This document shows, one piece after another, positions 1 through 64,000 of a stretch of 64,000 bases of DNA (positions within the stretch are counted from its first letter, which is position 1; each line of letters starts with the position of its first letter). The stretch lies in NCBI GenBank assembly GCA_003141435.1, contig PLLW01000046.1, positions 3,577 to 67,576 of the forward strand, written 5' to 3'. Made by a program: the position numbers and the translations under genes. This stretch comes from Ignavibacteriales bacterium. Its GTDB lineage: Bacteria > Bacteroidota > Ignavibacteria > Ignavibacteriales > Ignavibacteriaceae. The notes under the pieces are model-generated. The model was given only the letters and a program-made list of their open reading frames with translations, ran no database searches and was not told the origin of the DNA.

Positions 1-429
1 ACTGAAATGCCTTTCATTGAAAAACTCAAAAATCTAATGAATTATATTGGCACCCAGTCGATAACTTTGAGAGGACCTCTCGGTCATGATATTCAGAAAA
101 ATTTCCCCCAGCTTTGGGAAGAAATAAATGAATCGAGAAGAACCCATTCCCTCCAAAAGTTTAACCTTTTAATAAATGAAGGGATGGAAAAAGGAATTTT
201 TCGTAAAGATATAGATCAGCAGATAATTGTACTTTTATACATGAATGCTATCCAGGGAATTTTAAACCCCGAGGTTCTTGCTCAGCTTCCTTATACTGCC
301 AACCAGGTATTCGAATCTAGCATACGAGTCTTTATGGAAGGAATTTTTACTGAAGAAGGAAGAAATAAGTATTTATCTATTAAGCATGAAGAAAATATGC
401 TTTCAACTACATCTAATATTAAAAATTAG
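1..429 (+). CDS. TetR/AcrR-family regulator, C-terminal part (5' end cut by the window edge)
   Basis: The reading frame is open to base 1. The helical ligand-domain-like sequence (GIFRKDIDQQIIVLLYMNAIQG) sits directly upstream of a TolC-MFP-RND operon. This is the same order as the complete TetR-led operon at 31659-37848. Confidence 0.5.
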   Translation, partial: TEMPFIEKLKNLMNYIGTQSITLRGPLGHDIQKNFPQLWEEINESRRTHSLQKFNLLINEGMEKGIFRKDIDQQIIVLLYMNAIQGILNPEVLAQLPYTANQVFESSIRVFMEGIFTEEGRNKYLSIKHEENMLSTTSNIKN

Positions 430-440
430 GAGAACTGGTG

Positions 441-1778
441 ATGAATTTCCGAGTTACTAAATTAATCTGGATATTTGTTTTATGGGGACTTATTACAATA
501 AATGGATTGGCGCAGGATGTGAAAAAACTTTCTATCGAAGAAAGTGTCCAAATTGGGCTAGAGAACAGCCATTCGCTTCATTCATCTAAAGAGAAAGTTA
601 AAAATGCCCAGTCAAGGTTGAGTGAATTAAAAACCAATCTGCTTCCATCATTAAAATTCAGTGGCATTTATACAAGATTAAGCCCTATCGAACCTTTTAT
701 TTTATCCGTTCCCACTCTTGGGACTTTCGATTTAACATCCAACATAGTTAATAATTATAGTGCAAAGCTTACGCTCCAGCAGCCGCTGTTTACAGGTTTT
801 AAACTCCTTAGCAGTGTTGATATGGCTGATTATAATGCCCAGGCTCAGAAACAGGATTATACTAAAGATGAACATGACCTTATTTACAACATTAAAAATG
901 CTTACTGGATCTTATATAAATCTAACCGGTTAAAAACGGTAGTCGATGAAAATGTTAACCAGATAAAAGCACACCTTGAGGATGTAAATAATATGTTCAA
1001 TCAGGGTTTGGCAACAAAAAATGATGTCCTTAAAGTGGAGGTCCAGCTTGGTGATGTTCAGATAAAACAGATTGATGCAAATAATAATGTCCGCCTCAGC
1101 ATGATCAGCCTCGATAATGTAATGGGGCTTCCTCTGTCAACTCAAATTGAACCGGTTGAAAAGATAAATTCCAAAATTGAAACTCTTAATACTTTAGACA
1201 TTTATTTGGATAAGGCATATCAATACAGACCTGAACTTTTAGGAATGGATTTCAGGATTAAAGCCGGCGAGAGCGGTGTCACTCTTGCAAAATCAGGATG
1301 GTGGCCCCAGCTTTTTTTAGTAGGTGATTATCTGTCTGCCAGACCTAATCAGAGAATATTCCCAACTACTGATAACTTTACTGATACCTGGGATGTTTCT
1401 CTTTCTGTTTCCTGGGATCTTTGGAACTGGGGCGTTACCGGACATCAGACTGATCAGGCTCAAACGCAGGTCGAACAGGCAAAAGATTCTTATAAAATTG
1501 CAAAAGACAACATCACTCTTGAAGTAACTCAAACGTACCTGAATATTTTGCAGTCAAAAGAAAAAATGATAGTTGCCGATAACAATGTTACTCAGGCTGA
1601 AGAAAATTATAGGGTTACCGATGAGAAATTTAAAAATGGTCTTACGCTTAATTCAGAACTTCTCGATGCCGAGGTTGCTTTGCTTACTGCAAAAACAAAT
1701 TTCGTCCAGTCGCAGGTTGATTACGAATTAGCCAAAGCCCAGCTTGAGAAGTCTTCCGGCGAATCATCATTAAAATAA
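441..1778 (+). CDS. TolC-family outer membrane efflux protein
   Basis: Signal peptide, about 445 aa, two-repeat coiled/beta architecture typical of OEP/TolC. AGGAGA lies 7 nt upstream of the ATG at 441 (a GTG at 438 is also possible). First gene of a TolC-MFP-RND triad. Confidence 0.85.
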   Translation: MNFRVTKLIWIFVLWGLITINGLAQDVKKLSIEESVQIGLENSHSLHSSKEKVKNAQSRLSELKTNLLPSLKFSGIYTRLSPIEPFILSVPTLGTFDLTSNIVNNYSAKLTLQQPLFTGFKLLSSVDMADYNAQAQKQDYTKDEHDLIYNIKNAYWILYKSNRLKTVVDENVNQIKAHLEDVNNMFNQGLATKNDVLKVEVQLGDVQIKQIDANNNVRLSMISLDNVMGLPLSTQIEPVEKINSKIETLNTLDIYLDKAYQYRPELLGMDFRIKAGESGVTLAKSGWWPQLFLVGDYLSARPNQRIFPTTDNFTDTWDVSLSVSWDLWNWGVTGHQTDQAQTQVEQAKDSYKIAKDNITLEVTQTYLNILQSKEKMIVADNNVTQAEENYRVTDEKFKNGLTLNSELLDAEVALLTAKTNFVQSQVDYELAKAQLEKSSGESSLK

Positions 1779-1801
1779 GAAATTAAATATTAGAGGTTAA
1801 A

Positions 1802-2851
1802 GTGAAACGATTAAAAATTATTATCATACTCGTTGTTGCAATTAGTGTTATAGTAGGCCTTCTACTTCATAACAAATCATTAATGGCGGCAAAATCAAAG
1901 AACGAGCAAATAGAAGCTTACCCGGTTACTGTAGCGTTAGTTCAAAATGAAAAAGTAACCAATAATCTTGAGCTTGTTGGAACAATAACTGCAAATAATG
2001 ATGTTGCCATTGTTTCAGAAGCACAGGGCAGGGTAGTAAAAGTCCTGGCTCAGGTAGGGGATTATAAACCCGCCGGTTCTGTATTATTCCAGCTTGATGA
2101 TGAGCTTAAACTTGAAGCCAATAAAACAGCTGAAGTAAATTATCTTAAGGCAAAAAAGGATTATGAGAGATATGATGCCCTCTATAAAGGTAAATCTGTA
2201 ACTGATGCACAATACGAACAGGCAAAGCTTGCATATCAGGCGTCTGAATCTCAATATGTTTTGGCAAAAAGAGAATATAATGATACTAAAATAACTACGC
2301 CCATCTCCGGAATCGTCACGGCCCGTATTGTTGATCTGGGTAATTATGTCAATAAAGCCTCTGTCGTGGCCAATGTTGTCGATATATCTAAGCTAAAAGT
2401 AAAACTCAATGTTGCCGAAAAGGATGCTTTCAAACTTAGAACCGGTGATGATGTCGATGTAACAACTGATGTTTATCCGGGAGTCGTGTTAAATGGTAAA
2501 ATATCTTCCATTAGCTCAAAAGCTGATGAAGCACATACATACCCTGTTGAAATAATTTTGGCTAACTCAAAGGACCATCCTCTTAAATCAGGAATGTTCG
2601 GACGAATTTCATTTACATCATTAAAGAATAATGAACTATTGGTAATGCCCCGCGAAGCATTAATTGGTAGTATCAAAGATGCAAAAGTATTTGTTGTTGA
2701 AGGCAGTATTGCTAAAATGAAAAATGTCCTTATCGGTAATGCTTTCGAAAACTGGCTTGAAATAAAAGGCGGTCTTAACGCAGGCGATAAAATTGTAGTC
2801 AGTGGACAGAATAATTTGCAGGATAATGATAAAATTATAGAAAAGAAATAA
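1802..2851 (+). CDS. RND efflux periplasmic adaptor (MFP/HlyD family)
   Basis: N-terminal TM anchor, coiled-coil hairpin region and a barrel-sandwich motif (ITTPISGIVTARIVDLGNYV). GTG start. Lies between the TolC and RND genes. Confidence 0.85.
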   Translation: MKRLKIIIILVVAISVIVGLLLHNKSLMAAKSKNEQIEAYPVTVALVQNEKVTNNLELVGTITANNDVAIVSEAQGRVVKVLAQVGDYKPAGSVLFQLDDELKLEANKTAEVNYLKAKKDYERYDALYKGKSVTDAQYEQAKLAYQASESQYVLAKREYNDTKITTPISGIVTARIVDLGNYVNKASVVANVVDISKLKVKLNVAEKDAFKLRTGDDVDVTTDVYPGVVLNGKISSISSKADEAHTYPVEIILANSKDHPLKSGMFGRISFTSLKNNELLVMPREALIGSIKDAKVFVVEGSIAKMKNVLIGNAFENWLEIKGGLNAGDKIVVSGQNNLQDNDKIIEKK

Positions 2852-2868
2852 GCAGGAATTTATAAAAA

Positions 2869-5800
2869 ATGACAATAACAGAATTAGCAATTAAGCGCCC
2901 CACAATTATTGTGGTTATATTTTCAGCCCTTATGGTCCTGGGGTTATACAGCTTTACTAAATTGAACTATGAGTTGCTCCCTAAAATATCTCCCCCGGTT
3001 ATTACCATAGCAACTATTTATCCCGGGGCTTCCCCTAATGAGGTTGAAACTTCGGTTACAAAACCAATTGAGGATGCAATTTCCACTCTTGATCAGATCG
3101 ATGCTGTAACCTCTACCTCTTCGGAAGGAATTTCTTTCGTTACCGTGACGTTTGCTCAAGCTGCCGATGTTGATATCGAGCTTCAAAATGCCCAGAGGAG
3201 AGTTAATGCCATTACTTCAGATCTTCCTACGGATGCTAAAACTCCCACTATCTCAAAATTTGCTCTCGATGAAATTCCGGTGCTCAGAATGGGACTCACA
3301 AGTAATCTCCCCTCTCGCGATTTCTATCAGTTTATCAAGGATCGCATTCAGCCAAGATTATCTAAGCTTGCAGGAGTTGGACAAATTACCCTCATTGGCG
3401 GTGATGAAAGAGAAATTAGAGTCAATCTCGATGCGGATAAAATTCAATCGTATGGTCTCTCAATTCTTCAGGTCACCCAGATAATTAAAGCCTCCAATCT
3501 TGATTTTCCTACCGGTAAAATTGAGAACTCAAAAAATCAGTTTATTGTAAGAGTAGCCGGCAAATTTAATTCTGTCGAGGTCCTTAGAAATTTGGTTATT
3601 GCTAAATCAAAGCAGGGAGGCGATATCAAACTTTCCGATTTAGCCGAAGTCCAGGATGGGCAGAAGGATTTTACCAACATAAGCAGGATAAATGGAGTAA
3701 CTTCTGTCGGAATTATAGTAACAAAACAATCCGATGCGAACTCTGTTGAAGTTAGTAAACTTGTCAGAAAGGAAATTTCTAAAATAGAATCCGATTATAA
3801 AGTTCAGAATGTAAAATTCGATATCGCTGAGGATGGTTCTCTATACACTATTGATGCTGCAAATGCTGTTAAGGAAGATCTAATTCTTGCGGTTCTGCTT
3901 GTTGCTGCTGTAATGTTCCTGTTTCTGCATAATATTAGGAATTCTTTCATTGTAATGCTTGCAATTCCGGCTTCCCTAATTTCAACTTTTCTTGTTATGT
4001 ACGCCGCCGGTTATACTCTTAACTTAATGACTCTTTTGGGTCTTTCCCTTGTTGTCGGTATTCTCGTGGATGACTCCATAGTTGTACTTGAAAATATTTA
4101 TCACCATCTGGAAAAAGGGGAGAAGCCCAGGGAAGCCGCATTGAATGGCAGAAACGAAATCGGCTTTGCCGCTCTTGCCATCACTCTTGTCGATGTTGTC
4201 GTTTTTGTGCCCCTTGCTTTAACCGGAGGTCTCGTTGGTAATATACTTCGTGAATTTGCTGTGGTTGTTGTTATATCAACCCTGTTAAGCTTGTTCGTTT
4301 CCTTTACCGTAACTCCGCTTCTTGCTTCAAGATTCAGCCGGCTTGAAGGTCTTACGAATAGGACTATTATCGGCAAATTTGCTATCTGGTTCGAAAAACA
4401 ATTTAAACGTCTTACTGCTAATTATATTAGCATTCTTAAATGGTCTTTAAACAATAGATGGAAAGTTGTTTTAGCAACCATCGTTTTATTCATTGCCTCT
4501 TTAGCCTTGCTTCCTGCCGGATTCATAGGATTTGAATTTATGACCCAGACCGACCGCGGTGAATTCGCTGTAATTTTAGAACTCCCTTCCGGCTCCTCTC
4601 TTGAGAATACTAACTATATAACTCAAACTGTTGAAAAGAAAATCAGCTCCATGCCTGAAGTCAGAAAAGTATTTGTCAATGTCGGTGCTTCAAATGAAGG
4701 CCTTGTTGGGCAGTCCTCCAACAATATTTCTGAGCTTAATGTAACCTTAAGTTCTAAAAATGAAAGGAAAAGATCTACTGATGACATTGGTGAGGATATT
4801 AAAGAATTCGTTCAGCAGATTCCCGGGGTTAAAGTTCATGTAAATCCTATAGGAATATTCGGAACTGCAAATCAATCCCCAATTCAGATCGTAGTTAGTG
4901 GTCCCAGTCGTGACGATGTAATGAAGAGCGCTAATATAATTCAGGGGTTTGTAAAAAATATTCCGGGTACATCCGATGTTCGTTTATCCTCTGAAGATGG
5001 CAAACCCGAAACCCGCGTTGAAATTGACCGGGAAAAACTCGCTTCTTTCGGTTTATCCATTGCGGATATAGGCACTGCTTTAAGAGTTGCCCTCACAGGT
5101 GATGATGATTCCAAATACAGGGACGGGAATAATGAATACAATATCAGAATTGTTCTCGATAAATTTGACCGTTCAAATATTGGCGATCTTGGAAAACTTA
5201 CCTTTACAAATAACAAGGGACAGTCCGTTCAGCTTCAGCAATTCGCTAGTATTTTCCAGAGCAATGGTCCTACAAAACTCCAGCGCAGGGATAAAATAAA
5301 TGCTGTCATTGTCTCTTCGCAGGTTATCGGAAGACCTAGCGGTAGTATCGGTAACGATATTAAAAGTCATATGGCAAAAACAAAACTTCCTTCCGGAGTT
5401 CAGATTTCTTATGACGGTGATTTGAAAAACCAGTCGGATTCCTTCGGAAGTCTTGGTATTGCTATGTTCGCTGCTATTCTTTTTGTATACATGGTAATGG
5501 TTGCCCTTTACGATTCGTATCTCTATCCGTTTGTGGTTCTGTTCTCAATTCCCGTAGCTATGGTTGGTGCACTCCTTGCGCTTGCTTTAACTATGAAAGC
5601 ATTAAGCATATTCTCCATTCTTGGTATAATCATGCTCATTGGACTGGTCGGTAAAAATGCCATTCTCCTTGTTGATAGAACGAATGCTATGAAATTTACA
5701 GGCATGAGTAATTTCGATGCTTTGATTGAGGCAGGAAATGCCAGGATAAGACCGATTGTTATGACAACCGTTTCAATGATTATCGGTATGTCTCCTATTG

Positions 5801-6024
5801 CATTATCCTCCAGCTCCGGTTCTGAATGGAAATCAGGGCTTGCCTGGGCGCTTATCGGTGGACTTACAAGTTCTATGTTCCTTACCCTTATACTTGTTCC
5901 GGTAGTATATATGCAATTTGAATTATGGAAGGAGTCCATACCGGCATTCTTCAGAAAACTATTCCGGATAAAAGTTAAGGAAATTATCGAAGTTCCTGCT
6001 GAAGGTATACCGCAGGAAGATTAG
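2869..6024 (+). CDS. RND (AcrB/HAE1-type) efflux transporter
   Basis: 1051 aa with 12-TM/two-large-loop architecture. Conserved GILVDDSIVVLENI and AILLVD motifs. Confidence 0.95.
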   Translation: MTITELAIKRPTIIVVIFSALMVLGLYSFTKLNYELLPKISPPVITIATIYPGASPNEVETSVTKPIEDAISTLDQIDAVTSTSSEGISFVTVTFAQAADVDIELQNAQRRVNAITSDLPTDAKTPTISKFALDEIPVLRMGLTSNLPSRDFYQFIKDRIQPRLSKLAGVGQITLIGGDEREIRVNLDADKIQSYGLSILQVTQIIKASNLDFPTGKIENSKNQFIVRVAGKFNSVEVLRNLVIAKSKQGGDIKLSDLAEVQDGQKDFTNISRINGVTSVGIIVTKQSDANSVEVSKLVRKEISKIESDYKVQNVKFDIAEDGSLYTIDAANAVKEDLILAVLLVAAVMFLFLHNIRNSFIVMLAIPASLISTFLVMYAAGYTLNLMTLLGLSLVVGILVDDSIVVLENIYHHLEKGEKPREAALNGRNEIGFAALAITLVDVVVFVPLALTGGLVGNILREFAVVVVISTLLSLFVSFTVTPLLASRFSRLEGLTNRTIIGKFAIWFEKQFKRLTANYISILKWSLNNRWKVVLATIVLFIASLALLPAGFIGFEFMTQTDRGEFAVILELPSGSSLENTNYITQTVEKKISSMPEVRKVFVNVGASNEGLVGQSSNNISELNVTLSSKNERKRSTDDIGEDIKEFVQQIPGVKVHVNPIGIFGTANQSPIQIVVSGPSRDDVMKSANIIQGFVKNIPGTSDVRLSSEDGKPETRVEIDREKLASFGLSIADIGTALRVALTGDDDSKYRDGNNEYNIRIVLDKFDRSNIGDLGKLTFTNNKGQSVQLQQFASIFQSNGPTKLQRRDKINAVIVSSQVIGRPSGSIGNDIKSHMAKTKLPSGVQISYDGDLKNQSDSFGSLGIAMFAAILFVYMVMVALYDSYLYPFVVLFSIPVAMVGALLALALTMKALSIFSILGIIMLIGLVGKNAILLVDRTNAMKFTGMSNFDALIEAGNARIRPIVMTTVSMIIGMSPIALSSSSGSEWKSGLAWALIGGLTSSMFLTLILVPVVYMQFELWKESIPAFFRKLFRIKVKEIIEVPAEGIPQED

Positions 6025-6040
6025 CAATTTAATAATTCAA

Positions 6041-6073
6041 AAATCAGCCCGTGATAAATATCGCGGACTGATT
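6041..6073. terminator. Hairpin between convergent genes (probable bidirectional terminator)
   Basis: aaatcagcccgtg / cgcggactgattt form a 13-bp stem with one mismatch. It lies between the RND stop (6024) and the stop of the minus-strand gene (6095). Confidence 0.45.
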
Positions 6074-6094
6074 TAACTTAATCACTTTTTCAAT

Positions 6095-6475
6095 TTAGTT
6101 ATTACATATGTGTCCATTCTCATTATGGTTTTCATGTTGCTGACAACTGATACCGTTATCAATAATACTTCCTGCTACATATTGTTTTACTATCTCGGTT
6201 GGATTTCCTGAACAGCCGCGAACAACGTCAATTCCGGAATTATTTAAAACATTAATAGCTCCTCCTCCAATACCGCCTGCTAGCATTATTGTCACTCCGT
6301 TTTCAGCTAACACGCTTGCAATATTTGATTTGCAGCCGCATCCTTGTTCGGATTCGATAGTTTGTACATCGGTTATTTCACCTTTTTCTGAAACTGTAAA
6401 AACATTGTAAAACTCACAATGACCAAAATGGTCATCAATCTTATTTTCTTTTGTAACTGGGACACATATTTTCAT
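6095..6475 (-). CDS. NifB/NifX-like (dinitrogenase FeMo-cofactor biosynthesis domain) protein
   Basis: MKICVPV...DDHFGHCEFY N-terminus and a GGIGGGA loop are typical of the small NifX/NifB-C family. About 125 aa. Confidence 0.7.
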   Translation of the reverse strand: MKICVPVTKENKIDDHFGHCEFYNVFTVSEKGEITDVQTIESEQGCGCKSNIASVLAENGVTIMLAGGIGGGAINVLNNSGIDVVRGCSGNPTEIVKQYVAGSIIDNGISCQQHENHNENGHICNN

Positions 6476-6504
6476 TTTCTCTGACTCCTTTTTGAAATTT
6501 ATTT

Positions 6505-6996
6505 TTATTTAGATTTTATAAATCGTTTGTCTGATCTTTTTGATTCACATTTTTCAATTTTGCCTTCAAACCAACCAATCCTCACATCATGCAAAGCATC
6601 CACTTGTGGTAAGTATGGTTTTATGTCCAGCAACGGTGTTTGGGTAAGCATATCTATTCCCTCAATAGTTAACATAGATCCTTTTAACTCGATGAGTTTA
6701 ACTATAGTAAGACCGATGGCATTAGGCCGAACAGGGGAGCGGGTAGCGAAAATTCCATGTTCAATTGTATCCAGAAATGGTATTACTTGTAATGAATAAT
6801 GATTTACTTGATGAAGATGATAAAGCAGAATAAGATGTGAAAACCCCTCTATATCTTTCAAACCCTCTGCATATTCCGGATATATTTCAATTGTACCTTT
6901 TATACCATTAGCCCCTGCATTTTGAATCGGCATATTTTCTGGGGTTTCAAATGGAGTATGTATTATGCCTATTGGCTTATAATTTATGTTTTCCAA
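6505..6996 (-). CDS. trmO: TrmO/TsaA (YaeB)-family SAM-dependent methyltransferase
   Basis: IGIIHTPF...IEIYPEYAEGLKDIEGFSHLILLYHLH...RSPVRPNAIGLTIVKL...LLDIKPY matches the TsaA-like beta-barrel family signature. Confidence 0.75.
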   Translation of the reverse strand: MENINYKPIGIIHTPFETPENMPIQNAGANGIKGTIEIYPEYAEGLKDIEGFSHLILLYHLHQVNHYSLQVIPFLDTIEHGIFATRSPVRPNAIGLTIVKLIELKGSMLTIEGIDMLTQTPLLDIKPYLPQVDALHDVRIGWFEGKIEKCESKRSDKRFIKSK

Positions 6997-6997
6997 C

Positions 6998-7423
6998 TTA
7001 AACCCTTTCTAACAAATCGGGATTTATTTTAATTAATTCCTTCATACCATACGTTTTACAATCCTTACATTTTGTATGATTTTCTAACCCCTCAATTAAT
7101 TTGAAGCATTTGTTGCATTTATACCATTCTTTTTCAAATTCAACTTTTCCACCTACTATTTCGATTGCTGAACATTCTACAAATGCTTTTGCAATTTTCT
7201 TTATGGCACTATTGTATATTCTAGTTAGTGTTGGACGTGAAATATCCATTTGTTGGGCAGCCAAATCCTGGGACAGGTCTTCATAACCGACCAATTTGAT
7301 ACTTTCAAACTCATCGTATTGTAACTTGACACTCTTAATTTCGCACATAGACATCCCGAAAGGTTTAAATCCTGCCATTTGGGGTGGATTGCAAATTTTA
7401 CGGTTTCTTATTGGTCGTGACAT
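6998..7423 (-). CDS. DUF134 (UPF0251) putative DNA-binding protein with a C-terminal CxxC...CxxC zinc ribbon
   Basis: MSRPIRNRKICNPPQMAGFKPFG is the DUF134 N-terminal signature, followed by a sigma-70 region-4-like HTH (QQMDISRPTLTRIY). The tail carries CNKC...CKDC. Start moved to the ATG at 7423, because the longer ORF-track start adds 25 residues that do not resemble the family. Confidence 0.7.
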   Translation of the reverse strand: MSRPIRNRKICNPPQMAGFKPFGMSMCEIKSVKLQYDEFESIKLVGYEDLSQDLAAQQMDISRPTLTRIYNSAIKKIAKAFVECSAIEIVGGKVEFEKEWYKCNKCFKLIEGLENHTKCKDCKTYGMKELIKINPDLLERV

Positions 7424-7579
7424 ATAATTTATTTGTTTACCAAATATAATGAACGTACGTTCATATAGCAAGGAGAAAATGCTGATATTGTTAATCAATA
7501 TTGGTTGGTAATATTGATTAATTGGTATTTTTATACTATTATATTGGTTGTATGTAAAATTTAATTTAATCTATTTATT

Positions 7580-8254
7580 TTGGCTGAAAATAATAACTCC
7601 GTGGACTTACAAGACAAAAAACCTAGGAAAGTTAACCGACGGGTTAAACCACCTGATCCCAATCAGGAAATAAACGTTGGACGTGAATTAAGAACTTTGT
7701 GTGCTCAACGCGGCTTATCTATGAGGGCATTGGCTGAAAAAAGTGGATTGGCTATAAACACGTTAAGCCTTATTCAAAATGGCAAGACTTCCCCAAGTGT
7801 ATCGACCTTACAGCAGCTAGCATTAGCCCTGGAGGTTCCCATTACTGCATTTTTCAAGAATGATTTTCCCAAAAGCCGGGTGGCATATATTAAAACGGGT
7901 GAGCATCCAGGGGCAGCATTTGCTCATGGAACTCTTGAAGATTTGGGTGGTGGGTTAAGAGATACCTCCATTGAACCGTTTATTGTGAATATGAGACCTA
8001 ATTCCACTAGTGGAACGCATCCGATAGTTCATACTGGGCATGAGTTTGTTTTTTGTCTTGCAGGACGGATTGAATACGTAATTGAAAATCAAACATATCT
8101 GTTAGAGCCAGGTGATAGTTTATTATTTGAGTCGCATCTGCCACATAGCTGGCAAAATGTTGAAGATGTACCCGCCCGGGCAATATTGGTTCTTTGTCCA
8201 TTGGATTATCGCGACAATTCCACTCAACTTCATTTTTCACCAGACGATCTTTAA
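7580..8254 (+). CDS. XRE-family HTH regulator with C-terminal cupin domain
   Basis: HTH_3-like segment (LRTLCAQRGLSMRALAEKSGLAINTLSLIQNGKTSPSVSTL) plus a cupin motif (HTGHEFVFCLAGRIEY...GDSLLFESHLPHSW). TTG start. Confidence 0.8.
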   Translation: MAENNNSVDLQDKKPRKVNRRVKPPDPNQEINVGRELRTLCAQRGLSMRALAEKSGLAINTLSLIQNGKTSPSVSTLQQLALALEVPITAFFKNDFPKSRVAYIKTGEHPGAAFAHGTLEDLGGGLRDTSIEPFIVNMRPNSTSGTHPIVHTGHEFVFCLAGRIEYVIENQTYLLEPGDSLLFESHLPHSWQNVEDVPARAILVLCPLDYRDNSTQLHFSPDDL

Positions 8255-8298
8255 AAACTATAAATGGACAAAGAGATTAAATATTAAGGAGAAAGCAA

Positions 8299-8844
8299 TT
8301 GTACGTACCGACTAAAATTTTTTTTACAAAAGGAGTTGGCAGGCATAAAGATTATCTGAGTTCTTTTGAAGCAGCATTAAGAAATGCCGGCATTGAAATT
8401 TGTAACCTTGTTATGGTTAGCAGCATTTTCCCTCCAGGCTGCAAAATAATAACGAAGCAAGAAGGATTGAAATGGATTCAATCCGGACAAATTACTTTTG
8501 TAGTTATGGCACGGAATGCAACGAACGAACCAAACCGTTTGATCGCTTCATCAGTTGGGGCTGCAATTCCAGCAGATGGAAAACATTATGGATATCTTTC
8601 GGAATATCATCCATTCGGAGTAAAAGAGAAAATTGCAGGAGATTATGCCGAAGATTTGGCTGCTCAAATGCTTGCTACAACTCTTGGAGTAGAATTTGAT
8701 TCTGAAACAGCCTGGAACGAAAGAGAACAAGTATTTAAAATGTCCAGTAAAATTGTAAAGACATTTAATATTACTCAAACAGCTGAAGGTGATAAAAATG
8801 GATTGTGGACAACCGTTTTAGCAGCAGCAATTCTTTTACCTTAA
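8299..8844 (+). CDS. pdaD: Pyruvoyl-dependent arginine decarboxylase
   Basis: The N-terminus [30 protein letters not shown] and the self-cleavage Ser-Ser (VMVSSIFPP) are typical of PdaD. TTG start 6 nt after AAGGAGA. Confidence 0.85.
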
Positions 8845-8896
8845 GATTTTTATAGAACCAGACGTCGGAAAGTTATTAATTGCTTTGAGAAAAGAA

Positions 8897-9325
8897 ATGA
8901 ATAATGATAAGGTAGCACAAATAGATAAAACTAAACCCTTGTTTATTGAAATCTCCTTGAATGTAAATACTTATGATATCGATGTGGCGGGTCATGTAAA
9001 TAATATAGTTTACATGCGTTGGCTTGAAGATATGCGAAGTTTATTATTCTCGAAAATATACTCTTTGAAAAAACTTCTAGAGATCAATCACTATCTTGTT
9101 GTCGTTTCAAGCGAAGTTAAATATAGAAAACAAATCAAACTCTTTGATAAACCAATTGGGAAAATGTTGTTACTTAGCTATTCTCATGGTGTACTTTTAT
9201 TTAAAACCGAGATTACCATTGATAATTATATTGCTTTTAATGCAACACAAAAATGCGTTTTAATGAATTTGAAGAATAATCAAATGTTAAAAGGGGACAT
9301 AAATGATTTTGCTAGGTATCTCTAA
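8897..9325 (+). CDS. Hotdog-fold acyl-CoA thioesterase (4HBT/YbgC-like)
   Basis: YDIDVAGHVNNIVYMRWLED is the canonical 4HBT active-site region. About 140 aa. The ATG at 8897 is preferred over the TTG at 8885. Confidence 0.7.
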   Translation: MNNDKVAQIDKTKPLFIEISLNVNTYDIDVAGHVNNIVYMRWLEDMRSLLFSKIYSLKKLLEINHYLVVVSSEVKYRKQIKLFDKPIGKMLLLSYSHGVLLFKTEITIDNYIAFNATQKCVLMNLKNNQMLKGDINDFARYL

Positions 9326-9587
9326 AAATAATGGAAAGTATCGTATTGCAGGAAACTTTTTCAATACAGCTGCTCGTGTTTATTTCGTTCTGATTGATTC
9401 CCCCGACAGTACACGATACTGTTCTAAGTCTGATTTCCTCAGCTTTGAATAATTTCTTAAGAAATTTCGCTTCTTTTTCCATTCCATAACAATATGCCAG
9501 TCCTACTTTTTTATAGTCCATGCTTTTTATAAATGCAATAGTTTCTTGCAGTCTTGATAAAGTTCCTGCTTTACCATTATCAACCAA
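9312..9587 (-). pseudogene. Fragment resembling the central part of a DUF1847 metal-binding protein
   Basis: KKVGLAYCYGMEKEAKFLKKLFKAEEIRLRTVSCTVGGI resembles DUF1847. There is no ATG; the frame is open upstream to a stop near 9640 without a normal start. The expected Cys-rich N-terminal part is absent. The 3' end runs into the thioesterase gene. Confidence 0.35.
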
Positions 9588-9708
9588 AGACGCTGCTGCT
9601 TGAAGAATTTTAAATAAGGATTCATGAATGTGAATAAGTATAAATTATTCTTTTATTATTTATATGATCTCTTTAACTTTGCACCTTTATATTTATATCT
9701 AAAAATTC

Positions 9709-10626
9709 ATGATCAAACCCCAATACTCGAAAATCCTTCTGGTGTTACTTCTTATTTCATGCGCTTTCCCGCAGGTTTCAGCTCCTGTCGCTCTTCTTTC
9801 AGGTGTGCTTTATGCAGTTATTTTTGGTAATCCGGTTGTTAAGAAGACTCAAAAAGCTACTCATATTCTCCTCCAGATTTCGGTCATTGGACTTGGTTTT
9901 GGTATGAATACTGCTGTTGCCCTAAATGCAGGTAAAAAAGGTTTGGGTTATACAATAGCTGGTATTATGTTGACTTTTCTGATCGGTTACATACTGTCAC
10001 GTTTAATTAAAGTTGATAAGAAAACTTCATATCTTATCTCTGCTGGCACTGCGATTTGTGGTGGAAGTGCTATTGCTGCTGTAGCTCCGGTTATTGAAGC
10101 TCGGAGCGAAGATACTTCGGTAGCACTCGGTGTGGTTTTTGTACTGAATAGTGTGGCGCTCATTTTATTCCCCATAATTGGACATTTCCTTGGACTTTCG
10201 GAAGCACGTTTCGGACTTTGGGCAGCAATTGCCATTCATGATACAAGTTCCGTTGTGGGAGCTGCATCCCACTATGGTAAAGAAGCTCTGGCTATCGCCA
10301 CCCCGATTAAACTTACTCGTGCATTATGGATAATTCCTGTCTCCCTTGTGTCAGGACTTTTCTTTAAATCTGAAGTTAAGAAACTAAAGATTCCATATTT
10401 TATTTTTGCTTTCTTTGGTGCCATGCTTTGTAATACATACTTTTTAGGTATGCATGATATCTTTCAATTAATCTTTCAAGTATCACGCCAGGGATTAGTT
10501 ATTACACTTTTCCTCATTGGTTCCAACATTACACTGCAAACTCTAAAGACTGTTGGTTATAAACCATTCGCGCTCGGTATCCTATTGTGGATAATTATGT
10601 CATCACTCACTTTATTTGCAGTTTAA
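9709..10626 (+). CDS. YeiH/UPF0324-family membrane protein (putative sulfate exporter family)
   Basis: Polytopic membrane protein of about 305 aa with GTAICGGSAIAAVAPVI and AIHDTSSVVGAA motifs characteristic of UPF0324. Confidence 0.75.
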   Translation: MIKPQYSKILLVLLLISCAFPQVSAPVALLSGVLYAVIFGNPVVKKTQKATHILLQISVIGLGFGMNTAVALNAGKKGLGYTIAGIMLTFLIGYILSRLIKVDKKTSYLISAGTAICGGSAIAAVAPVIEARSEDTSVALGVVFVLNSVALILFPIIGHFLGLSEARFGLWAAIAIHDTSSVVGAASHYGKEALAIATPIKLTRALWIIPVSLVSGLFFKSEVKKLKIPYFIFAFFGAMLCNTYFLGMHDIFQLIFQVSRQGLVITLFLIGSNITLQTLKTVGYKPFALGILLWIIMSSLTLFAV

Positions 10627-10759
10627 GAATAGAATCATCTTCAGACTAATAATTTCTACTTTTATGAATCCTTTGCACCTTATCTGCAACAAATTTGAAT
10701 TAGATTGCTCTCAAATCATGGGCGGCCTTTTACTTAACCTAAACTAAAAAAATATACAA

Positions 10760-10933
10760 ATGTTTGAGTTGATCACTTTTCGTATGATTATTTATATATT
10801 GGGCGGTGGATTATTAGGCTTTGGCTACTACCGTTTGGTTGGCTACAGAACAGGTTCATGTCCTATTTCTTCAAATCCATATATTTCAACAATATATGGT
10901 GCAGTTCTCGGATTGATGTGGTATCTTAAATAA
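10760..10933 (+). CDS. Small (57 aa) two-TM protein, DUF6132-like
   Basis: Found by hand; it is below the ORF-track cutoff. Sequence: MFELITFRMIIYILGGGLLGFGYYRLVGYRTGSCPISSNPYISTIYGAVLGLMWYLK. The central G-S-C-P-I loop between two hydrophobic helices fits the family as I recall it. Ends 14 nt before the next gene. Confidence 0.45.
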   Translation: MFELITFRMIIYILGGGLLGFGYYRLVGYRTGSCPISSNPYISTIYGAVLGLMWYLK

Positions 10934-10947
10934 AGGGAAAAAATAAT

Positions 10948-11490
10948 ATGAATGATAGAGTATATAATAGGGGAGCAGACCCTCTAAGGTCACCCGAAAG
11001 AGTTTCATGGCTTGAAGTTAATCGTGTGGTTGACAACTGTCTAATAAACGGAGATATAGTTTCTGTTCTGGATATCGGAACCGGTAGCGGTCTTTTTGTA
11101 GAAGAATTTGGCAAACGGGGATTGAGTGTTGCTGCAATTGATCCTAATCCGGAAATGATTACAGCCACTCAAAATATTCTTCCGAATATTGATATCCGTA
11201 AAGCTTCTGCCGAGGAGGTTCCATTCAAGGACAATTCTTTCGATCTCGTTTTTATGGGTCTGGTTTTTCATGAGGTTGATAATTACTTACTATCCATTAA
11301 AGAGGCGTACCGGATAGCCAAAAAAGAAGTTTCAATCCTTGAATGGGAATATCTTGAACAAGACTTTGGTCCACCCCTTAAACATAGATTAAAAAGTTCA
11401 TTCTTTGAGGAATTAGCTGAAAAAGCAGGATTCAAAAAAGTTGAAATTATTAAATTAACAAACCTTATACTTTATAAATTATACAAATAA
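10948..11490 (+). CDS. Class I SAM-dependent methyltransferase
   Basis: Motif I VLDIGTGSGLF and post-I/II motifs (AAIDPNPEMI, FDLVFMGLVFHEV). Confidence 0.8.
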   Translation: MNDRVYNRGADPLRSPERVSWLEVNRVVDNCLINGDIVSVLDIGTGSGLFVEEFGKRGLSVAAIDPNPEMITATQNILPNIDIRKASAEEVPFKDNSFDLVFMGLVFHEVDNYLLSIKEAYRIAKKEVSILEWEYLEQDFGPPLKHRLKSSFFEELAEKAGFKKVEIIKLTNLILYKLYK

Positions 11491-11573
11491 ATTCTTTTAA
11501 CAAGAATTTTATAAAGTAATCGGTATTAACTTTTTATAGAGACTCATCTGTTAAAAAAATATAATGGTCAGCT

Positions 11574-12224
11574 ATGTCCTATAATGCAATAATATTCGAT
11601 TTGGACGGAACACTTCTTAATACTCTTGGAGATATAACTGATTCTGTAAATCGTATTTTGTCTGATAAAGGTTTTCCTGATCATACCGAAGAAAAAATTC
11701 GGAGTTTTATTGGTCACGGAATAAAATCATTAATATATAACTCTTTACCTCCTGATAAACGTGATAATTACTCTGTTCAGAATTATCTTAATACATTTCG
11801 AAAAGATTATAGCAATAACTACGATAAAAAGACCCTTCCATATAACGGTATAATTGAAATGTTGGATGAGCTTTCTAAAAAAGGAATAATAATGGCTGTC
11901 CTTTCCAACAAACCCGATAAGTTAGTAATAGACTGTATATATAAATTACTACCTGAATGGAATTTTGAAGTCATGCTTGGTGCAAACGATTCTTTTCCCT
12001 TAAAACCTGATCCTGCAGGTGCATTGTATATATCTGAAAAGTTGAATATCCCTCCGGCAGAATTTCTTTTCCTGGGAGATTCTGTTGTCGATATTCAAAC
12101 CGCTCTTTCAGCCGGAATGTTTCCTGTGGGGGCATTATGGGGATTCCAACCCAATGAATTAGAAGGATGTGGTTCCCATGCTCTTATTAAACACCCTATA
12201 GAAATAATTAAATATTTAACCTGA
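11574..12224 (+). CDS. HAD-superfamily hydrolase (phosphoglycolate phosphatase-like)
   Basis: IIFDLDGTLLNT (motif I), SNKP (motif II) and LGDSVVDIQTALSAGM (motif IV). Confidence 0.85.
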   Translation: MSYNAIIFDLDGTLLNTLGDITDSVNRILSDKGFPDHTEEKIRSFIGHGIKSLIYNSLPPDKRDNYSVQNYLNTFRKDYSNNYDKKTLPYNGIIEMLDELSKKGIIMAVLSNKPDKLVIDCIYKLLPEWNFEVMLGANDSFPLKPDPAGALYISEKLNIPPAEFLFLGDSVVDIQTALSAGMFPVGALWGFQPNELEGCGSHALIKHPIEIIKYLT

Positions 12225-12236
12225 CACCATATAATA

Positions 12237-12308
12237 ATGGCTGAAAATAAAACACATTGGTATGATGGTTGGTTCTACGATTTATTAATTGCCCCCAATC
12301 AAGATTAA
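12237..12308 (+). pseudogene. 23-codon remnant of a methyltransferase N-terminus
   Basis: MAENKTHWYDGWFYDLLIAPNQD-stop. The HWYDG.FYD..IAP.QD string is a common start of class I SAM methyltransferases. The frame stops where the convergent osmC-like gene ends. Confidence 0.35.
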
Positions 12309-12724
12309 TTAATTCTGTAAGAATGTGTTATTTCTACAGCTTTTTCAAGCATTGCGGTTACTGCACAATATTTAGTCTGTGAAAGTTCAATTGCTCTTTC
12401 AATATCCTTTGTGTTAAGATCTTTCCCATAAAAGACATACTCTAGGTCAATTTTTGTAAAAACCTGTGGATGCTCATCTGATATGTCTGCTTTAATATTT
12501 ATCTCAAAATCATCAAGCGGAGTTCTTTTTTTAGTTAGTATTGCAACTACATCACTGGCAGTACATCCAGCAAGAGCAAGCAGAAGGAGTTCCTTAGGGC
12601 GTATACCAGCATTGCTGCCACCAAATTCCTCTGGCCCGTCCATTGTTATCCAATGGTTGGAATCAGTCTTCCCCACAAAGGTAATTCCCTTTAGTCGTTT
12701 TAAATAAGCTGTTTTTGTTCCCAT
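12305..12724 (-). CDS. OsmC-family peroxiredoxin-like protein
   Basis: About 139 aa. Conserved LLLLALAGCTASDV and SQTKYCAVTAML Cys pair typical of OsmC/Ohr. Confidence 0.8.
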   Translation of the reverse strand: MGTKTAYLKRLKGITFVGKTDSNHWITMDGPEEFGGSNAGIRPKELLLLALAGCTASDVVAILTKKRTPLDDFEINIKADISDEHPQVFTKIDLEYVFYGKDLNTKDIERAIELSQTKYCAVTAMLEKAVEITHSYRIN

Positions 12725-13045
12725 AACTATTCTCAGTAAATGATTATTTCACAGGTGCTAAATTGTAATTGGTTATAAGTCTTTCCAGAAATTCTTTTGG
12801 TTTTGCGCCAAGATAAACATTGTCTATCATTCCGATAAATACATAGAGTAAAATCATCATTATGAAAATTAATTCCTTATTCGATTACCAAATATGATGC
12901 ATATTCTTTAGAAAGGATTCAATATAACAGCCATTTTGAGCATTTTTATTTTTCTTAAAATAAAGAGATAATATTATCAAAAATAATAAATCCATATACT
13001 GACAATTTGAAAATTGACTTTAATTAAATCTTTGGAACTGGCCTA

Positions 13046-13073
13046 ATAGTTGATATTTATAAATATCAACTAT
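13046..13073. promoter_or_regulatory. Perfect 28-bp palindrome, candidate operator of the MerR-type regulator
   Basis: atagttgatatttataaatatcaactat equals its own reverse complement. It ends 15 nt before the regulator ATG at 13088. Confidence 0.45.
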
Positions 13074-13087
13074 AGTAAATATATAAA

Positions 13088-13531
13088 ATGACCGAACCTA
13101 AAGCTGCTAAAGATATTCCAATCTACACAATTAGTGCTGCTGCCAAAATTCTTGATATTTCAGTCCATACCCTAAGGATGTATGAGCGTGAGGGGTTAAT
13201 AGTTCCATTCAAAAAAGAGTCGAACCAACGATTATATTCGCAGGAGGATATAGATAGAATAAATTGTATCCGGAATGAAATTAAGGAGAAAAAAATAAGT
13301 ATCAATGGTATTAAAACTATTTATTCGATGATCCCATGCTGGGATATTGTAAAATGCACAAAAAAGGAAAGAGAGAAATGCGGCTCTTTCAATGGTTCGA
13401 ATTCACCCTGCTGGACTTATAATCATAACCTTAATGTTTGTGGTACAAAAAATTGCAGGGACTGCATCGTATACTCACAATATTCCGAATGCAACAATGT
13501 AAAAGAATTAATTAAATCAATTTCTAAGTAA
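13088..13531 (+). CDS. MerR-family HTH regulator with a Cys-rich C-terminal (two-CW-like) domain
   Basis: MerR HTH (IYTISAAAKILDISVHTLRMYEREGLIVPFKKESNQRLYSQEDIDRI). The tail has 8 Cys after the linker, including two Pro-Cys-Trp motifs (IPCWDIVKC, SPCWTYN), plus CGTKNCRDC. Confidence 0.8.
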   Translation: MTEPKAAKDIPIYTISAAAKILDISVHTLRMYEREGLIVPFKKESNQRLYSQEDIDRINCIRNEIKEKKISINGIKTIYSMIPCWDIVKCTKKEREKCGSFNGSNSPCWTYNHNLNVCGTKNCRDCIVYSQYSECNNVKELIKSISK

Positions 13532-13580
13532 ATCCAATAAAATAGAAACATAAAATTCAATAAGTAAATAGAAAAATTAT

Positions 13581-15152
13581 ATGAAAAAAATAGTTTTATC
13601 CCTGGTCCTCATAGGGTTAATAATAATAGGCACAATAAGTTATTTATCCTCAAAAGAAACCGAACCAACAAAACTGGTATTATTAAAAGAAAAACTATCA
13701 AATAAAATTACTCCTTCTGTTGATCATACTAAATTTGCAATCCTTCAAAAAAAGTTTAACTCCCCGCAGGAAATTACTGAAGCATGCATATCCTGCCATA
13801 CTGAAAGAGCAAAGGAAGTTATGCAGTCAAACCATTGGAATTGGGAGAGTCCGGAATATATTAAAGGACGTGGAGTTGTCTATCTTGGTAAAAAGAATGC
13901 TATAAATAATTTCTGCATCGGTGTTGAAGGAAATGAAAAGAGCTGCGCCAAATGCCATATAGGATTTGGTATGACCGACAAGATTTTTTCCTTTACTGAT
14001 CCCAGAAATGTTGATTGTCTGGTATGTCATGATAACACGGAAACTTATGCTAAAGCCGCTGAAATGGGAGGGGCACCCGTTACAACATTGAATTTCAATA
14101 ATATTGCACAGCATGTTGGTGAGCCCAAACGATCGAATTGCGGAGTTTGCCATTTCTTTGGCGGTGGTGGAAATAATGTTAAACATGGGGATTTAGAGAA
14201 ATCAATGTTTGATCCCTCAAGGGATGTAGATGTTCATATGAATAGTGAAGGGACAAACCTTCAATGTGTCGATTGCCATAAAACAGAAAAGCATGTGATA
14301 ACTGGAGAAATTTATTCTATGGCCTCTATGAATCGGAATAGATCAACTTGCGAATCATGTCATTCAGATAATCCTCATCAGGATGCTATTTTAAACAAAC
14401 ATACTTTAAAAGTTGCTTGCCAGACTTGCCATATTCCGGTTTATGCTAAAGTAAACGAAACAAACACAGATTGGGACTGGTCTGCTGCCGGGAAATTAAA
14501 AAATGGGGAGCCTTTTGAGGTTGATGATAAAGAAGGAAACCATACTTATTTGTCTATTAAAGGGAGTTTCAAGTGGGGGAAAAATCTTGAACCGGAATAT
14601 ATTTGGTTTAATGGAACAGCAGAGCACTATTTATTGGGGGATACAGTTTCAGATCCATCAAAACCATTGGTATTAAATACCCTGAACGGTTCTTATCCTG
14701 ATAAGGAGTCTAAGATTATTCCGGTAAAAATTCATAGGGCTATACAACCATTTGATCCTCTGAATAAGATGCTTATCCAGCCAAAGCTCTTTGCAGATAA
14801 TAAAGGTGAAGGCGCATTCTGGAAAGATTTTGATTGGCAGACGGCTTCTGCAGTAGGGATGAAGGATGCTAATCTTCCGTTCAGTGGTAAAGTTTCTTTT
14901 ATTAAGACTGAAATGTACTGGCCAATAAATCATATGGTCTCTTCCAAAGAAAATACTGTCAAATGTACTGAATGTCATTCCCGTGAAAACAGTCGTTTGG
15001 CAAATCTGACAGATTTCTATATGCCGGCAAGAGATTATAGCCCTTTTATTGATACAGTAGGAACAGGAATTCTAATATTCTCTTTATTGGGGATATTTAT
15101 TCATGGGACAATAAGAATTATTTCAAAACGTAAATTAAGAAAAAGAGCTTAG
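13581..15152 (+). CDS. Octaheme c-type cytochrome, tetrathionate-reductase (OTR)-like family, membrane anchored
   Basis: Eight CxxCH motifs counted: CISCH, CAKCH, CLVCH, CGVCH, CVDCH, CESCH, CQTCH, CTECH. N-terminal signal/anchor and C-terminal hydrophobic helix. HWNWE and NNFCIG segments resemble the Shewanella OTR family as I recall it. Confidence 0.75.
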   Translation: MKKIVLSLVLIGLIIIGTISYLSSKETEPTKLVLLKEKLSNKITPSVDHTKFAILQKKFNSPQEITEACISCHTERAKEVMQSNHWNWESPEYIKGRGVVYLGKKNAINNFCIGVEGNEKSCAKCHIGFGMTDKIFSFTDPRNVDCLVCHDNTETYAKAAEMGGAPVTTLNFNNIAQHVGEPKRSNCGVCHFFGGGGNNVKHGDLEKSMFDPSRDVDVHMNSEGTNLQCVDCHKTEKHVITGEIYSMASMNRNRSTCESCHSDNPHQDAILNKHTLKVACQTCHIPVYAKVNETNTDWDWSAAGKLKNGEPFEVDDKEGNHTYLSIKGSFKWGKNLEPEYIWFNGTAEHYLLGDTVSDPSKPLVLNTLNGSYPDKESKIIPVKIHRAIQPFDPLNKMLIQPKLFADNKGEGAFWKDFDWQTASAVGMKDANLPFSGKVSFIKTEMYWPINHMVSSKENTVKCTECHSRENSRLANLTDFYMPARDYSPFIDTVGTGILIFSLLGIFIHGTIRIISKRKLRKRA

Positions 15153-15153
15153 C

Positions 15154-15837
15154 ATGCAGAAAAAAGTTTATATCTATAGATCATTTGAACGATTCTGGCA
15201 TTGGATGCAGGCAATAATAATATTTTTCCTGGCAATGACAGGATTTGAAATTCATGGGTCAATCAGTTTCTTTGGTTATCAGAATGCAGTTAAATATCAT
15301 AATATTGCTGCCTATGCATTTATTATCCTGATCATTTTTGCAATATTTTGGCATTTCTCCACTGGTGAATGGAGGCAATATCTCCCAACAGCTCGCAATT
15401 TAAAAGCCCAGATTAACTATTATCTCTTGGGAATATTTTCCAATGCACCACACCCTACCAGAAAAACAGTATTGAGCAAATTGAATCCTCTTCAGAAATT
15501 AGTTTACCTGGGATTAAAAATTCTTGTAATTCCCACCATGGTAATTTCTGGACTCCTCTACATGTTTTACCGCTATCCCCAAAATAGCAGCATCGTCGGA
15601 ATGAATATCGGTTCTATTAAAGTAATCGCCCTTTTTCATACAGCCGGAGCATTTCTGTTGCTTGCTTTTATTATCGTGCATCTTTATTTAATTACTACTG
15701 GAACAACTGTAACCTCTAATCTTAAAGCAATGATAACAGGTTATGAAGAACTGGAAACTGAAGAAACTACTGATATCAAAAAAATAAATTCAGAAAGTAT
15801 AGCTGAAAAAGTTAAACCTGAGGTAACAAATGAATAA
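15154..15837 (+). CDS. Membrane b-type cytochrome (Ni/Fe-hydrogenase / PhsC-like cytochrome b family)
   Basis: RSFERFWHWMQAIIIFFLAMTGFEIHG start, four TM helices with conserved His residues. Starts 2 nt after the cytochrome c stop. Confidence 0.75.
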   Translation: MQKKVYIYRSFERFWHWMQAIIIFFLAMTGFEIHGSISFFGYQNAVKYHNIAAYAFIILIIFAIFWHFSTGEWRQYLPTARNLKAQINYYLLGIFSNAPHPTRKTVLSKLNPLQKLVYLGLKILVIPTMVISGLLYMFYRYPQNSSIVGMNIGSIKVIALFHTAGAFLLLAFIIVHLYLITTGTTVTSNLKAMITGYEELETEETTDIKKINSESIAEKVKPEVTNE

Positions 15838-16363
15838 TTCTAAATATATGAATCCTTATTTAGCAGGCGTCCTGCTGGGATTGGTTTTATTAGCTACCAT
15901 TTATATAACCGGCAGAGGTTTGGGTGCCAGTGGAGCAGTTAAAAGCGCTGTCGTCGCCTCTGTTGAATCTGTTGCGCCATCGCATACAGGAAACCTGAAG
16001 TTTTATAAGGAATACGGCGAAGAACATCCTGGTAATCCCCTTATGAACTGGTTGATATTTGAAATGATAGGTGTTGTAATTGGAGCATTTATTTCTGGTC
16101 TGATTTCTAATCGTCTTAAGTTTACTCTTGAGCATGCCCCTGGAACAAGTGCTAAAGTAAGGATAGTAGGGGCTTTAGCGGGCGGTGCATTTTTTGGATT
16201 TGGTGCAGAGCTTGGAAGAGGTTGTACTAGCGGTGCGGCATTAAGCGGTATGGCCGTTATGTCTACCGGAGGTATCATAACTATGATAGCTATTTTTGGT
16301 GGCGCATATGCATTCGCGTATTTTTTTAGAAAACTCTGGTTATCTAATAAAGGAGATTATTAA
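15830..16363 (+). CDS. YeeE/YedE-family sulfur-compound transporter, half-size subunit
   Basis: GRGLGASGA and GRGCTSGAALSGM motifs of the sulphur-transport (DUF395) family. Overlaps the upstream gene by 8 nt. Confidence 0.75.
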   Translation: MNNSKYMNPYLAGVLLGLVLLATIYITGRGLGASGAVKSAVVASVESVAPSHTGNLKFYKEYGEEHPGNPLMNWLIFEMIGVVIGAFISGLISNRLKFTLEHAPGTSAKVRIVGALAGGAFFGFGAELGRGCTSGAALSGMAVMSTGGIITMIAIFGGAYAFAYFFRKLWLSNKGDY

Positions 16364-17559
16364 TGGGACCATTAGTACCCGAAGTAATCGGGAGTCAACT
16401 GAATTTTATAGTTGCCTTAATTGTAGGTATTGGCTTTGGATTTGCATTGGAACAGGCAGGATTTTCAACATCCAAAAAACTAGTAGGATTATTCTACGGC
16501 TATGATTTTACCGTCCTGAGAGTATTTTTTACAGCCGGCGTTACTGCCATGCTTGGAGTTATTGCTCTTGCTCATTTTGGTTTATTGGATGTAAAACTTA
16601 TTTATATCAATCCAACATTTCTTTGGTCTGCAATTGTTGGAGGAATAATTATGGGTTTAGGTTTTGTAACAGGAGGATTTTGTCCGGGTACTAGCGTCTG
16701 TGCCGCAGCCATTGGTAAAATTGATGGAATGATATTCGTTGTTGGATCATTTTTAGGAATTCTTGCTTTTGCTGAAGGATATCCAATGTTCGAAGGTTTG
16801 TATAAAGCTGCATCCTGGGGTAATGTCCAAATGTTTGAAACTCTCGGAATCTCTCAATCTCTTTTTGCATTTTTACTAACATTCATTGCTGTGGCTGCTT
16901 TTTGGTTTACTGCTGCAATTGAAAGAAGAGTGAATGGTAAAACTGGTAAAGGATTTCATTTATCAAAGGTTTATTTAGGGCTGACAGGACTTGCAATAAT
17001 AATAGGTCTAACGGCTTTTGTACTTCCTGATAAAAGAGAATATATGCTTAAGGAATTAGCAAACAGCAGCTTTGTTTCATCATTTAATATTGAGGAAATG
17101 ACTTCAGATGAATTGGCTTTTAGGTTAATTGATAAGGATATGAATTTGCAGATAATCGATCTCCGTTCCCAGAAAGAATTTGATTCACTTGGTCTTCCTC
17201 AATCAACGCGTTTTGATTTAGAAAATATGTTTGAAAAAGACGCTTACAAATTACTATCGTTGAAAGATAAGAAGAATGTTTTTATTGCAAATGATGAATT
17301 GACAGCTAAAAAAGGAGCTATCCTTGCGCGCGAATTAGGATATAGCAATATACTGGTGCTCAAAGGAGGGTTTAATCAATTTAGAAAGGATATCCTTGAA
17401 TTTGTAATGCCTACTGGAAAAGTAAACAGGAATGATGTTGATACATTTCGTTTCCGTACAAACGCAAACCAGGTAATGCCTGTTTTAATGAAAGAAAATA
17501 AACTCAAACATTCTTCCGGGGAAAAGCAGCAAGTGAAACGTATTTTAGGCGGTTGCTGA
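16363..17559 (+). CDS. YeeE/YedE-family half-transporter fused to a C-terminal rhodanese-homology domain
   Basis: N-terminal TMs carry GFALEQAGF and GGFCPGTSVCAAA motifs. The C-terminal rhodanese-like fold reads LQIIDLRSQKEFDSLGLPQS...NILVLKGGFNQF. The ATG overlaps the upstream stop. Confidence 0.75.
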   Translation: MGPLVPEVIGSQLNFIVALIVGIGFGFALEQAGFSTSKKLVGLFYGYDFTVLRVFFTAGVTAMLGVIALAHFGLLDVKLIYINPTFLWSAIVGGIIMGLGFVTGGFCPGTSVCAAAIGKIDGMIFVVGSFLGILAFAEGYPMFEGLYKAASWGNVQMFETLGISQSLFAFLLTFIAVAAFWFTAAIERRVNGKTGKGFHLSKVYLGLTGLAIIIGLTAFVLPDKREYMLKELANSSFVSSFNIEEMTSDELAFRLIDKDMNLQIIDLRSQKEFDSLGLPQSTRFDLENMFEKDAYKLLSLKDKKNVFIANDELTAKKGAILARELGYSNILVLKGGFNQFRKDILEFVMPTGKVNRNDVDTFRFRTNANQVMPVLMKENKLKHSSGEKQQVKRILGGC

Positions 17560-17563
17560 GTAA

Positions 17564-17773
17564 TTACTTTACTAAAAAATTATTCAAATCATTTACTAGA
17601 TTATCAATTTCAGAATCTGTTAATCCTTTTTCTTTTGCAGCAGATTCCAGTATGCCCCAGGTCGGTTCTCCGCAGCTAATACCGCATACTCCTTTTTCCA
17701 TTAGATAATGTAAAGCTTCTGGGATTCCCTTTAGAATAAATTCTATTTCATCCTGCCTGGTTATTGTTCTCAT
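17564..17773 (-). CDS. DUF1858 / hybrid-cluster-protein-associated redox disulfide domain protein
   Basis: ITRQDEIEFILKGIPEALHYLMEKGVCGISCGEPTWGILESAAKEKGL matches the small CxxxC redox-disulfide family. Start set at the internal ATG (MRTITRQ). Confidence 0.6.
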   Translation of the reverse strand: MRTITRQDEIEFILKGIPEALHYLMEKGVCGISCGEPTWGILESAAKEKGLTDSEIDNLVNDLNNFLVK

Positions 17774-17965
17774 CAGCTTTTTCCTTTTTCTTCTTTGATG
17801 GAAATACAAACAAAAGCCCTATCATTGCCTGTATCCATAAATTATCCTGTTTTTTAAGGGTTAGATGTTATAATCTGTAAAGAGATTCAATTAAAGCACC
17901 GAAAAATCTAATTATTTTGTATATTTTATTTTTGAAACCATATACAATTTGCAGCATCAAAGAAG

Positions 17966-18535
17966 ATGGAAGAAATAAAACTGATTGAACAGGCTCAGCT
18001 CGGTGATAAGAAATCCCTGGAAGAGTTGGTTAAAAAGTATGAAATCACAGTCTATAACTTTTCCTTCAAAATCTGCCGGGATAAGAACCGTGCCGAAAAT
18101 ACTATGCAGGAAACTTTCCTTAGTATGATAAAGAATATTAAACAGTTCAAAGGAGATTCGAAACTGTCAACATGGCTATATACTGTTGTTTCAAATCATT
18201 GTTTAATGTTGGCACGGACTGAATCAAAACATGCTTATACTTCCTTTGAAGACGAGGAAGGAGTTATTAATGAAAAGAAGTTTATGGATTGGAAAGTTAC
18301 TCCTGATAAAATAGCCGAGGATAAGGAATTAAAAGAGTTCCTGGACTATGCAATTGCAAAGCTTCACCCCGATTATCGGGTTGTTTTTTTACTGAGGGAT
18401 GTCGAGGGTTTATCTTCAGAGGAAACAGCAAAAATATGTAATCTATCTGTACCTGCTGTTAAATCCCGGTTACATAGAGCACGCGCATTTTTAAGAAATG
18501 AACTTAATGAGAAGTTTAATTATGAAAAAACATGA
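17966..18535 (+). CDS. ECF (group 4) RNA polymerase sigma-70 factor
   Basis: Region 2 (VYNFSFKICRDKNRAENTMQETFLSM...STWLYTVVSNHC) and region 4 (VFLLRDVEGLSSEETAKICNLSVPAVKSRLHRAR). Confidence 0.9.
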   Translation: MEEIKLIEQAQLGDKKSLEELVKKYEITVYNFSFKICRDKNRAENTMQETFLSMIKNIKQFKGDSKLSTWLYTVVSNHCLMLARTESKHAYTSFEDEEGVINEKKFMDWKVTPDKIAEDKELKEFLDYAIAKLHPDYRVVFLLRDVEGLSSEETAKICNLSVPAVKSRLHRARAFLRNELNEKFNYEKT

Positions 18536-18758
18536 AATAATCTGTAAGGATGTAATGGAACATATTTGTGAGAATCTTGGCGAAGAACTCGACTCACCCA
18601 AATGTGCTGCTATAAAAGTTCATCTGAATAACTGCGATAATTGCAGTAATTATTTCAAAACAGTAGAAGACACAATTCAATTCTATAAAAATTACAATGT
18701 AGAACTTCCTGAAGGGGCACACGAAAGATTATTAAAGTTCCTTGGGCTGACCAATTAA
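18522..18758 (+). CDS. Soluble zinc-binding (ZAS, zf-HC2) anti-sigma factor
   Basis: H-x3-C-x2-C motif (HLNNCDNC) plus upstream Cys residues. No TM segment. Overlaps the sigma-factor gene end. Confidence 0.7.
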   Translation: MKKHEIICKDVMEHICENLGEELDSPKCAAIKVHLNNCDNCSNYFKTVEDTIQFYKNYNVELPEGAHERLLKFLGLTN

Positions 18759-18897
18759 GGATATACTTTTAGTTCCCTTTCTTTAGAAGTGCTGCTTATA
18801 CCTGCGTTTTTATAAAATTTGAATCCAAATCCCAAATTTATCATCTCACCCATAGTATTCTTTTTACACAATTTTTCTAATATAACTGGAATAAAAT

Positions 18898-19443
18898 ATG
18901 AATAAAGTAATATTCCCAATACTTCTTGTTTTAGCAATTTCTTTTTCGAATTGCGGTAAAAACACATCAAATGAAAATTCCCCGCAGGTAAACCTGGCGT
19001 ATGCTCCGGGAGAAACTGCTGCTTTGAACAAACCAGCCCCTGATTTTACATTGACCTCTACGGGCAATAAAAGTATAAAACTATCTGATTATCAGGGAAA
19101 AGTAGTGATAGTAGATTTCTGGGCTACATGGTGCCCTCCATGTCGCAGAGGAATCCCCGACCTTATAGAAATACAGAAAGAATATGGTAGTGATGTAGTT
19201 GTCATAGGAATATCAATGGATACAGATACAAAGCGTGATGTTGTACCATTTACCCAGCAGATGGGAATAAATTATCTGGTAGCTTATGCGAATGCTGGAG
19301 TAGTTCAATCATATGGAGGAGTTGAATCGATTCCAACATCATTTGTCATTGATAAAAATGGAAATATTGTTGATAACCATATTGGGTTGGTTCCGAAATC
19401 TGAATTTGTATCCGTATTAAACAAACTTTTGAACAAATCGTAG
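18898..19443 (+). CDS. TlpA/ResA-like thiol:disulfide oxidoreductase lipoprotein
   Basis: Lipoprotein signal (LAISFSNC) and thioredoxin fold with DFWATWCPPCRRGIP. Confidence 0.85.
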   Translation: MNKVIFPILLVLAISFSNCGKNTSNENSPQVNLAYAPGETAALNKPAPDFTLTSTGNKSIKLSDYQGKVVIVDFWATWCPPCRRGIPDLIEIQKEYGSDVVVIGISMDTDTKRDVVPFTQQMGINYLVAYANAGVVQSYGGVESIPTSFVIDKNGNIVDNHIGLVPKSEFVSVLNKLLNKS

Positions 19444-19481
19444 TATAGAATAAAAATTAAAATAATTAAAGGAGTCATGTT

Positions 19482-19664
19482 ATGTTGAAAAATGTTGGAA
19501 GCGCTGATCGCAATATCCGTATCATTCTTGGGATAGCGATAATTATTGTAGGTATATTCTTACAAAGTTGGTGGGGACTTATCGGATTGATACCTTTGGT
19601 AACTGCCGGTCTGAATTTCTGTCCCCTATATACAGTCCTCAGAATTTCGACAAATAAAAAATAG
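19482..19664 (+). CDS. DUF2892 (YgaP C-terminal-like) small membrane protein
   Basis: GSADRNIRIILGIAIIIVG...LIPLVTAGLNFCPLY is the DUF2892 signature. 60 aa with a GGAG RBS. Confidence 0.7.
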   Translation: MLKNVGSADRNIRIILGIAIIIVGIFLQSWWGLIGLIPLVTAGLNFCPLYTVLRISTNKK

Positions 19665-19723
19665 TTTCATTTAAGAATCTTTTTCTGATTCTAAGCATCT
19701 TACCATTAAAAAAAGGATAATTT

Positions 19724-20053
19724 ATGAAATATACAATTGAAGGAACGGACACTAATTTTGATCAGGAAGTGCTTAAATCAGATCTCCCCGTATTGGTAGA
19801 TTTCTGGGCTCCCTGGTGTGGTCCCTGCCGCATGGTTTCTCCGGTGGTTGAGGAATTAGCAGAAGAGCTCACCGGAAAACTTAAAGTTGTTAAAGTTAAT
19901 ACAGATGAAAACCAGGAAATTGCAATTAAGTATGGTATTCGCAGCATCCCCACATTAGGTATCTTCAAAGATGGAAATATAGTTGACGGTGTAATCGGTG
20001 CAGTGCCCAAACAAACTATTAAAGAAAAACTGCTCCCGCATTTAAATAATTAA
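19724..20053 (+). CDS. trxA: Thioredoxin
   Basis: 109 aa with [15 protein letters not shown] active site and a GIRSIPTL cis-Pro loop. Confidence 0.95.
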
Positions 20054-20058
20054 GAACT

Positions 20059-20514
20059 TTAATTTATAATAACTTCGTCCGGAATTTCATTTGTGTCATC
20101 CGGCTTTACAGGAAAGTGTTCCGCAAGAACCTTTCCTGTTTCCTCTACCCCGTGTATAATTCCCTTTGCAAACATCCCTTTAATAAAAAACTCCTGCATA
20201 CCGTCCTTTATTTTATGCCAGGTGTTTTCAGTAACTTTATCATTAATTGCGGAATCTGTAAGGATATAGAATTGTCTTTCCTTCAAAATCATATATATAA
20301 GAATCCCCGTTTTATCTCTCGTTTTACCTATCCCCAATCTTGCAAATTCCCTTTTTGCAAGTTCATCAACTGTCTTTCTCCATTGTAAAAAAGATTTACG
20401 CTCCCTGATGCTCACACAAATTTCGCCTGCCGTAAGCTTTTCATATTCCTTTATTTTATTGGTAATACGAAGCAGATCATCATCATTTACATAGTTATAT
20501 ATTAATTTTTTCAT
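20059..20514 (-). CDS. TPM-domain (TLP18.3/Psb32/MOLO-1 family) protein
   Basis: GEICVSI...GILIYMILKERQFYILTDSAINDKV pattern of the TPM phosphatase-like domain. No signal peptide seen. Confidence 0.5.
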   Translation of the reverse strand: MKKLIYNYVNDDDLLRITNKIKEYEKLTAGEICVSIRERKSFLQWRKTVDELAKREFARLGIGKTRDKTGILIYMILKERQFYILTDSAINDKVTENTWHKIKDGMQEFFIKGMFAKGIIHGVEETGKVLAEHFPVKPDDTNEIPDEVIIN

Positions 20515-20623
20515 AAAGGTTGTAATGTTTATTAATAAAGGTATAAAACTTATCCCTATATCTCAATAGGGAATTAACAAAATAATATAAAGGGGCTATT
20601 AACTACTTTAATTGTCGAATATT

Positions 20624-21922
20624 TTAATCATTAAAATATCTGGCTACACGAATGGATTGTTCAGTTGAAGAATTCTCCCCAGTATAAAACAGGTAAGAAA
20701 CATTGTTAAATTTTCTGTAGTTGGGATACCAGATCGAACAGCGACCGTTAATTGTGTTTGATTGGGTGAATATAGGATTATCGGATTTCGTGAAATGAAT
20801 TCCATCAGTTGAAGTTGCCATACCAAAGCCGGTGCCGATTGTGTTCTGATATATCATTTTGAAAATACCACTGTCATAAATAACAGTCGGAAACGCTACA
20901 CTGCCTGATTCCCATGGTAGGGTTGCACTAAATACTATTTGCCTTTCCCAGAATAAACCGTCAATTGATTTTGCAACGCCAATTATTACTCCATTTGTAG
21001 TATTTTGCGATGTAGAACAACAATAATATCCATAATAAATGCTGTCTTTTACAACCACATCTGTAAAATTAAAATGATAATAACCAGCGGTAATACCTAT
21101 TATCGGAGTACTATTTTTTACCCAATTAATGCCATCTATTGAAAGGGCAATCCCTGTTCTAACATCTTCTGAATAATTTTGATGACCTGTATAATACATT
21201 TTATACGTATTGCCAACTTTTATAACAGCAGAAACAGCTATCGAATATCCATCCCATGCACTTGAATCTCCTTTCGAAAGTACAGGCTTGGAACCAATAG
21301 TGTTCCAATTAAGACCATCCTGAGATTCAGCATACCAGACACTGGCGACGGCAGAATTGTATATCCCGTCATACCACATTTTATAAATACCATTATCATA
21401 AATTATTTTTGCTGTGTTAACTCCATTCGGATTTGAAGGATTATTATTTTTTGTCTGAACTGGATTCCCTCCATAATCAATCCATTGTGTGCTGTTGTTA
21501 GTCCCCCATTTAACGAATATATATATTGTCCCTGTTCCTGATGATACTGGATTAAGAGTTAAATTTAATTGAACAACAACATTTTCCTGGACAAGTACGT
21601 CAGTCTCTCCAGTATAAATTATTGTCCCATTATTATCCTTTGCATCAACCTTCAGATGCCAGGTCCCTACTTGAACAGCCGGAACCGTAACATCACCCGT
21701 TGAGTCTGATAAAAGATTTAGATTTGTAGTTATTGTTGTAAAATTTGTCCTGGATAGTGTAGCTGAAATTACGACTACTCCTGTTGGAACTGAAGCAGGA
21801 TCAAATTTGAAATTGATGCCCCCTGTTGAAATAGAGGTTGGGTTAGTAATCGTATTGTTTTTTGAACATCCTATAAGGAGGAGAAAAAAAGAAAGAAAGA
21901 AAACCGCTAAGCTTTTTTTCAT
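20624..21922 (-). CDS. Secreted lipoprotein: N-terminal Ig-like domain plus a five-bladed beta-propeller glycoside-hydrolase-like domain
   Basis: Lipobox LLIGCS. Five recurrences of a blade motif: IYKMWYDG, TYKMYYTG, IYYGYYC, IFKMIYQN, SYLFYTG. This resembles the GH43/GH32/GH130 propeller clan. The family assignment is tentative. Confidence 0.4.
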   Translation of the reverse strand: MKKSLAVFFLSFFLLLIGCSKNNTITNPTSISTGGINFKFDPASVPTGVVVISATLSRTNFTTITTNLNLLSDSTGDVTVPAVQVGTWHLKVDAKDNNGTIIYTGETDVLVQENVVVQLNLTLNPVSSGTGTIYIFVKWGTNNSTQWIDYGGNPVQTKNNNPSNPNGVNTAKIIYDNGIYKMWYDGIYNSAVASVWYAESQDGLNWNTIGSKPVLSKGDSSAWDGYSIAVSAVIKVGNTYKMYYTGHQNYSEDVRTGIALSIDGINWVKNSTPIIGITAGYYHFNFTDVVVKDSIYYGYYCCSTSQNTTNGVIIGVAKSIDGLFWERQIVFSATLPWESGSVAFPTVIYDSGIFKMIYQNTIGTGFGMATSTDGIHFTKSDNPIFTQSNTINGRCSIWYPNYRKFNNVSYLFYTGENSSTEQSIRVARYFND

Positions 21923-22049
21923 TTATAAATCCCGTATTATTTCTAAGAAATTAATATTTACTTAATTAATAGAATAATTCAACATCCAAAAGAATGAATG
22001 TGTGAACCTAATCATAGAAAACTATCCTTTTTCCGTATAAAAAGCAACA

Positions 22050-22080
22050 CAGCCCGCAACTATCAACTAGCTGCGGGCTG
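22050..22080 (-). terminator. Rho-independent terminator of the DUF4097 gene
   Basis: cagcccgca / tgcgggctg form a 9-bp GC-rich stem, followed on the minus strand by a T-rich run. About 30 nt downstream of the stop at 22109. Confidence 0.6.
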
Positions 22081-22108
22081 CATTATGTGGAGAGAGAACG
22101 CTTAATCT

Positions 22109-23032
22109 TTATTTTTTCGAAACTTTTATATCACCGCCGGATGTCTTGGCGTAAAGATGATTACCCCCATTATTAATATCCGCTTCGAATTTGTTCGAAG
22201 ATATCCTTTCCGCATTGTTTCCCTTAAAATCGCATGAAATACGCCCGCCTGAACTCAATAACCTGGCCGCTGCACTAAAATCTGCAGGTAAATTTATTTT
22301 AATATCTCCGCCTGATGTATTTAGCTCAATTCCTTTGTTTTGCCCCTTATAGTCTAATTTAATATCACCTCCTGAAGTTTCAGCATAGATCTTAGAATCA
22401 TTCCCTGCCAATTTTATATTTCCGCCGGAGGTATGTGCATCAAAATCCCCATTAAAATTGTTTGCTGAAATATTTCCACCTGAAGTAGCAAGCTTCATGC
22501 TTCCGGAAACATTCTCTATTCTTATTTCACCCCCGGATGTATTAGTCCTTATATTACCTGATGAATTCCTTACGTAAATATTTCCCCCGGATGTTTTCAA
22601 ATTAGGATTTCCGTTTAATCCCTCCAGCTTTATGTTCCCTCCTGATGTATATGTTTCAGGATTAAAGTTTTTTGGCACCTTTATCTCAAATTTCAATCTT
22701 ATTCCGCTATTCCATCCAAAGAAACTGTCCTTTATTTTTGTGGTTACTTCCACCGTATTCTCATCGTTATGGAATTTGAATTTAGTCTTTTCCTTTGCAC
22801 GGTCATTCCCCAAAATTTTAATATAAACTTCATTTTTGTCCCATGTTGAAATTTCTATATTTCCGGATGATGCATCCAGCTTTAAGGTTTTTCCCTGATT
22901 TATCTGAAATGTTTTTTCCTGCAGAACCTGTAAGTTCTGGTCATCAAAATATGAGTTGTCCATAGTGCATGAAAAAGAAGATGTTGCCATGAAAATTACA
23001 GAGGCAAAAAGAAGCAATTTGTTCATGATCAT
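22109..23032 (-). CDS. DUF4097-family beta-strand repeat protein (putative adhesin), secreted
   Basis: Signal peptide and about ten repeats of the (T)SGG(N/D/E)I(K) motif typical of DUF4097. Confidence 0.75.
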   Translation of the reverse strand: MIMNKLLLFASVIFMATSSFSCTMDNSYFDDQNLQVLQEKTFQINQGKTLKLDASSGNIEISTWDKNEVYIKILGNDRAKEKTKFKFHNDENTVEVTTKIKDSFFGWNSGIRLKFEIKVPKNFNPETYTSGGNIKLEGLNGNPNLKTSGGNIYVRNSSGNIRTNTSGGEIRIENVSGSMKLATSGGNISANNFNGDFDAHTSGGNIKLAGNDSKIYAETSGGDIKLDYKGQNKGIELNTSGGDIKINLPADFSAAARLLSSGGRISCDFKGNNAERISSNKFEADINNGGNHLYAKTSGGDIKVSKK

Positions 23033-23300
23033 TTTCTCCTGATAATCTTTTATAAATTTAGACGGTAAAATGCTGAAAAAGTTACTTCTATAATATGAAA
23101 AATACTTGGTTGGTCAGAAAAACTGATAACAGGTGTTTTTTCTAAATAGTCAAATAAGCATAGAAACTAAATATTTCTGTTAATTCGAGAAAAACATTGG
23201 CTGTAAATCAAACTATTCATTATTTTTGTATTAAGTTTATAAATCAATAGAGTTTTCCTTAATATATTTATAATGGAAGGAATGGTTCTAGCGGGTTTTT

Positions 23301-26300
23301 ATGTCAATTCAATTAATTAATCAATACTACAACAAACGGAACCGTATTGTTCAATACGGCGGCTCCAAAAATGAATTAAGCATAAGGGATCCATTCAAAG
23401 ACCTTCTCAATCATTACGCTGATAAGAAAAACCTTCTTCTGATACCTGAACTAGCTATTATGGGGACTAAGGGTTCAAAAGTAAAACCGGATGGCACGTT
23501 AAAGAATGCTTTGCGGTTAGACTATGGTTATTGGGAAAGCAAGGACGAAAAGGATAGCATTGATGAGGAAATAGATACCAAGATCAAGAAAGGGTATCCT
23601 CTTACAAATATTATATTCGAGGATGGGCAGACAGCTATCCTTATCCAGCATGGGCAGACAGTTGCGCGCGTAAATATGAATGACAGGGATAAACTTGATG
23701 AAATCCTTAATCAGTTTATTAGTTTTGAACACCCACAGGTAAAAGAATTCACAGAAGCGTTATTAAAATTTAAGGAAGACCTGCCGAATATTCTTGAAGC
23801 TTTGCGTGAACTAATGATTAAGCAGGGGAAAACAAATCCAGGTTATGTAGAAGCACGAGATAAATTCCTTGAGCATTGCAGAGAGGAGATCAATCCTGAG
23901 TTTACTCCCGATGACGTGAGGGAAATGATAATTCAGCATATCTTAACTGAAGAAATATTTAATGCCGTTTTTGATGAAACCCATTTCCACCGAGAGAACA
24001 ATATTGCCCGTGAACTTGAAAATGTAATCGGGACATTCTTTACAGGTGAAACCCGAAGGAATACTCTTGAAGGGATCAAACATTATTATTCGGTTATAAG
24101 CAATAATGCCCGCAATATGGCTGATCACCATGAAAAGCAGAAGTTCCTGAAGGTTATTTATGAGAACTTCTATAAAACATATAATCCTAAAGCGGCTGAC
24201 AGGCTTGGCGTTGTTTACACTCCAAATGAGATTGTTAATTTCATGATTGAAAGTACCGATTATCTTTTACAGAAGCATTTTGGGAAAACTCTTGCCGATA
24301 AGAATGTAGAGATACTTGACCCGGCTACAGGAACCGGCACTTTTATCTGCGATATTATTGATTACATCCCCAAACAGTATCTGCTTTATAAATACAAAAA
24401 TGAGATACATGCAAATGAGGTTGCGATACTTCCTTATTATGTGGCTAACCTGAATATTGAATACACATATAAGCAGAAGATGGGAATTTATGAGGAATTT
24501 CCGAATTTATGTTTTGTGGATACGCTTGATAACACCGGGGCTTTAAAGTACTCTGGTCATCAACAGCAGTTGTTTGGATTTAGTTCTGAAAATGCTTTAA
24601 GGATAAAAAAACAGAATGAAAAGAAGATATCTGTAATAATCGGGAACCCGCCATATAATGCTAATCAGAAAAACGAGAATGAGAATAATAAGAACAGAGA
24701 ATATCCATTAGTTGATGAAAGGATAAAAGATTCCTATATAAGAGAAAGCTCAGCTCAAAAAACAAAATTATATGATATGTATACACGCTTTTATCGCTGG
24801 GCTTCAGACAGAATAGATAATAATGGGATACTTGCATTTGTAACTAATAGAAGTTTTATTGATAGCAGGACATTTGATGGATTCAGAAAATGTATTCAAA
24901 ATGATTTTTCTGAATGCTACATAATTGATACAAAAAGCGATGTAAGGGTAAATCCAAAAATTGCCGGAACAACGCACAATGTTTTCGGAATTCAAACCGG
25001 TGTAGCATTAATGTTTTTGGTGAAGAAGGAAATGCAGGAAGGGAAGTGCAAGATTTATTATATGTCGATGCAGGATGAATGGAGGAAGGAGATAAAACTG
25101 GATTGGCTAAGGAACAATAATCTTAAGACTACTACTTTTGATAGTATTACTCCTGATAAAAATAATAATTGGATTAACCTTTCTGAAAATAATGATTGGG
25201 ATAGCTTATTGCCACTCATAGGCAAAAAAAGCGAACAATCGATTTTTAGATTTTCTTCATTAGGAGTTTCTACTAACCGGGATGAATGGGTATATGACTT
25301 TAATAAAAAAACATTAAAAAAGAAGATGTTATTTTTTATTGGTCACTTCAATCATTTGTTGACTAATAATGATTCTACTTGGAATGGGACAATTAAATGG
25401 AGCGAATCTTTAAAAAGCGTATTTAAGAGAAATCAAAAAATTGTATATAAAGATAGTCTAATTATTCAGGTGAATTACCGCCCCTTTATTAAGCATTATT
25501 ATTATTCAGCGAATCTTTTAAGTGATCGATTAACTCAAAATCATAATGATATTTTTGGAAATGATTTGCTAGCAAATAATGACATTATTAGTTTTTCAGG
25601 TGTGACTTCCTCGAAAACTTTTAATATTCTCGCATCCAACTTGTTAGTAGACCTTCATTTCAATGGAGATGCAAATTGTCTTCCACATTATGTATATGCT
25701 AAAGATGGAGAGCGTGTAGAGAATATTACCGATTGGGGACTTGAGCAATTCTGGAATAAATATAAAGACAAGAAAATTACTAAGGCAGATATTTTCAATT
25801 ACACTTATGCAGTTCTGCATAATCCTGCCTATCGAAAGAAGTATGAACTTAATCTTAAAAGAGAATTCCCGCGTGTACCATTTTATAAGGACTTTTGGAA
25901 ATGGGCAAGGTGGGGAAAGGAGTTAATGAAACTTCATATCAACTATGAAGAGGAAAAGCCATTCGCATTAAAACGTATTGATATAAAGGCTGTTGAGAAG
26001 AAACAGAAACAGAAGGAATTCGTTCCAAAGGTTAAAGAACCTGAACCAATGTTTGGAATGAAACCGAGAATCAAAGTTAAATTAAGAGCTGATAAGACCG
26101 CAGGGACAATCGAACTTGATGATATAACAACGTTAAAGGGAATTCCAAAAGAGGCGTGGGATTACAAACTGGGGAATCGGTCTGCAATTGAATGGATATT
26201 AGACCAGTACAAAGAAAAGAAACCCAAAGATCCCACCATAGCAGAGAAATTCAATTGTTACAGGTTTGCGGATCATAAAGAGGAGGTAATAGAACTCATT

Positions 26301-26369
26301 AGAAAAGTAACCACGGTTAGTATGGAAACAATGGAAATAATCTCCCAGATGGAACTTGAAAAGGAATAG
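23301..26369 (+). CDS. Single-polypeptide restriction-modification enzyme candidate: N-terminal PD-ExK nuclease-like motif, gamma-class N6-adenine methyltransferase, type-ISP C-terminal specificity domain
   Basis: P63-D64...E79-S80-K81 (KPDGTLKNALRLDYGYWESKD) lies at nt 23490-23543. SAM motif I is ILDPATGTGTF and catalytic motif IV is IIGNPPYNA. The C-terminal LHNPAYRKKYELNLKREFPRVPF and WDYKLGNRSAIEWILDQYK resemble the Type_ISP_C domain. I saw no helicase or Walker motifs. Confidence 0.75.
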   Translation: MSIQLINQYYNKRNRIVQYGGSKNELSIRDPFKDLLNHYADKKNLLLIPELAIMGTKGSKVKPDGTLKNALRLDYGYWESKDEKDSIDEEIDTKIKKGYPLTNIIFEDGQTAILIQHGQTVARVNMNDRDKLDEILNQFISFEHPQVKEFTEALLKFKEDLPNILEALRELMIKQGKTNPGYVEARDKFLEHCREEINPEFTPDDVREMIIQHILTEEIFNAVFDETHFHRENNIARELENVIGTFFTGETRRNTLEGIKHYYSVISNNARNMADHHEKQKFLKVIYENFYKTYNPKAADRLGVVYTPNEIVNFMIESTDYLLQKHFGKTLADKNVEILDPATGTGTFICDIIDYIPKQYLLYKYKNEIHANEVAILPYYVANLNIEYTYKQKMGIYEEFPNLCFVDTLDNTGALKYSGHQQQLFGFSSENALRIKKQNEKKISVIIGNPPYNANQKNENENNKNREYPLVDERIKDSYIRESSAQKTKLYDMYTRFYRWASDRIDNNGILAFVTNRSFIDSRTFDGFRKCIQNDFSECYIIDTKSDVRVNPKIAGTTHNVFGIQTGVALMFLVKKEMQEGKCKIYYMSMQDEWRKEIKLDWLRNNNLKTTTFDSITPDKNNNWINLSENNDWDSLLPLIGKKSEQSIFRFSSLGVSTNRDEWVYDFNKKTLKKKMLFFIGHFNHLLTNNDSTWNGTIKWSESLKSVFKRNQKIVYKDSLIIQVNYRPFIKHYYYSANLLSDRLTQNHNDIFGNDLLANNDIISFSGVTSSKTFNILASNLLVDLHFNGDANCLPHYVYAKDGERVENITDWGLEQFWNKYKDKKITKADIFNYTYAVLHNPAYRKKYELNLKREFPRVPFYKDFWKWARWGKELMKLHINYEEEKPFALKRIDIKAVEKKQKQKEFVPKVKEPEPMFGMKPRIKVKLRADKTAGTIELDDITTLKGIPKEAWDYKLGNRSAIEWILDQYKEKKPKDPTIAEKFNCYRFADHKEEVIELIRKVTTVSMETMEIISQMELEKE

Positions 26370-26529
26370 TAATTAAAGCAATTGTACTAAAGACCTAAAA
26401 TATGTAATTTTTGTTGAATTTAAGCCTTTCGATATGTAATTGGCTTGGATTTATGTAATATTCATCATGTTATTGCTTTGGATTTAGATAATATATATAC
26501 TAATATTGCCTTGTATTAATGGAGTTTGT

Positions 26530-27846
26530 GTGTACATTAATAGGAAAGCAGATACCGAGTTAAAAAAATGGAGAGAAGAGAGTAACCACAAGCCCCTTTT
26601 AATAAGGGGAGCGCGGCAGGTTGGCAAAACTAAAACAATCAGAGAATTTGGAAATTCTTTTGAAAGCTTTGTTGAAATCAACTTTGAAGAAAGCCCCCGG
26701 CTTAAATCTCTTTTTGAAGAAGATCTTTCACCCATCTCTATTTGCGAAAATTTATCTGCCATTTTAAAGACCAGCATCATACCGGGAAAAACACTCCTAT
26801 TCTTTGACGAAATACAGGAATGTCCAAGGGCAATAGCCTCACTTCGTTTTTTTTACGAAAAAATGCCAAAACTTCACTTAGTAGTTGCCGGTTCATTACT
26901 GGAATTTGCACTTCAGGAAATGGCTACATTCGGTGTGGGCAGAATTCGTTCCATGTTTATGTATCCTTTGAGTTTTTCCGAATTTCTAGCTGGTGCAGGA
27001 GAGTTTCAATTACTTGAAATTATAAAACAATCAAACCCCACTAAACCAATTAATGGAGTTCTACATAATAGATTAATAGAACTAGTACAAAAATTTATTT
27101 GCCTCGGTGGAATGCCAGAGGTGGCAGCTACTTATTTTGAAACCGGGGATTTGTATAAATGCCAGCAGCTGCTTGATGACTTAATTATTTCTATTCAGGC
27201 AGATTTTGCTAAATATAAAAAGCGGGCGCCGGTTTCCAGATTGATTGAAGTGTTCCAATCTGTTGTATCTCAAGCCGGACAAAAATTTGTATATAAGAAA
27301 GCATGTATACAGGCAAATCATAAACAAATTAAAGAAGCAATACAGCTGCTTATTAATGCAGGTCTCGTTATTCCGGTCACTCATAGTTCTGCTAATGGGA
27401 TACCTTTGGGAGCAGAGGCTAATTTGCAGAAGCAGAAAATGCTTCTATTTGATACCGGAATTTTTCAGCGGATTATGAATCTTGACCTAGCTGATTTTCT
27501 ATTATCAAAAAATTTCGACGCCATCAATAAGGGTAATGTTTCGGAACAGTTCGCAGGGCTCGAATTAATTAAAGTGTCATCTTGCTATCAGACTCCATAC
27601 CTATACTATTGGCATAGAGAGTCACGAAACAGCAATGCTGAAGTTGATTATATTCTGCCGCTTTCGAATAAAATAGTACCGGTTGAAGTTAAATCCGGGA
27701 CAAAGGGATCTATGCAAAGTCTTTTTTTATTTTTGGAAGAAAAAAAACTTTCACAAGGAATAAGGATTTCAAATGAGAATTTTTCAACTTATGACTCAAT
27801 TGAAGTATATCCATTATACGCAGTGGAAAATATTGGATTGAAATGA
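26530..27846 (+). CDS. AAA+ ATPase (AAA_14) with a C-terminal DUF4143 / PD-(D/E)xK-like domain
   Basis: Walker A LLIRGARQVGKT and Walker B LLFFDEIQ. The C-terminal NAEVDYILPL...VPVEVKSG reads as a D...ExK nuclease-like motif. No ATG is available. The GTG at 26530 (giving YINRK...) is preferred; a TTG at 26506 is possible. Confidence 0.75.
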   Translation: MYINRKADTELKKWREESNHKPLLIRGARQVGKTKTIREFGNSFESFVEINFEESPRLKSLFEEDLSPISICENLSAILKTSIIPGKTLLFFDEIQECPRAIASLRFFYEKMPKLHLVVAGSLLEFALQEMATFGVGRIRSMFMYPLSFSEFLAGAGEFQLLEIIKQSNPTKPINGVLHNRLIELVQKFICLGGMPEVAATYFETGDLYKCQQLLDDLIISIQADFAKYKKRAPVSRLIEVFQSVVSQAGQKFVYKKACIQANHKQIKEAIQLLINAGLVIPVTHSSANGIPLGAEANLQKQKMLLFDTGIFQRIMNLDLADFLLSKNFDAINKGNVSEQFAGLELIKVSSCYQTPYLYYWHRESRNSNAEVDYILPLSNKIVPVEVKSGTKGSMQSLFLFLEEKKLSQGIRISNENFSTYDSIEVYPLYAVENIGLK

Positions 27847-27887
27847 ACACAATAACTGTACAAATATCTATAGATCGAACTAGAACA

Positions 27888-28013
27888 GAGAAATTTAATA
27901 GTTACCGCTTTGCTGATCATAAAGAAGAGGTAATAGAACTAATCAGGAAGGTAACCACAACAAGTATGGAAACTATGGCAATAATCAATCGTATGGGGAA
28001 TGAGAAGGAATAG
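27888..28013 (+). pseudogene. Orphan 41-codon remnant homologous to the 3' end of the R-M gene
   Basis: EKFNSYRFADHKEEVIELIRKVTTTSMETMAIINRMGNEKE-stop versus EKFNCYRFADHKEEVIELIRKVTTVSMETMEIISQMELEKE-stop at 26244-26369. That is 34 of 41 residues identical by my count. No start codon or upstream gene body. Confidence 0.8.
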
Positions 28014-28183
28014 TATGGGCGAGAAAATGAAATGGGGGAAATATAGTACCAGTTGGTTCGTTATATGTACTGTATATATAAATTGAACTATGTGCAAGCA
28101 AGGAATTGCGCTGCAAATGCGCTCGAGACGCGCTCGATTCAGTAGGGGAACAATAATTTTTCTGTAAGAAAAACGGAGTAATT

Positions 28184-28882
28184 ATGGGCAAGTTAGAAAA
28201 GAAAAGAGGTAAGACTAATATAAGTGGGCTTGCAGGGGATATTGAATTTTATACAATCAAGGGGGAAACATTTTTCAAGACTCACGCCAAAAAGCATAAA
28301 AAGAGCAGGTCAAAAAAGGCTGTAAGCGGGAGAAGTAACTTTGCATCAGTGGTAAAATTAGCAAAGGAAACAATTAAAATTCCGGAGCTTAAAGAAATCT
28401 GGAGCCACTCTAAATTAAAGGGAATGAATGAATTTCAAAAACTAATTAAATATAATATGCCTTTAGCATATGAGGGAGATTTAACTATTAAAAATTTCAT
28501 CACACATAAGGGGCTAAACTTATATATCCCTGATATATCGCTTGAGGACTTTACTTTGAGTTTTACATTCGATGTATATGGATTAATAAAACCTCCTCTT
28601 AAACTTCATATGTTTATTTATATGTATAATCGTAAAATGAAAGACAGTAGTGCATTTTCAAGTACCTCCAGATCTATTTCAATAAATCAGGATGATATCA
28701 GTATGCTAAGGGAGAAGGGTGAATCAAAGTACAATATGAAGGTTAAACTGGTTGGAGATGAAAAGAAATTTCTGTCGGATTATAAGGATGTACTTGTGCT
28801 TTTTGCGGTGACAGGTACTCCTACAATCCCAAACAGGAAAAGCTGGACAAATACGGTAGGATTTGATATTCCGCTGATATAA
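28184..28882 (+). CDS. Hypothetical protein with a very basic N-terminus
   Basis: ATG preceded by GGAG. 232 aa with a Lys/Arg-rich first 60 residues (KKRGKT...KKHKKSRSKK). I could not assign a family. Confidence 0.5.
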   Translation: MGKLEKKRGKTNISGLAGDIEFYTIKGETFFKTHAKKHKKSRSKKAVSGRSNFASVVKLAKETIKIPELKEIWSHSKLKGMNEFQKLIKYNMPLAYEGDLTIKNFITHKGLNLYIPDISLEDFTLSFTFDVYGLIKPPLKLHMFIYMYNRKMKDSSAFSSTSRSISINQDDISMLREKGESKYNMKVKLVGDEKKFLSDYKDVLVLFAVTGTPTIPNRKSWTNTVGFDIPLI

Positions 28883-28974
28883 TAAACTCTTTTTAGTTAT
28901 TAGTATGAGTATATTTTATTTAAAACTTATCGGAGATGATAGTAATAAGAATAAATAGGGGAGATAGAAACTAA

Positions 28975-29015
28975 AAAACCTCAAATCTTCGCTTTTCGCT
29001 TAAATTTGAGGTTTT
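28975..29015. terminator. Bidirectional rho-independent terminator
   Basis: aaaacctcaaat / atttgaggtttt form a perfect 12-bp stem flanked by A and T runs. Lies between convergent genes ending at 28882 and 29058. Confidence 0.65.
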
Positions 29016-29057
29016 ATTCTCTTTTGCTTTCCCAAAAGTTCATCTATAGTTCTCCTA

Positions 29058-31451
29058 TTAGAAATTTAACTTAAAACCTAAATTAAAAAATCTTGGCGAT
29101 AGGATGTTTGGTAAGGGAACGGGTTGTGTTGTTTCAGGAAAAACATGATACCATGAATATGAAGTAATATTGTATTTGTTGAAAACATTTAATACATCAA
29201 CAGTAAAAACAATATTTCTTCTATCAAAGATATTAAACTCAAATGTTAGTCCCATATCAACTCTGAAATAAAACGGATATTCTTCAGTAACATTATAATT
29301 TGGGACAACCTGGTATGACCCCGGAGTTGCACCAGGTACACTAATCATCGGATAAATGCGATAGCCCGTACCAAATAGAAATAATGTATGGACTTGAAAG
29401 TTCTGATGTTTCTTTGCCTTATCCTGAAGAAAAATCCTGATTGTATGTGTCTGGTCCAATGGGCTTTTTACATACGGAAAGTTGCCCGGTGTTTCTTTTT
29501 CTTCCGCATTCAAATAACTGTAGCCAATCCAGGTTTCCATTCCCTTGACTAATTCCCCTTCATATTGTAAATCCAATCCGTATGCAAACCCCTCATAATT
29601 ATTTTTATCACCGTAAGTTAAATCCATTTCATTAATATAATAAGGTATTAGCCTGCTTAAATTTTTATAAAATAATTCCGCAGTGAACATTGCATTTTCT
29701 TTAAAATTATTTTTCCAGCTTAAATTATATTGAACATCCTTTTGTGATGACAAGGATTTTGCGTCTGTTATACTTTTATCCCGGGTTTCATAAAAATAAG
29801 GGGGTTGATAATAATATCCCCAGGTCAGGTTAAATGAATTTGAAGTATCGGGCTTGTATGAAATGCTTGCACGCGGGCTAATCAAAAACTCACCATTGAA
29901 ATAATATTTCAACGCTCTTAAACCGGCATTAACGCTTAGCTTGCTGTTTAAGAAAATATTGTCTTCAATATATGCTGAAAGAGAATTAAAATCGGCATTT
30001 AATTTCTGAATTGCGGTACTGGAAAAATTTAAAACCGAGTCAGCACCTGTATAATATGTTAATTCATCAAGTGAGCTTTCCATTTTTGAATATCTAAGGG
30101 TTGCTCCCGCAGAGATAGTTTGAGTTTTATAATTTAAGTTGTAATCAGATTTTAATTCAAATCTTTCCGTGTTAAGATAATTTTGAGCAACTTCATGTCC
30201 TGTCTCAAGGTACCGCATGTTATCTTGCGGATTATAGGCATCATTGGAATAATAAACATCGTATGATAAATTTTTGTTGTTAAGTTCTTTATCAGAATAG
30301 TAAGAAATTGAAGTGGTTAAACTGGAATTATCACTTAAAGGAGCTAAGAATTTTAATCCAAGTAAGTTTGTATTGTATTTATAATTAGAACTACCATCAA
30401 AATTTAAAGTTACTTGCTTAATATCCAGGTATGAAGTTTGGAAATTACCAAACCAACTCTGCGGTATTAAATCAAAATTATTTTTGGCTGTTAAAAATAA
30501 CAATTGAACCTGGTAGTTATTAGGTAGGTCGTAAGAGCCGAGAAATTGAAAATCATCAAAACTTGGTTTATACTGACCTTTGGTTTGTAGTGTTTTGTCA
30601 AACAAAGACGGATAAGCATAGCGAAAGCCTGTCCTCCAGTTTAAGTTTCCGGTTTTATCATGCAGCGTTAACCCCATGTTGAACAAGTCAGCATTTAATT
30701 CTCCACCAAGTTCAGGGCTTTCTTCAGTGTAATAATTTACTGCAAGGGAGGAAGACATTTTATCTCCATAATGAACAGGAAATGCAGCATGATAGAATTC
30801 CAAACTGTTAACCATGTTTTCGTTAACAATAGACTGGCTTTCTTCATTGCCCTGCTGAATTAAATACGGCTGATAAATTTCATAGCCGTTCAGGTAAATT
30901 AAATTCTCATCAAAATTGCCGCCCCTTACATTATACGTGCTTGATAACTCGTTATTTGATGTAACACCGGGTAAAATTTTTATACTTCTAAGAATGTCGG
31001 AATAAAGATTGGGCATGTTTTGAATGTCTTTAGATTTCAATGTGTCAGGACTTTGAGTGCCAAAGTATCGATTCGCATTGATAGTAATACCGTTCATTAC
31101 ATAAAAGCTTGATTTTAGAGAAGCGTTTAATAGAATATTTGTTTCGTTTTCGGTGATGCTTACATTCTTTAATAGGGTTTCGTAGCCGACATAGCTAAAA
31201 GTAATTTTATATTTTCCGGGCTTTATGTTTAAAATATAATTTCCAAGACTGTCGGTCGATGTACCAAACGTTGTATTTAGGACAGAAATATTTACCCCCT
31301 TAAGAGGAGTATTACCGTTTGCATCTTTTACATATCCTTTTAAATAGACTAACCTATTTTGTCCGGCTATATTTATAGCCAATACTATTATTGTCGCTAA
31401 AGTGAGTTTCAAACGATTTAAAGACAGCGAAGAGTATTTTATTAATTTCAT
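29058..31451 (-). CDS. TonB-dependent outer-membrane receptor with N-terminal carboxypeptidase-regulatory-like domain
   Basis: Signal peptide and a CarboxypepD_reg motif (GYVKDANGNTPLKGVNISV...TDSLGNYILNIKPGKYKITFSYVGYE). Long beta-barrel ending in an aromatic residue (FKLNF). Confidence 0.8.
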   Translation of the reverse strand: MKLIKYSSLSLNRLKLTLATIIVLAINIAGQNRLVYLKGYVKDANGNTPLKGVNISVLNTTFGTSTDSLGNYILNIKPGKYKITFSYVGYETLLKNVSITENETNILLNASLKSSFYVMNGITINANRYFGTQSPDTLKSKDIQNMPNLYSDILRSIKILPGVTSNNELSSTYNVRGGNFDENLIYLNGYEIYQPYLIQQGNEESQSIVNENMVNSLEFYHAAFPVHYGDKMSSSLAVNYYTEESPELGGELNADLFNMGLTLHDKTGNLNWRTGFRYAYPSLFDKTLQTKGQYKPSFDDFQFLGSYDLPNNYQVQLLFLTAKNNFDLIPQSWFGNFQTSYLDIKQVTLNFDGSSNYKYNTNLLGLKFLAPLSDNSSLTTSISYYSDKELNNKNLSYDVYYSNDAYNPQDNMRYLETGHEVAQNYLNTERFELKSDYNLNYKTQTISAGATLRYSKMESSLDELTYYTGADSVLNFSSTAIQKLNADFNSLSAYIEDNIFLNSKLSVNAGLRALKYYFNGEFLISPRASISYKPDTSNSFNLTWGYYYQPPYFYETRDKSITDAKSLSSQKDVQYNLSWKNNFKENAMFTAELFYKNLSRLIPYYINEMDLTYGDKNNYEGFAYGLDLQYEGELVKGMETWIGYSYLNAEEKETPGNFPYVKSPLDQTHTIRIFLQDKAKKHQNFQVHTLFLFGTGYRIYPMISVPGATPGSYQVVPNYNVTEEYPFYFRVDMGLTFEFNIFDRRNIVFTVDVLNVFNKYNITSYSWYHVFPETTQPVPLPNILSPRFFNLGFKLNF

Positions 31452-31658
31452 ACAAAATAATATTCTATATTTGGTTTTCTTATTTAGTTTTTATTCTCGC
31501 TATTAAAAATATTTTTAGCCGGTCTATCGAATTTAAAGATAAATCTTTATTTAAATATACTATAAACATTCGTGGCAGTATTTATTAATCCATATAGGTA
31601 TATTATTTAATGTAACCCACCTGTCCTTATCCAAAACCCCATCAATGTTAATCTAATG

Positions 31659-34600
31659 CTATTCAACCTCTGTAACTAATTCAGGTGTTTTGTGATTTCT
31701 TTTTGCGAATAATTTTGTTTTAATAGTTTCCGCTGTAAAATAAACGCATGGAACCAATACCAATGTAAGCAAAAGTGAACTTATCAATCCACCGATTATT
31801 ACCCATGCTAAACCGTTTTTACTTTCCGACGAAGCGCCGGAAGAAATTGCCAACGGCAGCATTCCAAATACCATCGCGACGGTTGTCATAAGAATCGGGC
31901 GTAATCTTTCTTTGCCTGCTTCAACAAGTGCATCCAGAATACTTGCCCCATCTTCTTTGAGCTTATTAGTGAAGTCGACAAGAAGAATTGCATTCTTGGC
32001 AACCAAACCCATAAGCATTATCATCCCGATTAAAACAAAGACGGAAATGTTTTGTCCTGTAAGCGCAAGCGCTAGCAATGCGCCTATTAGCGCAACGGGC
32101 AGCGAAAATAATACTACAAACGGATACAAATAGGAATTGTACAACGCAACCATTACAAAATATACAAGTAAAATAGCTGCTGCTAAGGCAAAGAAAAGAC
32201 TTCCAAATGCTTCGGACTGTTGCTGAAGCTGTCCGATATAATCAATTGTAACTTTATTCGAATGAATATTTTGAGCGATGAGTTTTTTAATATCATCACC
32301 AACCGTTCCAACCGGTCTTCCAAAAACCTCGGCATTAACCGTTAGCGAAGAAATTCTGTTGTAACGTTCAAGTTTATTCGGGCCAAGTGATTGGGAAATA
32401 TTAGCAAACTGGCTTAGTTCAATAATTTCACCTTTGGAATTTTTAAATGTTATTGACCCGATATCATCAATTTTTTTCCTATCGAATTGATCCAACTTAA
32501 CATCGATATCGTAATCTGTTCCAAGTTCGGAGTATTGCAGATCCGTATTACCGGCAAAGGCAAGCTGCAACGTGTTACCGACATCAGCAACAGAGAGACC
32601 GAGCATGGACATTTTATCGCGGTCTAAGGATATATGCATTTCCGGTTTGCTTTTTTCAACCGAAAGCCTGATGTCGTTAATACCCGGTACATCTTTTATC
32701 AAATACATTACCTGGTCTGCCACTTTGTAAATTTCATTCATATCGGGACCACGGAGAAGCACTTGAATCGGCGCTTGACTTGTACCCATCATACTGGCGG
32801 CTGCTACAGTTACTTTTAATCCGGGTATCGTAGCAAGTATTTCTTTTTTTATATTGGCGGCATATTGTACGACAGTTTGCTTCCTTGCTTTTTTATCAAC
32901 TATTGTAACCGTTAGTTCCGATTTGTGCTGATCACTGCTTCCTCCACTCATTATATTCGAACTTGAATAGCCGATATTCGAAGATACTTTTACTACTTCC
33001 GGTTTTGAAAAGAGTAGTTTTTCCACTTTTCCGGAAAGAAAGTTGGACTGAAATAGTGTGTTTTGAGGTTCACCCTCAAGTTGAATAGTAAACTCTCCGC
33101 GGTCGCTATTTGGCATAAACTCAGAACCGATAAAACTAAAACCAATTAATGAAAATGATGCAAAAAACAGCGCAATTGCTACAGCAAATACTATTTTTCG
33201 ATGACCTAACCCCCATCTCAAAACCTTTTCATAAAAAGTGACAAGTTTTTTATATATATCTTCGAAACCAAGTGCGATTTTTCCTATCAATGTGTTTCTG
33301 GTCAGTTTCTCTATTTTACTGAAACGTGAAGCAAGCAGCGGGGTAACGGTGAATGAGACAAAAAGACTCATCAAAGTAGAGAAGACAACAACAAGCGAAA
33401 ATTCTCTAAGGAAACTACCGATCAGTCCGGAAATAAGAGCCATAGGCAGGAAAACAGCAACATCCACCATTGTAATTGCAACGGCAGTAAATCCGATTTC
33501 ATTTCTACCATCAAGGGCTGCTTTACTTTTTTCTTTCCCCATTGATAAATGCCGGTGTATATTTTCAAGCACCACAATTGAGTCGTCAACCAAAATACCT
33601 ATAACCAATGCAAGCGCCATTAGAGTCATCATATTGAGGGAGAAATTAAAGATATACATTGTAGTAAAAACCGATAGTAAGGAAGTTGGAATTGAAATGA
33701 GAACGATAAAAGAATTTCTAAAACTGTGAAGGAATAAAAACATTACTATAGCAACAAGCACAATTGCCAATCCTAAATCTTCTATAACGGCATTTGCGGA
33801 TGCTAATGTAAATACGGAATAATCCGAAGCGATCTCGAATTTTAATCCCGATGAAGCGTATTGCGTTTCGATGCTTGCCATTTCTAACTTGGCAAGTTCG
33901 CAAACCTTAACAGAATTTGCATCGGATTGTTTTTGTATTTGTATGCCAATTGAACTTTCGCCATTTATTTTACTCAAATTTGCATGTTCGGCTATACCGT
34001 CAACAATTTCCGCGATATCCGATAGTTTTATTAAGCTGCCATTAGCATTTTTAGATATAATAATGCTTCTTAATTGATCGAGTGAAGTTATCTTTCCAGA
34101 TAATCGAATGGTATACTGACTGGTTATCCCTTCAATTTTACCCGTTGCAAATTGCAGGTTTGAATTACTAACAGCGTTATATACCTCGCTGATGGAAATA
34201 TGATAAGCAGAAAGTTTGTTCCTATCTACATTTACTTTAATTTCTCGTATGTCACCGCCAAGAAGTGTAACCTGAGCTACTCCATTTATTTTTGAAAACC
34301 GAGGTTTTATCTGGTCTTTCGTGATTTGATATAATTTTGTAGACTCCATCTTCGCATGTACACCAATCTTTAAAACCGGAATTTCATCTGTCGAAAATTT
34401 TAATAGTGATGGTGCCTTTGCACCCGTTGGTAATAAATATAATACGGCATTCACTTTTCTCTGTGCGTCTTGAAGCGCTATATCGGTGTTAGTATTTGCA
34501 ACCAGTTCCATAATAATACTGGAATATCCTTCCTGTGAAGAGGAACTCATACTCTTTACATTTTCAAGAGCTGATAGTGCGTCTTCGAGTTTTTTTGTTA

Positions 34601-34787
34601 CGGATGATTCGACTTCATCTGCCGAAGCGCCAGGGTAAGTGGTCGTAACCATTACAATAGGCACATCTATTTTGGGGATAAGTTCGTAGTTTAGCATTCT
34701 ATAACAAAAAATTCCAAGTAAAGTAAGCGCAGTAAAAACTATTACAACCAGCGTCGATCTTTTTATTGCTAATTCGGTTATTGTCAT
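31659..34787 (-). CDS. RND (AcrB/HAE1-type) efflux transporter, paralog of 2869-6024
   Basis: 1042 aa. Same motifs as the paralog (GILVDDSIVVLENI, AILLVDF). 17 of the first 30 residues are identical to the other copy by my count. Confidence 0.95.
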   Translation of the reverse strand: MTITELAIKRSTLVVIVFTALTLLGIFCYRMLNYELIPKIDVPIVMVTTTYPGASADEVESSVTKKLEDALSALENVKSMSSSSQEGYSSIIMELVANTNTDIALQDAQRKVNAVLYLLPTGAKAPSLLKFSTDEIPVLKIGVHAKMESTKLYQITKDQIKPRFSKINGVAQVTLLGGDIREIKVNVDRNKLSAYHISISEVYNAVSNSNLQFATGKIEGITSQYTIRLSGKITSLDQLRSIIISKNANGSLIKLSDIAEIVDGIAEHANLSKINGESSIGIQIQKQSDANSVKVCELAKLEMASIETQYASSGLKFEIASDYSVFTLASANAVIEDLGLAIVLVAIVMFLFLHSFRNSFIVLISIPTSLLSVFTTMYIFNFSLNMMTLMALALVIGILVDDSIVVLENIHRHLSMGKEKSKAALDGRNEIGFTAVAITMVDVAVFLPMALISGLIGSFLREFSLVVVFSTLMSLFVSFTVTPLLASRFSKIEKLTRNTLIGKIALGFEDIYKKLVTFYEKVLRWGLGHRKIVFAVAIALFFASFSLIGFSFIGSEFMPNSDRGEFTIQLEGEPQNTLFQSNFLSGKVEKLLFSKPEVVKVSSNIGYSSSNIMSGGSSDQHKSELTVTIVDKKARKQTVVQYAANIKKEILATIPGLKVTVAAASMMGTSQAPIQVLLRGPDMNEIYKVADQVMYLIKDVPGINDIRLSVEKSKPEMHISLDRDKMSMLGLSVADVGNTLQLAFAGNTDLQYSELGTDYDIDVKLDQFDRKKIDDIGSITFKNSKGEIIELSQFANISQSLGPNKLERYNRISSLTVNAEVFGRPVGTVGDDIKKLIAQNIHSNKVTIDYIGQLQQQSEAFGSLFFALAAAILLVYFVMVALYNSYLYPFVVLFSLPVALIGALLALALTGQNISVFVLIGMIMLMGLVAKNAILLVDFTNKLKEDGASILDALVEAGKERLRPILMTTVAMVFGMLPLAISSGASSESKNGLAWVIIGGLISSLLLTLVLVPCVYFTAETIKTKLFAKRNHKTPELVTEVE

Positions 34788-34796
34788 GGTAGTTTC

Positions 34797-35864
34797 TTAA
34801 TTATTTTTGATTATTTTAATTTGACTGTTGTTTGTAAGATTAACTTGTCCGCTTACAACCACTTTATCGTTTTCAGTAAGTCCGGATAATACTTCGAGAG
34901 ATTCGTTGCCTCCTCGTCCGATCACAATATCTTTTAATAGCGCTTTTCCGTTAGAGGCAACATATACTTTTGCATCTTTGATGCTTCCCTGCAAAGCTTC
35001 GCGCGGAATATACAATGCCATTCTACTTGAGCCGATTCCTACTTCAACATTTACAAATGTTCCGGCTTTCAAAGGATTTTTAGTGCTATTAATAATCTCG
35101 ATCTCTACCGGGTAATTATGAGTATCGTCACCGCGGGGACTTACAAAATTTATCTTTCCTTCGAATGTTATGCCGGGGTAAATATCGGTTGTAATCTTTG
35201 CTCTATCGCCAGTATGTAAATAATAAACGTCCGATTCGGAAACATTTACTTTTACTTTTAGCCTTGAAACATCCACAATTGATGCAACCGGGTCGCCCTC
35301 CTTAACGTATTTTCCTACTTCAACAATTTTTTTTGTGATTGTGCCGGCAATCGGGGCAGTTATTTTAGTGTACGATAATTGTTTTTCAGCTTCATCGGAT
35401 TTGTTTTTTGCAGTTTCGTATGAAGAACGGGCGAGTTCATATTCCTGTTCAGATGAAGTTTCTCCTTTATATAAATTTCCTGTGCGTTCAAAATCTTTCT
35501 TTAATCTATCTGCATCAATCTTTGCCGATTCGTAAGTAAGCTTTTTTATTTTGTCGTCGATTGTAGCTATAACCCCGCCTTTAGGGAAATACTGCCCGAG
35601 TTCATAATTTAGAGAAGTTATTTTGCCGGGGATTTCTGCCGGTATATCCAGTTCTTTATATGGGTACAACGTTCCTGTAAAATTGAGAATGAAAGAAGAA
35701 GCCTTTTTTTCCACATTAGCTATGCTTACAGTAACAAAATCAACATTAAGATTTTGATTTTGAGAAACAATGCGGTCGCGGTTTCCTTTTAATCTTATTG
35801 CCACAAACACAATTGCAATAAGAACAACTATGAGAATTATTATTTTTTTCATATTTATCATCAT
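34797..35864 (-). CDS. RND efflux periplasmic adaptor (MFP)
   Basis: TM anchor, coiled coil, and ITAPIAGTITKKIVEVGKYV lipoyl-like motif. 4-nt overlap with the upstream TolC gene. Confidence 0.85.
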   Translation of the reverse strand: MMINMKKIIILIVVLIAIVFVAIRLKGNRDRIVSQNQNLNVDFVTVSIANVEKKASSFILNFTGTLYPYKELDIPAEIPGKITSLNYELGQYFPKGGVIATIDDKIKKLTYESAKIDADRLKKDFERTGNLYKGETSSEQEYELARSSYETAKNKSDEAEKQLSYTKITAPIAGTITKKIVEVGKYVKEGDPVASIVDVSRLKVKVNVSESDVYYLHTGDRAKITTDIYPGITFEGKINFVSPRGDDTHNYPVEIEIINSTKNPLKAGTFVNVEVGIGSSRMALYIPREALQGSIKDAKVYVASNGKALLKDIVIGRGGNESLEVLSGLTENDKVVVSGQVNLTNNSQIKIIKNN

Positions 35865-37213
35865 TTTAGGTTATTAATAAAATTGGTCAGCGTTCCCTGA
35901 GATTTCTCAAGGTCCAGTTTTGCTATATACAGGGTTAACAATTTATTGTAGTAATTATTTTGTGTCTCTCTCAAAGAGCTTTCCGTTTGCACTAAATCGA
36001 GGGTAGAACCGGTTCCCTGTGAAAATTCCAATTGAGTGTTTTGATAAACGCTTTCTGCAAGCGTAAGATTTTCTTTTTCTGTTTGAATATTATCTATTGC
36101 ATTGCGGAATTGTATGTAATAATTAGATAATTCGACTTTTATCGATTGCTCAGTAAGTTTCAAATTCTCAATAGCTTTTTCGATATTCAATTGGGATTGT
36201 TCAACTTTAGAAAATCTTTTGAATCCAGAAAACACGGGTATCTTTAATTCCAAACCTATTGCAGAACTATTATACCAATCCTTGTCCGATTTGAAAAAAT
36301 CAAATTCGGAACGCATCGCTTGGAAATTGTAATTAGCATAAAAAGAAAGGGTAGGAAGGTAAGCTGAAATATTATTTTGCTTATCAGTTTCATATAACTC
36401 TACATTGGTTTTTTGCATTTGATAATCAACCCGGTTCTCAATAAAATTCCGATTGTCTCTGGATTCAACAAACGAAATTGTACTATCCGGCAAGTCTTTC
36501 TGCAAAATTATATTGCTTTCAACTTGCATACCCATATAAAACTTAAGATTGTTAAGAGCCTGTTTGTAACTCAGTTCTGTCTGCTCCAACTGGGAGTTTG
36601 TAGTATTATAACTGACTTTTATTTTGTCAACATCAATTTTTTTTACCAAACCGTTTTGATATTTCAACTCTGTGGATTTAAGAGTGCGTTCCGATGAGGA
36701 AAGAATTATTTTCAAATTCTCAAATTGTTTTTCAATTATTATTGATTTATAATATGCTGCGCTTACGTCATAAATAACCTGTTCGTCTGTTTTTTGGATA
36801 TTTTGTCCAGATATGGTTTCACTTATTTTTGCAGCCTTCAAACCGACCCAAAAGGAGGGGTCAAAAATCTTTTGAGTTAATGATATTCCAGCGCTTACAT
36901 TATATGGAGTTCCAATTGTAACAGGAATAAATGTGCCTGGTTTACCAATTAACTCACCCGGAAGAATCTGAGTAATAATTTTCAAATTGTCATCAAAAGA
37001 TCCCGTAATATCAATTTGCGGTAATCCATTACCGATTTGTTCGTTAACCATTTTTCCGCTGATATCAGAATCAAGTAATGCTGTTTTAATATTACTGTTG
37101 TTTTTCCTTGCATAATCGATACATTGCTTCAGCGAATAAGTCTGTCCGGACAATGGTAAGCATAAAGCAAGGAACAGAAATGTAATTGACTTAATGGTTT
37201 TCATATTCTTCAT
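35861..37213 (-). CDS. TolC-family outer membrane efflux protein
   Basis: Signal peptide, 450 aa, OEP repeat architecture. First structural gene after the TetR regulator. Confidence 0.85.
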   Translation of the reverse strand: MKNMKTIKSITFLFLALCLPLSGQTYSLKQCIDYARKNNSNIKTALLDSDISGKMVNEQIGNGLPQIDITGSFDDNLKIITQILPGELIGKPGTFIPVTIGTPYNVSAGISLTQKIFDPSFWVGLKAAKISETISGQNIQKTDEQVIYDVSAAYYKSIIIEKQFENLKIILSSSERTLKSTELKYQNGLVKKIDVDKIKVSYNTTNSQLEQTELSYKQALNNLKFYMGMQVESNIILQKDLPDSTISFVESRDNRNFIENRVDYQMQKTNVELYETDKQNNISAYLPTLSFYANYNFQAMRSEFDFFKSDKDWYNSSAIGLELKIPVFSGFKRFSKVEQSQLNIEKAIENLKLTEQSIKVELSNYYIQFRNAIDNIQTEKENLTLAESVYQNTQLEFSQGTGSTLDLVQTESSLRETQNNYYNKLLTLYIAKLDLEKSQGTLTNFINNLK

Positions 37214-37269
37214 ATTTATTTAATAGCGATTATTATATCTTACTAAGTTAGATTTTTTATTAAAAAATT

Positions 37270-37848
37270 TTATAAACTATTTATAAAGCGGTTTATCATG
37301 TTGATGTATATATCTCTTGGATCTTTTCCTTCTTGATGAGGCAAAGAAGGGTTCTTCATAATGATAGAAATAGCACCCTGAATTAGACACATCCAATTAA
37401 AAATAAGATCGTGTAACAATTCTTTATTATTGTTGGCAAGATCCAGGAAAATACTTTCAATAAATCTCATGTTTGATATCATTTCTTCGTTAGGTACCGG
37501 TTTTTCTAAGCTGAACATCAATTGATATAATTCAATATTACCAAATGCAAAATCCCAATGAATCAGAGACAATATTTTTAAGAGTTCTTTCGGATCGGTC
37601 TCAGATTGCCGAGCATCTGAAATTTCTTTGCTCAGCATGCTGAAACCTGCATAAATTATCTCTCGTATTAAATCTTCTTTGTTTTCAAAATACTCATAAA
37701 CAATCGGAGGGGTATATTCGATTTCATCAGCTATCTTACGAATGGTTAATGCGTGCCATCCTTCTTTGGCTGCTATTTTCCTTGCAGCGTCAAGAATTCT
37801 CTGTTTTATATCTTCCTTTTCTTTTTGTCTTCTTTCAATATGGCTCAT
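37270..37848 (-). CDS. TetR/AcrR-family transcriptional regulator
   Basis: N-terminal TetR HTH (ILDAARKIAAKEGWHALTIRKIADEIEYTPPIVYEYFENKEDL). Confidence 0.9.
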   Translation of the reverse strand: MSHIERRQKEKEDIKQRILDAARKIAAKEGWHALTIRKIADEIEYTPPIVYEYFENKEDLIREIIYAGFSMLSKEISDARQSETDPKELLKILSLIHWDFAFGNIELYQLMFSLEKPVPNEEMISNMRFIESIFLDLANNNKELLHDLIFNWMCLIQGAISIIMKNPSLPHQEGKDPRDIYINMINRFINSL

Positions 37849-38218
37849 TTTATGTTCTTGTTATATTTCCTAACTTTGTTAGATTAAACATAAATAATAT
37901 TTGTATAAAACGCAAGAATTTTATTTTAGACTTGGTTATAAAATCTAAATAAGTAATAACAGCCTGTCCATAGTCAAAACCCTATCCAGCCAAAACTATA
38001 TCCGCATTAAAAACAGCTAAATTCCTCTAAAATCAAAAGAAATCTTTCCTTATTTTTACCGAGCAACTTTCAATAATTTGACAGAATTAATGCTCAAATC
38101 ATTACTATTATTCTTCCGGAAATCATACGCCACTAACCTTCAATTAAAATTAGAAATTATATTTCTTATGACTAGGGATAGGATATAAAATTCTTATAGG
38201 ACAGTAAATGCAAAATCG

Positions 38219-39910
38219 CTATTGGCTTAATATTTTCTCTAATTTCTCTTTCAATTCTTCCGGCGCTATATCAAATCGCTCTCCGGTTGCCCGTACTTTT
38301 ATTTCAATCTTATTTTCTTTTAACTTTTTATCCCCCACAATTACCTGTACAGGCATACCAAGTAAATCAGCGTCATTGAATTTGAATCCCGCCTGCGCAT
38401 CAATTCTGTCATCATATAAAACGCTGAAACCTGCATTGCTTAATTCAGTATAGATCTTATCGGAAACTTCAATTACATTTCCCTTTTTCATATTTAACGC
38501 TAACAGGTTTATTTGGAATGGCGCTAATACCTTATCCCACACTATCCCCTTATCATCATTATGCTGCTCAACATAACAGGCTATAATCCTTTCAACACCT
38601 ATCCCGTAACTCCCCATAATAATCGGATTCTCTTTCCCGTTCTCGTCAAGGAACATTGCTCCCATCGCTTGCGAATATTTAGTTCCTAACTTAAATATAT
38701 GTCCAAGTTCTATTGCGCTGAATACATCAAGCTTTGATCCGCAGCGGATACATTGCTCACCTGCCTTAATTGTTCTGAGGTCTGCATATTTCAGCTCCGG
38801 CACATCCCTTGTCAGGTCTATTCCGCCAATATGATAATCGTTTTTATTGGCGCCGCTATATAAATTATTCCTGTTTTTTAATCTAAGGTCCGCTATTATT
38901 CTTCCTTTAAATGAAATTGGACCAATCGAACCGGCATCAGCACCAGTTAGTTCTTTCAGTTCATCCGGATGTCCCGGTCTTGCCGTTCCCCCTAATATCT
39001 TTTCAAGTTTTGTCTCGTTTACATCGTCATTCCCGAGCATTAAAATAAGCACAGGTGCATTGTTAAAAATATATACTCTTGATTTCGCACATTGAGTCTC
39101 ATCTATCTTAAGGAAAGCACAAAGCTCATCGATTGATTTTATATTTGGTGTGTGGATCTCCTTTAAACTCTCACTAACTTTATTTATTGAAAGAGCGTCC
39201 ACTTTTGATTCGGCTACTTCAACGTTTCCCGCATATCCGCATGATTCGCAATATGCAACCGTATCTTCGCCCGCCTCCGATTTAACCATGAACTCTTCCG
39301 ATCCGGTTCCTCCCATCGCGCCGCTTGATGCACCGACTACAAAATACTTTAATCCGCACCTGTCAAATATTTTCCTATATGCGCCGTCATGCAGTTTGTA
39401 ACTTGTATCCAGATTTTCATACGAAGTGTCCAGCGAATAAGCATCCTTCATCAAAAATTCGCGTCCCCTTATGATTCCGCTTCTTGGTCTTGCTTCATTC
39501 CTGAACTTGGTTTGTATCTGATACCAGATCTGGGGCATATCTTTGTATGATTTAACAACGTTTCTTGCATGGAATGTTATTATTTCTTCATGAGTTGGGG
39601 CAAGAACATATTCTCTGTTCTTCAAATGGAACATTGTGTCACCGAATGCTTCCACACGTCCTGTTTCTTCCCAGATTTCCGTTGGGTTTAGTGCAGGCAG
39701 GTGGAATTCCTGTCCTCCTATGGCATCCATTTCTTCTCTTATTATATCAACAACTTTCTTTACTACTTTGTATCCGAGTGGCAGAAAAGAATAAATCCCT
39801 GCTGAAAGCATCCTTATCATTCCGGCTCGTAATAAAAGGATATGACTCATTACGACGGCATCGTTTGGAACTTCTTTTAATGTAGGGACAAATGATTTGC
39901 TTAATCTCAT
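38219..39910 (-). CDS. proS: Proline--tRNA ligase (bacterial type with editing insertion)
   Basis: MRLSKSFVPTLKEVPNDAVVMSHILLLRAGMIR N-terminus, class II motifs (FRNEARPRSGIIRGREFLMKDAYS), 563 aa. Confidence 0.95.
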   Translation of the reverse strand: MRLSKSFVPTLKEVPNDAVVMSHILLLRAGMIRMLSAGIYSFLPLGYKVVKKVVDIIREEMDAIGGQEFHLPALNPTEIWEETGRVEAFGDTMFHLKNREYVLAPTHEEIITFHARNVVKSYKDMPQIWYQIQTKFRNEARPRSGIIRGREFLMKDAYSLDTSYENLDTSYKLHDGAYRKIFDRCGLKYFVVGASSGAMGGTGSEEFMVKSEAGEDTVAYCESCGYAGNVEVAESKVDALSINKVSESLKEIHTPNIKSIDELCAFLKIDETQCAKSRVYIFNNAPVLILMLGNDDVNETKLEKILGGTARPGHPDELKELTGADAGSIGPISFKGRIIADLRLKNRNNLYSGANKNDYHIGGIDLTRDVPELKYADLRTIKAGEQCIRCGSKLDVFSAIELGHIFKLGTKYSQAMGAMFLDENGKENPIIMGSYGIGVERIIACYVEQHNDDKGIVWDKVLAPFQINLLALNMKKGNVIEVSDKIYTELSNAGFSVLYDDRIDAQAGFKFNDADLLGMPVQVIVGDKKLKENKIEIKVRATGERFDIAPEELKEKLEKILSQ

Positions 39911-40037
39911 GTTATAATCGCATTTTTATTCAAATAAGTTGTAAAGATAAAGAATTTGATAAGGTTATTCAAAATTGTTCATACTTTGGTTTTTTCCATA
40001 TAAATCCCCATATTTTTATTCGCAACATTTGAAATTA

Positions 40038-41336
40038 ATGCATATTACAAATATTCCGCTTTATACTATCATCCCCTTTATTCTAATGCTTGGATCAATT
40101 GCCTTGTTCCCCTTGCTAAGTCATAGGTTTTGGTGCAAGAATAAGAATAAATTGTTGATTGCTATAATTCTTAGTATTCCCGTTGTTGTTTGGTTATTAC
40201 TTAACAATTTGGAATTCAGGTTAATTGAATCTGTCGTTTTCGATTACCTGCCATTCATCATTCTCCTCGGATCCTTGTTCGTAATTACAGGAGGAATTTT
40301 CGTTACCGGCGATATTGAAGCAAAACCATCAGTTAATGTTCTGTTTCTTGGGATAGGTGCCTTGCTGGCTTCTTTTATGGGAACTACCGGGGCCGCTATG
40401 CTTCTTATTCGTCCCCTGATTCAAACTAACAAAGAAAGAAAATATAAGACTCATACTATCCTATTCTTTATTGGGATTGTTGCAAACTGCGGTGGTCTTC
40501 TTACTCCTTTGGGCGATCCTCCTTTGTTCATGATGTACTTGCGTGGAGCCCCATTTACATGGTTTTTCAAAATGTTTCTTGAATGGTTATTTACAAACGG
40601 GATCTTGCTCATTATTTATTTCTTCGTTGATTCTTATTATCATAAAAAAGAACCGATTGAAGCTTTGATAAGTGATAAAACTAACATTCGCCCCATCAGG
40701 TTAACCGGAAAGATGAACTTCATCTGGCTGGCAGGGGTAGTGCTGGCAATAGCTTTTATTAATGAACAGTACATCCCTTTTGTTCAGCTTAATCCCTATT
40801 CAAAATTTATCAGGGAAGGAGTTATTCTTATAATGGCTCTTCTTTCACTTATTTTTACTCCTCATGTTACTCGTGTTTCAAATAATTTTACATGGGCGCC
40901 AATAGAAGAAGTCGCATATCTTTTTTTCGGAATATTTATTACAATGGTTCCATGCCTGCTTTATCTTAAATCAAATGCCCAGATTCTTGGTGTGACTATG
41001 CCTCCTCAGTTTTATTATTATTCAGGTTTATTGAGCAGCTTTCTGGATAATACCCCAACGGCAGTTACATTCCATTCTCTTGCATTAGGTTTAGGAGTTC
41101 ATTCAGAAAATATGATAGCTGGAATTGCCGAGGAATCTTTGCGCGCAATATGCCTTGGCTCTGTATTTTTCGGGGCTATGACCTATATAGGCAATGGACC
41201 TAATTTTATGATAAAAACAATTGCTGAAAATAATAATATTAAAATGCCTCACTTCTTTAGCTATATTATCAAATTCTCACTGATTGTTCTCCTTCCCGTA
41301 TTTATATTAGTGCAGTTAATATTCATAGGTTTTTAA
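40038..41336 (+). CDS. Ion transporter of the ArsB/NhaD/CitMHS permease superfamily (sodium:proton antiporter-like)
   Basis: Polytopic membrane protein of about 430 aa with [13 protein letters not shown] and [14 protein letters not shown] motifs. Start set at the ATG at 40038 (MHITNIPLY). Confidence 0.55.
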
Positions 41337-41346
41337 TAAGGAAATT

Positions 41347-41901
41347 ATGAGCGTAGAATTTAATCCGTGGCATAGTGTTAATCCCGGGGCTGAAGTTCCT
41401 GCATTTGTTAATGCAATTATTGAAATTCCGGAAGGCTCTAAAGGGAAATATGAACTTGATAAAAAAAGCGGACTCCTGAAACTTGACCGTGTTTTATATT
41501 CTTCAGTTCATTATCCTGCAAATTATGGTTTTATTCCCAGAACCTACTGCGATGACCACGATCCCCTTGATATTTTAGTCATCTGTTCCATTGATGTTTT
41601 TCCGCTCTGCATAATTGAGTCTAAGGTAATAGGCGTTATGCGCATGATCGATGAAAATGAAGAGGACGATAAGATTATTGCCGTTGCAAAAAATGATATG
41701 GGAGTTAATTATATAAATGAAATGTCTGAATTGCCTCCACATACAGTGGTTGAGTTGAGAAGATTCTTTGAGGATTATAAAAAACTTGAACATAAGAAGG
41801 TGATCGTTGAAGAATTCCTCGGTAAAGAGGAAGCATATAAGATTATACGTGATGGAATAAAACTTTATTCCGAAAATGAAGCCGAATTACAGGGCAGGTA
41901 A
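41347..41901 (+). CDS. ppa: Inorganic pyrophosphatase (family I)
   Basis: [19 protein letters not shown]...[23 protein letters not shown] is the family I PPase signature. Confidence 0.95.
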
Positions 41902-41932
41902 ACCTTCGAGGTTTTCCTAAACCTCGAAGGTT
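41901..41932. terminator. Bidirectional rho-independent terminator
   Basis: aaccttcgaggtt / aacctcgaaggtt form a perfect 13-bp stem with a 6-nt loop. It starts at the ppa stop codon and lies upstream of the convergent U32 gene end (41959). Confidence 0.7.
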
Positions 41933-41958
41933 TAAGAAGTAGGTTTAGGAATGTTTTA

Positions 41959-43179
41959 TTAAATATTAACTATTTTATAAACCGTATCATGGGGCCGGAC
42001 AAGCTGTGAACAGGGGAATGTTATCTTATCTCCTTTTTCTGCACTCGGTACAGAATTATCATCTTTAATTATATTTTCAACATTAACTTCTACCACTCCC
42101 GATGTTGGACCTATTATTAGAATATTATCCGATACCTCAATCATTCCGGTTTCAATTTGAATAAATGCCGCACCGGCTTTCTTATAATAATTCAGCACCC
42201 TCCCCATATAATCTTTTCTTGTAGTTGCCTTGCTTCCGTAAATATCAGCATAATCTTCTGAACTCGGAGTGTCAAAATAAAATCCTGTCGAGAATCCTCT
42301 GTTGTAAACCGTTTCCAGTTCTGCAAGAAGTTCTTTCTTTACATCTTTATCAAGTTTTTTCTCAAAATAAAGATCAATTCCTTTTCTGTATACAGATACT
42401 GTTTTAGCAGCATATTCAGGACTCCTCTTCCTTCCCTCTATCTTGAATGAATTAATCCCCGCTTCAATTAGTTGATCAAGAAATTCTATTGTACAAAGGT
42501 CTTTTGGGGAAAGGACATAGTCATTTCCGATTATCATTGATTTACCAATTGCGTTGTCATACACCTCGTATTCTCTTCTGCACGGTTGAATGCATTCTCC
42601 CTGGTTTGCGCTTTTGCCGAAAAGATGATGACTCATAAAGCATCGTCCGCTTACTCCAATACACATTGCTCCATGTACAAATACTTCTATTTCAATTCTG
42701 GTGGCTTTTCGAATTTTCTTGATCTCCTCAAGTGAACATTCTCTGGCAAGCACTATTCTTACAGCACCCAAAGATTCATAAAAGGCAGCACTGTGTGAGT
42801 TTGAAATAGATGCCTGCGTCGAAATACAAAATGGAATATCATATTCTTTGCATTTTTGAATAACCGATAAGTCCCAGCAGATAATTCTGTCAATTCCTTC
42901 TTTCTTTGCGGCTGGAATAATTTCATCAAGATCAGATATCTCCTCCTCTTTAATTATAGAATTCAGGGTCAAATAAGTTTTAACCTTTTTTTCTTTGCAG
43001 AAGGAAACGATTTTAGGTAATTCATCAATTGTGAAGTTAGCTGCTTTGGATCTCATATTAAGTTTATCCACTCCGAAATAAACAGCATCAGCACCGCTAT
43101 TCACAGCAGCAGTTAACATCGTCCAGTCCCCGGCAGGCGCCATAAGTTCCGGTTTTTTGAATTGATCCATAATTTCCAA
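41959..43179 (-). CDS. Peptidase U32-family protein
   Basis: PELMAPAGDW start, TIM-barrel-like U32 core with EVFVHGAMCIGVSGRCFMS and a FKIEGR motif. Confidence 0.85.
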   Translation of the reverse strand: MEIMDQFKKPELMAPAGDWTMLTAAVNSGADAVYFGVDKLNMRSKAANFTIDELPKIVSFCKEKKVKTYLTLNSIIKEEEISDLDEIIPAAKKEGIDRIICWDLSVIQKCKEYDIPFCISTQASISNSHSAAFYESLGAVRIVLARECSLEEIKKIRKATRIEIEVFVHGAMCIGVSGRCFMSHHLFGKSANQGECIQPCRREYEVYDNAIGKSMIIGNDYVLSPKDLCTIEFLDQLIEAGINSFKIEGRKRSPEYAAKTVSVYRKGIDLYFEKKLDKDVKKELLAELETVYNRGFSTGFYFDTPSSEDYADIYGSKATTRKDYMGRVLNYYKKAGAAFIQIETGMIEVSDNILIIGPTSGVVEVNVENIIKDDNSVPSAEKGDKITFPCSQLVRPHDTVYKIVNI

Positions 43180-43294
43180 TAATAATAATGCTTAAAATTA
43201 TTATTAAGAATCCTCTTTTCCTATCCTATTATCTTCCTAAATGTTTCAGATGTTTCAGATAATAGTCAATTTCCACTTTCCGCAAGAACCATTA

Positions 43295-43318
43295 AAAAGG
43301 CTGCCGGGGCAGCCTTTT
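43295..43318 (-). terminator. Rho-independent terminator of pepT
   Basis: The aaaaggctgcc/ggcagcctttt complementary arms leave only a 2-nt gap, so the actual stem must be shorter with a ccgggg-type loop. A T run follows on the minus strand. About 25 nt downstream of the pepT stop. Confidence 0.6.
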
Positions 43319-43342
43319 CATTTTTATTATCTGTATACGAAC

Positions 43343-44593
43343 TTAATGCTTTGCTTCCCAGATCTTTGCAATTTCAATTATTACACGAACTGCCATTTCC
43401 ATGTCCTGGATTGATATCCATTCCAGTTTAGAATGGAAACTGTGTTCTCCTGCAAAAATATTTGGAGTTGGAAGTCCCATAAAGGATAGCCTTGATCCGT
43501 CCGTTCCTCCTCTTATTGGTGATAATATCGGTTCAATTTTAAGGTTTTTCATTGCCTGGATTGCATAATCTACTACTTGCGGATTTTTATCCAGAATTTC
43601 AATCATGTTCCTATACTGCTCAGTAACTTCAAATTCCAGCCTTGTCCCTGGGTATTTTTTTGCCGTTTTCTCTGCCAGTTCCTTCAGAAAATCCTCATAT
43701 TCTTTCAGCTTTGGAGTCTCAAAATCCCTTATAATAAATTTCAATATTGCAAGTTCTTCATTGCTGTTAACATTTGTGCAGTGAACATAACCTTCCCGCT
43801 TGTCGGTAGTCTCAGGCGATAGTCTATCCTTTGGAAGACTTTCAAGAAAATCTGCGGCTACTCTTACTGCATTGATCATTTTTCCCTTCGCATATCCGGG
43901 ATGGATGTTCTTACCATGAAATTTTATAACAACTCCATCAGCACTGAATGTTTCAGATTCGACCTCACCTTTACTTGAGCCGTCCACAGTATAACCATAG
44001 TTTGCTCCAAGTGCCGGAAGATTGATCTTCTCTGTACCCCTGCCGACTTCTTCATCAGGAGTAAAACAGATTTTGATTTCGCCATGTTTCACTTCAGGAT
44101 GAGCAAGGAAATAATTTGTAGCATCCATTATCTCTGCAACGCCTGCCTTATTATCTGCGCCCAGTAATGTAGTGCCGTCAGTTGTTATTATATCATAGCC
44201 TATCATATTCTGAAGGTCAGGGTTTTCACTTGCCTTAATTACCTGGTGCGGATCATTGGGAAGCTTTATATCTCCTCCGCGGTAATTTTTATGAATTATT
44301 GGTTTTACATTTTCTCCCGATACTGCCGGTGAAGTATCAACATGAGCTATGAATGCAATTACAGGGACTTTTTTCTCAGTATTGGATGGAAGTGTAGCCA
44401 TAACATATCCATTCGCATCCATATGGGCATCTTTAAGCCCCATCCCTTTTAGTTCTTTTGCAAGGTCTGCTGAAAGAATTTTCTGTTTTGCTGTGCTGGG
44501 AAAGCAAGCAGCGTCCTCATCCGACTGAGTATCATATTTTACATATTTTAAAAACTTCTCGGCACATGTGAATTTATATTTATCATCAAACAT
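43343..44593 (-). CDS. pepT: Peptidase T (tripeptide aminopeptidase, M20B)
   Basis: FLKYVKYDTQSDE...IAHVDTSP...LGADNKAG...FTPDEEVGRG are M20/PepT motifs. Start set at the internal ATG (MFDDKYKF). Confidence 0.9.
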   Translation of the reverse strand: MFDDKYKFTCAEKFLKYVKYDTQSDEDAACFPSTAKQKILSADLAKELKGMGLKDAHMDANGYVMATLPSNTEKKVPVIAFIAHVDTSPAVSGENVKPIIHKNYRGGDIKLPNDPHQVIKASENPDLQNMIGYDIITTDGTTLLGADNKAGVAEIMDATNYFLAHPEVKHGEIKICFTPDEEVGRGTEKINLPALGANYGYTVDGSSKGEVESETFSADGVVIKFHGKNIHPGYAKGKMINAVRVAADFLESLPKDRLSPETTDKREGYVHCTNVNSNEELAILKFIIRDFETPKLKEYEDFLKELAEKTAKKYPGTRLEFEVTEQYRNMIEILDKNPQVVDYAIQAMKNLKIEPILSPIRGGTDGSRLSFMGLPTPNIFAGEHSFHSKLEWISIQDMEMAVRVIIEIAKIWEAKH

Positions 44594-44730
44594 TATAACC
44601 TCAATTTGTATATTTTTGTTTAATAAACTATTAAATTTTTCTTCCTCATACAAGTAACATTATTCAATTATAAATAGATTACCTCAGAGAATTATCACAA
44701 TAAAAATATATTAAATTTGTAAATAAGAAA

Positions 44731-45366
44731 ATGAATGATAATAGAAATTATACGTTTCCTGATGATTATCAGGAAGAAAGAAGTGAATATCAACTAATAT
44801 TGGATTTGATTTCTCTGAAATCAAAAGTCATTGACCTTGGATGTGGGAATGGTGTTTTGTTAGAAAAATTAATAAAATCTAAATATGTAATTGGAACTGG
44901 TGTGGAATTATCCTCAAGTGGTGTGAAAATTTGTAAGGATAAAGGACTAAATGTGATTCAGGGGAGAATTGATGAGCAAATTAATTTTCAGGATAATGCT
45001 TTTGATTATTCAATTTGTAATGTAACTATTCAGATGGTTCTATATCCTGAAATCCTTTTAAGTGAGATGAAAAGAATTTCTAAATATCAGATTATTTCTT
45101 TCCCTAATTTTGGTTTTTATAAAAACAGATTGGAATTTTTGATAAAAGGTGGAATGCCTCTTCATTCCTTATTCGGATACAAATGGTATTCTACCGGACA
45201 TATTCATCAATGTTCTATAAATGATTTTTATATACTGATTCATGAGATTGGTTTGCATGTATTGGAACATAAACATTTAAATACCGTGAACCCCCTAAAA
45301 AAAATGATGATGGATTTGTTTCCTAATCTTTTTCAGCTCGTACCAGTCTTTTTATTAACGAAATAA
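44731..45366 (+). CDS. MetW-like SAM-dependent methyltransferase
   Basis: VIDLGCGNGVLLEKL, NVIQG..DE, ISFPNFG and WY.TGHIH.CSINDF closely parallel Pseudomonas MetW as I recall it. No metX is adjacent. Confidence 0.65.
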   Translation: MNDNRNYTFPDDYQEERSEYQLILDLISLKSKVIDLGCGNGVLLEKLIKSKYVIGTGVELSSSGVKICKDKGLNVIQGRIDEQINFQDNAFDYSICNVTIQMVLYPEILLSEMKRISKYQIISFPNFGFYKNRLEFLIKGGMPLHSLFGYKWYSTGHIHQCSINDFYILIHEIGLHVLEHKHLNTVNPLKKMMMDLFPNLFQLVPVFLLTK

Positions 45367-45374
45367 TATCTTCC

Positions 45375-46865
45375 TTAATTTATTTTCTTAATTACAACCC
45401 GTCTGTTTTTGGTTCTTCCGGCTTCGGTTTTATTACTGGCAATTGGATTTGCATTACCTTTCCCATATACCATAAAACGGTTTCTTGTTATACCTTTGGA
45501 AACAAAATAATTAACAACGGATTGAGCGCGTTCAAGTGAAATTTTTACATTCTTCTTATTCAAACCGGAATTATCCGTATACCCCTCTATTGTCCATCTC
45601 GAAAGGGGATTTTTCTTCATGGTTGCCAATAAATTATTTAATTCAGGATATGCAGCAGGCAGAATCTCAGATTGACCTAAATAAAAATTTGCACCCACGC
45701 TTAATACTACTTCATTTACTTCCTGATCTTCCGGTTTTTGAATATCCTCTTTTTTCAGTATCTCTTTTGTGATTATAGGACATCCGTTTGGATCAACTTT
45801 TGTTCCAGGTGGTGTGTCTGGGCATTTGTCAAGATAATCAGGTACTCCGTCGCCGTCTGAATCCAGCGGACAGCCATTTTTATCTACCTCAACTCCATGA
45901 GGAGTATTAGGGCATTTGTCAAGATAATCAGGTACTCCATCTCCATCCATGTCAAAAGGACATCCCAGGTCATCTACTTTTACGCCATGAGGTGTGTTGG
46001 GACAAATATCCAGGTAATCTGGAACTCCGTCTCCATCTGAATCAAGGGGACATCCATTCATATCTGCTTTAACACCCTTCGGTGTATTTGGGCATTTATC
46101 AAGATAATCGGGTACGCCATCACCGTCTGCGTCTAATGGACATCCAAATTCATCCACCCTTATCCCGGTTGGCGTATCTGGGCATTTATCTTTGGAATCT
46201 GGAACCCCGTCGCCGTCACTGTCTCTGTCGGAAAAGAATGCAAAGGAAAACCCTGCTGAAATATGAAAGAACAGATCATTCTTGGGTCCTGTTATTAAAT
46301 CATCCCAGTAATTATGGGGAGAGACCTGAACTCCTCCATTTAAATTAAAACTTAAATTATCAGTTAATAAAAATCTTGAGCCGAGTTCACTGTTAAAATT
46401 AAATTCATGTCTGGGATAGGCTTCGGCAGCATTATTATGAAGTCTGGTAGCATCATTGCCGCTTTTAGGGTCAAACCAAAGATATGAACCCCCGGCAAAG
46501 AAATAAGGGAAAACACTTTCTCCAGCCTGAAGCATATAAACAAAACCGCCCCCTGTATAGCTTATATTTGTCCTATATATTTCTGGAGTTTTAGTAATAT
46601 CCTTCCCCCCAATAAAACCCGATCCGCCGAATAGCCTCAATCCGAATGAGCTTTTTGTGACGGTTGGGAAAAAATATTCCAGTGATGCATTGCCCAGATA
46701 TTGCGGATGAATATTAGAATAATTTGTCATACCTATTGTAGCCCCTCCCTCAAATGTTAACACGGTGGTGCCTGAGAACGCGTGATAATATGTTTTATTT
46801 GTCTGGGCGAATGAATAGGATATTATTATTAAAGTCAGCAGGGTGGTAAAAAGAATTCTCATCAA
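45375..46865 (-). CDS. OmpA-family outer-membrane protein with thrombospondin type-3 repeats
   Basis: N-terminal beta-barrel-like region, five DxDGDGVPDxxDKCP repeats, and a C-terminal OmpA_C domain (IEGYTDNSG...NRRVVI). Confidence 0.9.
   Translation of the reverse strand: MMRILFTTLLTLIIISYSFAQTNKTYYHAFSGTTVLTFEGGATIGMTNYSNIHPQYLGNASLEYFFPTVTKSSFGLRLFGGSGFIGGKDITKTPEIYRTNISYTGGGFVYMLQAGESVFPYFFAGGSYLWFDPKSGNDATRLHNNAAEAYPRHEFNFNSELGSRFLLTDNLSFNLNGGVQVSPHNYWDDLITGPKNDLFFHISAGFSFAFFSDRDSDGDGVPDSKDKCPDTPTGIRVDEFGCPLDADGDGVPDYLDKCPNTPKGVKADMNGCPLDSDGDGVPDYLDICPNTPHGVKVDDLGCPFDMDGDGVPDYLDKCPNTPHGVEVDKNGCPLDSDGDGVPDYLDKCPDTPPGTKVDPNGCPIITKEILKKEDIQKPEDQEVNEVVLSVGANFYLGQSEILPAAYPELNNLLATMKKNPLSRWTIEGYTDNSGLNKKNVKISLERAQSVVNYFVSKGITRNRFMVYGKGNANPIASNKTEAGRTKNRRVVIKKIN
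45777..46229 (-). repeat. In-frame tandem coding repeat, 5 x about 90 nt (TSP3 calcium-binding units)
   Basis: Units D(S/A/M)DGDGVPD(Y/S)(L/K)D(K/I)CP(N/D)TP.G..VD..GCP(L/F) occupy residues 213-363 of the OmpA-like protein. Confidence 0.85.
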
Positions 46866-46920
46866 CTTTTCTAATATGAATTATTAGATTTTATAAATTT
46901 AAGCATTTGATTCAATTATT

Positions 46921-48006
46921 CTAAAACCTATTAAGAACTGATATTACTTTATGTATATCTTTCTCTGTATGGAAGTATGAAATTGGCAGGCTTAATGTTG
47001 TTTCATGAATTTCTTCGGAAATAGGGAAATTATTATCTGTTATTATCCCACTCATTGCTTTTTGTTTATGGGGTGGTATCGGGTAGTGAATATCTGTTTT
47101 GATTTCATTCTTTAATAAATATTCTTTTAGCTTGTCCCTTTGTTCATGCCTTATATTAAAAACATGATACACATCAAAATGATCATCATCTTGAATGGGT
47201 TTTATAAAATCATTTTTCAATTCATGGAAATAAATATTGGCAAGTTTTCTTTTGTGGGCATTAATTTCATCCAACTTCTTCAGTTTTATGGAAAGAAATC
47301 CCGCCTGGATTTCGTCAAGTCTCGAATTATACCCGGCAATTTCATTGTAATATTTTATATCTGAACCGTAATTTCTTAATCTTCTGATTATTGAGTTAAA
47401 TTCATCTGAATTAGTAATCACCGCCCCGGCATCTCCCAGAGCACCCAGGTTTTTAGTCGGATAAAAACTAAAGGCTCCGAACTCTCCAAAGGTTCCGGAA
47501 ATTCTTCCTTTATATTTAGCGCCATGCGACTGTGCGCAGTCTTCAATCAAACTGAGATTATATTTTCTGCACAGTTCCATTATAGGATCCATATCGCAAG
47601 ATCTGCCATACAGGTGCACTATCATTAACGCTTTTGTTTTATTAGTGATTTTTTCTTCAATTCTGGAAGGATCTATATTATATGATCTGATATCCGGTTC
47701 CACCAATATTGGCTTTAATCCTGCCTGGACTATTGATAAGATTGTCGCTATGTATGTGTTGGAAGGAGTAATTATTTCAGAATCTACTTTTGGATTCAGT
47801 GCTTTTAATGAAAGAAGTAATGCGTCTAATCCAGAGGCAACTCCGATGCAGTGCTTTGCGCCTATATACGAAGCAAATTCATTTTCAAACTTTTTAACTC
47901 TATCGCCGAGTATATACCATCCCTTTTCAAGAGTATCAGCAAAATCTTTTTTATATTCCTCAAAAAATGGTTGGTTCACCTTGCCAAGATTTTCGTATTC
48001 TATCAT
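46921..48006 (-). CDS. DegT/DnrJ/EryC1/StrS-family PLP-dependent sugar aminotransferase (FdtB/QdtB/WecE-like)
   Basis: Family motifs: [27 protein letters not shown], and Lys in [16 protein letters not shown]. 4-nt overlap with the upstream isomerase gene. Confidence 0.85.
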
Positions 48007-48368
48007 TTGTAATCTTCCCAGATATAATCATCCGGATCAAAACAGGTGGAAGCTAAAACAAGTAAAACTGCATCAGGACTAAAATTATGCATAGAATGGT
48101 AATCCTTAGTTTCAAGGATAAGGCATTTGTTCGGATGATCTAATATAAATTCTTCCTTCTTTTCCCCGTCATTATTCGAAACTTTACAACTCCCGTGAAT
48201 ACAAATAGCTGCCTGTATAGTGGATTTATGCCTGTGTCCTCCTCTTTTGGATTCGTCCACTCCATAAATGTAGAAAATCCTTTTTATTTCAAAAGGGATC
48301 TCTTTCTCAATTACAGTTAAATTTCCTCTCTTGTCGGAATGTGTTTTTAATGTTATAGAATATGCCAT
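48003..48368 (-). CDS. FdtA/WxcM-like cupin NDP-4-keto-6-deoxyhexose 3,4-ketoisomerase
   Basis: [27 protein letters not shown]...RGGHRHK...VLLVLAS parallels FdtA (RGFHAHK catalytic His pair). Confidence 0.75.
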
Positions 48369-48371
48369 TTG

Positions 48372-49373
48372 CTACCTTAAAAAATCAAATTTATCAAAGA
48401 TATTATAAATTCCATAAATTTTTCTATAAATGTATAATATCGGGGTTTTCCATCCAGTTGGTTTAACGGATGTACCGTGCGGATCAAATGAATTATCGTT
48501 TTCAGAAATCCTTTCTTTAAGTTCTTCAAGGAATTTTATATGGGGTCTATAGAAAACATTTAATACGTTTTCAGTTAAGGTTCTTCTTCCTAATTCAATT
48601 TTACCATTGGTATAAAATTTAAGATAATGAAAATGATAAAAGATCGCATCAAATTTCCTGCCTGTTGAAATCTCTGTCCCGGTTATCTTATCATTTGTTT
48701 TTTCAAATGCATATTGTTGTATATTCCATGCCGCAAGCCCTCCTCCCAGATGCTGAAGTACATGAACTCCTTGGAATCTTTCTGTCCAATCCTCCAGGTA
48801 TAACTGATCCCCGAACTTTCCATCTTCATATCTTGCATAACACCATTCAATACACCGAGCCCTCCACCATCTGAGTGCTGTTAAACCTTGGTCATTATGT
48901 TTGATGGTGATAAATTGGACACAGTACTTGCCGGCTTTTAATTGCTTATTATATTGAGGAGAATAACGGTGCTCAGTAATTAATATTGATTGATTTCCCA
49001 TTTCTTCGAAAATAGGTTTAGGAGAGGAATAGAAGAATAAGTCAGCATCCAGATATGTACAGCTTTCCACGTTATATTTCTCAAGTATGTAAAGTATTGT
49101 TGAAGATGTGCAGGTCCAGCAGTACTCTGCTATTGATCTTGTTTGCTTTATTTCTAAAAGCTCTTCATCTTCAAATTCTTTAAGGGAAATTATGGTTGCT
49201 TTATTTAGTTCCATCCCCTTTAATAGATCATATGCTCTTTGATCAAAGGCGAAAATATAAATATGAAAATCAGGGCATTTTTTTTCAAGTGAATAATATA
49301 ATGCCAGCCCTCGTGTGAAATAATTTGAGTCGAACAAAGTACAGAAATTCAAAATCTTTTTACTTTCTCCCAT
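48372..49373 (-). CDS. GT-A-fold glycosyltransferase (GT8-like, DxD)
   Basis: FCTLFDSNYFTRGLALYYSL N-terminus and a YLDADLFFY DxD motif. Confidence 0.5.
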   Translation of the reverse strand: MGESKKILNFCTLFDSNYFTRGLALYYSLEKKCPDFHIYIFAFDQRAYDLLKGMELNKATIISLKEFEDEELLEIKQTRSIAEYCWTCTSSTILYILEKYNVESCTYLDADLFFYSSPKPIFEEMGNQSILITEHRYSPQYNKQLKAGKYCVQFITIKHNDQGLTALRWWRARCIEWCYARYEDGKFGDQLYLEDWTERFQGVHVLQHLGGGLAAWNIQQYAFEKTNDKITGTEISTGRKFDAIFYHFHYLKFYTNGKIELGRRTLTENVLNVFYRPHIKFLEELKERISENDNSFDPHGTSVKPTGWKTPILYIYRKIYGIYNIFDKFDFLR

Positions 49374-49435
49374 GATTTTTTAAGGGGGCTGACTTGTTTT
49401 ATTCATAATATTCTTGCCACAGCAAAACCCCCTGA

Positions 49436-50914
49436 TCACCTGAACTTCAATTTATGGAATATAGAACTTATGTCTTCGGAGATTTTCAGAAATAATACAA
49501 GAGAAATAAAGATAAAAGTTAATACAAATGATCTTAAAATAATTTCATACACAAAATGATTACGGATTTCAGGTATAAAAAAATTAATGATAATAATAAG
49601 AACAAATATTAACAAAACTTTTAATGTATTAAAGGAGAATGGTTGAATTTTAAATACCAGAAGCAAAAAGAAAAACCTTATAGTATTAAACAAAAAGATA
49701 GTCAATGCCGTTGCTATTGCAGCGCCTGTCATATTATATCTTGGGATTAAGAACATGTTGGCCCCTATTGCTATTAAACCTAGAAATGGATAAAACAACA
49801 GATCTATCTTATAATATTTGGAGGTTCCCACTATTTCCTGGTTTATGCCGGTAATCATATCAAACATATATCCTAATCCAAGGATGAATACAACCCATTT
49901 TCCCTGTGAATAAACGCTTCCGTTAGGGATTAACTTATACACATTTTCAATATTCACGCATATAAGTAAAAAAAGTAATCCGCCAATAATTAGCTGAGTA
50001 ATAGAGGATTTTTTATAAAGTTCATTCAATTTATTTTTATCATCATTTCTATTTGCTTCTGAGACCATCGGTATTAAAACTTGTGAAAGGGCTCTTTTCG
50101 GAACAGCTATAAATGCTGCAATAAAAAATGCAATACTGTAAATACCGTTGTTCCTGAATCCTGTATAAGCACTGAGCATTAAACTATCAATATTAGTAAT
50201 GATTATTCCGCTTATGTTTCCTATTGAAACAAGTCCGGTAAAAATAAATATTTCTTTCACTAACGGGCTTTTAAATATCAGCAGGTTTGGTTTAATAAAA
50301 AGATAAGCCTGTGTCTTGGTATAAAAGATAAGCACTAATAGAACAATTCCATAACCCCCGATTAAAATTAGAATAAAATAATAATATTCGAATTTACAAA
50401 ATAAATAAAGGAGCAAACTAGCTGATAGAAAAACTCTTGTTAAGACCTCTCTTGAGAAAATTGGAATAACAGGGTTCTGCTGAATTATGTTATATGCCTC
50501 GAATATGTTTATAAATAATAAAATAAATGTGAAAAAGATCAATGGAAAATAATAATTGAGAATAAGAGGTGCATTTTTTATGAAAGCGGAAACAAATAAA
50601 TACCTGAACTGAAGGAAAAATAAGGTAAATACCAAAAATCCAATACAGGCGAGCATAATAATGAAAAATAGAATTCCATTATGTCTGTTTTTAAAATCTT
50701 TGAAATAAAAGAAAAATCTATTGGGGATATTTGCAGATCCGAGTGCAGCGACAGTGGAAAACAACACTGCAGCACTTATTATTGTCCTGTACAGTCCTAA
50801 TTGTTCTTCTGTCAATGCATAAGGCAATAGCCACAACGTATTTATTACACCAATGCCTATGCCTAAATATGTTAAGAATACTGATTTTGTGCTTTGACGT
50901 ATTACTATACCCAT
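49436..50914 (-). CDS. Wzx-type polysaccharide flippase (MOP superfamily)
   Basis: 492 aa with about 12-14 TM helices, located within the glycan gene cluster. Confidence 0.7.
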   Translation of the reverse strand: MGIVIRQSTKSVFLTYLGIGIGVINTLWLLPYALTEEQLGLYRTIISAAVLFSTVAALGSANIPNRFFFYFKDFKNRHNGILFFIIMLACIGFLVFTLFFLQFRYLFVSAFIKNAPLILNYYFPLIFFTFILLFINIFEAYNIIQQNPVIPIFSREVLTRVFLSASLLLYLFCKFEYYYFILILIGGYGIVLLVLIFYTKTQAYLFIKPNLLIFKSPLVKEIFIFTGLVSIGNISGIIITNIDSLMLSAYTGFRNNGIYSIAFFIAAFIAVPKRALSQVLIPMVSEANRNDDKNKLNELYKKSSITQLIIGGLLFLLICVNIENVYKLIPNGSVYSQGKWVVFILGLGYMFDMITGINQEIVGTSKYYKIDLLFYPFLGLIAIGANMFLIPRYNMTGAAIATALTIFLFNTIRFFFLLLVFKIQPFSFNTLKVLLIFVLIIIINFFIPEIRNHFVYEIILRSFVLTFIFISLVLFLKISEDISSIFHKLKFR

Positions 50915-50919
50915 TTTGA

Positions 50920-51894
50920 TTAGTTTCTATCTTTGGACAAATTATCAATTATCATTCTATGTATTATTTCTTCAACAGGTATTTTCGACTTCCATTTAAG
51001 TATTTTTTTAGCCTTTGATGAATCACCTAATGTGAAACTTATGTCGGTTGGACGAATTAATTCTTTTTTGATGAGCAGATAATCTCTATAATCCAAATTA
51101 AAATATTGAAATGTTAAATCGATGAATTTTTCCAGCGAAGTACTCTTGCCGCTCGAAATAACAAAATCATCTGGATTCTCCTGCTGTAAAATTAGATGCA
51201 TTGCTTGTACATATTCGGGAGCCCAGCCCCAGTCACGAAATATAGAAATATTTCCTAATATTAATTTAATTTTTCTACCTTGGGCTATTGAACAGGCTGT
51301 GTCGATAATCTTTTTAGTAACGAATCGTGCCGGACGTAGAGGAGATTCATGGTTAAAAAGAATTCCTGAACATGAGAAAAGATTATATGCTTCTCTGTAA
51401 TTTGCTATTTGCCAGAATGCAGCTGATTTGGCTACTGCATAGGGACTTCTTGGTCTAAATGGCGTCTCTTCATTTGCAGCTTTTCCGCCAGTATCTCCAA
51501 AACATTCGCTAGAACATGCATTGTAAAATTTTATCGGCAGCTTATGGAACCTTAATACTTCAAGGATATTAAGACTACCAATGCTTATGCTTTCCAAGGT
51601 TTCAACCGGTTGAAGAAAAGAAAGTCCAACTGAAGTCTGCCCAGCAAGGTTATATATCTCTGCTGGTTCAATCTGAAGTATTGTTTGCATAACACTTCTG
51701 AAATCAATTAAAGACATTGAATGAAGTTTGACTCTATTGAATATCCCCAGCTTTTTAAGTCCATAAAAATTAGACAAGTCTGAATCTCTGGAAGTTCCAT
51801 GAACTTCATAGCCCTTCTTTAAAAGAAGTTCAGCCAAATAAGATCCGTCCTGTCCTGATATTCCTATTATTAGTGCTTTTCTCATTACTGACAT
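50920..51894 (-). CDS. gmd: GDP-mannose 4,6-dehydratase
   Basis: ALIIGISGQDGSYLAELLLKKGYEVHG Rossmann start, SPYAVAKSAAFW (YxxxK), and NHESPLRPARFVTKKI typical of Gmd. Confidence 0.85.
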   Translation of the reverse strand: MSVMRKALIIGISGQDGSYLAELLLKKGYEVHGTSRDSDLSNFYGLKKLGIFNRVKLHSMSLIDFRSVMQTILQIEPAEIYNLAGQTSVGLSFLQPVETLESISIGSLNILEVLRFHKLPIKFYNACSSECFGDTGGKAANEETPFRPRSPYAVAKSAAFWQIANYREAYNLFSCSGILFNHESPLRPARFVTKKIIDTACSIAQGRKIKLILGNISIFRDWGWAPEYVQAMHLILQQENPDDFVISSGKSTSLEKFIDLTFQYFNLDYRDYLLIKKELIRPTDISFTLGDSSKAKKILKWKSKIPVEEIIHRMIIDNLSKDRN

Positions 51895-52092
51895 TTAGAT
51901 TCCGTGCTTTAAAATTAATAAATAAAAGTTGAATATTCCGATACGGCTACATCAATTATTATGAATTATTGAACAAATAGCTTAATTTTTCAAATTAAAT
52001 ATAAAAATAACTCAATATAAAACTTAATAATTTTTTAAGGTTATCATATTTATTCAAAACAATCCATTTTGTAAATAATAAATCAAAAGCAG

Positions 52093-52893
52093 ATGAAAAT
52101 AATATCTTCAATTATTAAATCATTTATTAACGGCTTTAGCTATTTAGTATGTAAAAACAAGGATATGCGGAAATATCTTTTTACTGTGAGCCTTAAGGAT
52201 GAACTAACCACTTTTTTTGATAACGAATATTACCGGGGTTATGCTCACATAAATAAAGCGATTTCAATCGCGCGAAAATATTGTTCCACTGACGACATTA
52301 TTATTGATGTAGGGGGAGCAGATGGGACAACTCCCAAAATTTTCTCAAAAGCATTCCCTGATAAAATGATATATGTTTTTGAGCCGATAAATGAAAACTG
52401 TATTGCAATTGAGAAACTTATTAGGGAATACCCAAATATTAGACTTATTTCAAAGGCTGCAGGGAGTAGTGAAGGCAAAATTACTATTAATAAAGCAAGA
52501 AGTATAACTTCCTCCTCAATATTCGAACTTAATGCAGATAAAGGGAGTGCTGTTTTTGCTGATTCACTTAAAAATGAAGGGAAAGAGAATATTGAATTAA
52601 CAACTATAGATAATGCCGTTCCGCTCAGGAATACGGCAATAATGAAAATTGATGTCCAGGGGTTTGAGCTTGAAGTGTTAAAAGGTGCAGTTAGGATATT
52701 AAGAAACACTAAGGTTATCGTTCTTGAAATGAATAACCATGATTATTACAAGGGAGCTCCCAAATACTATGAAATTGATGAATACCTCAGAAAAAACAAT
52801 TTTTCTATTTATGATATCTTCCCATCTCTTAAGGATGGGGATAGATTAAAAGAATGGGACACAATTTATTTAAATAATATATTCGCAAAATGA
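52093..52893 (+). CDS. FkbM-family methyltransferase
   Basis: IIIDVGGADGTT SAM motif and MKIDVQGFELEVLKGA signature. Confidence 0.8.
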   Translation: MKIISSIIKSFINGFSYLVCKNKDMRKYLFTVSLKDELTTFFDNEYYRGYAHINKAISIARKYCSTDDIIIDVGGADGTTPKIFSKAFPDKMIYVFEPINENCIAIEKLIREYPNIRLISKAAGSSEGKITINKARSITSSSIFELNADKGSAVFADSLKNEGKENIELTTIDNAVPLRNTAIMKIDVQGFELEVLKGAVRILRNTKVIVLEMNNHDYYKGAPKYYEIDEYLRKNNFSIYDIFPSLKDGDRLKEWDTIYLNNIFAK

Positions 52894-54053
52894 ATATTGG
52901 AATAATTGAAGTAATGCCCTATGGGCATACTACGTTAGTAGAGTCTGTTGCTAAAATATACTCTTCAGATCCTGATAATTCAGTTAAAATTTTCATTAAC
53001 AGCGAAATTGAAAGCCAAATTGTGGAATTGGTTAAATCTTCTTCAAACATTGAGATAGTTTTAAGGAAAAAAGAAGAAGTTCTGTCTGAATATTTTTCCA
53101 GAATAAACAAGTTTAAATTGGATGTTATTTACATAACAACGCTGGAATATTATTATGATGAATTTTACAAATTCATTTTTAACGCTCCAATAAAACTTTT
53201 CATCCATAATATAGATGAATGGTTTAATTTATCTTTTCTTAAGAGTGTTTCCTCGTTTGTATATGGCTTATCTCTTTCGAAGAAATTGGTTTATGATTTC
53301 AAAGTCAACTTTTTATACCCTAGGAAGAGGGAAAGAATAATTGAGAAAGTAAAACAGAACGGCGGGAAATTTGTTGTTCTGAGCACTATTCTGAAAAAGG
53401 AATTATCTGCATATGTAGAAAATGATCTAATAGAGGTTATCCCTTTTTCATTTTATGACAAAAACCTTCCTGATCTATCTCAATTAAACACAAGGCTTCG
53501 AATCTGCATACCGGGGATATTAACAAATAATCGAAGAGATTATCTGGGTGTTTTGGATTTCCTTGATAAAAATTCAGAATTTTTCAGAACAAGGATCGAA
53601 TTAGATCTTTTGGGGCACTCCTATAAAAAGGAAGAGGACATAATTATCCAAAGAGCAAAAGCATTAATTTTAAAGGGGTTCAAAATATATCTTTATGAGT
53701 ATTCTTTTATTCCAGCCAGTATATTCAATGAAAATTTATCCAAAGCAGATATAATTCTCGGAAACTTAAAAATACAGCAAGGGAAGTTCAGTTTCTATGG
53801 CAAGACCAAAGAAACAGGCGTGACTTTTACACTCATACGTGCTGCAAAACCAGGCATTATAGCTGAAGGATATGAAATAGTTGATGAACTTAGAAGCTCC
53901 GTTTTATATTATAGTGATATGGATCAGTTAAAAGAAATTCTTTTGAGATTGGTCAACAATAAAGATTACCTTGAGATGTTAAAAAAAGAAGCTTTAAAAA
54001 ACTCTCAATTCTTTAAACCTTTCTTAATTTATCAGATTTTACGAGCAACCTGA
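52890..54053 (+). CDS. Hypothetical protein, possibly a GT-B-like glycosyltransferase
   Basis: 4-nt overlap with the FkbM gene. 387 aa. The size and alternating alpha/beta pattern are compatible with GT-B, but I saw no diagnostic motif. Confidence 0.35.
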   Translation: MNIGIIEVMPYGHTTLVESVAKIYSSDPDNSVKIFINSEIESQIVELVKSSSNIEIVLRKKEEVLSEYFSRINKFKLDVIYITTLEYYYDEFYKFIFNAPIKLFIHNIDEWFNLSFLKSVSSFVYGLSLSKKLVYDFKVNFLYPRKRERIIEKVKQNGGKFVVLSTILKKELSAYVENDLIEVIPFSFYDKNLPDLSQLNTRLRICIPGILTNNRRDYLGVLDFLDKNSEFFRTRIELDLLGHSYKKEEDIIIQRAKALILKGFKIYLYEYSFIPASIFNENLSKADIILGNLKIQQGKFSFYGKTKETGVTFTLIRAAKPGIIAEGYEIVDELRSSVLYYSDMDQLKEILLRLVNNKDYLEMLKKEALKNSQFFKPFLIYQILRAT

Positions 54054-54077
54054 TTTTTTATTCTGCTGGAAATCCAT

Positions 54078-55292
54078 TCATTTTCTCATCACATACTCAA
54101 ATGCTTTTGTGTATCCCCTTACCACAGTATTAAGGTTTATTTCTTCTTGTATTATTCTAAGGGAATTATTTCCCATATCTTTTATTAACTGGAGATTTGA
54201 GAGTAAATACTCTATTTTTCTAGTAAGGTCTTCACCATCCCCGTTTACAAAAAATTTTCCGTTATAATCTTCTCTCACTAATTTTTTTTCCGTACCGTCA
54301 CAGACTGAACAGATAACCGGCTTGCCGAAACACATTGCTTCATTAATGGAAAGTCCTCCCATTCCTGCAATCACATATATAGCCGATTCTGTAATATATT
54401 TTCCTAGAAGTTTGGGGTCATAAACTCCACCTGTAAAAACCACCCTATTCCCCAGGTTAAGTTTCTTAGCTAGAACTTTTAAATTATTTAATTCGGGGCC
54501 ATCACCGACTACAATTAATTCTATCTTTTCAAATTTTGACACTATTTTTGAAACAGAAAGAATCAGCATATCAACACGTTTCCATTTTACCAGTCTGCCG
54601 ACATGTATCAAGCGATAGTTGTTCGGGGGAAGCATTGGTTTCTCGTTTTCGAGTTCATTTTTAATATTTAATAATTTATCCGTATCGGGGGAGTTGTTTA
54701 TAATAAATATCTTCTCTTTTTTAACACCATAACTGCCGAATATATCAAAAGCATCTTCTATATAATCAACATGAGCATCAACCATATTTAGGTAATATTT
54801 CCTTATTTGTGCCAGGAAAAAATAATTAAGCAGTCGGAACGGATTTCGCCCGCCTGATTTTCTCTCTCCTTTCTCATTGTAGATTCCTCCACCCATATAA
54901 AATTTATACACCTCATTATATTTTGGAGTTAAGAAGGGAATGTCTTTTAAAATGAGTTTAATTCCAAGTCGTCTGATTTTTTGCAATAACCCAGGAATTA
55001 ATACAAAACCAAAAATATAAGGCCAAACGGTTACAATAATATCAGGTTTTTCTGTTGACAGGTATTTTGAAAAATTCTTAAAAAAAGATTTCCCATAAAA
55101 AGTCTTATATTCTTTAAGGGGATGAACCTTAAATTCTACTCCCGAATCAGATTGATAAACCCCTGCACCTATTGCCAATCCTTCGGATGATGGAATAACT
55201 ATTGTTACATTAGAATTTGGAAGTTTATTCAGCCTATTGAGGACCGGATTGTAATAATGAGGTAATCCATTGAAAACAAATAGAATTTTCAT
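54078..55292 (-). CDS. GT4-family (GT-B) glycosyltransferase
   Basis: C-terminal half shows RLIHVGRLVKWKRVD...GGLSINEAMCFGKPVI...E (the EX7E-like region). Confidence 0.8.
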   Translation of the reverse strand: MKILFVFNGLPHYYNPVLNRLNKLPNSNVTIVIPSSEGLAIGAGVYQSDSGVEFKVHPLKEYKTFYGKSFFKNFSKYLSTEKPDIIVTVWPYIFGFVLIPGLLQKIRRLGIKLILKDIPFLTPKYNEVYKFYMGGGIYNEKGERKSGGRNPFRLLNYFFLAQIRKYYLNMVDAHVDYIEDAFDIFGSYGVKKEKIFIINNSPDTDKLLNIKNELENEKPMLPPNNYRLIHVGRLVKWKRVDMLILSVSKIVSKFEKIELIVVGDGPELNNLKVLAKKLNLGNRVVFTGGVYDPKLLGKYITESAIYVIAGMGGLSINEAMCFGKPVICSVCDGTEKKLVREDYNGKFFVNGDGEDLTRKIEYLLSNLQLIKDMGNNSLRIIQEEINLNTVVRGYTKAFEYVMRK

Positions 55293-55461
55293 AGTTTATT
55301 TTGTCAGAATCGGTGTAAATAAAAATAACCAAAACTATAAACATCTCAAATTATTAACTCATCTTACAAAAGGTGAAATTGGTTAAAAATAAAAGAATCC
55401 GTCGGTTTTATACTAAATTTGATTTATTTTTACGGAAGGAGTTTTAAACTGCTTGAAAAAA

Positions 55462-56550
55462 CTAACAGCATTTATTCACTAATATTTCCGCTATTCTATT
55501 AGCTGCATGACCGTCCCACAGTTCAGGAATCCTACCCAGTTTCTTCTTTCCGTTCAGCACATCAATAGCTGCAGATTCAACTTTTCCCCAGTCTGTTCCG
55601 ATCAACTGATTAGTTCCCACAACCACCGTACTTGGCCTTTCTGTATTATTGCGGACAGTAATACACTGGACTCCAAGGAATGTAGATTCCTCCTGTATGC
55701 CCCCGCTGTCTGTAATTATCAGTTCTGCTTTATTTGTAAGAGCTAGGAAATCGATATAGCCGAGGGGCTCTGTAAAAATAATATTATCTGAGAATTTATT
55801 TTTTTTACCATAAAACTCTAAGTTTTTCTTTGTCCGGGGATGGATGGGGAAGACTATTTTCCGAAGCCCAGCTAATTTTAATAAGGAACTGTATAAGTGG
55901 TCTATAAAATTTTCGGAATCAACATTAGCTGGGCGATGAAGTGTAATTAAAATAAAATTTTCGTGCAGGTTCAATTTCTCAAAAATAGCAGAAGTCAAAG
56001 TTTTGGGAAGATAATTAATTAGACTGTCTATCATAGTATTCCCGACGAAGTAAACTTTGGAATCATCCGCCCCTTCATTCTTTAAGTTTCTGAGTCCAGC
56101 TTCTTCTGAGACGAAAAGGAAATCTGAAATGCGGTCAGTAAGAATTCTGTTAATTTCCTCAGGCATAGTATTGTCAAAACTTCTTAGTCCCGCTTCCACA
56201 TGAGCTATTTTAATTCCCATTTTAGCTGCGACCAAGCTGCATGCGATGGTAGAGTTAACATCACCGACAACAATTACTAGGTCCGGTTTTTCCTTTTCAA
56301 GTATTTTTTCGAATTTAATCATAATTCCTGCAGTCTGTTCTGCATGTGAACCGGAACCGATTCCAAGGTAGGAATACGGTTTAGGCAGCTCAAGGTCAAT
56401 AAAGAAAATATCGGACATTTTCTTATCATAATGTTGGCCTGTATGGCAGATAAGATGATTGATTTGCGGATAAACAGAAAATGCCTTTTGTACAGCGGCT
56501 ACCTTCATAAAATTGGGACGTGCACCGACAACCGAGATTATTTTTTTCAT
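55462..56550 (-). CDS. wecB: UDP-N-acetylglucosamine 2-epimerase (non-hydrolysing)
   Basis: VVGARPNFMKVAAV, HTGQHYD, VVGDVNST, HVEAGLRSFD, EEINR and DSGGIQEE motifs. Confidence 0.9.
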   Translation of the reverse strand: MKKIISVVGARPNFMKVAAVQKAFSVYPQINHLICHTGQHYDKKMSDIFFIDLELPKPYSYLGIGSGSHAEQTAGIMIKFEKILEKEKPDLVIVVGDVNSTIACSLVAAKMGIKIAHVEAGLRSFDNTMPEEINRILTDRISDFLFVSEEAGLRNLKNEGADDSKVYFVGNTMIDSLINYLPKTLTSAIFEKLNLHENFILITLHRPANVDSENFIDHLYSSLLKLAGLRKIVFPIHPRTKKNLEFYGKKNKFSDNIIFTEPLGYIDFLALTNKAELIITDSGGIQEESTFLGVQCITVRNNTERPSTVVVGTNQLIGTDWGKVESAAIDVLNGKKKLGRIPELWDGHAANRIAEILVNKCC

Positions 56551-56782
56551 GTGATAATATTAAATCTATAATTAAAAATAAGACATTTATGTTATTTATG
56601 AAAGAAGCAAAAGATTTCAAGATTTTTCGCTGCTATACCTGTTCAGAAATTTAACTGGTTCTTATCATACGTCTTGTCTTGGGGGGAACTCAAATTATTA
56701 TTCTCTTGACGTTCTTCCTTTTTAAATATATAATTTATAATTATCATTATATTATATTTTTAAATAAATATCCGGGGAAACA

Positions 56783-58462
56783 ATGATCCACCTTCAGATT
56801 TTTTTAGCTAAGAATAATAATCGGAATATAGTATATCTAATTGGAATTATTGCTCTTCAAATAACAGCCTATTTTTACATCAAACCACACATTATAAATA
56901 GTGATGATATAGCTTATATAAATAGTGCGCTTTCGATGATAGAAGGAAGCTATAAATTTACTCCAAGTGTTTTCACTCAAAGATTTCTGGTATTTCTTCC
57001 GGTGAGTTTGCTATACCGCTTATTTGGAGTCAATATTTATTCCTCTACGGTACATCTGTTAATGTTTGCAATTTTTCACACAATAATCATCTATTATTTA
57101 GGGAATAAAATCAAGAATGGTATGGGTATCCTAGCTGCATTGCTATTTGGGCTCAACCCATTGACATTGTTTTTAACGGTTGAATTGTTGCCAGATTTAA
57201 TCTGTTCGACTTTCATTTTGGTTGCATTGTATTTTCTATACTCCTCAGAGGAAGATACAAAAACAAACAAAAAAAGATTTCATGGATTTTTATTTTCTGC
57301 CTTTCTATTCCTCTCAATTTTGGCCAAAGAGAATATAATGTTTTATTTGCCATTCTTCCTTTTCATTTGTATCCGGAGCTATAGATTAAATTACAAGTTT
57401 TGGAATACAGCGTTCTTGACATTTGCAGCACTAATATTGCTTCTTGGCTTATTCTATAAGATGCAGACGGGCTATTTTTTTTACAAGCTATCTGCCATTG
57501 AATCTGAACATAATCTTTCTGTTTGGAGTTATCAATATGCCTCCGGCAGTTCATTATTAAAACGTGTAATATTCGGCCTCTATTATCTTCTTCTTGGAGA
57601 TTCTTCATTAGTTCTATTAACAGTCTTAATTGCGCCGTTATTATTTTCTATAAGAAACATGATAAAAGAAAAATCACTTAGGTTTTGGATTTATAACTTC
57701 TTGTTCTTATTAGTTATTTATCAGTATGGCTCAACTTCATTAAAATCCTATAACCCAATACCACTGATTCCCAGAATGTTTTTTTGTTTGTTACCCCCGA
57801 TGTGTCTGCTTGCAGGCTATTCTATGCAAGAAATAATAAGTAATAAAAGAAATAAATGGATTTACATAATGCTGATTACTTCAGCGGTCAGCGCAATGGT
57901 CTGTATTCAGGTTTATCATTTGTCCAAAACAACTTTGATTTGCACATTGGTTATTTTTACAACATCACTTTTGGCTATATTAGTTAATAATACCAGACTA
58001 AAAATCCTCATATTATTTTTTCCTGTAATATTCATCTTTGTGTATTCCGCTAATAACCTCCGAACAAATACTGATATCACAAAAGAGACTTACGATAATT
58101 ATATCGGGAAATTACCGTATAACTCCATTGTAATAATGAATGATCGAAGTATTCTTGCTAATAAATATTACAATTTCAATAATTCGAATCAATTAATGTT
58201 TATTGACTGGGCAAACATTGAAAAAGTTTCTGTTTTGCCATCTCAGAAGGGTAAACCAGTATACCTATTAATTGATTATAAGGAAGTTCAATCATTACAT
58301 GTATCATATAATGAATATATTCCTAAATTCATCAACAGTAGACCTTCAGATTGGAAGGCCATAAAAGAATATAATCTGTATGATATTGTTAAGAAAAATA
58401 ATGTTAAAAGCCTTGGCCTATATAAAATCAATTCATTAGAGGAATTAAGGAATAACTATTAA
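56783..58462 (+). CDS. GT-C-fold membrane glycosyltransferase (ArnT/PMT_2, GT39/GT83-like)
   Basis: 559 aa with many TMs. An early periplasmic loop carries an acidic motif (INSDDIAYIN). A soluble C-terminal domain follows. Confidence 0.6.
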   Translation: MIHLQIFLAKNNNRNIVYLIGIIALQITAYFYIKPHIINSDDIAYINSALSMIEGSYKFTPSVFTQRFLVFLPVSLLYRLFGVNIYSSTVHLLMFAIFHTIIIYYLGNKIKNGMGILAALLFGLNPLTLFLTVELLPDLICSTFILVALYFLYSSEEDTKTNKKRFHGFLFSAFLFLSILAKENIMFYLPFFLFICIRSYRLNYKFWNTAFLTFAALILLLGLFYKMQTGYFFYKLSAIESEHNLSVWSYQYASGSSLLKRVIFGLYYLLLGDSSLVLLTVLIAPLLFSIRNMIKEKSLRFWIYNFLFLLVIYQYGSTSLKSYNPIPLIPRMFFCLLPPMCLLAGYSMQEIISNKRNKWIYIMLITSAVSAMVCIQVYHLSKTTLICTLVIFTTSLLAILVNNTRLKILILFFPVIFIFVYSANNLRTNTDITKETYDNYIGKLPYNSIVIMNDRSILANKYYNFNNSNQLMFIDWANIEKVSVLPSQKGKPVYLLIDYKEVQSLHVSYNEYIPKFINSRPSDWKAIKEYNLYDIVKKNNVKSLGLYKINSLEELRNNY

Positions 58463-58504
58463 TTGAATAAATCTTTCCTATATTTTATAAAAGCATTTAC
58501 AATA

Positions 58505-61081
58505 TCAGGTATTAATTCTCTTTTTAGAATAGGTTTTGACAACAGAAAACGTAAGCAAAAGCAATATAATTCCGGAAAGGCTCAGCACTAAATATTTGGA
58601 TACCATAAAACTTGTAGGGGCATATATAAACTCAACTTTGTGGGAGCCCGTGGGAATGACTATGCCCATGAATCCATGATTTGTTTTGTATATTTCCGTC
58701 TTATTGCCATCTACGAAGGCTTTCCACAATTCAGATTTGAATATTCCCGCAATGTGAATTCCCTTAGTCATATATGTATCTCCGAGGAAAAGAAAATTAT
58801 TGCCAGATGCGTTAACATCTAAGGTTATCAATTCATCCTTATAATCCGTAAACCGCACAAAGGTAGTAGAATCTGGTATGTCCACGTTTACTTTTTCTCT
58901 ATCCAGGTAAGCTATGTTTTTCGGGTCAAAACTGTTGGATTTCATCGCGGTCAATACATCAAAATCCTTTTTGTTTTCAACTTTATTTACAAAATAAGCT
59001 CGTTGTAAGGCAAGGTTATTCTTGTAAATATATTCTTTCTCGCTTTGATAAATCGGTTCAAATCCCGGAAGTTGGGCGGGCGAATTTGTTATAATATATT
59101 TAACATTAAGCATTCTCCATGCAGTTTCGTTTACAGGACCAACCACATCGATCAAATCCTGATATGAACGTGGTTTAACTCCTGAATATCCATAGAAATC
59201 TTCCATAAGAAAGTATGCGTTATAATTCGAATTATTGTTAAATGAGCCTAATGATCCATCCTGCTTTAAATTTAATATCCTGAAGGGTTCCTTATCGTTC
59301 TGCTTACGTATAACATTTACATAGTTCGGCATATCAAACAGGTTATTTACTTCCGGATTATCTATATATTTTGCTCCTCTTGCATCAATGCGCCACAGAT
59401 CAAACGTAATTAATATAATTAAAGTAAAAACATAAAAATCACGGCTGAGCTTAGAGTTTAGATATAGGAGCGCTCCCCAGCAGGCTGCTGCCAGAATTAC
59501 AAAGGCAATTATTAAATCCATGGTGAACATTCCTGCTGCATAATCAGCCAGGGCTGTATACTGCTGTGCTAATTGTGGCTTTGATTTCTGGATTATGGAG
59601 GCATAAGAAGTCACTCTTTCAGTGAACCACCCTATTAAAGCATCATTAAATAATAATGATAGAACAAAAATGCCTGTAAATGCGAATGCTAACCATTTTA
59701 TTACTTTTGTTAACTTTGCTTTCTTTTCATCTTTTGCCTGAATTATTTTCATTACTCCCAAACCAGCGAGAATTGGAAAATTCATCTGTACAATTACCAA
59801 AATCATTGAGGGAACTCTGAATTTATCAAAAGAAGGGAGATGGTAAAAGAGAAGGTCAAATAAAACCGGGAAATTCTTCCCAAAAGAAATTAGTAGTGCT
59901 ATACCAGTTAGTATTCCAAGGAATTGTACAAAGGGATCCTTCCAGAGTGTAAAGACAGCAAAAAGTCCCAGGAAGAATACCAGCACACCCATGTACATTG
60001 CGACATCAACAAAAGGCATTTGTCCAAAATATGTATTTACATCAACTTCCTGATTATTTGTGAGAGGACCTTTATATGTTGAATTTCCGAATCCGAAGTA
60101 TGATGGGACAATAAATGTCATTACTTCCTGTGGGGAGAATGACCAGTTTGTATGATATTCATAATAATCGGAATTCGACTGTTCTTCCTTACCGGTGGAA
60201 GATTCGATAATACCCTTTGGTCCGCGTGTTGAATATTGAGTATATTCATAAACCTGGGTCAAACTATCGGATTGAATTATTAACGCTATTACCGCTGCAC
60301 CAAAAGTAACAACTAGTGATTTTAATAACCCCGTCAACTCTTCTTTTTCTTTTTTTATAAGGAAATGGAAGAAATAAAATATATAATATATCGAGACCGC
60401 AAAAATTGTATAGAAAATAATCTGGGCATGGAAACCCTGTATGAATAGTTGTAATGCGACAACCAGGATGAGGAAATCAAGTAGCCGTATTTTTTTCTGG
60501 AATCTAAGGAGCATTAAAAAAATCAGGGGATAAAAAGCAAGGGAAGTAAGTTTTGTTATATGGCCAATATATAAAAAAACTATAATGCCCGTACTGAATG
60601 ATGAGGCAATACCGGTCAGCAGACTTACAAGTGTATTTCTTGTAAGTTGCTTCATTAGCATGAAAGACGATATACCCAAAACCATAAGATATATTGCCCA
60701 TATTGCGTATTCAACTGAGAATAATGAGCCTAAGATAGAAAGAATCCCTCCGAACACAACGTAAATTAAATTAAACCACAAATAACCTGTTCCAAGAGCA
60801 TATGCAGGCATTCCACAAAATATAAGAGGATTCCACAAGGTAAAACCATCTTTGTGATTGTCTATATAAGGTACCATGCTTCTGCTGGCAAGGATATCGC
60901 CCGATTGGAAAGTCTTGCCCCCAAAAAACATTGGGGAGAGGAATACAAGGAATAAAAGAAGAATAATCAGGATAGAAGATAGCAGATGAAATTTCGGTGG
61001 TATTATATTATCTAGGCTAAACTTGGTTAAACCTGTTTCAGTTTCTTTCTTTTCTGTCCTGGTTTTGGTATACTTTGCCAT
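58505..61081 (-). CDS. YfhO-family membrane protein (GT-C-like glycosyltransferase)
   Basis: 858 aa. The N-terminal GDILASRSMVPY...WNPLIFCGMPA segment, multiple TMs, a large extracytoplasmic domain and a terminal TM are typical of YfhO. Confidence 0.7.
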   Translation of the reverse strand: MAKYTKTRTEKKETETGLTKFSLDNIIPPKFHLLSSILIILLLFLVFLSPMFFGGKTFQSGDILASRSMVPYIDNHKDGFTLWNPLIFCGMPAYALGTGYLWFNLIYVVFGGILSILGSLFSVEYAIWAIYLMVLGISSFMLMKQLTRNTLVSLLTGIASSFSTGIIVFLYIGHITKLTSLAFYPLIFLMLLRFQKKIRLLDFLILVVALQLFIQGFHAQIIFYTIFAVSIYYIFYFFHFLIKKEKEELTGLLKSLVVTFGAAVIALIIQSDSLTQVYEYTQYSTRGPKGIIESSTGKEEQSNSDYYEYHTNWSFSPQEVMTFIVPSYFGFGNSTYKGPLTNNQEVDVNTYFGQMPFVDVAMYMGVLVFFLGLFAVFTLWKDPFVQFLGILTGIALLISFGKNFPVLFDLLFYHLPSFDKFRVPSMILVIVQMNFPILAGLGVMKIIQAKDEKKAKLTKVIKWLAFAFTGIFVLSLLFNDALIGWFTERVTSYASIIQKSKPQLAQQYTALADYAAGMFTMDLIIAFVILAAACWGALLYLNSKLSRDFYVFTLIILITFDLWRIDARGAKYIDNPEVNNLFDMPNYVNVIRKQNDKEPFRILNLKQDGSLGSFNNNSNYNAYFLMEDFYGYSGVKPRSYQDLIDVVGPVNETAWRMLNVKYIITNSPAQLPGFEPIYQSEKEYIYKNNLALQRAYFVNKVENKKDFDVLTAMKSNSFDPKNIAYLDREKVNVDIPDSTTFVRFTDYKDELITLDVNASGNNFLFLGDTYMTKGIHIAGIFKSELWKAFVDGNKTEIYKTNHGFMGIVIPTGSHKVEFIYAPTSFMVSKYLVLSLSGIILLLLTFSVVKTYSKKRINT

Positions 61082-61097
61082 TTATTCTCCAAACAAC

Positions 61098-61907
61098 TTA
61101 TTTCTTTGCAATAAAATTAATTCCCGAACCCACCCTGTTTTTAGTTAGAAAATCCAAGTTCATCATAACCAGGGTGAATGGAAAAGTTACTAAATAATAA
61201 AAAGGTAATATGATGAAAAAAACTTTTGTAATATTCAACATAACCATTGGATATTTTATTCCAAGGCGCCATGCTTTGTCACCCCAGAAGCCGTATGTGT
61301 ATCTTGATCGGTAGGTGGAAAATCCTATGGGAACAAGCTTCAATTCAAGGTCTTCATTCGAATACCCGTCTCTTGCATGTTCACTTATAAAGCTTTCTTC
61401 TTTTTCATCGTGTACATCACTACCGCCGTAGATGGAGGGACTGTTAATCAGCATATATCCCCCTTTCTTTAAAGCATTATAAAAATTATGAAATACCTTT
61501 TTATCTTCTTCAATATGTTCCATTACGTCCACACATACGATCAGATCAAACTTATTTTGATGTTTAATTTCACATAAATCCTCAACTGCGAAACTAACAT
61601 TTGATATCTTTTGCTGGTTAAAGAATTTACTGCTATCGTTAATCCATTTTTCTTTTATATCAACAGAATAAACCGTGCAAGGCATCATATGCTTCGTAAT
61701 GAAATAAGTATACTGCCCGTAGCCCGAACCGGCATCATAAATTGATATCTCTTTTTTACCGAATACATTTCTTATTCTGAGGAGCTCTCTTCTTACATAC
61801 CAGGACCTTAAAAACATTAAATCGAGCAGTTTATAAAAGAAAACTCTGAGAAAGGGGAACTTCCTGAGGATAGACGCAAAAATATCTTTAATCGGATCGT
61901 AATGCAT
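61098..61907 (-). CDS. Class I SAM-dependent methyltransferase with a hydrophobic C-terminal tail
   Basis: ISIYDAGSGYGQYT motif I and FDLIVCVDVMEHI. The last 50 aa or so are hydrophobic (VFFIILPFYYLVTFPFTLVMM). Confidence 0.75.
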   Translation of the reverse strand: MHYDPIKDIFASILRKFPFLRVFFYKLLDLMFLRSWYVRRELLRIRNVFGKKEISIYDAGSGYGQYTYFITKHMMPCTVYSVDIKEKWINDSSKFFNQQKISNVSFAVEDLCEIKHQNKFDLIVCVDVMEHIEEDKKVFHNFYNALKKGGYMLINSPSIYGGSDVHDEKEESFISEHARDGYSNEDLELKLVPIGFSTYRSRYTYGFWGDKAWRLGIKYPMVMLNITKVFFIILPFYYLVTFPFTLVMMNLDFLTKNRVGSGINFIAKK

Positions 61908-61922
61908 TATTAAAAGGATTCT

Positions 61923-63026
61923 TTATCCTTTATCCTTAATAATATATTCCTTTTCATCCATCGTATTATGTACCACCATTTCGCCTAATAATCCGAAGGA
62001 GAAAAACTGTACTCCTACAATAATCAATAGCATACCCAGGAAAAGCATAGGGCGATTGCTTAATGCCTGATGTTTAAATTCCCATTCATATGCTAGGTAA
62101 CCATTTACGACGAGACCTATTAAAAAGGCGAGAGCTCCGAAGAATCCAAAAAAATGCATTGGGCGCTTGATGTACCTTGTTGAAAAAAGGACTGTTACTA
62201 AGTCTATAAATCCTTTAAAGAACCGGCTTATGCCAAATTTTGTTTTACCATATCTTCTTGCATGGTGAGTAACTGGTATTTCGGCAACAGTGAATCCATT
62301 CCAATCGGCAAGGACAGGCATGTATCTGTGCAATTCCCCATAAACTTTTATACTTTGAGTTACTTCAACCCGGTATGCTTTCAGACCGCAGTTAAAATCA
62401 TGGATTTTTATTCCGCTCATAACCCTGGTAATATAATTAAAGAAGCGGGAAGAATATCTTTTTATAAAAGGATCGAATCTTTTCTTTTTCCATCCGGAAA
62501 CAAGATCATTCCCCTCCTGAAGTTTCTTTAAAAGATTTCCAATTTCATTTGGATCGTCCTGGAGGTCTGCATCCATGGTAACAACAACATCTCCGGTCAC
62601 TTGTTTAAAACCAACATGTAAGGCGGCAGATTTGCCATAATTTTTTCTAAAGCTTATGTACCTGAATCGTCTGTCCTGTTTACATATATCTTTAATTACT
62701 TTCAATGAGCCGTCAGTACTGCCATCATCAACAAAAATCACTTCATAATTTATGTTTAATGGTTTTACAGCTTTTCTAATCTCATTTGCCAGTGGATTTA
62801 ATGATTCTTCTTCATTAAGGAGGGGTATTACGACGGATAATTTATTAAAAGAAAGTCTTTCCTCCGAACCGGACTGTGGAGTTTTATGGAAATATCTTTT
62901 TCTTTTGTTGTATAAATTTCTGCGGTAATAATTTTTACTCTCGGATCTTTCTGGGCTGCCCGGTTTTTGTTCATTTACAGCATCACCTTGCGCAATTATG
63001 ATGTCTTTTTTAGGGTTTTCTTCCAA
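61923..63026 (-). CDS. GT2 polyprenyl-phosphate glycosyltransferase (GtrB/ArnC/DPM1-like) with two C-terminal TMs and a basic N-terminal extension
   Basis: LSVVIPLLNEEESL, VIFVDDGSTDGS and TMDADLQDDP motifs with C-terminal TM helices. The only usable start I found is the TTG at 63026, which gives a Lys/Arg-rich leader of about 60 aa. Confidence 0.8.
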   Translation of the reverse strand: MEENPKKDIIIAQGDAVNEQKPGSPERSESKNYYRRNLYNKRKRYFHKTPQSGSEERLSFNKLSVVIPLLNEEESLNPLANEIRKAVKPLNINYEVIFVDDGSTDGSLKVIKDICKQDRRFRYISFRKNYGKSAALHVGFKQVTGDVVVTMDADLQDDPNEIGNLLKKLQEGNDLVSGWKKKRFDPFIKRYSSRFFNYITRVMSGIKIHDFNCGLKAYRVEVTQSIKVYGELHRYMPVLADWNGFTVAEIPVTHHARRYGKTKFGISRFFKGFIDLVTVLFSTRYIKRPMHFFGFFGALAFLIGLVVNGYLAYEWEFKHQALSNRPMLFLGMLLIIVGVQFFSFGLLGEMVVHNTMDEKEYIIKDKG

Positions 63027-63187
63027 TTATAATCCAGAATAATTAAAAATAAATTCTAAATTAACTTAATAAATAGATAAAAACAATTTATTATAAACTC
63101 CTATAACTATATATATACAGACAGCTAAATTTATATCTATATTCGAAACTTTATTAATATAACCTACAATAAGTTAGCACATGGGGT

Positions 63188-63275
63188 GAAACCGTTTTGA
63201 AATTGTTTTGAAACCGTTTTGAAATCGTTTTGAAATCGTTTTGAAATCGTTTTGAAATCGTTTTGAAATCGTATT
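63188..63275. repeat. Tandem repeat, 8 x 11 bp (consensus GAAATCGTTTT)
   Basis: Units read directly: gaaaccgtttt, gaaattgtttt, gaaaccgtttt, gaaatcgtttt x4, gaaatcgtatt. Lies in the divergent intergenic region between the GT2 gene (start 63026) and sufB (start 63398). Confidence 0.95.
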
Positions 63276-63397
63276 TAATTCAAATAAGATAAGGAATTAA
63301 GATATATGAATATGAATCTTGACTTTTTTGTATAGATTATATAACTTTAGTAATCTTTTAATGTAAAACATTAAAAAGCATTGATTTTGGAGAAATA

Positions 63398-64000
63398 ATG
63401 AGCAATACAGAAGTTACAACGATTGAAGAATTAGCAAACCGGGAATATAAATACGGTTTTGTTTCTGACATTGAAGCCGAAGCTTTTACAAAGGGCTTAA
63501 ATGAAGAAGTTGTCAGAAAATTATCAAAAATAAAAGATGAACCTGAATGGTTAATGGAGTGGAGGCTAAAGGCTTACCGTCATTGGCTGACGATGGAAGA
63601 ACCGCATTGGTCGAATGTCCATTATAATAAAATTGATTATCAAGATATAATATATTATTCCGCTCCTAAAAAGAAGCCAAAGCTGAACAGCCTTGATGAA
63701 GTTGATCCTGAAATGCTTGATACTTTTAAGAGGTTAGGCATTTCATTGGATGAACAAAAAAGGTTAAGCAATGTTGCTGTTGATGCTGTGTTCGATTCAG
63801 TCTCAGTTGCCACAACTTTCAAGGAAACATTAGCCGAACTCGGAATTATTTTCTGTTCTTTTTCCGAAGCAGTAAAGAACCATCCTGATTTGGTAAAGCA
63901 ATACCTTGGAACAGTAGTTCCTTCTACCGACAATTTTTTTGCAGCTCTGAATTCTGCTGTATTCAGCGATGGTTCCTTTGCATATATACCCAAGGGGGTA
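63398..64000 (+). CDS. sufB: Fe-S cluster assembly protein SufB (3' end beyond the window)
   Basis: [30 protein letters not shown]...[16 protein letters not shown] is the SufB N-terminus. The frame is open to the window end, so it is absent from the ORF track. Confidence 0.9.

Follow-up and report, generated by a model that had tools for sequence, protein, structure and literature searches.

A DrdV-like restriction-modification gene, a PDC-S01 candidate and a conserved small protein in one Ignavibacteriales locus: probably a patchwork of independent genes

Type ISP restriction-modification (R-M) enzymes, such as LlaGI and LlaBIII, carry an SF2 (RecA-like) translocase of around 500-700 amino acids in the same chain together with an Mrr-type nuclease, and they cleave after translocating enzymes collide. 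The paper on DrdV, from Deinococcus, describes Type IIL enzymes as lacking a translocase, and biochemistry and structure (DrdV) show that this class works without ATP or translocase. Typical of the class are methylation of one strand and cleavage at a fixed distance that depends on several sites. According to the same paper, the methyltransferase and the TRD of DrdV are 'highly similar' to their Type ISP counterparts in LlaGI/LlaBIII.

Two other described systems are related to the locus reported here. PDC-S01 is a candidate single-gene defence system proposed from guilt-by-embedding, with an ATPase plus PD-(D/E)XK architecture; one representative was challenged with T7, T5 and T4 and was not among the protective systems. 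Besides, insertions with long target duplications have been described at R-M loci, and the repeats are near-identical in the published cases (Furuta, Abe & Kobayashi 2010; PMC2853133).

Layout of the locus and the DrdV-family enzyme

The window, that is the whole stretch of 64,000 nucleotides that was analysed, holds three ORFs on the plus strand (Table 1), which are flanked by unrelated minus-strand genes coding for a DUF4097 protein, a TonB-dependent receptor and AcrB. A previous sequence-only reading had described these ORFs, the flanks and a strong terminator, and had assigned a nuclease motif, a methyltransferase and a specificity domain to gene 1, Walker A, Walker B and D...EVK motifs to gene 2, and a highly basic N-terminus without assignable family to gene 3; all of these features were recovered. 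The terminator combines a 12-bp hairpin with a downstream U-run (dG -14.3, z = -4.7 vs shuffles), which a simple scanner overlooked because its loop is long. That scanner detected no intrinsic terminators between the three genes, so read-through co-transcription is possible.

Table 1. Positions of the features of the locus within the window.
Feature	Position	Strand	Remarks
Upstream (promoter) region of the R-M/gene-3 module	23164..23300	+	homology among module copies begins here
Gene 1, predicted single-chain Type IIL (IIG) R-M enzyme, DrdV family	23301..26369	+	1022 aa; homology and motifs
Repeat copy A, functional 3' end of gene 1 (final 47 codons plus stop and 2 nt)	26228..26371	+	repeat alignment
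Gene-2 cassette leader, containing direct repeats	26372..26529	+	repeat array also before gene-2 homologues
Gene 2, predicted AAA_14 + DUF4143 ATPase-nuclease, PADLOC candidate PDC-S01	26530..27846	+	438 aa from GTG
Repeat copy B, putative stump left from the original R-M 3' end of the module (...EKFNSYRFADHKEEVIELIRKVTTTSMETMAIINRMGNEKE*)	27872..28015	+	78% to copy A
Gene-3 leader	28097..28183	+	conserved upstream of every gene-3 homologue
Gene 3, protein with basic N-terminus	28184..28882	+	232 aa; downstream partner of the R-M clade in Ignavibacteria
Hairpin terminator	28975-29015	.	common to the convergent gene 3 and TonB-receptor gene

Gene 1 is predicted to be a full-length, self-sufficient and motor-free Type IIL enzyme of the DrdV family. 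It aligns end to end with DrdV (PDB 7LO5; 1065 bits, residues 1-1020), and its domain order is PD-ExK nuclease, helical coupler, gamma-class N6-adenine methyltransferase and Type_ISP_C TRD, with Pfam matches to Type_ISP_C (2.7e-87), ISP_coupler, Eco57I and N6_Mtase. The nuclease residues E25, D64, E79, K81 and K94 are all found at the DrdV positions; DPATGTGTF (SAM) and GNPPY (NPPY motif) also align with DrdV, and the C-terminal TRD lies downstream of them. The PADLOC comparison that had been proposed for the locus assigned this gene to REase_MTase_IIG (933 bits).

Pfam revealed no helicase or ATPase domain in the 1022 amino acids of gene 1, so the reported lack of an SF2 translocase stands; on the other hand, the need for such a motor does not hold for an enzyme of the DrdV-family class. 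The "missing translocase" is not a gap because all the nuclease and methylase catalytic residues are conserved. Classification of gene 1 as a Type ISP enzyme was considered and rejected, the defining in-chain SF2/RecA-like translocase being absent. Its similarity to LlaGI/LlaBIII reaches 421-429 bits over residues 177-1017, and the alignment with LlaBIII begins only at LlaBIII residue 741.

Residues 1-400 share 96-100% (~98%) protein identity with three intact copies of the module at 82-86% nucleotide identity between gene 1 and sister alleles, which points to strong purifying selection on the gene. The TRD core (residues ~600-850) is 33-67% identical to the same three copies, except for one bin of 82%; this unlikeness to the sister alleles suggests a specificity of its own. 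The TRD core has also diverged from that of DrdV, and the recognition site is therefore probably not CATGNAC.

Gene 2 and its insertion at the end of the R-M gene

The second ORF extends from 26506 to 27846, but the most likely start is the GTG at 26530 instead of the TTG at 26506, because the homologues are ~438 aa long and begin with MYIxRK; GGAG is found 8 nt upstream of this GTG. The protein matches AAA_14 (5e-27) and DUF4143 (2.4e-24) in Pfam and PDC-S01 in PADLOC (PDLC04786, 465 bits, profile positions 3-432 of 439). Its Walker A (GARQVGKT), its Walker B (FFDEIQ) and the D...E-V-K residues D373, E386 and K388 are invariant across 38 homologues. The AlphaFold model (pLDDT 80.5, pTM 0.82) matched the fold of the Walker-type ATPase PDB 2QEN best, and next those of NB-ARC, ORC and RFC proteins; the predicted fold thus resembles STAND/ORC-type switch ATPases and not an SF2 translocase. 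The gene is single-copy in this genome. Its leader contains ATTGCCTTGGATTTTTGT-like units with a ~33-nt period (26437-26520) and three copies of TATGTAAT. Gene-2 homologues in L147, L148, L150 and L151, four contexts that are unrelated, are likewise immediately preceded by this repeat array, and the leader is 86% identical to a leftover fragment in L171.

Gene 2 is located within a 1644-bp insertion, which is bordered on both sides by diverged copies of the final 144 nt of gene 1 (113/144 identical, 78%; BLAST E ~1e-26 to 1e-30). The homology between the two copies stops right after TAGTA. Beyond copy A the sequence is foreign, and copy B is followed by the native downstream TAGTA(T/C)GGG found in L159, L160, L166 and L152, and is contiguous with gene 3 in all the related loci. 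In L159, L160, L166 and L172 the R-M gene is followed directly by gene 3, and the 144-nt repeat is single-copy. The insert between the repeat copies holds gene 2 only, with no mobility gene, and copies A and B correspond to two different natural C-terminal allele types. Gene 2 is a secondary insertion where the R-M gene ends, accompanied by a 144-bp target duplication. With an identity of only 78%, however, the two repeat copies fit a simple duplication of the target poorly, and they suggest that recombination took a more complex course.

Gene 3 and the linkage of the three genes across loci

Gene 3 gave no match in Pfam, NCBIfam, PHROGs or PDB sequences, and its AlphaFold model (pLDDT 70.8) gave no fold match. 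Homologues are numerous (46 were found, and the alignment of 37 of them contains one single-residue gap only), and the wider family comprises 347 clusters, with this genome carrying ~16 copies. Given its very basic N-terminus, the protein may bind nucleic acids. One remote relative shows a weak match to DUF6266 (PF19781; 18.2 bits, E 0.0018, with a gathering threshold of 23.4) and gene 3 itself shows none to this family; the gene-3 family may be considered distantly DUF6266-like. In the leader of gene 3, three 11-nt units with a GCGC core (28107-28139) are accompanied by a -7-like box rich in AT and by AAACGGAGTAATT as ribosome-binding site; decayed solo copies of this leader also occur at other places of this genome and in its sister genomes.

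Every recovered intact copy of the gene-1 clade has gene 3 ~170 nt downstream, in at least four genomic contexts (the window, L159, L166 and L172), the last three of which hold the R-M gene and gene 3 without gene 2. Genes 1 and 3 are linked as a conserved module within this R-M clade of Ignavibacteria, and in L159, L163, L165, L166, L171 and L172, whose genomic contexts differ, homology starts on the left side at 23162-23198. This linkage was not foreseen when the locus was read conservatively as independent genes. The R-M gene has been deleted repeatedly and gene 3 survives in most loci: it stands alone beside R-M scars in ~10 loci, including L158, the orthologous locus of a close relative, and it is intact and conserved in ~13 loci with a deleted R-M gene. 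The upstream region of the module is retained in most of the scars.

The linkage test for genes 1 and 2, which answered the proposal to look for co-occurrence of this R-M subfamily with AAA_14/DUF4143 genes, covered ~91 DrdV-like loci elsewhere. No gene-2 homologues were detected in 11 DrdV-like loci from genomes of the family (tblastn, E<=1e-4) or in 80 DrdV-like loci taken from genome_contigs, whose flanks were included to a maximum of 10 kb (phmmer, E<=1e-3), and AAA_14/DUF4143 was absent from the top 25 families among 123 nearest neighbours. Related to this, none of the four closest gene-2 homologues (75-79% identity; solitary) has an R-M neighbour. No conserved linkage was thus found for this pair. 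The scars of an R-M/gene 2/stump/gene 3 arrangement are preserved in another genomic context (L171), and the P0134 contig carries an AAA_14/DUF4143 gene (450 aa) 180 nt upstream of a gene-3 homologue, with no R-M gene. The trio is thus no one-off and has persisted or spread as a haplotype, which leaves some room for cooperation.

Explanations of the locus and comparison with described systems

The locus is probably a small patchwork defence island made up of three independently working genes, whose activities are predicted from their relatives. A patchwork is preferred to a new split enzyme because gene 1 looks self-sufficient and gene 2 was inserted later; besides, each of the three genes persists somewhere without the others. 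By analogy with DrdV, a single polypeptide of gene 1 would bind an asymmetric site through its TRD, slowly methylate one adenine with SAM, and cut only once several enzyme-bound unmethylated sites meet in trans, a meeting that would let the PD-ExK domains pair without ATP or translocase. Gene 2, together with its repeat-bearing leader, would make up a self-contained PDC-S01 candidate cassette that was inserted at the R-M 3' end; its protein would combine a STAND/ORC-like nucleotide switch with a PD-(D/E)XK nuclease and may act alone. Gene 3 would be the resident downstream partner of the Ignavibacteria R-M clade, with a leader of its own and independent of the R-M gene.

The sequence-only reading had proposed a new split R-M-like or Abi-like configuration, in which gene 1 would be a Type ISP-like enzyme that has lost its motor and gene 2, perhaps together with gene 3, would provide ATPase and nuclease in trans. 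In favour of this, the genes lie next to each other on one strand with no terminator detected between them, the methyltransferase and TRD of gene 1 are homologous to those of Type ISP enzymes, and the composite arrangement was once present in L171. However, enzymes of the DrdV family are complete and ATP-independent, gene 2 came by secondary insertion and is absent from the sister modules, its predicted fold is that of a switch ATPase, genes 1 and 2 each persist alone, and there is zero co-occurrence in the ~91 DrdV-like loci and in the four contexts of gene-2 homologues. This missing linkage largely refutes the proposal, which is very improbable as a whole; the conservative alternative of that reading, independent defence genes side by side, is supported. 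A pairing of genes 2 and 3, or a preference of AAA_14/DUF4143 cassettes for landing where the R-M 3' end meets the gene-3 leader, is just as hard to credit: the P0134 contig and the gene 2 scar upstream of gene 3 in L171 speak for it, but most gene-3 loci lack any trace of gene 2, no gene 3 neighbours any of the four closest gene-2 homologues, and the three cases, the window included, may all stem from one insertion event.

A functional pair of genes 1 and 3, with gene 2 as passenger, is unlikely, though less so than the two previous explanations. Gene 3 could then be an accessory that, for example, acts as a regulator, modulates self-restriction once TRDs have been swapped or contributes to the mobility of the module. 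Its constant position downstream of the intact R-M genes of the clade is in favour of such a pair, as is a second member of the gene-3 family that adjoins another Type_ISP_C enzyme in this genome (C110), but the random chance of the latter adjacency is ~0.03 given 16 copies, which makes it weak evidence. Moreover, gene 3 has its own leader and stays intact and conserved in the ~13 loci where the R-M gene was deleted, most of the ~16 family copies of this genome are far from R-M genes, and among 92 DrdV-like loci that do not belong to the clade a family-wide HMM picked up a single member, at a distance of 9 kb. It is similarly doubtful that gene 3 is an accessory of the DrdV-like clade in a module whose flanks serve as a docking frame for recombinational exchange of TRDs and defence cassettes. 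The frame would consist of the promoter and the 5' half on one side, and of the 3' stump and the gene-3 leader on the other; PDC-S01 would be an example of a whole defence cassette exchanged in this way, and gene 3 might control restriction after specificity swaps or co-mobilise the module.

Taking the patchwork of independent genes as the preferred explanation, the main value of the analysis is corrective. Gene 1 belongs to the known Type IIL class, so the motor-less Type ISP-like enzyme has no missing partner to look for, and gene 2 should be annotated as a PDC-S01 candidate in its own right. Specialists may find two minor points useful. The locus provides a clean natural series (intact, with insert and at several decay stages) of the entry of a defence cassette into an R-M module, repeated R-M loss and retention of the neighbouring gene. 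The gene-3 family of Ignavibacteria is small, conserved, multi-copy and undescribed, and travels with one R-M clade.

Compared with DrdV (PDB 7LO5/7LVV), gene 1 is collinear throughout (1022 vs 1029 aa) and has the same order of nuclease, coupler, methyltransferase and TRD, with conserved catalytic and SAM motifs and no ATPase; it differs in its divergent TRD core and in its host phylum (Ignavibacteria). With the Type ISP enzymes LlaGI/LlaBIII (PDB 5FFJ, 4XQK) it shares a homologous coupler, methyltransferase and Type_ISP_C TRD. Gene 2 matches the PDC-S01 (COG1373) models in full length and has the same AAA_14 plus DUF4143 architecture, but here it sits within an R-M module. Gene 3 is similar in size to the DUF6266 proteins of Bacteroidota and has an N-terminal G-x-G-K-V-G-like basic segment like them. 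Finally, as in the insertions described in PMC2853133, there is no mobility gene and the flanking direct repeat is longer than 30 bp and single-copy where the insert is absent; here as there, TRDs show allelic diversity and R-M genes are replaced by other genes at the same locus. The present case differs from the published ones in that the repeat copies are 78% identical instead of near-identical, and in that the cargo is a non-R-M gene which landed inside an R-M module.

Organisation of the locus and nature of gene 1

The three same-strand ORFs described in the sequence-only reading are all present on the plus strand, in an Ignavibacteria genome assembly of 3.08 Mb and 123 contigs, and minus-strand genes flank them, coding for a TonB-dependent receptor and AcrB past gene 3 and for a DUF4097 protein at the opposite end. 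Every motif quoted in that reading was found, and the strong terminator claimed downstream of gene 3 is borne out by its free energy and z-score (see table). No terminator-like sites were detected between genes 1, 2 and 3. The hairpin sequence is a repeated element in the genus, found also at C47:14508-14577 of the same genome and on several contigs of two other genomes (G079 and G104). The receptor gene has 94% DNA identity to the same-genus genome G079 (C234:2768-5147), whereas its neighbouring genes are only 70-81% identical to that genome, which suggests a recent transfer or a binning artefact.

Features of the three-gene locus, with positions in the window
Feature	Position	Strand	Description
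Gene 1	23301-26369	+	ORF, 1022 aa
Copy A	26228-26371		last 144 nt of gene 1
Gene-2 leader repeat array	26437-26520		about three 18-nt direct repeats, ATTGCCTTGGATTTTTGT-like, 33-nt period
Gene 2	26506-27846	+	ORF call; start revised to GTG 26530 as the most likely one
57-aa ORF	27843-28013		ATG overlaps gene-2 stop (ATGA); reads through the R-M stump
Copy B	27872-28015		repeat of the gene-1 end
Gene-3 leader	28107-28139		
Gene 3	28184-28882	+	ORF, 232 aa
Repeated element with hairpin	28957-29027		
Hairpin terminator	28975-29015		between convergent gene 3 and receptor gene; 12-bp stem then U-run, dG -14.3 kcal/mol, z = -4.7
TonB-dependent receptor gene	29056-31432	-	

The Pfam domains of gene 1 are ISP_coupler, N6_Mtase/Eco57I and Type_ISP_C, and the PADLOC model REase_MTase_IIG spans the whole protein (933 bits). 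In a PDB sequence search, residues 1-1020 align with DrdV (7LO5/7LVV, 1029 aa) with 1065 bits. The matches to the Type ISP enzymes LlaBIII and LlaGI begin only at their residues 741 and 578, respectively, that is, past their motor domains. The nuclease residues of DrdV (D64, E79, K81, K94 and E25) occupy the same positions in gene 1 in five of five cases, and the NPPY and SAM motifs are likewise kept. [quoted passage not shown] Because the match is full-length, the residues are kept and DrdV works without a motor, the motor-less Type ISP-like enzyme belongs to the already known Type IIL class with no component absent, and the translocase earlier reported as missing leaves no gap to be filled.

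Residues 1-400 of gene 1 share 96-100% protein identity with three intact sister alleles although the DNA is just 82-86% identical, which points to strong selection. The TRD core (residues ~600-850) is 33-67% identical, one bin (82%) being the exception, and this divergence means that the sister alleles probably differ in specificity. Besides gene 1, the host genome encodes two further motor-less Type_ISP_C enzymes, paralogues with 40% and 24% identity to it (C8:40695-43730 and C110:16138-19239).

Gene 2 and its relation to gene 1

Gene 2 combines AAA_14 and DUF4143 domains and is matched over its full length by PADLOC PDC-S01 (465 bits). The revised start is most likely the true one, since its homologues are about 438 aa long and begin with MYIxRK. 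The Walker A, Walker B and D/E-x-K residues are invariant among them. PDC-S01, which joins an ATPase to a PD-(D/E)XK domain, is a very common candidate system obtained from guilt-by-embedding; in one study a tested representative did not belong to the four candidates giving E. coli B protection against T7, T5 or T4, and a literature search on AAA_14 and defence yielded nothing relevant. The closest fold to the AlphaFold model (pLDDT 80.5, pTM 0.82) is the Walker-type ATPase PABY2304 (2QEN), followed by NB-ARC, ORC and RFC proteins, so that the protein is modelled as a switch-type ATPase and not as a Type ISP SF2 translocase.

Immediately 3' of gene 2, the terminal 144 nt of gene 1 (copy A) recur with 78% identity (copy B). 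At three metagenomic or genomic loci (L159, L166 and L172) gene 1 has an intact sister, 82-85% identical in protein, that is followed about 170 nt on by a gene-3 homologue, without gene 2, and L160 is a partial fourth case. In each, the single R-M 3' end aligns with both copies; copy B goes on as TAGTA(T/C)GGG, the native sequence downstream, and in copy A foreign sequence lies directly past TAGTA. By these alignments gene 2 is an inserted cassette. Simple duplication and drift is an unlikely origin for the two copies, because each belongs to a different natural C-terminal allele type, ...IISQMELEKE in copy A and similarly in L160, and ...IINRMGNEKE in copy B, L159, L166, L152 and L163; alleles have probably recombined here. 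The 57-aa ORF would encode a copy of the last 45 residues of the R-M enzyme and is probably a relic rather than a gene, since it is absent by deletion in L171, a related locus.

The cassette carries its own control region, because the ATTGCCTTGGATTTTTGT-like array also lies just upstream of gene-2 homologues at L147, L148, L150 and L151, in unrelated genomes and contexts; the array probably binds a regulator or autoregulator. Target duplications as a general flank of such cassettes were discarded (flanking repeats at 0 of 4 other homologue loci), as was a multi-copy mobile gene, ruled out by the single copy of gene 2 in the host genome. At L149:3422-5098, some 900 bp separate a gene-2 homologue from a 558-aa ORF corresponding to the C-terminal half only of DnaE (finger, HHH and OB domains), and the N-terminal half does not adjoin it.

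Two readings of the locus had been put forward: a split enzyme, in which gene 1 depends in trans on the gene-2 ATPase, and independent defence genes placed side by side. A lack of conserved linkage, which the sequence-only reading had named as evidence against the composite system, is what was observed for genes 1 and 2. DrdV-like genes are patchy (15 of 201 genomes of the family), and no homologues of gene 2, gene 3 or the flank genes were detected at 11 such loci of family genomes (tblastn, E<=1e-4), nor, with up to 10 kb of flank per locus, at 80 full-length loci from many phyla (phmmer, E<=1e-3). Among 123 nearest-neighbour ORFs, AAA_14 and DUF4143 are outside the top 25 Pfam families; therefore at most three of them carry these domains. 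Of the gene-2 homologues on long contigs, the closest four (75-79% identity) all stand alone, with no R-M neighbour, in four different settings: beside a nucleotidyltransferase, beside RecJ, in a TIR/NB-ARC island and beside HigB. The split enzyme is thus not supported, given a complete Type IIL protein, an inserted gene 2, the absence of linkage and a switch-type fold, and the evidence supports independent genes side by side.

Gene 3 and the decaying R-M module

Close homologues of gene 3 number 46, none of them annotated; the 37 that were aligned are all about 232 aa long, with one single-residue gap in total. Every gene-3 locus examined shares a leader of three 11-nt GCGC-core units followed by AAACGGAGTAATT-ATG, and most retain remnants of the gene-1 promoter and ORF. 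In L152 the first ~8 codons of gene 1 are fused to its last ~43, and in L163 and L169 46 codons are fused to ~34; L165, L161, L170, L137, L139 and L156 represent further decay stages. L158, the ortholog of this locus from a close relative (89% identity in the DUF4097 protein, 92-95% in DNA), is devoid of window positions 23270-28000 and retains gene 3 at 94%. Because the intact pair was found in four or more distinct contexts, the R-M gene and gene 3 behave as a recurrent unit, from which the R-M gene frequently drops out and gene 3 stays. G079:C367 was rejected as an empty site: the pstS-type context of L152 recurs around it, which marks it as another module copy that has lost the R-M gene.

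The ~90-nt element upstream of gene 3 gave no match in Rfam and was discarded as a REP-/MITE-like repeat or RNA, being the gene-3 leader, whose other genome copies are decayed stumps. Decayed solo copies of the leader lie in the host genome at C38:32591, C109:10124, C109:43371, C74:3156 and C4:4544, and in sister genomes, some still showing a broken gene-3 start codon region; they could be an operator/promoter cassette or the footprint of lost module copies.

By profile search, the gene-3 family comprises 347 clusters of proteins of ~215-235 aa, one of which matches DUF6266 weakly; PHROGs gave no match to gene 3. About 16 members are found in the host genome. One of them divergently adjoins the third Type_ISP_C enzyme on contig C110, two adjoin an SLT lysin, and the remaining ones are in unrelated places. 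A general link of the family to DrdV-like genes was rejected, and gene 3 is a lineage-specific companion of this R-M clade, with at most a hypothetical part in its mechanism, because in 92 DrdV-like loci elsewhere the family HMM detects a single, distant member. The AlphaFold model of gene 3 is moderate (pLDDT 70.8), with small beta-hairpins at the N-terminus and a beta-sandwich at the C-terminus on either side of a helical middle; against PDB and BFVD its best matches (TM <0.3) were generic beta-sandwiches, none meaningful, and reading a function from the fold was abandoned. The two SLT-linked members (C8:11489-17172 and C31:953-4126), of 227 aa each, precede an SLT lytic transglycosylase and a membrane protein, with a dynamin-like GTPase also following in the C8 copy; these clusters may be a small phage-like or mobile element.

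Related loci and known systems

L171 is a decayed form of the composite arrangement in the window, with a gene-1 fragment (EAWDYKLGNRS), the gene-1 stop region, the gene-2 leader (86% identical), the last gene-2 codons, the stump end and gene 3 in this order. On another contig an AAA_14/DUF4143 gene lies 180 nt upstream of a gene-3 homologue, without an R-M gene. Because of these scars and this contig, the three-gene haplotype is not limited to the host genome. Each gene nevertheless persists without the others as well. At L171:1415-5575 the gene-1 promoter region now heads a 704-aa protein without known domain and a 574-aa Por_Secre_tail (T9SS) protein, and the scars of the R-M gene and gene 2 come after this pair, an order suggestive of allelic substitution within one slot.

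With regard to known systems, gene 1 is a further example of the DrdV-family Type IIL enzymes and gene 2 of the PDC-S01 candidates; what is added here is gene 2 as an inserted cassette and genes 1 and 3 as a recurrent, frequently decaying module. The structure is like the "insertion with long target duplication" and allelic substitution at R-M loci (PMC2853133), although the repeats in the window differ from those long target duplications by their low identity.

Follow-up and report, generated by a model that had tools for sequence, protein, structure and literature searches.

Within the window, the whole 64,000-nt stretch of DNA analysed here, a Type IIG restriction-modification (R-M) gene is followed by a one-gene cassette that probably entered by recombination at the 3′ end of the R-M gene, with the end of the resident gene displaced downstream as a stump. 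We put the probability of this reading at about 70%. The ancestral locus was a two-gene module in which 170 nt of spacer separated the Type IIG R-M gene from a gene for a 232-aa protein. What arrived was a self-contained 1.5-kb cassette consisting of an ATPase-nuclease of the PDC-S01 family and its own three-iteron leader. The locus comprises the following features.

23167 to 23300, forward strand: upstream and promoter region of the module of R-M and 232-aa genes, where homology to relatives located in other genomic contexts reaches its left limit.
23301 to 26369, forward strand: intact Type IIG R-M gene, 1022 aa (Pfam, PADLOC, sliding identity profile).
26228 to 26371, forward strand: repeat copy 1, the last 46 codons of the intact R-M gene with its TAG stop and 2 nt (TA).
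26372 to 27871, forward strand: inserted cassette of 1500 nt, absent from the relatives L023-L028, L070, L071 and L077.
26439 to 26521, forward strand: three iterated boxes of ~17-21 nt (ATTGCCTTGKATTWWTG) with a 33-nt period in the ATPase leader, conserved in L029-L032.
26530 to 27846, forward strand: AAA_14 + DUF4143 ATPase-nuclease gene, 438 aa from a GTG (Pfam, PADLOC, translation).
27872 to 28015, forward strand: repeat copy 2, an orphan stump made of the last 46 codons, stop and 2 nt of an R-M allele.
28016 to 28183, forward strand: original spacer between the R-M and 232-aa genes, with the length of 170 nt (counted from the stop codon) seen in the relatives, and 92% identical to L025.
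28184 to 28882, forward strand: gene for the 232-aa protein, the conserved R-M partner, which is the next gene behind the R-M gene in L023-L028, L070 and L071.

The R-M protein matched the PADLOC model REase_MTase_IIG over residues 1-906 (E = 5.7e-281), and its Pfam domains are a coupler, N6-MTase/Eco57I (N6_Mtase, Eco57I) and Type_ISP_C. We assign the gene, on its sequence, to Type IIG, with predicted nuclease, gamma-class MTase and target-recognition domain in a single polypeptide. Pfam found no helicase domain in any of the 1022 aa, and assignment as a Type ISP enzyme was rejected because the SF2 helicase-like motor between nuclease and coupler is not present. The target-recognition part, at ~25190-25730, is hypervariable in the sliding identity profile. 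On the left side, homology detected by blastn ends at 23164-23167 against L023, L011, L070, L074 and L076, and at 23196 against L025 and L072.

A repeat search returned a single family, a 144-nt direct repeat (26228-26371 and 27872-28015) with 78% identity and a spacing of 1644 nt. Both copies are in frame and terminate in TAG followed by TA; copy 1 ends in a tail designated type B (EIISQMELEKE and stop) and copy 2 in one designated type A (AIINRMGNEKE and stop). The sequence is not of low complexity, and comparison of the upstream and downstream flanks of the ATPase gene by tblastx recovered the pair at E = 3e-19. The initial annotation had noted that the last 126 nt of the R-M gene recur behind the ATPase gene. 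This repeat is real and in register, with 100/126 positions identical; the count of 34/41 shared residues holds (7 differences among 41 codons), as does the weaker similarity of 5 further codons upstream (DPTIA versus DRTRT). The distance of ~40 nt from the ATPase stop to 27888 is also correct, the longer homology itself starting 25 nt past that stop at 27846. The similarity had been said to cease exactly at the stop codons; its limit is indeed near them, but lies 2 nt beyond both TAG.

Related contigs hold the R-M gene, the 170-nt spacer and the 232-aa gene without the ATPase gene, and 26372-27871 is therefore an insertion. Such empty sites, which the initial annotation had suggested looking for, were found in L023-L028, L070, L071 and L077. 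They represent four R-M allele lineages, the spacer being 170 nt, and L023, L025, L070 and L071 have a single copy of the repeat. Positions 27872-28886 are collinear with positions 4852-5866 of the ATPase-less L025 at 92.7% identity (spacer alone 92%, 232-aa gene 95%), so that the second copy in the window is the old gene end, still on its original spacer and 232-aa gene. In no relative is the second copy part of a longer intact gene, and a low-complexity motif is likewise ruled out as the source of the similarity. The 24 contigs with the arrangement of R-M gene, ATPase gene and stump are all clonal (99.97-100% identical). Rfam and tRNA scans detected no RNA genes in 22900-29100 and 20000-32000.

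The cassette begins 2 nt past the R-M stop codon, and its sole gene encodes the ATPase-nuclease, which is present in single copy in the genome. An alternative start, TTG at 26506, would give a protein of 446 aa. The protein contains a Walker A motif (GARQVGKT) and a nuclease motif D-x13-E-V-K (EVDYILPLSNKIVPVEVK), and it matches the PADLOC PDC-S01 model PDLC04786 over its full length (E = 1.4e-140, residues 1-435). The PDC-S01 family (COG1373; AAA_14 + DUF4143) has a PD-(D/E)XK fold (PMC3424549). With this full-length match and both Pfam domains the protein belongs to PDC-S01 as defined in PADLOC, and we regard the gene as a candidate anti-phage gene; the family name carries no information on mobility, and the defence role is that of a candidate. 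At the DNA level, ATPase loci from other phyla become alignable with the window from 26439-26444 onwards. The closest homologues of the protein (~80% aa identity) occur in Bacteroidota and Ignavibacteria, in unrelated contexts beside TA and Abi genes, in line with a foreign origin of the cassette as a unit that stands by itself.

The cassette termini show neither terminal inverted repeats nor conserved ends. No recombinase is encoded in the cassette, and the 90-kb contig (C29), with no Phage_integrase match, contains no tyrosine recombinase. As the cassette is without a recombinase, host recombination, or possibly the nuclease of the cassette itself, would have done the work. Eight tyrosine recombinases are encoded elsewhere in the genome and could act in trans.

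The two repeat copies differ at 31 sites, and at 11 of these both states are found in other alleles. At 7 diagnostic sites the intact copy groups with L071, whereas L023, L025 and L070 share the states of the stump. The same two classes recur among partial tails: type A in L074, and type B in L076 and in the remnant at L069, which share this tail with L071. The copies are thus heteroallelic, deriving from two pre-existing allele classes, and not a fresh duplication that decayed later. Because these classes exist elsewhere, the event is best described as a recombination between different R-M alleles. Copies that became heteroallelic after the insertion, through recombination with another cassette-bearing allele, would leave the same picture.

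Substitutions private to the stump all fall within its first 91 nt (11/11, with 0 in the last 53), and an identical 11-nt block lies at the switch point. This distribution gave p = 0.007-0.03 and the reciprocal mosaic pattern p = 0.055, both in weak tests based on a short repeat and on four other full or near-full R-M alleles. The density of private sites along the R-M gene is 1-4% up to 24500, 7-18% for 24500-26090, 3% just upstream of the repeat and 8% within it. R-M alleles are mosaic in any case, and breakpoints may stem from unrelated events.

The proposed course of events is as follows. The 3′ end of the R-M gene would have served as homology for recombination with a cassette that came joined to the last ~47 codons of a different R-M allele, those with the type B tail. 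This piece would now complete the intact R-M gene, while the resident last 47 codons (type A tail) would have been pushed downstream together with the original spacer and 232-aa gene to which they remain joined, and would persist as a presumably non-functional scar. A search for the donor, a type B allele with the ATPase gene behind it, found none. The exchange may have taken either of two routes. If the chromosome and a molecule carrying the cassette plus the gene end exchanged strands by a reciprocal crossover within the repeat, this would be an integration of the Campbell type with a surrogate 3′ end; alternatively, one-sided homologous recombination in the R-M gene may have been combined with an illegitimate join at codon 976, amounting to allele replacement. 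In favour of the crossover are the mosaic structure of the stump and the low divergence immediately before the repeat; the 3′ half of the R-M gene, being divergent, agrees with allele replacement. The initial annotation had offered these two scenarios for what it called the scar of a defence-gene exchange. The scar itself is supported by the empty sites, the collinearity with L025 and the heteroallelic copies; these copies are required by both scenarios, either of which may apply.

Comparable footprints occur at other loci of this ATPase family. Flanking direct repeats were present in 5/28 and 5/23 ATPase relatives, about one in five, as against 0/75 control ORFs. The flanks of L097, L030 and L143 were rejected as target duplications: the L097 repeat is a hairpin that occurs three times, probably a REP-like element, and the flanks of L030 and L143 are palindromic arrays of the CAATTGAAC type. 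Each locus has a repeat of its own sequence and length, the lengths ranging from 28 to 1334 nt, and the repeats include short ones of 95-100% identity (L044 38 nt, L045 28 nt, L060 50 nt, L062 38 nt). In the window and in L044, L093, L038 and L139 the repeat ends within 0-4 nt of a stop codon; a rule that it always ends at the stop codon was discarded, since weaker similarity runs past the stop in L087 and L062. A second verified case is a hotspot at a ppx-like gene (g111), with empty sites, tandem stumps and heteroallelic copies. There, cassettes are arranged in tandem with copies of the gene end between them.

The arrangement could also reflect a classical insertion with long target duplication, in which a staggered or resected break led to 144 nt of target being copied on both sides, the copies being identical at birth and diverging later by mutation and allelic gene conversion. 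The short, nearly identical flanking repeats at L044, L045, L060 and L062 are of the kind such a process would leave, and the pattern has been documented for R-M genes (PMC2853133). However, the differences between the window copies are largely standing allelic polymorphisms and not private mutations, a crossover at most 11-28 nt away from the cassette would have been required for an ATPase-less allele to convert a whole copy, and the copies at g111 are heteroallelic as well. We therefore consider this origin unlikely. A different view, that the ATPase gene never inserted and that a second R-M paralogue once lay in tandem behind it and was deleted except for the stump, draws on the frequent deletion of R-M genes from this module, with 3′ stumps of 13-115 nt left beside the 232-aa gene (L069, L074, L080, L076). 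Against it, neither a pair of R-M genes nor an ATPase gene between the R-M and 232-aa genes occurs in any relative, the spacer is exactly 170 nt after a single R-M gene in every intact relative, and an extra duplication would be needed together with a deletion ending exactly at the ATPase trailer, which makes it highly improbable.

Two functional readings of the second copy carry still less weight. This copy sits in an open reading frame of 56 aa (27843-28013) whose ATG overlaps the TGA of the ATPase gene, an ATGA overlap that could couple translation of a small gene, for example one that turned the C-terminus of the R-M protein into a decoy or a regulator. The frame is open and the changes in its last 41 codons are mostly synonymous, but such a bias is expected if each copy diverged as part of a full gene. 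Moreover, three radical replacements fall in the first five codons, the stumps of relatives differ in length or are absent, and no such frame accompanies the ATPase relatives; we give a functional small gene very little credence. The least probable proposal is that the R-M, ATPase and 232-aa genes form a composite three-gene defence system with the repeat as an internal regulatory or recoding element. Their common orientation and close packing would suit it, yet every other lineage of the module is without the ATPase gene, which was the ground for rejecting such a system; the close ATPase relatives never adjoin Type IIG genes, and the ATPase gene has its own conserved leader.

For restriction-modification and other defence genes, insertion with long target duplication was reportedly described by Nobusato et al. 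in 2000, and to our knowledge the origin of such duplications around defence genes without a recombinase has gone unexplained since that year. This is the closest known pattern to the one in the window, and the present locus is new among such cases. The pattern consists of a repeat of >30 bp, single in genomes without the insert, around an insert of <20 kb that has no mobility gene; the duplications can overlap the 3′ end of a neighbouring gene, the copies are near-identical (e.g. 44/46 and 417/423), and inserts of a lone mcrA and an orphan M are also listed (PMC2853133). As in the pattern of Furuta 2010, the window has a small defence insert (1500 nt) without transposase, integrase or other mobility gene, and a 144-nt repeat that is single in empty sites. 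It departs from that pattern in that the insert holds an AAA_14/DUF4143 gene in place of R and M genes, the target itself being an R-M gene, and in that its copies, at 78% identity, come from separate allele classes. The locus is a further example of a known route of defence-gene movement.

Integrative elements that target the 3′ ends of genes bring a surrogate end, as do islands at tRNA genes and the elements ICESt1/ICESt3 at fda, where tandem cis-mobilisable elements occur. The window resembles them in that the target gene is kept intact by the incoming end and the similarity stops at the gene end; the intact 1022-aa frame ends in the tail of another allele class, as the surrogate-end model wants, and the arrays of cassettes separated by gene-end copies at g111 recall the tandem elements at fda. 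Unlike site-specific elements, it has no tyrosine or serine recombinase in the cassette or the 90-kb contig, no common att core and no conserved element ends across independent insertions. At Rhs and CDI loci, C-terminal displacement leaves orphan tips; there, as here, recombination in a conserved upstream portion supplies a new end and leaves the old one orphaned downstream, but the window lacks the toxin-immunity logic, its displaced piece is only 47 codons long and its cargo gene is unrelated. Homology-facilitated illegitimate recombination, reportedly described in natural transformation by de Vries and Wackernagel and by Prudhomme et al. in 2002, could insert DNA by way of an R-M anchor and an illegitimate join, and leave a heteroallelic duplicate of the anchor.

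The locus gives a base-by-base record of the entry of one defence gene into another defence locus, with empty site, insert and displaced end. Since the donor allele was not the same as the recipient allele, the origin of each piece of DNA can be read from the two repeat copies, something that near-identical duplications do not allow. Heteroallelic repeats hint that the duplicated end came in along with the cassette and did not arise at the target. If so, the cassette would travel, as a circle or fragment, with the gene end of its previous host, integration through short homology would displace the resident gene end, and the ATPase-nuclease, as a putative iteron-binding protein, would possibly aid this spread. 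With the record in the repeat copies, the old descriptive pattern of insertion with long target duplication becomes a testable prediction, namely that a cassette with a gene end integrates by homology and leaves the resident end as a stump. That long target duplications around recombinase-less defence genes are imported and not target-made, that the cassettes travel with a gene end as just outlined, and that PDC-S01 cassettes are very widespread one-gene elements spreading in this way, is a tentative reading which we think rather doubtful.

From the comparison of the loci it further follows that the R-M enzyme does not have the ATPase as its partner; the gene conserved in that role is the uncharacterised 232-aa gene. 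This gene is retained despite deletion of the R-M gene in L069, L072, L074, L076 and L080. Its product gave no match in Pfam, NCBIfam or PADLOC, and the predicted structure has a mean pLDDT of 53.6, too low to serve for a fold search. The spacer in front of it contains three GCGCT boxes (28107-28139) that are conserved across all alleles.

A repeat search returned a single long direct repeat around the ATPase gene, 26228–26371 against 27872–28015 (144 nt, 78% identity, spacing 1644 nt), and in tblastx of the upstream flank of the ATPase gene against its downstream flank this repeat pair scored E = 3e-19. The recurrence of the last 126 nt of the R-M gene, as claimed in the initial annotation, is real: 100 of 126 nt are identical in register and 34 of 41 residues are common to both copies, with weaker similarity over five extra codons upstream (DPTIA versus DRTRT). 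Similarity does end at the stop codon, which is TAG in both copies, and identity ceases 2 nt beyond it. Only the start required correction, as the homology begins 16 nt ahead of the coordinate first noted. The copy at the end of the R-M gene is referred to as the intact copy, the second as the stump, and the 1500 nt between them (26372–27871) as the cassette. The ORF map of the locus is as follows.

Open reading frames around the repeat
23301–26369, co-oriented with the other three: 1022-aa gene (R-M gene)
26506 or 26530–27846, co-oriented: ATPase gene
27843–28013, co-oriented: 56-aa ORF
28184–28882, co-oriented: 232-aa gene

The exact R-M protein is present on 24 contigs, and every listed contig of sufficient reach among them also carries the ATPase gene, the 56-aa ORF and the 232-aa gene. 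Because these contigs are 99.97–100% identical to the window, they represent one clone. In the next relatives, found in three other genomic contexts, the 232-aa gene directly follows the R-M gene without an ATPase gene (P0003 at loci L023 and L024; P0002 at L025–L028 and L077; L070; L071). In L023 and L025 a spacer of 170 nt separates the R-M stop from the 232-aa start, equal to the distance from the stump to the 232-aa gene in the window, and window 27872–28886 aligns without a break to L025 4852–5866 (92.7% overall, 92% for the spacer alone and 95% for the 232-aa gene). Compared with the ancestral module of two genes, the window is longer by 1644 bases, made up of the 1500-nt cassette and one 144-nt copy of the gene end. 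Further downstream, a sister genome (L069 2140–2166) passes from the 232-aa gene straight to window position 38181, without the ~9.3 kb (28882–38180) holding a TonB-dependent receptor and an RND efflux gene.

The tails of the R-M alleles fall into two classes, type A (AIINRMGNEKE, then stop; L023, L025, L070, L074, L080) and type B (EIISQME(L/S)EKE, then stop; L071, L076 and a remnant in L069). In the window the intact gene has a type B tail and the stump a type A tail. The two window copies differ at 31 sites; at 11 of them both states are also found among the other alleles, and seven of these 11 separate the intact copy and L071 from the stump, L023, L025 and L070. A duplication in place, with the copies mutating later, would have yielded private differences and not the allele partition observed. 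One whole copy might instead have been converted later by recombination with another allele; with an ATPase-less partner this would have required a crossover no more than 11–28 nt from the cassette. It is possible only with a partner that also bore the cassette. Either way, the present structure appears to have been made by recombination between different R-M alleles. We read the feature, at a probability of roughly 70%, as an insertion scar from inter-allelic recombination, and both the empty sites and the heteroallelic copies support the earlier suggestion that the locus is the scar of a defence-gene exchange.

Two routes to such a scar can be envisaged. The 3' half of the R-M gene may have been replaced together with the ATPase gene, by one-sided homologous recombination and an illegitimate join at codon 976. 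This would fit a window allele that is cluster-like from 23301 to ~24500 (1–4% private sites) and an outlier at 24500–26090 (7–18%), followed by a 232-aa gene that is cluster-like at its 95% identity to L025. Alternatively, a reciprocal crossover within the repeat may have joined the chromosome to a molecule carrying the cassette and a gene end. In favour of this route, the 150 nt immediately ahead of the repeat are cluster-like again (3% private sites), and the stump is a mosaic, with 11 of 11 private changes in its first 91 nt and 0 in its last 53 (Fisher p = 0.007–0.03), the switch coinciding with an 11-nt block, AGTATGGAAAC, identical in both copies. As the reciprocal pattern itself is borderline (14 private sites in the left part of the stump plus the right part of the intact copy versus 5 in the other halves, p = 0.055), the two routes are considered about equally likely.

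The ATPase has AAA_14 and DUF4143 domains (Pfam) and gives a full-length match (E = 1.4e-140) to the PADLOC candidate PDC-S01. DUF4143 has been classed as a PD-(D/E)XK nuclease fold (PMC3424549), and EVD...VEVK is retained in the translation. The gene is present once in the 3.08-Mb Ignavibacteria MAG, and a close relative occurs in 24 of 401 sampled genomes of the phylum, mostly in one genus. The closest protein relatives (~75–80% identical) come from Bacteroidota and Ignavibacteria MAGs, where their neighbours are ParE, AbiEii and nucleotidyltransferase genes or a transporter operon, and never a Type IIG gene in the contexts examined. DNA homology to these ATPase loci starts at 26439–26444, ~90 nt ahead of the start codon. 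The cassette is foreign and self-contained. Its leader contains three boxes (ATTGCCTTGKATTWWTG; 26439–26521) at 26439, 26472 and 26505, with a 33-nt period, which are kept in the related loci L029–L032. Across phyla, three or more such iterated boxes (ATTGCCTTGTATTTTTGTAAT-like) precede the ATPase gene at this period; they include a Bacteroidota −7-like TAnnTTTG and may serve as an operator to which the ATPase protein itself binds. Units of CAATTGAAC/GTTGAATTG form long palindromic arrays on either side of two close relatives of the window's ATPase, L030 (2151–2306 and 4015–4178) and L143 (2615–2739 and 4601–4708), and GCAATTGTAC at 26378 is a possible remnant of such an array at the cassette start.

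A comparable footprint was found at other ATPase loci. In a first sample, 5 of 28 testable loci were flanked by direct repeats of 24 nt or more, beside a sixth case with shorter flanks (L060), as against 0 of 75 other ORFs (at least 300 aa) from the same loci. In a second sample, from the phylum, the count was 5 of 23; one of these five, L097, probably has a REP-like hairpin in place of a target duplication. The sequence that is repeated changes from locus to locus.

Examples of flanking repeats at other ATPase loci
L044: 38 nt, 100% identical, final 12 codons of the gene upstream
L062: 38 nt, end of a convergent gene
L093: 28 nt, end of a convergent gene
L038: 1334 nt, whole 410-aa gene

At L038 (4445–8647) the PDC-S01 ATPase gene lies between two copies, 92–97% identical, of a 410-aa P-loop NTPase gene, and the repeat boundary is 3 nt from the stop codon of that gene.

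At locus L087, elsewhere in the phylum, a query of the joined flanks matched end to end in at least 14 of 61 genomes of the genus, in which the site is empty. Where it is occupied, as many as four gene-end copies lie between different cassettes, which comprise two types of PDC-S01 and a two-gene unit without annotation. Five of the six sites differing between intact tail and stump in L087 are standing polymorphisms, and 5 of 10 stumps at the site come no higher than 18th of 24 when ranked by similarity to the intact tail of their own genome. The copies are heteroallelic, as in the window. The site, in a GC-rich genus, is a hotspot directly behind a ppx-like gene and holds up to three tandem cassettes (L136, G450:C169; L137, G374:C220; L138, G122:C17; L139–L141; empty site L142), each followed by a partial copy (31–110 nt) of the gene's 3' end; its two-gene unit (286 and about 230 aa) is on the opposite strand.

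Defence genes without a mobility gene, flanked by direct repeats of >30 bp that are single in the empty site, have been described (Furuta et al., 2010; PMC2853133); the repeats often overlap the 3' end of a neighbouring gene, and the mechanism is not known. The window matches this "insertion with long target duplication", agreeing with the paper on two of its criteria, but it does not carry an R-M system as cargo, nor are its two copies near-identical. In its working the locus resembles integrative elements with a surrogate 3' end, and also Rhs and CDI C-terminal displacement; however, since it has neither the defining recombinase of the former nor the toxin logic of the latter, it belongs to none of these families. 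The feature is genuine, of an ordinary kind, and unusually informative because its duplicated ends are allelic.

The module often loses its R-M gene and keeps the promoter region of that gene together with the 232-aa gene. L069 shares the left flank of the window and shows an almost clean deletion (1226–1259), in L072 the entire gene is gone, and L074 and L080 have an in-frame fusion between the first ~38 codons and the last ~100 nt, made at an ATCAT microhomology (about 2040–2050 in L074, same position in L080). L076 has the start codon joined to the last ~110 nt (about 248), and a genome of the same genus, G003, keeps only the first 156 codons (L011 899–1369). The deletions are independent, with different end points each time. 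Given this frequent loss beside a persisting 232-aa gene, stumps next to the latter are common by-products of illegitimate events, and their varying length among relatives argues against a function for the window stump.

The R-M gene contains ISP_coupler, N6_Mtase/Eco57I and Type_ISP_C domains and no helicase domain (Pfam), and PADLOC places it among the Type IIG restriction enzyme-methyltransferases (E = 5.7e-281). Its target-recognition part (25190–25730) is 35–75% identical between alleles and the flanking parts 85–95%, a divergence that fits an exchange of specificity domains. The 232-aa protein had no match in Pfam, NCBIfam or PADLOC. Across four or more genomic contexts (L023, L025, L069–L080) its gene is the conserved partner of the Type IIG gene, and it is retained where the latter is deleted. 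All alleles keep three GCGCT boxes (28107–28139) ~45–75 nt upstream of it, including those in which the remaining spacer is not conserved. On contig C110 of the same genome (L003 601–918), a distant R-M paralogue adjoins a homologue of the 232-aa family (31% identity over 107 aa).
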